From an uncultured Deferribacteres bacterium (GTDB lineage: Bacteria; Zhuqueibacterota; Zhuqueibacteria; Zhuqueibacterales; Geothermadaptataceae): DNA of 14,165 nucleotides. Position numbers and translations under genes: made by a program. Positions 1 to 14,165 of this stretch are shown one piece after another. Location of the stretch: NCBI GenBank assembly GCA_964014485.1, contig CAXHAT010000204.1, positions 1 to 14,165 on the forward strand, in the 5' to 3' direction. The notes beneath the pieces were generated by a model. That model was not told the DNA's origin. It saw only the letters and a list, made by a program, of their open reading frames with translations, and did not search any database. Positions within the stretch are counted from its first letter, which is position 1. Each line of letters begins with the position of its first letter.

Positions 1-28
1 ATCTATCCGCACGTCGTCGTTCGTTTGT

Positions 29-126
29 AAAACCCCTTCAGGGTTTTGATTCCGCGGCGGCGAATTCCCAGGGTGCGCCGACAAATCGGCGCACCCTGGG
101 CTGTGGAGTCTAACGCCTTCGGCGTA
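29..126. repeat. REP-like palindromic element, family A (half copy, three hairpins)
   Basis: AAAACCC-cttca-GGGTTTT hairpin (29-47); perfect 15-bp stem CCCAGGGTGCGCCGA-caaa-TCGGCGCACCCTGGG (67-100); ACGCC-ttc-GGCGT (113-125). Same three-hairpin order as the right arms of 2965-3188 and 12520-12718. Confidence 0.7.
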
Positions 127-196
127 AGGCATTATTGATCGAATTAAAAACTTAAAACAAAACCCGGCGAAGTCAGATGTTTTACCGGAGGCCAGA

Positions 197-2848
197 ATGG
201 AGTTGGAATTAAACAGTCAGGACGGAAGAAAAGAAATTGTCAAATCGAGCTACTACCGCCTCATATTTTGGGGCTTTCTCCTGCTTCTGGTAAACTCAGG
301 AGTTTTGCTGGCGTTTTCCGGCGTGAGTCTGATCAGGTACGCGAATCTTTTTCTCCACCTCGGCTTAGGCGTTGCGCTCATCATCCCCCTGTTCACCAAG
401 ATTCGCGAATTTCTCAACACCGACGCCAAGCTCGGCAAAGCGTTCGGCTATGCCGTCGGGCGCATCGGTTTTTGGTCGATGGCGCTCGCGTTTGCGCTCG
501 GCCTTTACCTCCTTTTCGCGGGCAATGACGCTTCCCAACCGGAAATTGTCTACGCTCACATCGGGCTCGGCTTTTTCGCTTACATGTGCCTGATTAGCTG
601 CATCCGCCGCGCGGCCTACAACATCAGCGTTGAGAACACTTACTGGCGCGCCGGGCGTTTGAGCCTGACCGTTTTTGTCGTCGCCGGAATGCTGCCGATT
701 CTCTCGATGATTTACTACACCGTCTTCAAAAATCCGGACGACAAGATCATCAACCCGAAATTTCCTTCCGGCTCGCTTGAAGAAGCAAACACCTACGGCG
801 AAGACAGCCCTTTTTTCCCCAGCCCGGCGGAAACAGTGTCGGGTAAAACGATTGACGCGCACTTTCTCGCTGATCCCGAAGGTGCAAGTTGCAGCGGTTC
901 AACATGCCATGACGGCGTGGTCGCGCAATGGAAAAAATCCAACCACAGCCTGCCCGCCGCTTCGAAAAAATCATATCTCGCCGCGCTCAAAATGGCCGAA
1001 TCCCTGAGCGGCGAACACGATTTCGGCAAGTACTGCGCGGGCTGTCACGAACCGGCGCGCTTGTTCAGCGGCATGACCGTCGAAGAAGCACACGCGGCGG
1101 AAAATCAAAACTTCGCCCAAACGGGAATTTCCTGCAACGGTTGCCACGCCATTTCCGGCGTGAAATCGACGATGGGCAACGGCGCTTACAAAATGGAGCG
1201 TCCGTCGTTTTGCGGCTTGATGGAAGCGGACAATTTTCTCGCGCGCGGCCTGCAACGCTTCCTGATTCACGTCGATCCGCAAGCGCACAGTCAGCAATTC
1301 TACAAGAAATTTTTCGACGAGCAGCGCAGCGCCTACTGCTCGAGCTGCCACAAAATGACCATCGACGCGCCCCTGCTCGCCACGAATTCTCTGCCCGGCT
1401 TGACCGAATACGACGGCTGGGTCGGCAGCAGCAACGCCAAACGCGACGTGCGCGCATTCTACCATCTCAACACCGAAAATTCATGCAGCGACTGCCACAT
1501 GGCGCGCATTCCTTCCGATGATCCCGGCGCAAAGCAAGATTCGATTCGCGATCATTCCTTCAAAATGCACTGGTTCAAAGACCTGGGCAAATCCGGTCAA
1601 AACGCAGGCACAAACTGGAAATCGCAGGGCTTGTCGCTTGAACTTTTTGCCGCGCACGGCAACGCCGATTCTCCGATTTCTCTCAAAAACAGCTTCACCA
1701 ATTTCAAACCCGGCGAAAAAATCAAGCTCGACGTGATCGTGAAAGCGATGAATTACGGCCACGCTTTTCCGGCAGGCGCGCCCGGACTGACGGAAGGCTG
1801 GGTTGAAATCACGGCAAAAGACGCTTCCGGAAAAATCGTTTTTCAAAACGGCGGGGTTGCGAAAAATCAGACGCTGCCCAAAGACGTTCACCGCTACGGC
1901 GTGACGTTTAAAGATGCGGACGGCAAACCGGTTTACTACGCACACGGCATCGGCGCGGCGGACGTGGAACACTCGCGATTTATCCCGGCAAACGGCGTGG
2001 ACTTGGCGAGCTACGATTTCACCATTCCGACGGACGCTGATTCGCTGTTGGAGATTTCCGCCAAATTGCATTATCGCAAACGTGAATCAGTCGCTGATTA
2101 CGGCAACGGCGCTGAAAAAGCCGAGCGTGACGGCGGCGGCGCAAAATTCAAATCACGTCTACTCGTTGAAAATGTCGTTTCGGTTCCTATTTCCGAGAAT
2201 GTTGACGAGGCCGAAAAAACGGCTTCGCCCAAAGAAGAATTTCTTTCATGGAATGACTACGGCTTGGCCCTGCTCCAGCGCGGCGATCTCGCGGAAGCCG
2301 AAAAAGCGTTTCAAAAAACGCTGGCGCAGGCGCCGGAATTTTACGACGGTTGGGTTAATCTCGCGCGCGTTTTACTCGTAACCGGCAGAGCGGATTCGGC
2401 GCGCGTCGCTTTGCAAAAAACCGTTAAAACTGATCCGAAAAATCCGAAGGGGCGCTTCTTTTTGGCGTTGGCTTATAAACAAACCGGTGAGTACAGCGAG
2501 GCGAAAAACGAGTTGTCCAATATTCTGAAACGCTTCTCACGCGACCGCGCCGTCGGCAACCACCTTGGGCATATTCATATGCTCGAAGGCGATTACGAAA
2601 ACGCCGGACGCTTGCTCAGAAAAATCATCCGCCACGCCCCGGACGATCCGGTGGCGCATTTTTATCTGATGTACGTGTACAAAAAGCTCAAAGACCCGGA
2701 GAAAGCCGCCTTTGCCGAAAAGCTCTACGAACGTTTTTCGAGCCGCTACGGGCGCAAACCCGTCACGCCGCCGCTCAAAATCGACGAACCCCTACGGCTC
2801 TGGCAAGTGCTCCCGTGGACGAATTATATGACCAACAATTTGGAATAA
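197..2848 (+). CDS. Membrane-anchored multiheme c-type cytochrome with C-terminal TPR repeats (883 aa)
   Basis: About 5 hydrophobic N-terminal segments. Heme motifs CSGSTCH (890-910, CX4CH), CAGCH (1034-1048), CNGCH (1133-1147), CSSCH (1337-1351), CSDCH (1484-1498). C-terminal TPR-like helices (WNDYGLALLQRGDLAEAEKAFQK..., WVNLARVLL..., AHFYLMYVY). GGAGG RBS at 187-191. Confidence 0.85.
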   Translation: MELELNSQDGRKEIVKSSYYRLIFWGFLLLLVNSGVLLAFSGVSLIRYANLFLHLGLGVALIIPLFTKIREFLNTDAKLGKAFGYAVGRIGFWSMALAFALGLYLLFAGNDASQPEIVYAHIGLGFFAYMCLISCIRRAAYNISVENTYWRAGRLSLTVFVVAGMLPILSMIYYTVFKNPDDKIINPKFPSGSLEEANTYGEDSPFFPSPAETVSGKTIDAHFLADPEGASCSGSTCHDGVVAQWKKSNHSLPAASKKSYLAALKMAESLSGEHDFGKYCAGCHEPARLFSGMTVEEAHAAENQNFAQTGISCNGCHAISGVKSTMGNGAYKMERPSFCGLMEADNFLARGLQRFLIHVDPQAHSQQFYKKFFDEQRSAYCSSCHKMTIDAPLLATNSLPGLTEYDGWVGSSNAKRDVRAFYHLNTENSCSDCHMARIPSDDPGAKQDSIRDHSFKMHWFKDLGKSGQNAGTNWKSQGLSLELFAAHGNADSPISLKNSFTNFKPGEKIKLDVIVKAMNYGHAFPAGAPGLTEGWVEITAKDASGKIVFQNGGVAKNQTLPKDVHRYGVTFKDADGKPVYYAHGIGAADVEHSRFIPANGVDLASYDFTIPTDADSLLEISAKLHYRKRESVADYGNGAEKAERDGGGAKFKSRLLVENVVSVPISENVDEAEKTASPKEEFLSWNDYGLALLQRGDLAEAEKAFQKTLAQAPEFYDGWVNLARVLLVTGRADSARVALQKTVKTDPKNPKGRFFLALAYKQTGEYSEAKNELSNILKRFSRDRAVGNHLGHIHMLEGDYENAGRLLRKIIRHAPDDPVAHFYLMYVYKKLKDPEKAAFAEKLYERFSSRYGRKPVTPPLKIDEPLRLWQVLPWTNYMTNNLE

Positions 2849-2850
2849 AA

Positions 2851-2903
2851 GCACGAAGCGCACCCCTATTCCCCTTCGAAGGGGGCCAGGGGGATGTTTT
2901 TGA
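2851..2903. repeat. Family B palindromic element (CCCCTTCGAAGGGG type), truncated half copy
   Basis: TTCCCCTTCGAAGGGGGCCAGGGGGATGTTTT closely matches the left arm of the 8411-8544 copy; no partner arm follows. Confidence 0.75.
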
Positions 2904-2964
2904 GCGTCGGAGCCATGCAGCAAACTCGGCGTTTTTTTCCGTTCGCTAATCAGAACCCGGAACC

Positions 2965-3188
2965 GACCCCAACGGGGTCAAATGCAACAGCGAATCCCGG
3001 CCATCCGGGACTGGAAAACAAGCGACCATCATTTTTTTTAAGCCCTGAAAGGGCGCAATAAAAGGGCTGTTCCGCTCACGCACAAACGCCGAATTTATCC
3101 CGCCCTTACAGGGCTGCAATGAAAACGGACTGTGGATATTTTCCAGGGCGTTGCCCTTCGCTGATACATTTCGCCCTTTCAGGGCTTT
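2965..3188. repeat. REP-like composite palindrome, family A (GCCCTGAAAGGGC type), full copy
   Basis: GACCCC-aac-GGGGTC ... AGCCCTGAAAGGGC ... GCCCTTACAGGGCT ... CCAGGGCGTTGCCCTTCGCTG ... GCCCTTTCAGGGCT; collinear with 12520-12718. Confidence 0.85.
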
Positions 3189-3237
3189 ATTCATTCTGGC
3201 CTAACACGTTGAAATAGAGCCGGAAATTGAGATTCTC

Positions 3238-3358
3238 ATTAACACCGCACTTCAGTACGGTGAAAAACGGTCAGCCCCCACTTCTCCGCGTCGCGCCAGC
3301 GCGACGTGAAAGAGATGGGGGCATTCTTAAAATCACCGCGCTAAAGCACGGTGCTAAT
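3238..3358. repeat. Inverted REP doublet (CACCG-nnn-TTYA-nnn-CGGTG type), family E
   Basis: Arms ATTAACACCGCACTTCAGTACGGTGA and TCACCGCGCTAAAGCACGGTGCTAAT are imperfect inverted copies, each itself a hairpin. The spacer has its own stem (GCCCCCA...CGTCGCGC-ca-GCGCGACG...TGGGGGC). Confidence 0.7.
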
Positions 3359-3402
3359 AACATTAAATCAGCCCACAGCATTAACACCACCGGATTGACA
3401 AC

Positions 3403-4467
3403 ATGGGCATTGCCATAAAAAACGCGGACTTGGTCGCGGACAAAGAGACGATGATGAAGGTGCTCTTGCGCAACCGCACCAAGTACCAAAACGACAAAAC
3501 CTTCGAGCAGCGCTACGATTGGCTCTACCACAAAAATCCCCACGGCCCGGCGGCCGCCTGGCTCGTGGTCGATGACAAAAAAGACGAAGTCGTCGGCTTC
3601 ACCTCCGCCTTTCCACGACGCATGTCCGTCTTTGGCGAAGATTCTCTGGCGTGGAATTGCGCCGATTTTTCCATCGATCAGGCCTACCGCGTCCTCGGCG
3701 TAGCAATCAAGCTGCGGCGGGCGGCGAAAAACGGCGTCGATTCCGGCGACATGCCTTTTCTTTATGCGCACCCCAACGATCGGATGCTGGTCATCCACCA
3801 AAAAGTCGGGCACCATGCCATCGGACACATGAAGCGCTACGCCGCATTGTTGCGCGTGGACAAAATGATCTCCCAGCGCGTCAAGCACGATTTGGCGTCG
3901 TCCGTTTTGCGCGGCGTCGGAAATCCACTGCTCAAATTCGCCTCGCCGTCTCCGAGAAAGAAGGATGCCGGCTTGCGCTGCGAGTTTGCAGTGAACGATA
4001 CATTCGGCGAAGAATTTTCGGATTTGTATGAGCAGGCCAAAGACGTTTTTCCCGTCATCGGCTGCCGCGACGCGGAATATTTGAACTGGCGCTACACGGA
4101 AAATCCGCTGCAAACTTTCGAGACGTTGAAATTTTACCATCAAGGCCGTTTGGCGGGCTATTGCATTTTCGATCAGCAAGGCGACGTGGCGCACATCGCC
4201 GATTTTCTGGCGGTCAAGCCGGACGAATTGATCGAGTCGATGCTGGCGGAATTGTTCTCGTGGCTGCGCGAGCGCCGTGTGGCAACGGCTTCGATCAAGC
4301 TGCACACCGGCAACGTTTTGCTGCCGCACCTGCTGCGCTTCGGTTTCCAGGAACGCGACGACGCAACCTCAACCGTCATCGCCTACGCCCCGGAATCGTC
4401 CCCCTTCGCCGAAGCCGTGACCAAGCCGGGGAATTGGTTTATGACTGTGGGGGATCGGGATGTTTAG
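3403..4467 (+). CDS. GNAT-fold (probably tandem, FemAB-like) acyltransferase, polysaccharide-cluster associated
   Basis: 354-aa ORF. N-terminal YDWLYHKNPHG, GNAT motif-A-like ADFSIDQAYRVLGVAIKL, LYAHPND; second half RDAEYLNWRYTENP; C-terminal WFMTVGDRD, typical of GNAT proteins in EPS loci. Confidence 0.8.
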   Translation: MGIAIKNADLVADKETMMKVLLRNRTKYQNDKTFEQRYDWLYHKNPHGPAAAWLVVDDKKDEVVGFTSAFPRRMSVFGEDSLAWNCADFSIDQAYRVLGVAIKLRRAAKNGVDSGDMPFLYAHPNDRMLVIHQKVGHHAIGHMKRYAALLRVDKMISQRVKHDLASSVLRGVGNPLLKFASPSPRKKDAGLRCEFAVNDTFGEEFSDLYEQAKDVFPVIGCRDAEYLNWRYTENPLQTFETLKFYHQGRLAGYCIFDQQGDVAHIADFLAVKPDELIESMLAELFSWLRERRVATASIKLHTGNVLLPHLLRFGFQERDDATSTVIAYAPESSPFAEAVTKPGNWFMTVGDRDV

Positions 4468-4505
4468 TGATCAGTGTTCAGTTGTCAGTGATCAGTTTTT
4501 AGTCC
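4464..4505 (+). repeat. Degenerate heptamer tandem repeat (TCAGTGA-like) x6
   Basis: TTAGTGA TCAGTGT TCAGTTG TCAGTGA TCAGTTT TTAGTCC, starting at the GNAT stop codon. Confidence 0.8.
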
Positions 4506-4508
4506 CGC

Positions 4509-4639
4509 CGCGCGAAGCGCGCGAAATTCCCCCTTTGAAGGGGGTTAGGGGGATGTCTTGAGGTGTCGTCGCAAATGCAAAGGCCGTAAACATCCCCCCC
4601 AACCCCCCTTCGAAGGGGGGAGCACAGCGCGTTTCGCGC
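4509..4639. repeat. Family B palindromic element, full copy
   Basis: GCGCGAAGCGC mini-hairpin, CCCCCTTTGAAGGGGGTTAGGGGGATGT ... ACATCCCCCCAACCCCCCTTCGAAGGGGGG, closing GCGCGTTTCGCGC. 4524-4556 is an exact 33-bp reverse complement of 8494-8526. Confidence 0.85.
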
Positions 4640-4662
4640 CCACTGAACGAAACCCCTCGCAC

Positions 4663-4733
4663 GTCATTCCCGCGCAGGCGGGAATCCAGGAACGTGCGCA
4701 CGAGCAATAGATTCCCGCCTGCGCGGGAATGAC
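4663..4733. repeat. Inverted doublet of ATTCCC-N8-GGGAAT (dRS3-like) repeat, family C
   Basis: Perfect 24-bp inverted repeat GTCATTCCCGCGCAGGCGGGAATC (4663-4686) / GATTCCCGCCTGCGCGGGAATGAC (4710-4733); each arm contains ATTCCC-N8-GGGAAT. Confidence 0.85.
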
Positions 4734-4797
4734 TTAGAGCGTAAAAATCAAAAATTGCCGCTTCACCATTCACGAAATACACCAGGAGCACCACACC

Positions 4798-5037
4798 ATG
4801 GACACAAAAAATAAAATCCGCCAATTCTTTGGCAATACGCTGGAAAACGAGAACATCGGCGATGACGACAGCTTGCTGTTGGCGGGCATCATCGACTCGC
4901 TGAAAATGATGGATTTGATCGAATACCTCGAAAAAGAATTCAGCCTGAAAGTTGACGAAGACGAGCTCATGCCCGACAACTTCGACTCCATCAACGCCAT
5001 CGCGAGTTTCCTTGAAGGAAAACAAACAGCGGCGTAA
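4798..5037 (+). CDS. Acyl/aminoacyl carrier protein (phosphopantetheine-binding)
   Basis: 79 aa, acidic. DDDSLLLAGIIDSLKMMDLIEYLEKEF contains the GxxDS(L) Ppant serine; C-terminal ELMPDNFDSINAI is DltC-like. CAGGAG RBS upstream. Confidence 0.92.
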   Translation: MDTKNKIRQFFGNTLENENIGDDDSLLLAGIIDSLKMMDLIEYLEKEFSLKVDEDELMPDNFDSINAIASFLEGKQTAA

Positions 5038-5040
5038 CTC

Positions 5041-5075
5041 TAAACAGTAAGTTGTAAGCAGTGATTAGTAAACTG
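5041..5075 (+). repeat. Degenerate heptamer tandem repeat (TAAGCAG-like) x5
   Basis: TAAACAG TAAGTTG TAAGCAG TGATTAG TAAACTG, directly after the ACP stop. Confidence 0.65.
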
Positions 5076-5112
5076 AACGTTTCTGTTTCCGCAAATCGTC
5101 GGAGAAAGCACT

Positions 5113-5183
5113 GTCGTTTGTAGTTCACGCTTTAGCGTGCTTTTCAATGCTCAAAACACGCTAAAGCGTGGACTACGAACGAC
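5113..5183. repeat. GTAG-type REP doublet (REPIN-like), family D
   Basis: GTCGTTT-GTAG-TTCACGC-TTTA-GCGTG ... CACGC-TAAA-GCGTGGA-CTAC-GAACGAC: two inverted REPs, each a GTAG tetranucleotide followed by a short hairpin, the architecture of RAYT-associated REPs. Confidence 0.8.
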
Positions 5184-5248
5184 GTTGTCGCTCACAACAT
5201 TCAAACGAAAAAGTACACTAACGTTTATCGCTCAAAGGTTAAAATCTT

Positions 5249-5282
5249 TGTCAGAACAATTTTAAAACAAATCGTTCTGACA
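5249..5282. other. 14-bp inverted repeat immediately upstream of the larA-like start (operator, RNA hairpin or element remnant)
   Basis: TGTCAGAACAATTT (5249-5262) / AAATCGTTCTGACA (5269-5282), 13/14 complementary, ending 11 nt before ATG 5294. Confidence 0.45.
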
Positions 5283-5293
5283 GACAAAATAAA

Positions 5294-6523
5294 ATGTCAA
5301 AAAACGCTGAGCTCACCCTCCCCTGGGCGGCGTGGCATGAGGATGCACAGAAGCCCTGCCCGCTGCCGGAAAATTGGGACGTGCAAACTTTCGCCATGGC
5401 CGACGCGCCTGCGCTGACGCAAGAACAGCGCGAGGCCGCTTTCGCCAATCCGATTGAATCCGGCACGGTTGCCGAGCTGTGCGCGGGCAAAAAAACCGTC
5501 GCCATTGGCGTGGATGATTTGAGTCGCCCGACGCCAACCTGGCAGGTACTGGAAACCCTGCTCCCGGAAATCGAAAAGGCCGGGATTGCGCGCGAGAACG
5601 TCACCGTCGTTATCAGTCTGGGCGCGCACACGGCGCTGGGACGCGAGCAACTGGCGATGAAGCTCGGCGAAAACGTGGTCGCCGATTATCGCGTGGTCAA
5701 CCACAATTGCAAGGACGATCTCACGCCCAGCGGCGCGTTGGTAGGCAAAAACGAAGTCTCGATCAACAGTCATTTTCTCGCCGCCGACGTCAAAATGCTC
5801 ATCGGCAGCGTGGTGCCGCACCATTTCGCCGGATTCAGCGGCGGCGCCAAGATGATTTTGCCCGGCTTGTCCAACATTGAAGCCATCGCGTGGACGCACA
5901 AGGCGGTGCTGATGGGCTTGCGCGGCCATCCTGGCCAGACGGACAACAACCGTTTTCGCGCCGAGTTTGAGCGTGTGGCGCGGCACATTGGCGTGGATTT
6001 TTCCGTGAACGTGGTGGTGAACGGCGAGCGCGAAATTGCGGGATTGTTTACGGGTGATATTGTGGCGGCGCACCGCGAAGGCGCGGCGTTCGCCAAAAAA
6101 GTTTACCGCACCGAGAAGACGGAAAATCTCGACGTGGGCGTGTTCAATTGCTACCCCAAGGATACGGAGTTGATTCAGGCGGAGAACGCTTTCATGTATC
6201 TGCATTCCGCCGGGATTGAGGCGGTGAAGGAAGGCGGCACGGTGGTGGTGGCCTCGGCCTGCTCCGAGCACGTGGGCGAGCACGGCCTGTTCGAACCGGG
6301 CGGCCTGCTCTACCGCAAGCCGGTGAAAAAGGCCTTTCTCAAAAACCGCCATTTGATCTTTTTCTCGGAAAACCTGACGCGCGAGCAATTTCACCAGATT
6401 TACTGGGAAGGCTACGATTTCTGCGCCGCGTGGGACGAAGTCGTACAAACGCTCAAATCACGGCATGGCGAGGAATGCAAGGCAGGCGTTTTTCCGTGTG
6501 CGAGTATTCAGATTACTGAGTAA
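5294..6523 (+). CDS. larA: LarA-family nickel-pincer-dependent 2-hydroxyacid racemase/epimerase (lactate racemase domain protein)
   Basis: 409 aa. Motifs DDLSRPTP (DxxRP), SLGAH, VNHN, VPHHFAGFSGGAKMILPG and a downstream His (AWTH) match the LarA catalytic His, cofactor-linking Lys and Ni-His pattern. Substrate cannot be determined from sequence. Confidence 0.85.
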   Translation: MSKNAELTLPWAAWHEDAQKPCPLPENWDVQTFAMADAPALTQEQREAAFANPIESGTVAELCAGKKTVAIGVDDLSRPTPTWQVLETLLPEIEKAGIARENVTVVISLGAHTALGREQLAMKLGENVVADYRVVNHNCKDDLTPSGALVGKNEVSINSHFLAADVKMLIGSVVPHHFAGFSGGAKMILPGLSNIEAIAWTHKAVLMGLRGHPGQTDNNRFRAEFERVARHIGVDFSVNVVVNGEREIAGLFTGDIVAAHREGAAFAKKVYRTEKTENLDVGVFNCYPKDTELIQAENAFMYLHSAGIEAVKEGGTVVVASACSEHVGEHGLFEPGGLLYRKPVKKAFLKNRHLIFFSENLTREQFHQIYWEGYDFCAAWDEVVQTLKSRHGEECKAGVFPCASIQITE

Positions 6524-6615
6524 AGAACGCCGCACGAACGACAAAATTTGAACACATATATACTAAAAGACAAGGATGTCAACTAAACCCTAATCTTAAA
6601 ACAAGGAGTTAAATC

Positions 6616-7854
6616 ATGTATATACGTAAATTCAACGTTCGCAATTATATGATCCACAAGGACACAAATTTAAGTCTAACCCCGATTACGGTGTTGGTAG
6701 GTCCGAATGGTGGGGGTAAATCAGCGCTTTTTGACGCAATGTTAAATTTTTCTATGGTCTCGCGAGGAAGTATCACTCAAGCTTTTGGACCTTTTCCTTT
6801 TTCATACAAATCTACGTTGTGGAATGGTGCCAAAGGCGTTGACGGGCGGATGCACTATGATGTTGAGCTATCTAGTGCCGAAGATAGTCAAGGCTATTTA
6901 AAATATGAGATAGCGTATGCTCAGAATGGTGTTGAATTTAGTAGACCGGCATATACTATTTTCACTGAACGTTTAACCAAAATGCAATCAAATGAAATTC
7001 TGTTTGATCGTTCAAGGCCATCAGATTATCCAGCATTCAATAACATTTTAAAGGAATACGATAAAAGCATTTTTGCCGCACTGCGTCAAGAACAGATTGC
7101 AGGAAATGAGATTGTTGGAGTAGAAGAAACCGTGCTTGAGTTTTCTACCCAGATTAGTCGTTTTAATAGGTTCAAACTCGACTCATCGGTTTTGGCGCAA
7201 CCATCACGTTTACCAGATTTTTCAGATCAGGAGACTAACTCTCCCCCGCCTAGGATTGGATATCGTGGCGAAGATTTAGCAGGAACCCTCTATTACTTAT
7301 CGCAAACTCAGTCTCCAACTCTCGAAAAGATAAAAGAGAAAATCAGAGCTATCGATGAAAATTTTGATGACTTTGAGTTCAATGTTCTAGGAACTGATCG
7401 AATTGGCTTTTCTGCTACATACTCTGATAGCAGACAAATAGTACCTTCCGTTCGATTGTCATCCGGCACTTTAAATTATATCGGTTTAATAGTTTTAGTC
7501 ACTTCAATCACAAGATCTCCACTGCTAATGATTGAAGAACCCGAAAATGGGCTGACTCCACAAGCAGTGAAGTCATTCTATCAAACTGTACGCGAATTGG
7601 CTGAAAATGACGATCTCGACAAAAGAAGCCAAGTGTTAATATCTTCACATAGTCCTTTTGTAATTTGTGAAGCATGGAATGGAGAAGATCGAGATTTCAT
7701 TCATCGGGTGAAAGTCGATAATGGAGCCAGTCTTATAAGAAAATTTTCTAATGTTGTCGAAGAGCAAAAAATAGTGCTAGGCAAAAAGAATGGGGAACGA
7801 GTGCATTTGAGCTTAGCAAACGCGGAAGAAATCATGTCTGGGTATTTATCATAA
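6616..7854 (+). CDS. ABC-type AAA ATPase (AAA_21/AAA_15-like, defence/TA-associated class)
   Basis: Walker A GPNGGGKS, signature-like LSSGT, Walker B/D-loop LLMIEEPENGL, H-loop SSHSP; no TM segments; AAGGAG RBS at 6603-6608. AT-rich: line 6901-6960 is 21/60 GC versus 41/60 for line 5581-5640. Confidence 0.88.
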   Translation: MYIRKFNVRNYMIHKDTNLSLTPITVLVGPNGGGKSALFDAMLNFSMVSRGSITQAFGPFPFSYKSTLWNGAKGVDGRMHYDVELSSAEDSQGYLKYEIAYAQNGVEFSRPAYTIFTERLTKMQSNEILFDRSRPSDYPAFNNILKEYDKSIFAALRQEQIAGNEIVGVEETVLEFSTQISRFNRFKLDSSVLAQPSRLPDFSDQETNSPPPRIGYRGEDLAGTLYYLSQTQSPTLEKIKEKIRAIDENFDDFEFNVLGTDRIGFSATYSDSRQIVPSVRLSSGTLNYIGLIVLVTSITRSPLLMIEEPENGLTPQAVKSFYQTVRELAENDDLDKRSQVLISSHSPFVICEAWNGEDRDFIHRVKVDNGASLIRKFSNVVEEQKIVLGKKNGERVHLSLANAEEIMSGYLS

Positions 7855-7894
7855 CCGACATAGACGAGAAGTTTTGGGCAAAAAGCAATTTCAT
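7832..7894 (-). pseudogene. N-terminal stub of a DUF5615/PIN-like toxin (MKLLFAQNFS...)
   Basis: ATG overlaps the DUF433 stop (ATGA, 7891-7894). Translation MKLLFAQNFSSMSVMINTQT* resembles the MKLLFDQNLS start of DUF5615 toxins normally coupled to DUF433, then runs into the ATPase 3' end. Confidence 0.65.
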
Positions 7895-8118
7895 GTCGAA
7901 TGAACGACCATCTGAGATTTTTCCCGATCCGCCGCATACGCCAAGCATGCTCGAATGTCTTTCTCAGTCAGGTAGAGGAAATCATCCAGGATTTCCTGCA
8001 CGGTCATGCCGGAAGCAAGATAGTCGAGCACGTCGTAAACCGTGATCCGCAGTCCGCGAATGCAAGGCTTGCCGCTGCGTTTTCCCGGTTCGATGGTGAT
8101 AATGTCTTTGTAGTTCAT
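7891..8118 (-). CDS. DUF433 family protein (putative antitoxin)
   Basis: 75 aa, IITIEPGKRSGKPCIRGLRITVYDVLDYLASGMTVQEILDDFLYLTEKDIRACLAYAA is the typical DUF433 sequence pattern. Confidence 0.92.
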   Translation of the reverse strand: MNYKDIITIEPGKRSGKPCIRGLRITVYDVLDYLASGMTVQEILDDFLYLTEKDIRACLAYAADREKSQMVVHST

Positions 8119-8212
8119 AAGATTCCGACCTTTTGAAAGGGTTGGCTTGTTCGTCGCTTAGCATAAATATAAAAATATTCTCGAATTGGAGAATGATAAA
8201 AGTTGCTGTTTG

Positions 8213-8394
8213 TTTTTGACGGGATTTACTGGATTGACAAGATAAATCTAATCCTGATTATCCCGTGATCCTGTCTAAAAAAGAGCGGCGTTGTTTTTAA
8301 CGCGGAGATGCGAAGGCGCAGAGAAGAATTCTTTGAAAAAAACTCCGCGAAGCTTTGCGATCTCGGCGGCTCTGCGTTTAGTTTTGACTTTCCG
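8213..8394 (+). repeat. ~180-bp direct repeat, copy 1 (family F; two imperfect palindromes built from ~9-mer units)
   Basis: Hand alignment to 9225-9408 gives about 20 differences over the first ~170 nt (~88%). Sub-palindromes: TTTTGACGGGAT...ATCCTGTCTAAAA and TAACGCGGAG...CTCTGCGTTTA. Confidence 0.9.
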
Positions 8395-8410
8395 TTTTTT
8401 TGAGATTGAA

Positions 8411-8544
8411 GGCGCAAGGCGCCAGAAGTTCCCCCCTTCGAAGGGGGGCCAGGGGGGATGTTTTGAAGCTGTTTCCTTTCTCCGGCGCCCCAAACATCCC
8501 CCTAACCCCCTTCAAAGGGGGAATTTTTTAAGCGCTTCGCGCTT
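8411..8544. repeat. Family B palindromic element, full copy (opposite orientation to 4509-4639)
   Basis: CCCCCCTTCGAAGGGGGGCCAGGGGGGATGTTT ... AAACATCCCCCTAACCCCCTTCAAAGGGGGAATTT, ending AAGCGCTTCGCGCTT. Confidence 0.85.
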
Positions 8545-8591
8545 GTGGAATCTGCTGGCTTGAATGACGTTTTCTTTGACGGAAATCAATC

Positions 8592-8620
8592 TTGCATTCG
8601 AATGTATTCTGATGTACGTT
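8592..8620 (+). promoter_or_regulatory. Putative sigma70-type promoter with overlapping palindromic operator for the TA operon
   Basis: TTGCAT (8592-8597), 17-nt spacer, TACGTT (8615-8620). Palindrome CATTCGAATG (8595-8604) and a repeated ATGTA overlap it, as expected for antitoxin autoregulation. Confidence 0.4.
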
Positions 8621-8662
8621 TTGTGCAACGCAATAAACACAGATCATTCATGAGGGATTGCC

Positions 8663-8905
8663 ATGTCCAAGACGGTTACTTTGAGGCTGAATGAAAGCAA
8701 TTACGCGATGTTTCGCAATCTTGCCGCCGGCGAGAACAGAACGCTTTCAAACTTTATCGAGACTTCGGTGCTGCGTTTTATCGAGCAGAATCAGTTCGTC
8801 GATGAATATGAAATGGCCGAGATACAAAACAATGCGGAACTGAACGCCAGCTTGCAGCGCGCCCTCAAAGACGTTAAAGCGGAGAGGGGGCGTTTTGTCG
8901 AGTGA
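8663..8905 (+). CDS. Ribbon-helix-helix (CopG-like) antitoxin
   Basis: 80 aa. N-terminal KTVTLRL beta strand plus helices (AAGENRTLSNFIE); C-terminal SLQRALKDVKAERGRFVE typical of RelE-partner antitoxins; GAGGG RBS; overlaps the toxin start. Confidence 0.85.
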   Translation: MSKTVTLRLNESNYAMFRNLAAGENRTLSNFIETSVLRFIEQNQFVDEYEMAEIQNNAELNASLQRALKDVKAERGRFVE

Positions 8906-9179
8906 GTACCGTATTTTTGAAACGGATGAATTCACCAGGAAGCTCAGCAAGCTGAATCCGAAAGACAGGGCTTTTATTCAAAACAAACTCAGCGTTTATG
9001 TCTATCCCCAGATCAAGCAATCGCCGTGGTTTGGGCGTAATATCAAGAAGCTGAAAGGGTATGATCCAGCAACATGGCGGTATCGGATCGGGAAGTTCAG
9101 GCTGTTTTACATCGTCAATGATGAAACGCGAACGGTTTTTTTGCTGACCGTCGATCACAGGAAGGACGCTTATTCGTAA
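8895..9179 (+). CDS. RelE/ParE family type II toxin
   Basis: 94 aa, basic. YRIFETDEFTRKLSKL...NIKKLKG...WRYRIGKFRLFYIV...VFLLTVDHRKDAY is the RelE pattern. TTG start after GGAGAGG (8881-8887), overlapping the antitoxin stop. Confidence 0.92.
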   Translation: MSSEYRIFETDEFTRKLSKLNPKDRAFIQNKLSVYVYPQIKQSPWFGRNIKKLKGYDPATWRYRIGKFRLFYIVNDETRTVFLLTVDHRKDAYS

Positions 9180-9224
9180 AACGGCGCCTGCGGAGAAAAT
9201 CCCCGACAAGCAGATGGCTTACTT

Positions 9225-9408
9225 TTTTTGACGGGATTAACTGGATCGACAAGATAAATTTGATCCTGATCATCCTGTGATCTTGTCTAAAAACGAGCGG
9301 CGTTATTTTTTAACGCGGAGACGCAAAGGGCGCAGAGAAGAAATTTTTTTGGAAAACTCCGCGAAGCTTTGCGATCTTGGCGGCTCTGCGTTTAGAATTG
9401 ATTTGCCG
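9225..9408 (+). repeat. ~180-bp direct repeat, copy 2 (family F)
   Basis: Direct repeat of 8213-8394, offset 1012 bp. Confidence 0.9.
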
Positions 9409-9464
9409 ATCAGGTATCGTGAAAAATGCGCTTGTGCCTGCGAGCAAAATACCCCGAATCGTCG

Positions 9465-9629
9465 CATACGCGTCAACCTAAGCGCGAAGCGCTTAAAAAT
9501 TCCCCTCCGAGGAGGGGTTAGGGGTGGGTTTTTGAGCCTGTTGTCATTTCGACAACGCCCGAAACCCACCCCTTGCCCCTCCCAGGAGGGGACTTCCGCG
9601 TGCTTCGCACGCTTAATTTGACGCTTATG
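9465..9629. mobile_element. MITE-like non-autonomous element with a family B core, terminal inverted repeats and a 10-bp target-site duplication
   Basis: Ends CATACGCGTCAACCTAAGCG / CGCTTAATTTGACGCTTATG are imperfect inverted repeats. Identical CGAATCGTCG flanks at 9455-9464 and 9630-9639. Interior CCCCTCCGAGGAGGGG...CCCCTCCCAGGAGGGG. Confidence 0.75.
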
Positions 9630-9663
9630 CGAATCGTCGGGACTGAATGACATTCGGGGTGGG

Positions 9664-9739
9664 ACTGAATACTGAATACCGGACACTGGAAACTGACATT
9701 GCGGACTGATGACTAAAAACTGATCACTCATTACTGAAG
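9664..9739 (+). repeat. Degenerate heptamer tandem repeat (ACTGAAT/ACTGATC-like) x~10, reverse complement of the 4464-4505 type
   Basis: ACTGAAT ACTGAAT ACCGGAC ACTGGAA ACTGACA ... ACTGATG ACTAAAA ACTGATC ACTCATT ACTGAAG. 9711-9728 is the exact reverse complement of 4487-4504. Confidence 0.8.
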
Positions 9740-9750
9740 ACATCGTGATA

Positions 9751-11286
9751 ATGCATCTTGTACACCACTTCTTAGAGTATCACGCTGAGAAAACGCCGGG
9801 GGCGGTTGCGGCGATTCATGGGGAGGAGCAACGGACATACGCCGAGATCAACCGCGAGGCGAATCGCGTGGCGCACATGCTGCGCGAGTTTGGGGTAAAA
9901 CCTGGCGACCGGGTGGCGCTGGCGCTGGAGAACAGCATCGACTACATTTCAAGCTACTACGGCGTGCTGAAAGCGGGCGGCGTGACCGTGGCGCAATATC
10001 CGAATGCCACGCCGAAAACGCTCAAATTCGTGCTCAACGATTGCAGCGTCAAGGCTGTCATCGCGCGCGAACGACCGGCTCAGACCATTGCCTCGTTGGC
10101 GACGGAATTGCCCGATCTCAAGGCAATGATCGTGCGCGGCAACCGGAAAAACGCTTTGCCCGAAACCGGCTGGGCGCTGGCGAACGACAAAAATCTCGCG
10201 CACATGCCGGACGAAAATCCTGATCTCGATCTCATCGATTTGGCGCGCGCTTCCATCATTTACACTTCCGGCAGCACCGGCGATCCGCGCGGCGCGATCT
10301 TGAGCCATCTCAACATCGTCGCCAACACGCGTTCCATCGTCGAATATCTCGAATTGACCGCCGCTGACCGCATCATGGTCGTGCTGCCCTTCCCCTACGT
10401 TTACGGCAAATCGCTGCTCAACACGCATTTTTTCGCGGGCGGCAGCGTACTGCTGGACAATCGTTTTACCTTCCCAAACGCCGTTCTAAAAACCATGCTG
10501 GAAGGCGAGGCCACTGGCTTCAGCGGCGTACCCTCCACCTTTGCCATCTTGATGCACAAATCCGCCGTGCGCAAATTCGAGTTCCCGAAATTGCGCTACC
10601 TGACGCAGGCGGGCGGTCACATGGCCGAGCCGTTGGTGCGCGAGGTGGAAGAAGTTTTTTCCCAACAAAAATTATTTATCATGTACGGCGCCACCGAGGC
10701 TGCGGCACGTCTGGCTTATCTCGAGCCTGAGATGCTGCCGCAAAAGCGCGGTTCCATCGGCAAGGCGATTCCGAACGTGAATTTGCGCGTGCTGAACGAC
10801 GAGGGCGTAGAAGTTGGGGTCGGCGAAACCGGCGAATTGACGGCGCGCGGCTCGAACATGATGGAAGGTTATTGGAACAAGCCCGAAGAAACGGCGAACG
10901 TGCTCGACGCGCACGGCTTTCGCACCGGCGATTTGGCGCGCCGCGACGAGGACGGCTTTTTCTACATCGTCGGGCGCAAACGGGACATGATTAAATCCGG
11001 CGCCAACCGCGTCAGCGCGAAGGAAGTGGAAGAAACGCTGCTCGAATATCCGGATGTTTTGGAGGCGGCGGTGATTGGGGTGGAAGACGAAATTTTAGGC
11101 GAGGCGATCCATGCGTTCGTCGTGCCGAAAAACAACGCACCGCTGGCGGAAGATGAAATCATCGTCTTTTGCCGCGAGCGTTTGCTGGAATTTAAGGTAC
11201 CGAGAAAAGTGATTGTTGAAACGGCGTTGCCGAAAAACGCCTCAGGAAAGCTGATGAAAGAAGAATTGAGGAAGAGGTTCGCATGA
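9751..11286 (+). CDS. AMP-dependent acyl-CoA/acyl-carrier-protein ligase (ANL adenylation superfamily)
   Basis: IIYTSGSTGDPRG P-loop, MYGATEA, FRTGDL, GRKRDMIKSG hinge, LPKNASGK catalytic Lys. ATG 9751 chosen; in-frame GTG at 9745 is possible. The stop overlaps the next ATG (ATGA). Confidence 0.92.
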   Translation: MHLVHHFLEYHAEKTPGAVAAIHGEEQRTYAEINREANRVAHMLREFGVKPGDRVALALENSIDYISSYYGVLKAGGVTVAQYPNATPKTLKFVLNDCSVKAVIARERPAQTIASLATELPDLKAMIVRGNRKNALPETGWALANDKNLAHMPDENPDLDLIDLARASIIYTSGSTGDPRGAILSHLNIVANTRSIVEYLELTAADRIMVVLPFPYVYGKSLLNTHFFAGGSVLLDNRFTFPNAVLKTMLEGEATGFSGVPSTFAILMHKSAVRKFEFPKLRYLTQAGGHMAEPLVREVEEVFSQQKLFIMYGATEAAARLAYLEPEMLPQKRGSIGKAIPNVNLRVLNDEGVEVGVGETGELTARGSNMMEGYWNKPEETANVLDAHGFRTGDLARRDEDGFFYIVGRKRDMIKSGANRVSAKEVEETLLEYPDVLEAAVIGVEDEILGEAIHAFVVPKNNAPLAEDEIIVFCRERLLEFKVPRKVIVETALPKNASGKLMKEELRKRFA

Positions 11287-12389
11287 AAAAGTTGAAAATC
11301 GTCAACGTTGTCGGGGCGCGGCCCAATTTTATGAAAATCGCGCCGATTATCGCGGAAATGAAGAAGCACGAAGGCGTTGAGCCGTACTTGCTGCACACGG
11401 GGCAGCACTACGATCACGTGATGTCCGACTTGTTTTTTAATAATTTAGGTCTTCCTGAACCGGACGTTTACATGGGCATCGGCTCCGGCGGACACGGCGA
11501 GCAGACCGGCAAAGTGATGATCGGATTTGAAAAATATTTGCGCGAGCTCATGCCGGATGTTGTGCTGGTGGTCGGCGACGTGAATTCGACCATTGCGTGC
11601 GGACTTGTGGCGGTAAAAATGGGCGTGAAATTGGTGCATGTCGAGGCGGGCTTGCGTTCGTTCGATCGCGGAATGCCGGAAGAAATCAACCGCATCTTGA
11701 CCGACCAGATTTCGGATTTGCTGTTCACGACCGAGGAAGACGCGCTGGAGAATCTCAAGCGCGAGGGAATCGATGAGAGCAAGGTGCATTTTACCGGCAA
11801 CGTGATGATCGACAGTCTGAATTCGCACCTGGAAAAAGCGAAAAAGAGCGACGTTCTGGAGCGGATGGAAATGTCGCCCGGCGACTACGCTCTGGTGACT
11901 TTGCATCGTCCCGCGAATGTTGATGACAAAGAAGTTTTTACCGGTTTGTTGAACGCACTGTGCGAGATTTCAGAAAAAATGCCGGTGCTTTTCCCAGTGC
12001 ATCCGCGCTCGCGCAAGCAGATGAATTCGTTTGGCTTGCAGGACAAAATCGACGCTTTCCCGAACCTGAAAATCATCGAGCCGCTGGGCTATCTTGATTT
12101 TATGCAATGCACCGCCAACGCAAAAGTGGTGGTGACGGATTCGGGCGGCATTCAGGAAGAGACGACGGTGCTGGGCATTCCGTGTATCACCGCGCGGGAC
12201 AACACGGAGCGGCCGATCACGTGCTCGTTGGGCACGAATGTGATTGTCGGGCGTGATCCGCAGAAGATTTTGGCCGAGGTGCAAAAAGTGCTCGACGGCA
12301 CGGCGAAAAAAGGCCAGATCCCCCCGCTCTGGGACGGCAAAGCGTCCGAACGGATCGTGAAGATTTTGTGGGAGGAGTGTACGCGGTAG
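11283..12389 (+). CDS. wecB: UDP-N-acetylglucosamine 2-epimerase (non-hydrolysing)
   Basis: GARPNFMK, HTGQHYD, GDVNST, HVEAGLRS, MPEEINR, TLHRPAN, TDSGGIQEE and TERP motifs; 368 aa. Confidence 0.93.
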   Translation: MKKLKIVNVVGARPNFMKIAPIIAEMKKHEGVEPYLLHTGQHYDHVMSDLFFNNLGLPEPDVYMGIGSGGHGEQTGKVMIGFEKYLRELMPDVVLVVGDVNSTIACGLVAVKMGVKLVHVEAGLRSFDRGMPEEINRILTDQISDLLFTTEEDALENLKREGIDESKVHFTGNVMIDSLNSHLEKAKKSDVLERMEMSPGDYALVTLHRPANVDDKEVFTGLLNALCEISEKMPVLFPVHPRSRKQMNSFGLQDKIDAFPNLKIIEPLGYLDFMQCTANAKVVVTDSGGIQEETTVLGIPCITARDNTERPITCSLGTNVIVGRDPQKILAEVQKVLDGTAKKGQIPPLWDGKASERIVKILWEECTR

Positions 12390-12397
12390 GTTTTGAA

Positions 12398-12501
12398 GGC
12401 AAAATGATTGGAGTCAAAATCATAAACTATTTTGGCTTTGATTCGGACACAAAAATGAAAGAGCACAAAATTGAATTTTGAGTTCTTTCATTCTTGCGTC
12501 C
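12398..12501. repeat. AT-rich palindromic element(s) built from ~15-mer units (family H)
   Basis: GGCAAAATGAT...GTCAAAATCAT...ATTTTGGC, then a 28-bp inverted repeat GGACACAAAAATGAAAGAGCACAAAATT (12445-12472) / AATTTTGAGTTCTTTCATTCTTGCGTCC (12474-12501), 24/28 complementary. Confidence 0.65.
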
Positions 12502-12519
12502 AAAGGTGAACAAGAAAAA

Positions 12520-12718
12520 GTCCCCAACGGGGACAAATATCACAGCGAAGGGCAACGCCCTGGAAAACGAAAACCCCGTCCCTCCAACCAAGCCCTGAAA
12601 GGGCGAGATAAAAACGCGACGACGTTCTTTATTTCGCCCTTACAGGGCTTGGATGGTTTGATCGGTTTGGTTTACCAGGGCTTCGCCCTTCGCTATTGCA
12701 TTCCGCCCCTTTGGGGCT
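12520..12718. repeat. REP-like composite palindrome, family A, full copy
   Basis: GTCCCCAACGGGGAC-...CAGCGAAGGGCAACGCCCTGG-...AGCCCTGAAAGGGCG, then mirror arm CGCCCTTACAGGGCT-...CCAGGGCTTCGCCCTTCGCT-...GCCCCTTTGGGGCT; collinear with 2965-3188. Confidence 0.85.
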
Positions 12719-12735
12719 AACCAATAGAAGACAAC

Positions 12736-14103
12736 ATGGCACGACAGCAGCGGAAGAATATTTTGATTATCAGCGCGGTGTTTCCGCCGGTTTCGACGAG
12801 CGGGATTCATCGCGTGGTGCGAGCGACGCGCTACTTGACGGAAATGGGTGTGGACGTGACGGTTTTGACGGTCGATGAGAAGACTTTGCCAAAGAGCTTC
12901 AGCTACGACCACAATGTTTTGGAAAAAATTCCGCCATCGGTGGCGGTGCATCGCGTTCCGGCGATCCAGGCTTTGCGCAAGTTGATTGATTTGAAAAATC
13001 GCGGCGAGAACAAAGGCTCGCAGGGTTCGACGCAGCCTTCGGCGAAGGCGGTTGAGACGGCGGCTTCGGAAAACGGCGCGAGCAAGAAATCAACGGCGCA
13101 GACGATTAAGGACGCAATCACGCTCAATTTAAACACGCCGGATAATTTTTCGATGTGGATTCGCCCGGCGATCAAGGCGGGGACGCAGATTGTGCAGCAC
13201 AAGGGCATTACGAATATTTTTTCCAGCAGCCCGCCCGGCAGCGTGCATGTCGTGGCGAATCAAATCAAGAAACGCACGGGCGCGCGCTGGATCGCCGACT
13301 TTCGCGATCCGTGGTCGCGCAAGCGCTGGTTCAACCCGGAAATGACGGCTTTCAAAAATCAGGCGATCAAACGCTTTGAGCGACGAACGATCCAGAATGC
13401 CGACAAGCTCATCATGAACACGGCGGAACTTCTGGAAGATTTTGGCAACCATTACGGCCCGGTTATTCAGCGCAAATCAACCGTAATCACCAACGGCTTT
13501 GATCCGGCGGATTTTGGCGATTTGCCGGAACCGAACGGCAAGGCGGACGACCGGCTCACGATTTGTCACACCGGCACATTTTATCGTCAGCGTTCGCCGA
13601 TGCCGTTTTTGCAGGGCTTGAAGCGCGCGGTCGACTCCGGCGTGCCGAAGACGCGCTTTCGCGTGCAGTTCATCGGCGGCGTCGGCGACCACAAGCCGAA
13701 CGTGGACAAATTCATTTCAGAAAACGACTTTGGCGACGTCATCGAAATCATTCCTTCAATCCCCCACCGCGATTGTTTGATTGCGATGCGCGAGGCGGAC
13801 GTTCTGCTCATCGTCCAGCCGGTAACGACGATTCAGATTCCGGCGAAAATTTTTGAGTACATCGCCACTGGCAAACCCATTCTTACGCTCAGCGCGCTCG
13901 GCGCCACGTCAAACGTTGTCACCAAAAACGAGCTCGGCTGGTGGGCGGATTTTGACAGCGAGGAACAAATCGGCGAACGCATCATTGAAATCGAGAAGTT
14001 TTTCAGCAACCCCGAAAACCGCAACTGGAAGCCCAAGCAAGAAGCGCTGGATCGGTTCAACGGTAAAATCCTTGTGGAAAGGATGTTTGATTTGTTAAGT
14101 TAG
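12736..14103 (+). CDS. GT-B fold glycosyltransferase, family 4-like
   Basis: ILIISAVFPP...SGIHRV, FSSSPPGSVH, WIADFRDPW, VITNGFD, ICHTGTFY, ADVLL, IPAKIFEYIATGKPIL. Confidence 0.9.
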   Translation: MARQQRKNILIISAVFPPVSTSGIHRVVRATRYLTEMGVDVTVLTVDEKTLPKSFSYDHNVLEKIPPSVAVHRVPAIQALRKLIDLKNRGENKGSQGSTQPSAKAVETAASENGASKKSTAQTIKDAITLNLNTPDNFSMWIRPAIKAGTQIVQHKGITNIFSSSPPGSVHVVANQIKKRTGARWIADFRDPWSRKRWFNPEMTAFKNQAIKRFERRTIQNADKLIMNTAELLEDFGNHYGPVIQRKSTVITNGFDPADFGDLPEPNGKADDRLTICHTGTFYRQRSPMPFLQGLKRAVDSGVPKTRFRVQFIGGVGDHKPNVDKFISENDFGDVIEIIPSIPHRDCLIAMREADVLLIVQPVTTIQIPAKIFEYIATGKPILTLSALGATSNVVTKNELGWWADFDSEEQIGERIIEIEKFFSNPENRNWKPKQEALDRFNGKILVERMFDLLS

Positions 14104-14110
14104 CGCGGGT

Positions 14111-14165
14111 TGATGGAGTGATGGAGTGATGGAGTGATGGAGTGATGGAGTGATGGAGTGATGGA
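14111..14165 (+). repeat. Perfect octamer tandem repeat (TGATGGAG)n, at least 6.9 copies, running off the window end
   Basis: Six full units plus TGATGGA, starting 7 nt after the GT4 stop. Confidence 0.95.

Follow-up and report, generated by a model that had tools for sequence, protein, structure and literature searches.

The window analyzed here, that is, the whole stretch of 14,165 nt, contains the following features:

197..2848, plus strand: TPR protein with a cytochrome c554-like segment, 883 aa (context gene)
3403..4467, plus strand: predicted tandem-GNAT acyltransferase (Eis-like/N-myristoyltransferase-like fold), 354 aa; weak Pfam matches and AlphaFold2 fold
4798..5037, plus strand: small acyl/peptidyl-type carrier protein (ACP), 79 aa; PP-binding, E 1.6e-8
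5294..6523, plus strand: divergent LarA-fold enzyme (LarAH subfamily linked to a carrier protein), 409 aa; Lar_N, E 7e-44
6524..9744, no strand: inserted accessory island, delimited by GC content, Pfam/NCBIfam/PADLOC matches and repeats
6616-7854, plus strand: defence-type ABC ATPase (AAA_15/AAA_21) of the island, resembling the defence ATPases HEC-01A/AriA (Pfam, PADLOC)
7891-8118, minus strand: DUF433 gene of the island
8663-9179, plus strand: RelB/ParE toxin-antitoxin pair of the island
9745..11286, plus strand: ANL (adenylate-forming) ligase, 513 aa; AMP-binding, 263 bits, and AMP-binding_C
11283..12389, plus strand: WecB, non-hydrolysing UDP-GlcNAc 2-epimerase; TIGR00236, 349 bits (cut-off 210)
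12736..14103, plus strand: GT4-family glycosyltransferase, 455 aa; Glyco_transf_4 and Glycos_transf_1

The genes of the GNAT-like protein, the ACP and the LarA homologue are consecutive and co-oriented, and they are followed by the island, the ligase-wecB pair and the GT4 gene. All these named genes lie on the plus strand, in the order that the sequence-only reading had described. The wecB and ligase genes overlap by 4 bases; wecB is translationally coupled to the ligase and would supply a ManNAc-type sugar. At the other end of the window, the best NCBIfam match of the TPR protein was PrsT of XrtA/PEP-CTERM loci, far under the cut-off.

The GC content of the island (6616-9740) is 0.38-0.47, against 0.52-0.60 in its flanks, and its repeats comprise REP-like palindromes and direct repeats of ~180 bp. 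The island was not present at the orthologous loci compared. In four of them (L005, L007, L093 and L096) the LarA homologue adjoins the ligase, and in the others unrelated inserts lie between the two genes, indicating that the island is an insertion. It lies outside the proposed pathway and splits the module in the source genome.

The GNAT-like protein showed only weak Pfam matches, under thresholds (Acetyltransf_7, E 0.012; Acetyltransf_9, E 0.033), while an orthologue with 51% identity (L004) matched Acetyltransf_1 with E 3.9e-11. Its AlphaFold2 model (pLDDT 93.8) had as top Foldseek matches 3n7z, 2hv2, 2ozg and Eis, with TM 0.64-0.66, suggesting that the N-acyltransferase assignment made earlier was right and that the protein is a tandem GNAT. 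Like Eis-family and N-myristoyltransferase enzymes, it would have two fused GNAT domains; these enzymes N-acylate amines, including aminoglycoside amino sugars in the case of Eis, but share only 9-16% identity with it. According to the titles of the structure entries, known tandem-GNAT donors are acyl-CoAs, whereas we infer an acyl-carrier-protein donor here. We propose that the enzyme takes an acyl group over from the carrier protein and attaches it to the amine of a sugar. Stand-alone GNAT-like paralogues, found at L108, L109, L114 and L150, adjoin GT4/GT2, deacetylase, DegT aminotransferase and sugar epimerase genes.

All 16 orthologues compared keep the Asp33-Ser34 motif of the carrier protein, whose Ser34 probably bears the phosphopantetheine. 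The best curated matches were lipid or secondary-metabolite carriers (ornithine-lipid ACP, 36.7 bits), and there was a weak match to DltC (23.8 bits).

For the ANL ligase, the curated families nearest to it are CoA ligases, and a CoA route is therefore possible; the second-best is TIGR03098, the exosortase-A-associated acyl-CoA ligase (402 bits, cut-off 592). Among solved structures, the LgrA adenylation domain was its best relative (E 3.5e-79), ahead of feruloyl-, oxalyl- and malonyl-CoA ligases. By our reading of its sequence, the ligase lacks the Asp that binds amino acids, the hallmark of amino-acid-activating adenylation domains. We propose that it activates an acid and loads the carrier protein.

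The LarA homologue scored under every NCBIfam LarA cut-off (257 bits against 500) and Pfam gave no LarA_C match, but its model has the full LarA fold (TM 0.85 to 9eid). It shares with known LarA enzymes the two-domain fold (TM 0.82-0.85), the catalytic His pair and the cofactor-holding Arg, Lys and His, at 23-26% identity. R78, H112, H176, K186, H202 and Q295 were invariant among orthologues and, in LarA1 numbering, Arg75, His108, His174, Lys184 and His200 were invariant in 35/35 and 20/20 subfamily members. By contrast, Tyr294 is replaced by Leu/Ile and Lys298 by Asn/Ser in 20/20 orthologues. In the LarA of Isosphaera pallida, Tyr294 binds the 2-OH, the Y294A variant lost the tethered cofactor and Lys298 helps to hold the carboxylic acid group (bioRxiv 10.1101/2024.11.28.625916). 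Other LarA homologues racemise 2,4-dihydroxybutyrate, glycerate and other acids (PMC11770544). We propose that the LarA-fold enzyme is a C2 epimerase or racemase of the acyl group, and it may act on the carrier-bound thioester. Because of the strict adjacency of ACP and LarA and the loss of free-acid-binding residues, such an action is a better fit than the racemisation of free acid ahead of ligation.

Unlike known LarA enzymes, members of this subfamily are always found beside a carrier-protein gene. In all of the 21 loci that could be assessed, which come from three lineages, the ACP gene was upstream of the LarA homologue and co-oriented with it, directly adjacent in 19. A Wzx gene sits between the two at L117, L118, L145 and L196. 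A GNAT-like gene preceded the ACP in 12 of 18 assessable genome loci; it was missing at L007, L009 and four loci of genus g8, in which a heparinase-like gene of 820-855 aa precedes the ACP. An ANL orthologue was present at most 10 kb from the LarA homologue in 15 of 19 assessable loci, the exceptions being L009, L010, L011 and L101, and in Calditrichia it was located elsewhere in the genome (5/5 genomes tested). WecB followed the ligase in 12/13 assessable loci, and GT4 orthologues with 28-33% identity were found downstream of the cassette at L010, L011, L118, L122, L128, L130, L148 and L196-L198. Among 41 related genomes, 21 have the LarA subfamily, accompanied by the GNAT-like gene in 19 and by the ANL orthologue in 17; in the 20 genomes without the subfamily, each of these two genes occurred in two. 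None of 72 control loci of other LarA homologues (28-37% identity) had an ACP or GNAT-like match.

A metagenome survey anchored on the GNAT-like gene, and thus independent of the LarA anchor, gave a similar picture. Where 500 bp or more of downstream sequence was available, 48 of 53 loci had an ACP, and where 1 kb or more was available, 39 of 48 had a LarA homologue. From 3.5 kb upwards the LarA homologue was present in 22 of 26, the remaining four being also devoid of ACP, so that it accompanied the ACP in 22 of 22 loci. The linkage of ACP, ANL and GNAT-like genes that had been expected around LarA thus recurs, and clusters that keep the other genes without larA, which would have spoken against the scheme, were not seen among these ACP-bearing loci. 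Every locus examined was a Wzx/Wzy polysaccharide cluster, with genes for a Wzx flippase, a Wzy-like polymerase, GT4/GT2 enzymes, a polysaccharide deacetylase, and FemAB-like and AsnB-like proteins. These results support the view that the four genes are inherited together as a recurrent module of glycan loci. Since the gene set recurs in Wzx/Wzy clusters far beyond chance, there is good support for a glycan-acylation module in which a LarA-fold enzyme joins a ligase, a carrier and an acyltransferase.

The Dlt system (DltA ligase, DltC carrier, DltB MBOAT and DltD) also loads a small acid on a dedicated carrier of 80 aa and, like the proposed module, decorates an envelope polymer. It differs in that our module would use a cytoplasmic-type tandem GNAT as transferase, no MBOAT or DltD-like gene having been found in the window, in that our ligase, by the sequence reading given above, is without the Asp that binds the amino acid, and in that the LarA-fold enzyme has no Dlt counterpart. 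An MBOAT gene paired with a DUF1574/GDSL gene was seen a single time, in the insert of L092. The partners of the tetronate module of Vibrio cholerae O1, whose original paper is reportedly that of Morona et al. from 1995 (Gene 166:19), are an alcohol dehydrogenase, LuxC/LuxE-like proteins and a different acyltransferase. In that module, perosamine is N-acylated with 3-deoxy-L-glycero-tetronate, or 2,4-dihydroxybutanoate (PMC12208996, PMC3441752), and, as in ours, an adenylate-forming ligase (RfbL/WbeL) and a small carrier (RfbK/WbeK) lie inside an O-polysaccharide cluster. The likeness drawn here is one of gene roles, and no LarA-fold enzyme is described for that module. RfbL/RfbK have been proposed as the ligase/carrier pair for the 2-hydroxy N-acyl group of the O antigen (PMC12208996), so the earlier claim of a lack of precedent holds for the LarA-fold partner, which is the new part, and not for the pair itself. 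We found no published description of a carrier-linked LarA-fold module: groups 1 to 22 in Table S1 of PMC7583248 list no LarA group with ACP, and a term search of its two supplementary files returned neither ACP nor a COG0318 ligase.

In the scheme first drawn from the sequence, a nickel-pincer LarA racemises a free cytoplasmic 2-hydroxy acid, the ligase then charges the ACP with the rarer enantiomer, and the GNAT passes this on. The module itself stood, but racemisation of the free acid before ligation sits poorly with the ACP-LarA adjacency and the replaced Tyr294 and Lys298, and we consider it unlikely. The invariant cofactor-holding and hydride-transfer residues are consistent with it, as is the coexistence of the module with larB and larE in four same-family genomes (G008, G011, G013 and G014; larC is present in three of them as well, the exception being G014, a genome of 67% completeness in which it was not found) and with larBCE in six Calditrichia genomes. 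The supposed nickel-dependence, however, is at odds with the source genome (97% complete), in which HMM searches and tblastn with the proteins of a same-family relative found no larB, larC or larE; as these genes sit apart in same-family genomes, a single missing contig would not remove all three. Moreover, larB and larE are missing in 27 of the 37 genomes that have the LarA subfamily; among the 27 are five genomes with a completeness of 99-100% and two with single contigs of 4.98 and 4.73 Mb. In addition, larC is often missing among module-bearing genomes. The cofactor would then have to be made by larBCE genes that the assembly lacks, or reach the enzyme by a supply route not yet recognised. 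The latter is hinted at by four class-level relatives without larBCE that have canonical-type LarA homologues (Tyr/Gln/Lys kept, Lar_N and LarA_C). Racemisation of the free acid also leaves unexplained why the LarA gene has a tighter link with the ACP gene than with that of the ligase. The LarA-fold enzyme may use the nickel-pincer cofactor, as the residues predicted to bind it are invariant, yet the source genome and most other module genomes lack larB and larE.

The missing larBCE, the 3.2-kb island between LarA homologue and ligase, and an ACP-LarA gap widened to 257 bp and containing a hairpin could also mean that the LarA homologue of the source genome is a stranded, inactive relic, with its cofactor genes lost and its operon split by a mobile island. 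We regard this as very improbable, given that the gene encodes a full-length protein (409 aa; orthologues have 403-415), is free of stops and frameshifts, and has all its conserved residues intact. Lack of larB/larE is the rule in the subfamily and the active site is nevertheless invariant, which points to purifying selection and not to decay. There is also little likelihood, though somewhat more, that the product of the module is an N-acyl amino acid, a lipid or a modified secreted protein instead of a decorated glycan, an explanation that could equally apply to the uncharacterised ligase/ACP genes of XrtA/PEP-CTERM loci. In the canonical XrtA set, the ligase is paired with a PLP-dependent decarboxylase and hydrolases, and is not known to be paired with a LarA-fold enzyme. 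The resemblance of our ligases to TIGR03098 (402-432 bits, under the family cut-off) and of the ACP to lipid and secondary-metabolite carriers would agree with a non-glycan product, and known tandem GNATs include protein N-acylators such as N-myristoyltransferase and Eis, which acts on proteins as well as aminoglycosides. Sister loci have further XrtA-type parts, that is, a FemAB-type TIGR03019 protein over the cut-off and relatives of TIGR03088, TIGR03097 and TIGR03108. On the other hand, no exosortase was found in the source genome, all loci examined are Wzx/Wzy/glycosyltransferase clusters, the Wzx gene is intercalated in the cassette at several of them, the ligase is translationally coupled to wecB, and the stand-alone GNAT-like paralogues adjoin glycan genes.

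Our preferred reading, to which we give a probability of roughly one half, is that the window holds a conserved module for acyl tailoring in a Wzx/Wzy exopolysaccharide locus, interrupted in the source genome by a defence/toxin-antitoxin island. The ANL ligase would adenylate a small non-alpha-amino carboxylic acid, most likely a 2-hydroxy acid, and then load it as a thioester onto the 79-aa carrier protein. The LarA-fold enzyme would set or invert the C2 configuration, its substrate probably being the carrier-bound acyl group rather than the free acid, and the tandem-GNAT enzyme would pass the acyl group to a sugar amino group in the repeat unit. WecB may supply ManNAc, and the free amine could come from the polysaccharide deacetylases or DegT aminotransferases of sister loci. 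The gene set thus probably serves to decorate a sugar with a small acid.

The window is one complete contig of 14,165 bases, and the genome from which it comes (8.4 Mb in 465 contigs) is rated 97% complete and 0.8% contaminated. All major genes of the window lie on the + strand, and the gene anatomy described in the sequence-only reading proved correct: the genes that it named were all located, co-oriented and in the places where it had put them. The features are as follows.

197-2848, + strand: TPR protein with a cytochrome c554-like segment (profile matches)
3403-4467, + strand: GNAT-like protein, 354 amino acids (weak Pfam matches, orthologues, fold of the model)
4798-5037, + strand: carrier protein, 79 amino acids (PP-binding, E 1.6e-8)
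5294-6523, + strand: LarA homologue, 409 amino acids (Lar_N, E 7e-44)
6616-9740: low-GC accessory block (GC 0.38-0.47, versus 0.52-0.60 around it)
9745-11286, + strand: ANL ligase (AMP-binding, 263 bits)
11283-12389, + strand: wecB (TIGR00236, 349 bits, over the cut-off; 4-base overlap with the ligase gene)
12736-14103, + strand: GT4 glycosyltransferase (profile match)
2851-2905, 4510-4640, 8411-8544 and 9480-9595: REP-like elements

The product of the first gene (883 amino acids) has its cytochrome c554-like segment at residues 235-317 (E 1.4e-4) and TPR repeats in its C-terminal part; among curated families, PrsT of XrtA loci scores best, with 67 bits that fall far short of the cut-off. The genes for the carrier protein and the LarA homologue are directly contiguous or overlapping in most other genomes, as compared with a gap of 257 bp in the window; inside this gap there is a hairpin (5113-5183) with 31-nt arms, 90% complementary, and a 9-nt loop.

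The association of GNAT-like, carrier-protein (ACP), LarA-homologue and ligase genes, here called the cassette, exceeds chance by three independent routes. Taking the LarA homologue as the starting point, with one genome per species, eight loci (L004-L011, 38-57% identity) were compared with the window's proteins. The ACP gene lies upstream in 7/7 assessable loci (L005 begins inside the upstream edge of the gene), the GNAT-like gene upstream in five of the seven and the ligase gene downstream in four. In the control, made up of 72 other LarA-homologue loci (28-37% identity), neither ACP nor GNAT-like genes were found (0/72 each), and five loci had distant ANL matches of about 30-44% identity, those of L031 being short fragments only.

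The second route covered 12 further loci from relatives of the window's genome. In 11/11 assessable loci, the LarA homologue has the ACP gene directly before it and the ligase gene downstream; wecB comes after the ligase gene in nine, and the GNAT-like gene is upstream in 7/11. Four loci of one genus have a heparinase-like gene (820-855 amino acids) before the ACP gene, in place of the GNAT-like gene, a paralogue of which (38-41%) is found elsewhere in the genome, beside a GT4 gene. With the 3/3 loci from three Calditrichia genomes, the ACP gene was found upstream of the LarA homologue in all 21 assessable loci, and adjacent to it in 19.

The third route started from the GNAT-like gene and covered 80 loci on metagenome contigs (31-55% identity). 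An ACP gene was found in 48 of the 53 loci where the contig continues downstream for 500 bp or more. For the LarA homologue the figures are 39 of 48 (1 kb or more) and 22 of 26 (3.5 kb or more), and in the remaining four of these 26 the ACP gene is missing as well. Because every ACP-bearing locus of this route with at least 3.5 kb downstream has a LarA homologue, we did not observe clusters with ACP, ligase and GNAT genes and no larA, which the sequence-only reading had named as evidence against itself. Two loci with an ACP gene and no LarA homologue (L163 and L165) were rejected as true exceptions, since the ACP gene is followed by a Wzx gene and then by the contig end, an order matching that of L117, L118 and L145, where the LarA homologue comes after the Wzx gene; both are still counted among the nine of 48 without it in the raw figures.

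At the level of whole genomes, the LarA subfamily, that is, the divergent LarA homologues tied to a carrier-protein gene, is present in 21 of 41 related genomes, 19 of which have the GNAT-like gene and 17 a ligase orthologue (19 of 39, 17 and 16, respectively, without the unpublished G021 and G028, both subfamily-positive). The 20 genomes without the subfamily have the GNAT-like gene in two cases and the ligase in two. In Calditrichia, where the ligase gene is not near the cassette, one orthologue (48-54% identity) was found elsewhere in 7/8 genomes tested.

Every locus is a polysaccharide cluster, with genes for a Wzx flippase, a Wzy-like polymerase, GT4 and GT2 glycosyltransferases and a polysaccharide deacetylase, in addition to FemAB-like, AsnB-like amidotransferase, heparinase II/III-like and tyrosine kinase genes. 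XrtA/PEP-CTERM-like parts also occur: L010 has a TIGR03019 match above the cut-off, and the loci contain relatives of TIGR03088, TIGR03097 and TIGR03108. Membership of an XrtA/PEP-CTERM system was ruled out for the window's genome, in which no exosortase (PF09721) was found and the ligase reaches 402 bits against a TIGR03098 cut-off of 592.

The junction between the LarA-homologue and ligase genes is a recurrent insertion site. It carries a helicase/PLD protein in L090, an SBBP beta-propeller of 1,100 amino acids in L006 and L099, an AAA_14 ATPase with MBOAT, DUF1574/GDSL (DltD-like) and HTTM genes in L092, a unique membrane protein in L004 and an ATPase/toxin-antitoxin island in the window. 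The 358-aa gene found at this position in L004 was considered as a fifth component and rejected, being unique to that locus.

In the window's island, the gene at 6616-7854 encodes an ABC-type ATPase (412 amino acids, AAA_15/AAA_21) that resembles the candidate defence ATPases HEC-01A (E 1.9e-29) and AriA (E 4.6e-25), with no recognisable nuclease partner. It is followed by a DUF433 gene on the - strand (7891-8118, E 3.4e-25), for which no toxin partner is obvious, and by a RelB/ParE-type pair at 8663-9179. The block has two kinds of repeats, REP-like palindromes and direct repeats of about 180 bp. The latter (8213-8394 and 9225-9408, 86-90% identical) flank the RelB/ParE-type pair, an arrangement that suggests a separate insertion of the toxin-antitoxin cassette. 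The REP-like palindrome, with the core TTCCCC..TTCGAAGGGGG..AGGGGGATGT, is repeated between genes, frequently in inverted pairs, and accounts for several spurious ORFs there.

Besides AMP-binding, the ligase matches AMP-binding_C (72 bits), and it has what we take to be the SGSTG-type and C-terminal GK core motifs. Its best solved relative is the adenylation domain of linear gramicidin synthetase (E 3.5e-79), followed by feruloyl-, oxalyl-, fatty-acyl- and malonyl-CoA ligases. The nearest curated families, a fatty-acid-CoA-ligase subfamily and TIGR03098, are both below their cut-offs. Amino-acid-activating domains typically have an Asp where the window's ligase reads FPYVYG, so that the substrate is probably not an alpha-amino acid. 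In the carrier protein, D33-S34 of the DS motif is invariant.

The GNAT-like protein of the window has only sub-threshold matches to Pfam GNAT families; its orthologues match Acetyltransf_1. A search by sequence found no solved relative. The model built from an alignment of 52 sequences (pLDDT 93.8) shows a tandem GNAT, for which Foldseek returned 3n7z, 2hv2, 2ozg and Eis at E 3e-16 and probability 1.00. The top structural matches are Eis-type acetyltransferases with two GNAT domains (3n7z, 2hv2, 2i00, 2ozg and Eis; TM 0.56-0.66), and N-myristoyltransferases are also among the best ones, so that the predicted fold is that of an N-acyltransferase. Stand-alone tandem-GNAT paralogues (31-48% identity) were found at five loci (L108, L109, L114, L150 and L184), with no ACP or LarA homologue nearby and with GT4/GT2, polysaccharide deacetylase, or sugar epimerase and DegT aminotransferase genes as neighbours. 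Such glycan-gene neighbours fit an amino-sugar acceptor for the family.

The model of the LarA homologue (AF2, pLDDT 93.7) matches solved LarA structures along its whole length (TM 0.85 on 9eid and 0.82 on 6c1w), and the two-domain LarA fold with the Lar_N domain is present. According to HMMER alignments to 6d6z and 9eid, its R78, H112, H176, K186 and H202 correspond to Arg75, His108, His174, Lys184 and His200 of LarA (LarA1 numbering), and they are invariant in 35/35 database members and 20/20 genome-locus orthologues. The set of residues that binds the free acid is only partly kept: Gln295 is retained, and Tyr294 is replaced by Leu/Ile and Lys298 by Asn/Ser in 20/20 orthologues. In the LarA of Isosphaera pallida, Lys298 helps to hold the carboxylic acid group of the substrate and Tyr294 bonds the 2-OH, and the Y294A variant loses the tethered cofactor (bioRxiv 10.1101/2024.11.28.625916). 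The window's homologue is below every curated LarA-family cut-off (best NCBIfam match 257 bits, cut-off 500), and the Pfam LarA_C domain was not found in it even at E up to 10; canonical-type LarA homologues of related genomes match both Lar_N and LarA_C. All genes of the subfamily are currently annotated as ‘nickel-dependent lactate racemase’.

The pathway proposed from the sequence alone, a Dlt-like and nickel-dependent acylation of a glycan by ligase, carrier protein, LarA and GNAT, is supported in outline by the genes, their folds, their synteny and their co-occurrence. The ligase would activate a small acid other than an amino acid (probably a 2-hydroxy acid) and load it onto the carrier protein, the LarA-fold enzyme would set the configuration at C2, and the tandem-GNAT enzyme would pass the acyl group to an amine on a sugar of the repeat unit. 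ManNAc would come from WecB, and free amines from the deacetylases and DegT aminotransferases of sister loci.

The nickel-dependent step of that proposal is contradicted by a criterion of its own. Absence of the nickel-pincer cofactor genes had been named beforehand as evidence against it, and neither larB, larC nor larE was found in the window's genome: LarC gave no match with either model, the best LarB match (33 bits) is on a PurE-sized frame and the best LarE match (40 bits) covers the PP-loop only, none being over the cut-off. Likewise, when the LarB, LarC and LarE of a relative from the same family served as tblastn queries, the only match had 22.6% identity (E 3e-4). LarB and LarE were each found in 8/9 genomes of the window's family, and LarC in 7/9; because the three genes are at separate places in these relatives, one lost contig would not remove all of them.

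A similar situation was found in other lineages. In the sister family of the same order (G015-G033), LarB and LarE were found in none of the 19 genomes, yet the LarA subfamily is present in 16 of them (0/17, 0/17 and 14/17 without the two unpublished genomes). For five of these genomes, 99-100% complete, the best LarE match has 40 bits and the best LarB match 47 bits. The same family has larC in 12/19 genomes, in two pieces in G025 and partial with an internal TGA in G027. At two larC loci from genomes with neither larB nor larE (L102 and L103), the neighbours are housekeeping genes only, with no candidate for a LarB or LarE substitute. Of 31 Calditrichia genomes, 10 have LarB, LarC and LarE, which were never found apart, and 16 have the LarA subfamily; six genomes have both. 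Two of the 10 subfamily genomes without larB, larC and larE have contigs of 4,978,541 (G053) and 4,732,520 (G065) bases with the cassette present, and G053 encodes a protein identical to P0083, named by NCBI as from cultured Caldithrix abyssi. Overall, 27/37 subfamily genomes have neither larB nor larE, and the active-site residues are still invariant in their copies.

We favour that the LarA-fold enzyme acts on the carrier-bound thioester and not on the free acid, because no other gene accompanies its own as strictly as the ACP gene does, because two residues that bind the free acid (Tyr294 and Lys298) are gone, and because, with a thioester, hydride chemistry is no longer chemically necessary. 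Methylmalonyl-CoA epimerase and the E domains of NRPSs are thioester epimerases without hydride chemistry. A thioester acidifies the C2 proton, and the conserved His pair could therefore invert the centre by acid/base catalysis, with no nickel-pincer cofactor. The carrier-linked subfamily would then represent a novel type within the LarA superfamily, namely an epimerase of carrier-held 2-hydroxyacyl thioesters, a tentative reading to which we give a probability of roughly 0.3. It would explain the strict ACP linkage, the loss of Lys298 and Tyr294 and the absence of larB and larE from most host genomes. A predicted complex between carrier protein and LarA homologue (alignments A1 and A3) scored 0.18, the mark being 0.32, and speaks neither for nor against binding.

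Alternatively, these lineages may make or acquire the nickel-pincer cofactor by a route not yet known. Four class-level relatives of the window's genome (G042, G039, G037 and G040, 93-100% complete), in which larB, larC and larE were not found, have canonical-type LarA homologues (at L200, L202, L203 and L204, respectively) that match Lar_N and LarA_C and keep all cofactor residues as well as Tyr, Gln and Lys, which suggests that lineages without larBCE may have an unrecognised cofactor supply. The neighbours of these canonical-type genes encode aldolase, xylose-isomerase-like and aldehyde:ferredoxin oxidoreductase proteins. A further locus, L199, was left out of this comparison, as the ORF taken there lay on the wrong strand. 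In the papers examined, no statement on larA without larBCE was found, only the reverse case, larBCE in the absence of larA, which applies to about 15% of genomes (PMC11796402). If true, such a cofactor route would be new in its own right.

In the literature searched, we found no LarA homologue described as a partner of a carrier protein or as a member of a polysaccharide pathway. None of groups 1 to 22 in Table S1 of Desguin et al. 2020 (PMC7583248) lists an ACP, and neither an ACP nor a COG0318 ligase came up when both supplementary files were searched for these terms. Racemisation by LarA homologues is reported for 2,4-dihydroxybutyrate, glycerate and further 2-hydroxy acids (PMC11770544). 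Among known systems, the one that comes closest is the proposed tetronate route of Vibrio cholerae O1, in whose O antigen perosamine is N-acylated with tetronate (PMC3441752); the window has no dehydrogenase/reductase partner such as that of the V. cholerae Rfb/Wbe module. With the Dlt system, the module of the window shares the ligase/carrier logic, although the transferases differ: no MBOAT or DltD-like gene, the Dlt partners, is present in the window, and among the loci the pair has a single occurrence, in the L092 insert.

The case is probably one of carrier-protein-dependent glycan acylation, in a new variant with an unexplained LarA-fold component. Ligase/carrier decoration of envelope polymers is already known from Dlt and, as a proposal, from the V. 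cholerae tetronate route, and the new part is the LarA-fold partner, which, if confirmed, would add stereochemical editing to glycan acylation. For the study of the nickel-pincer cofactor, the subfamily provides a sharp test case, that is, an intact cofactor site in genomes that mostly lack larB and larE. Either outcome, a cofactor-free LarA fold or a cofactor source not yet known, would alter the annotation of LarA homologues.
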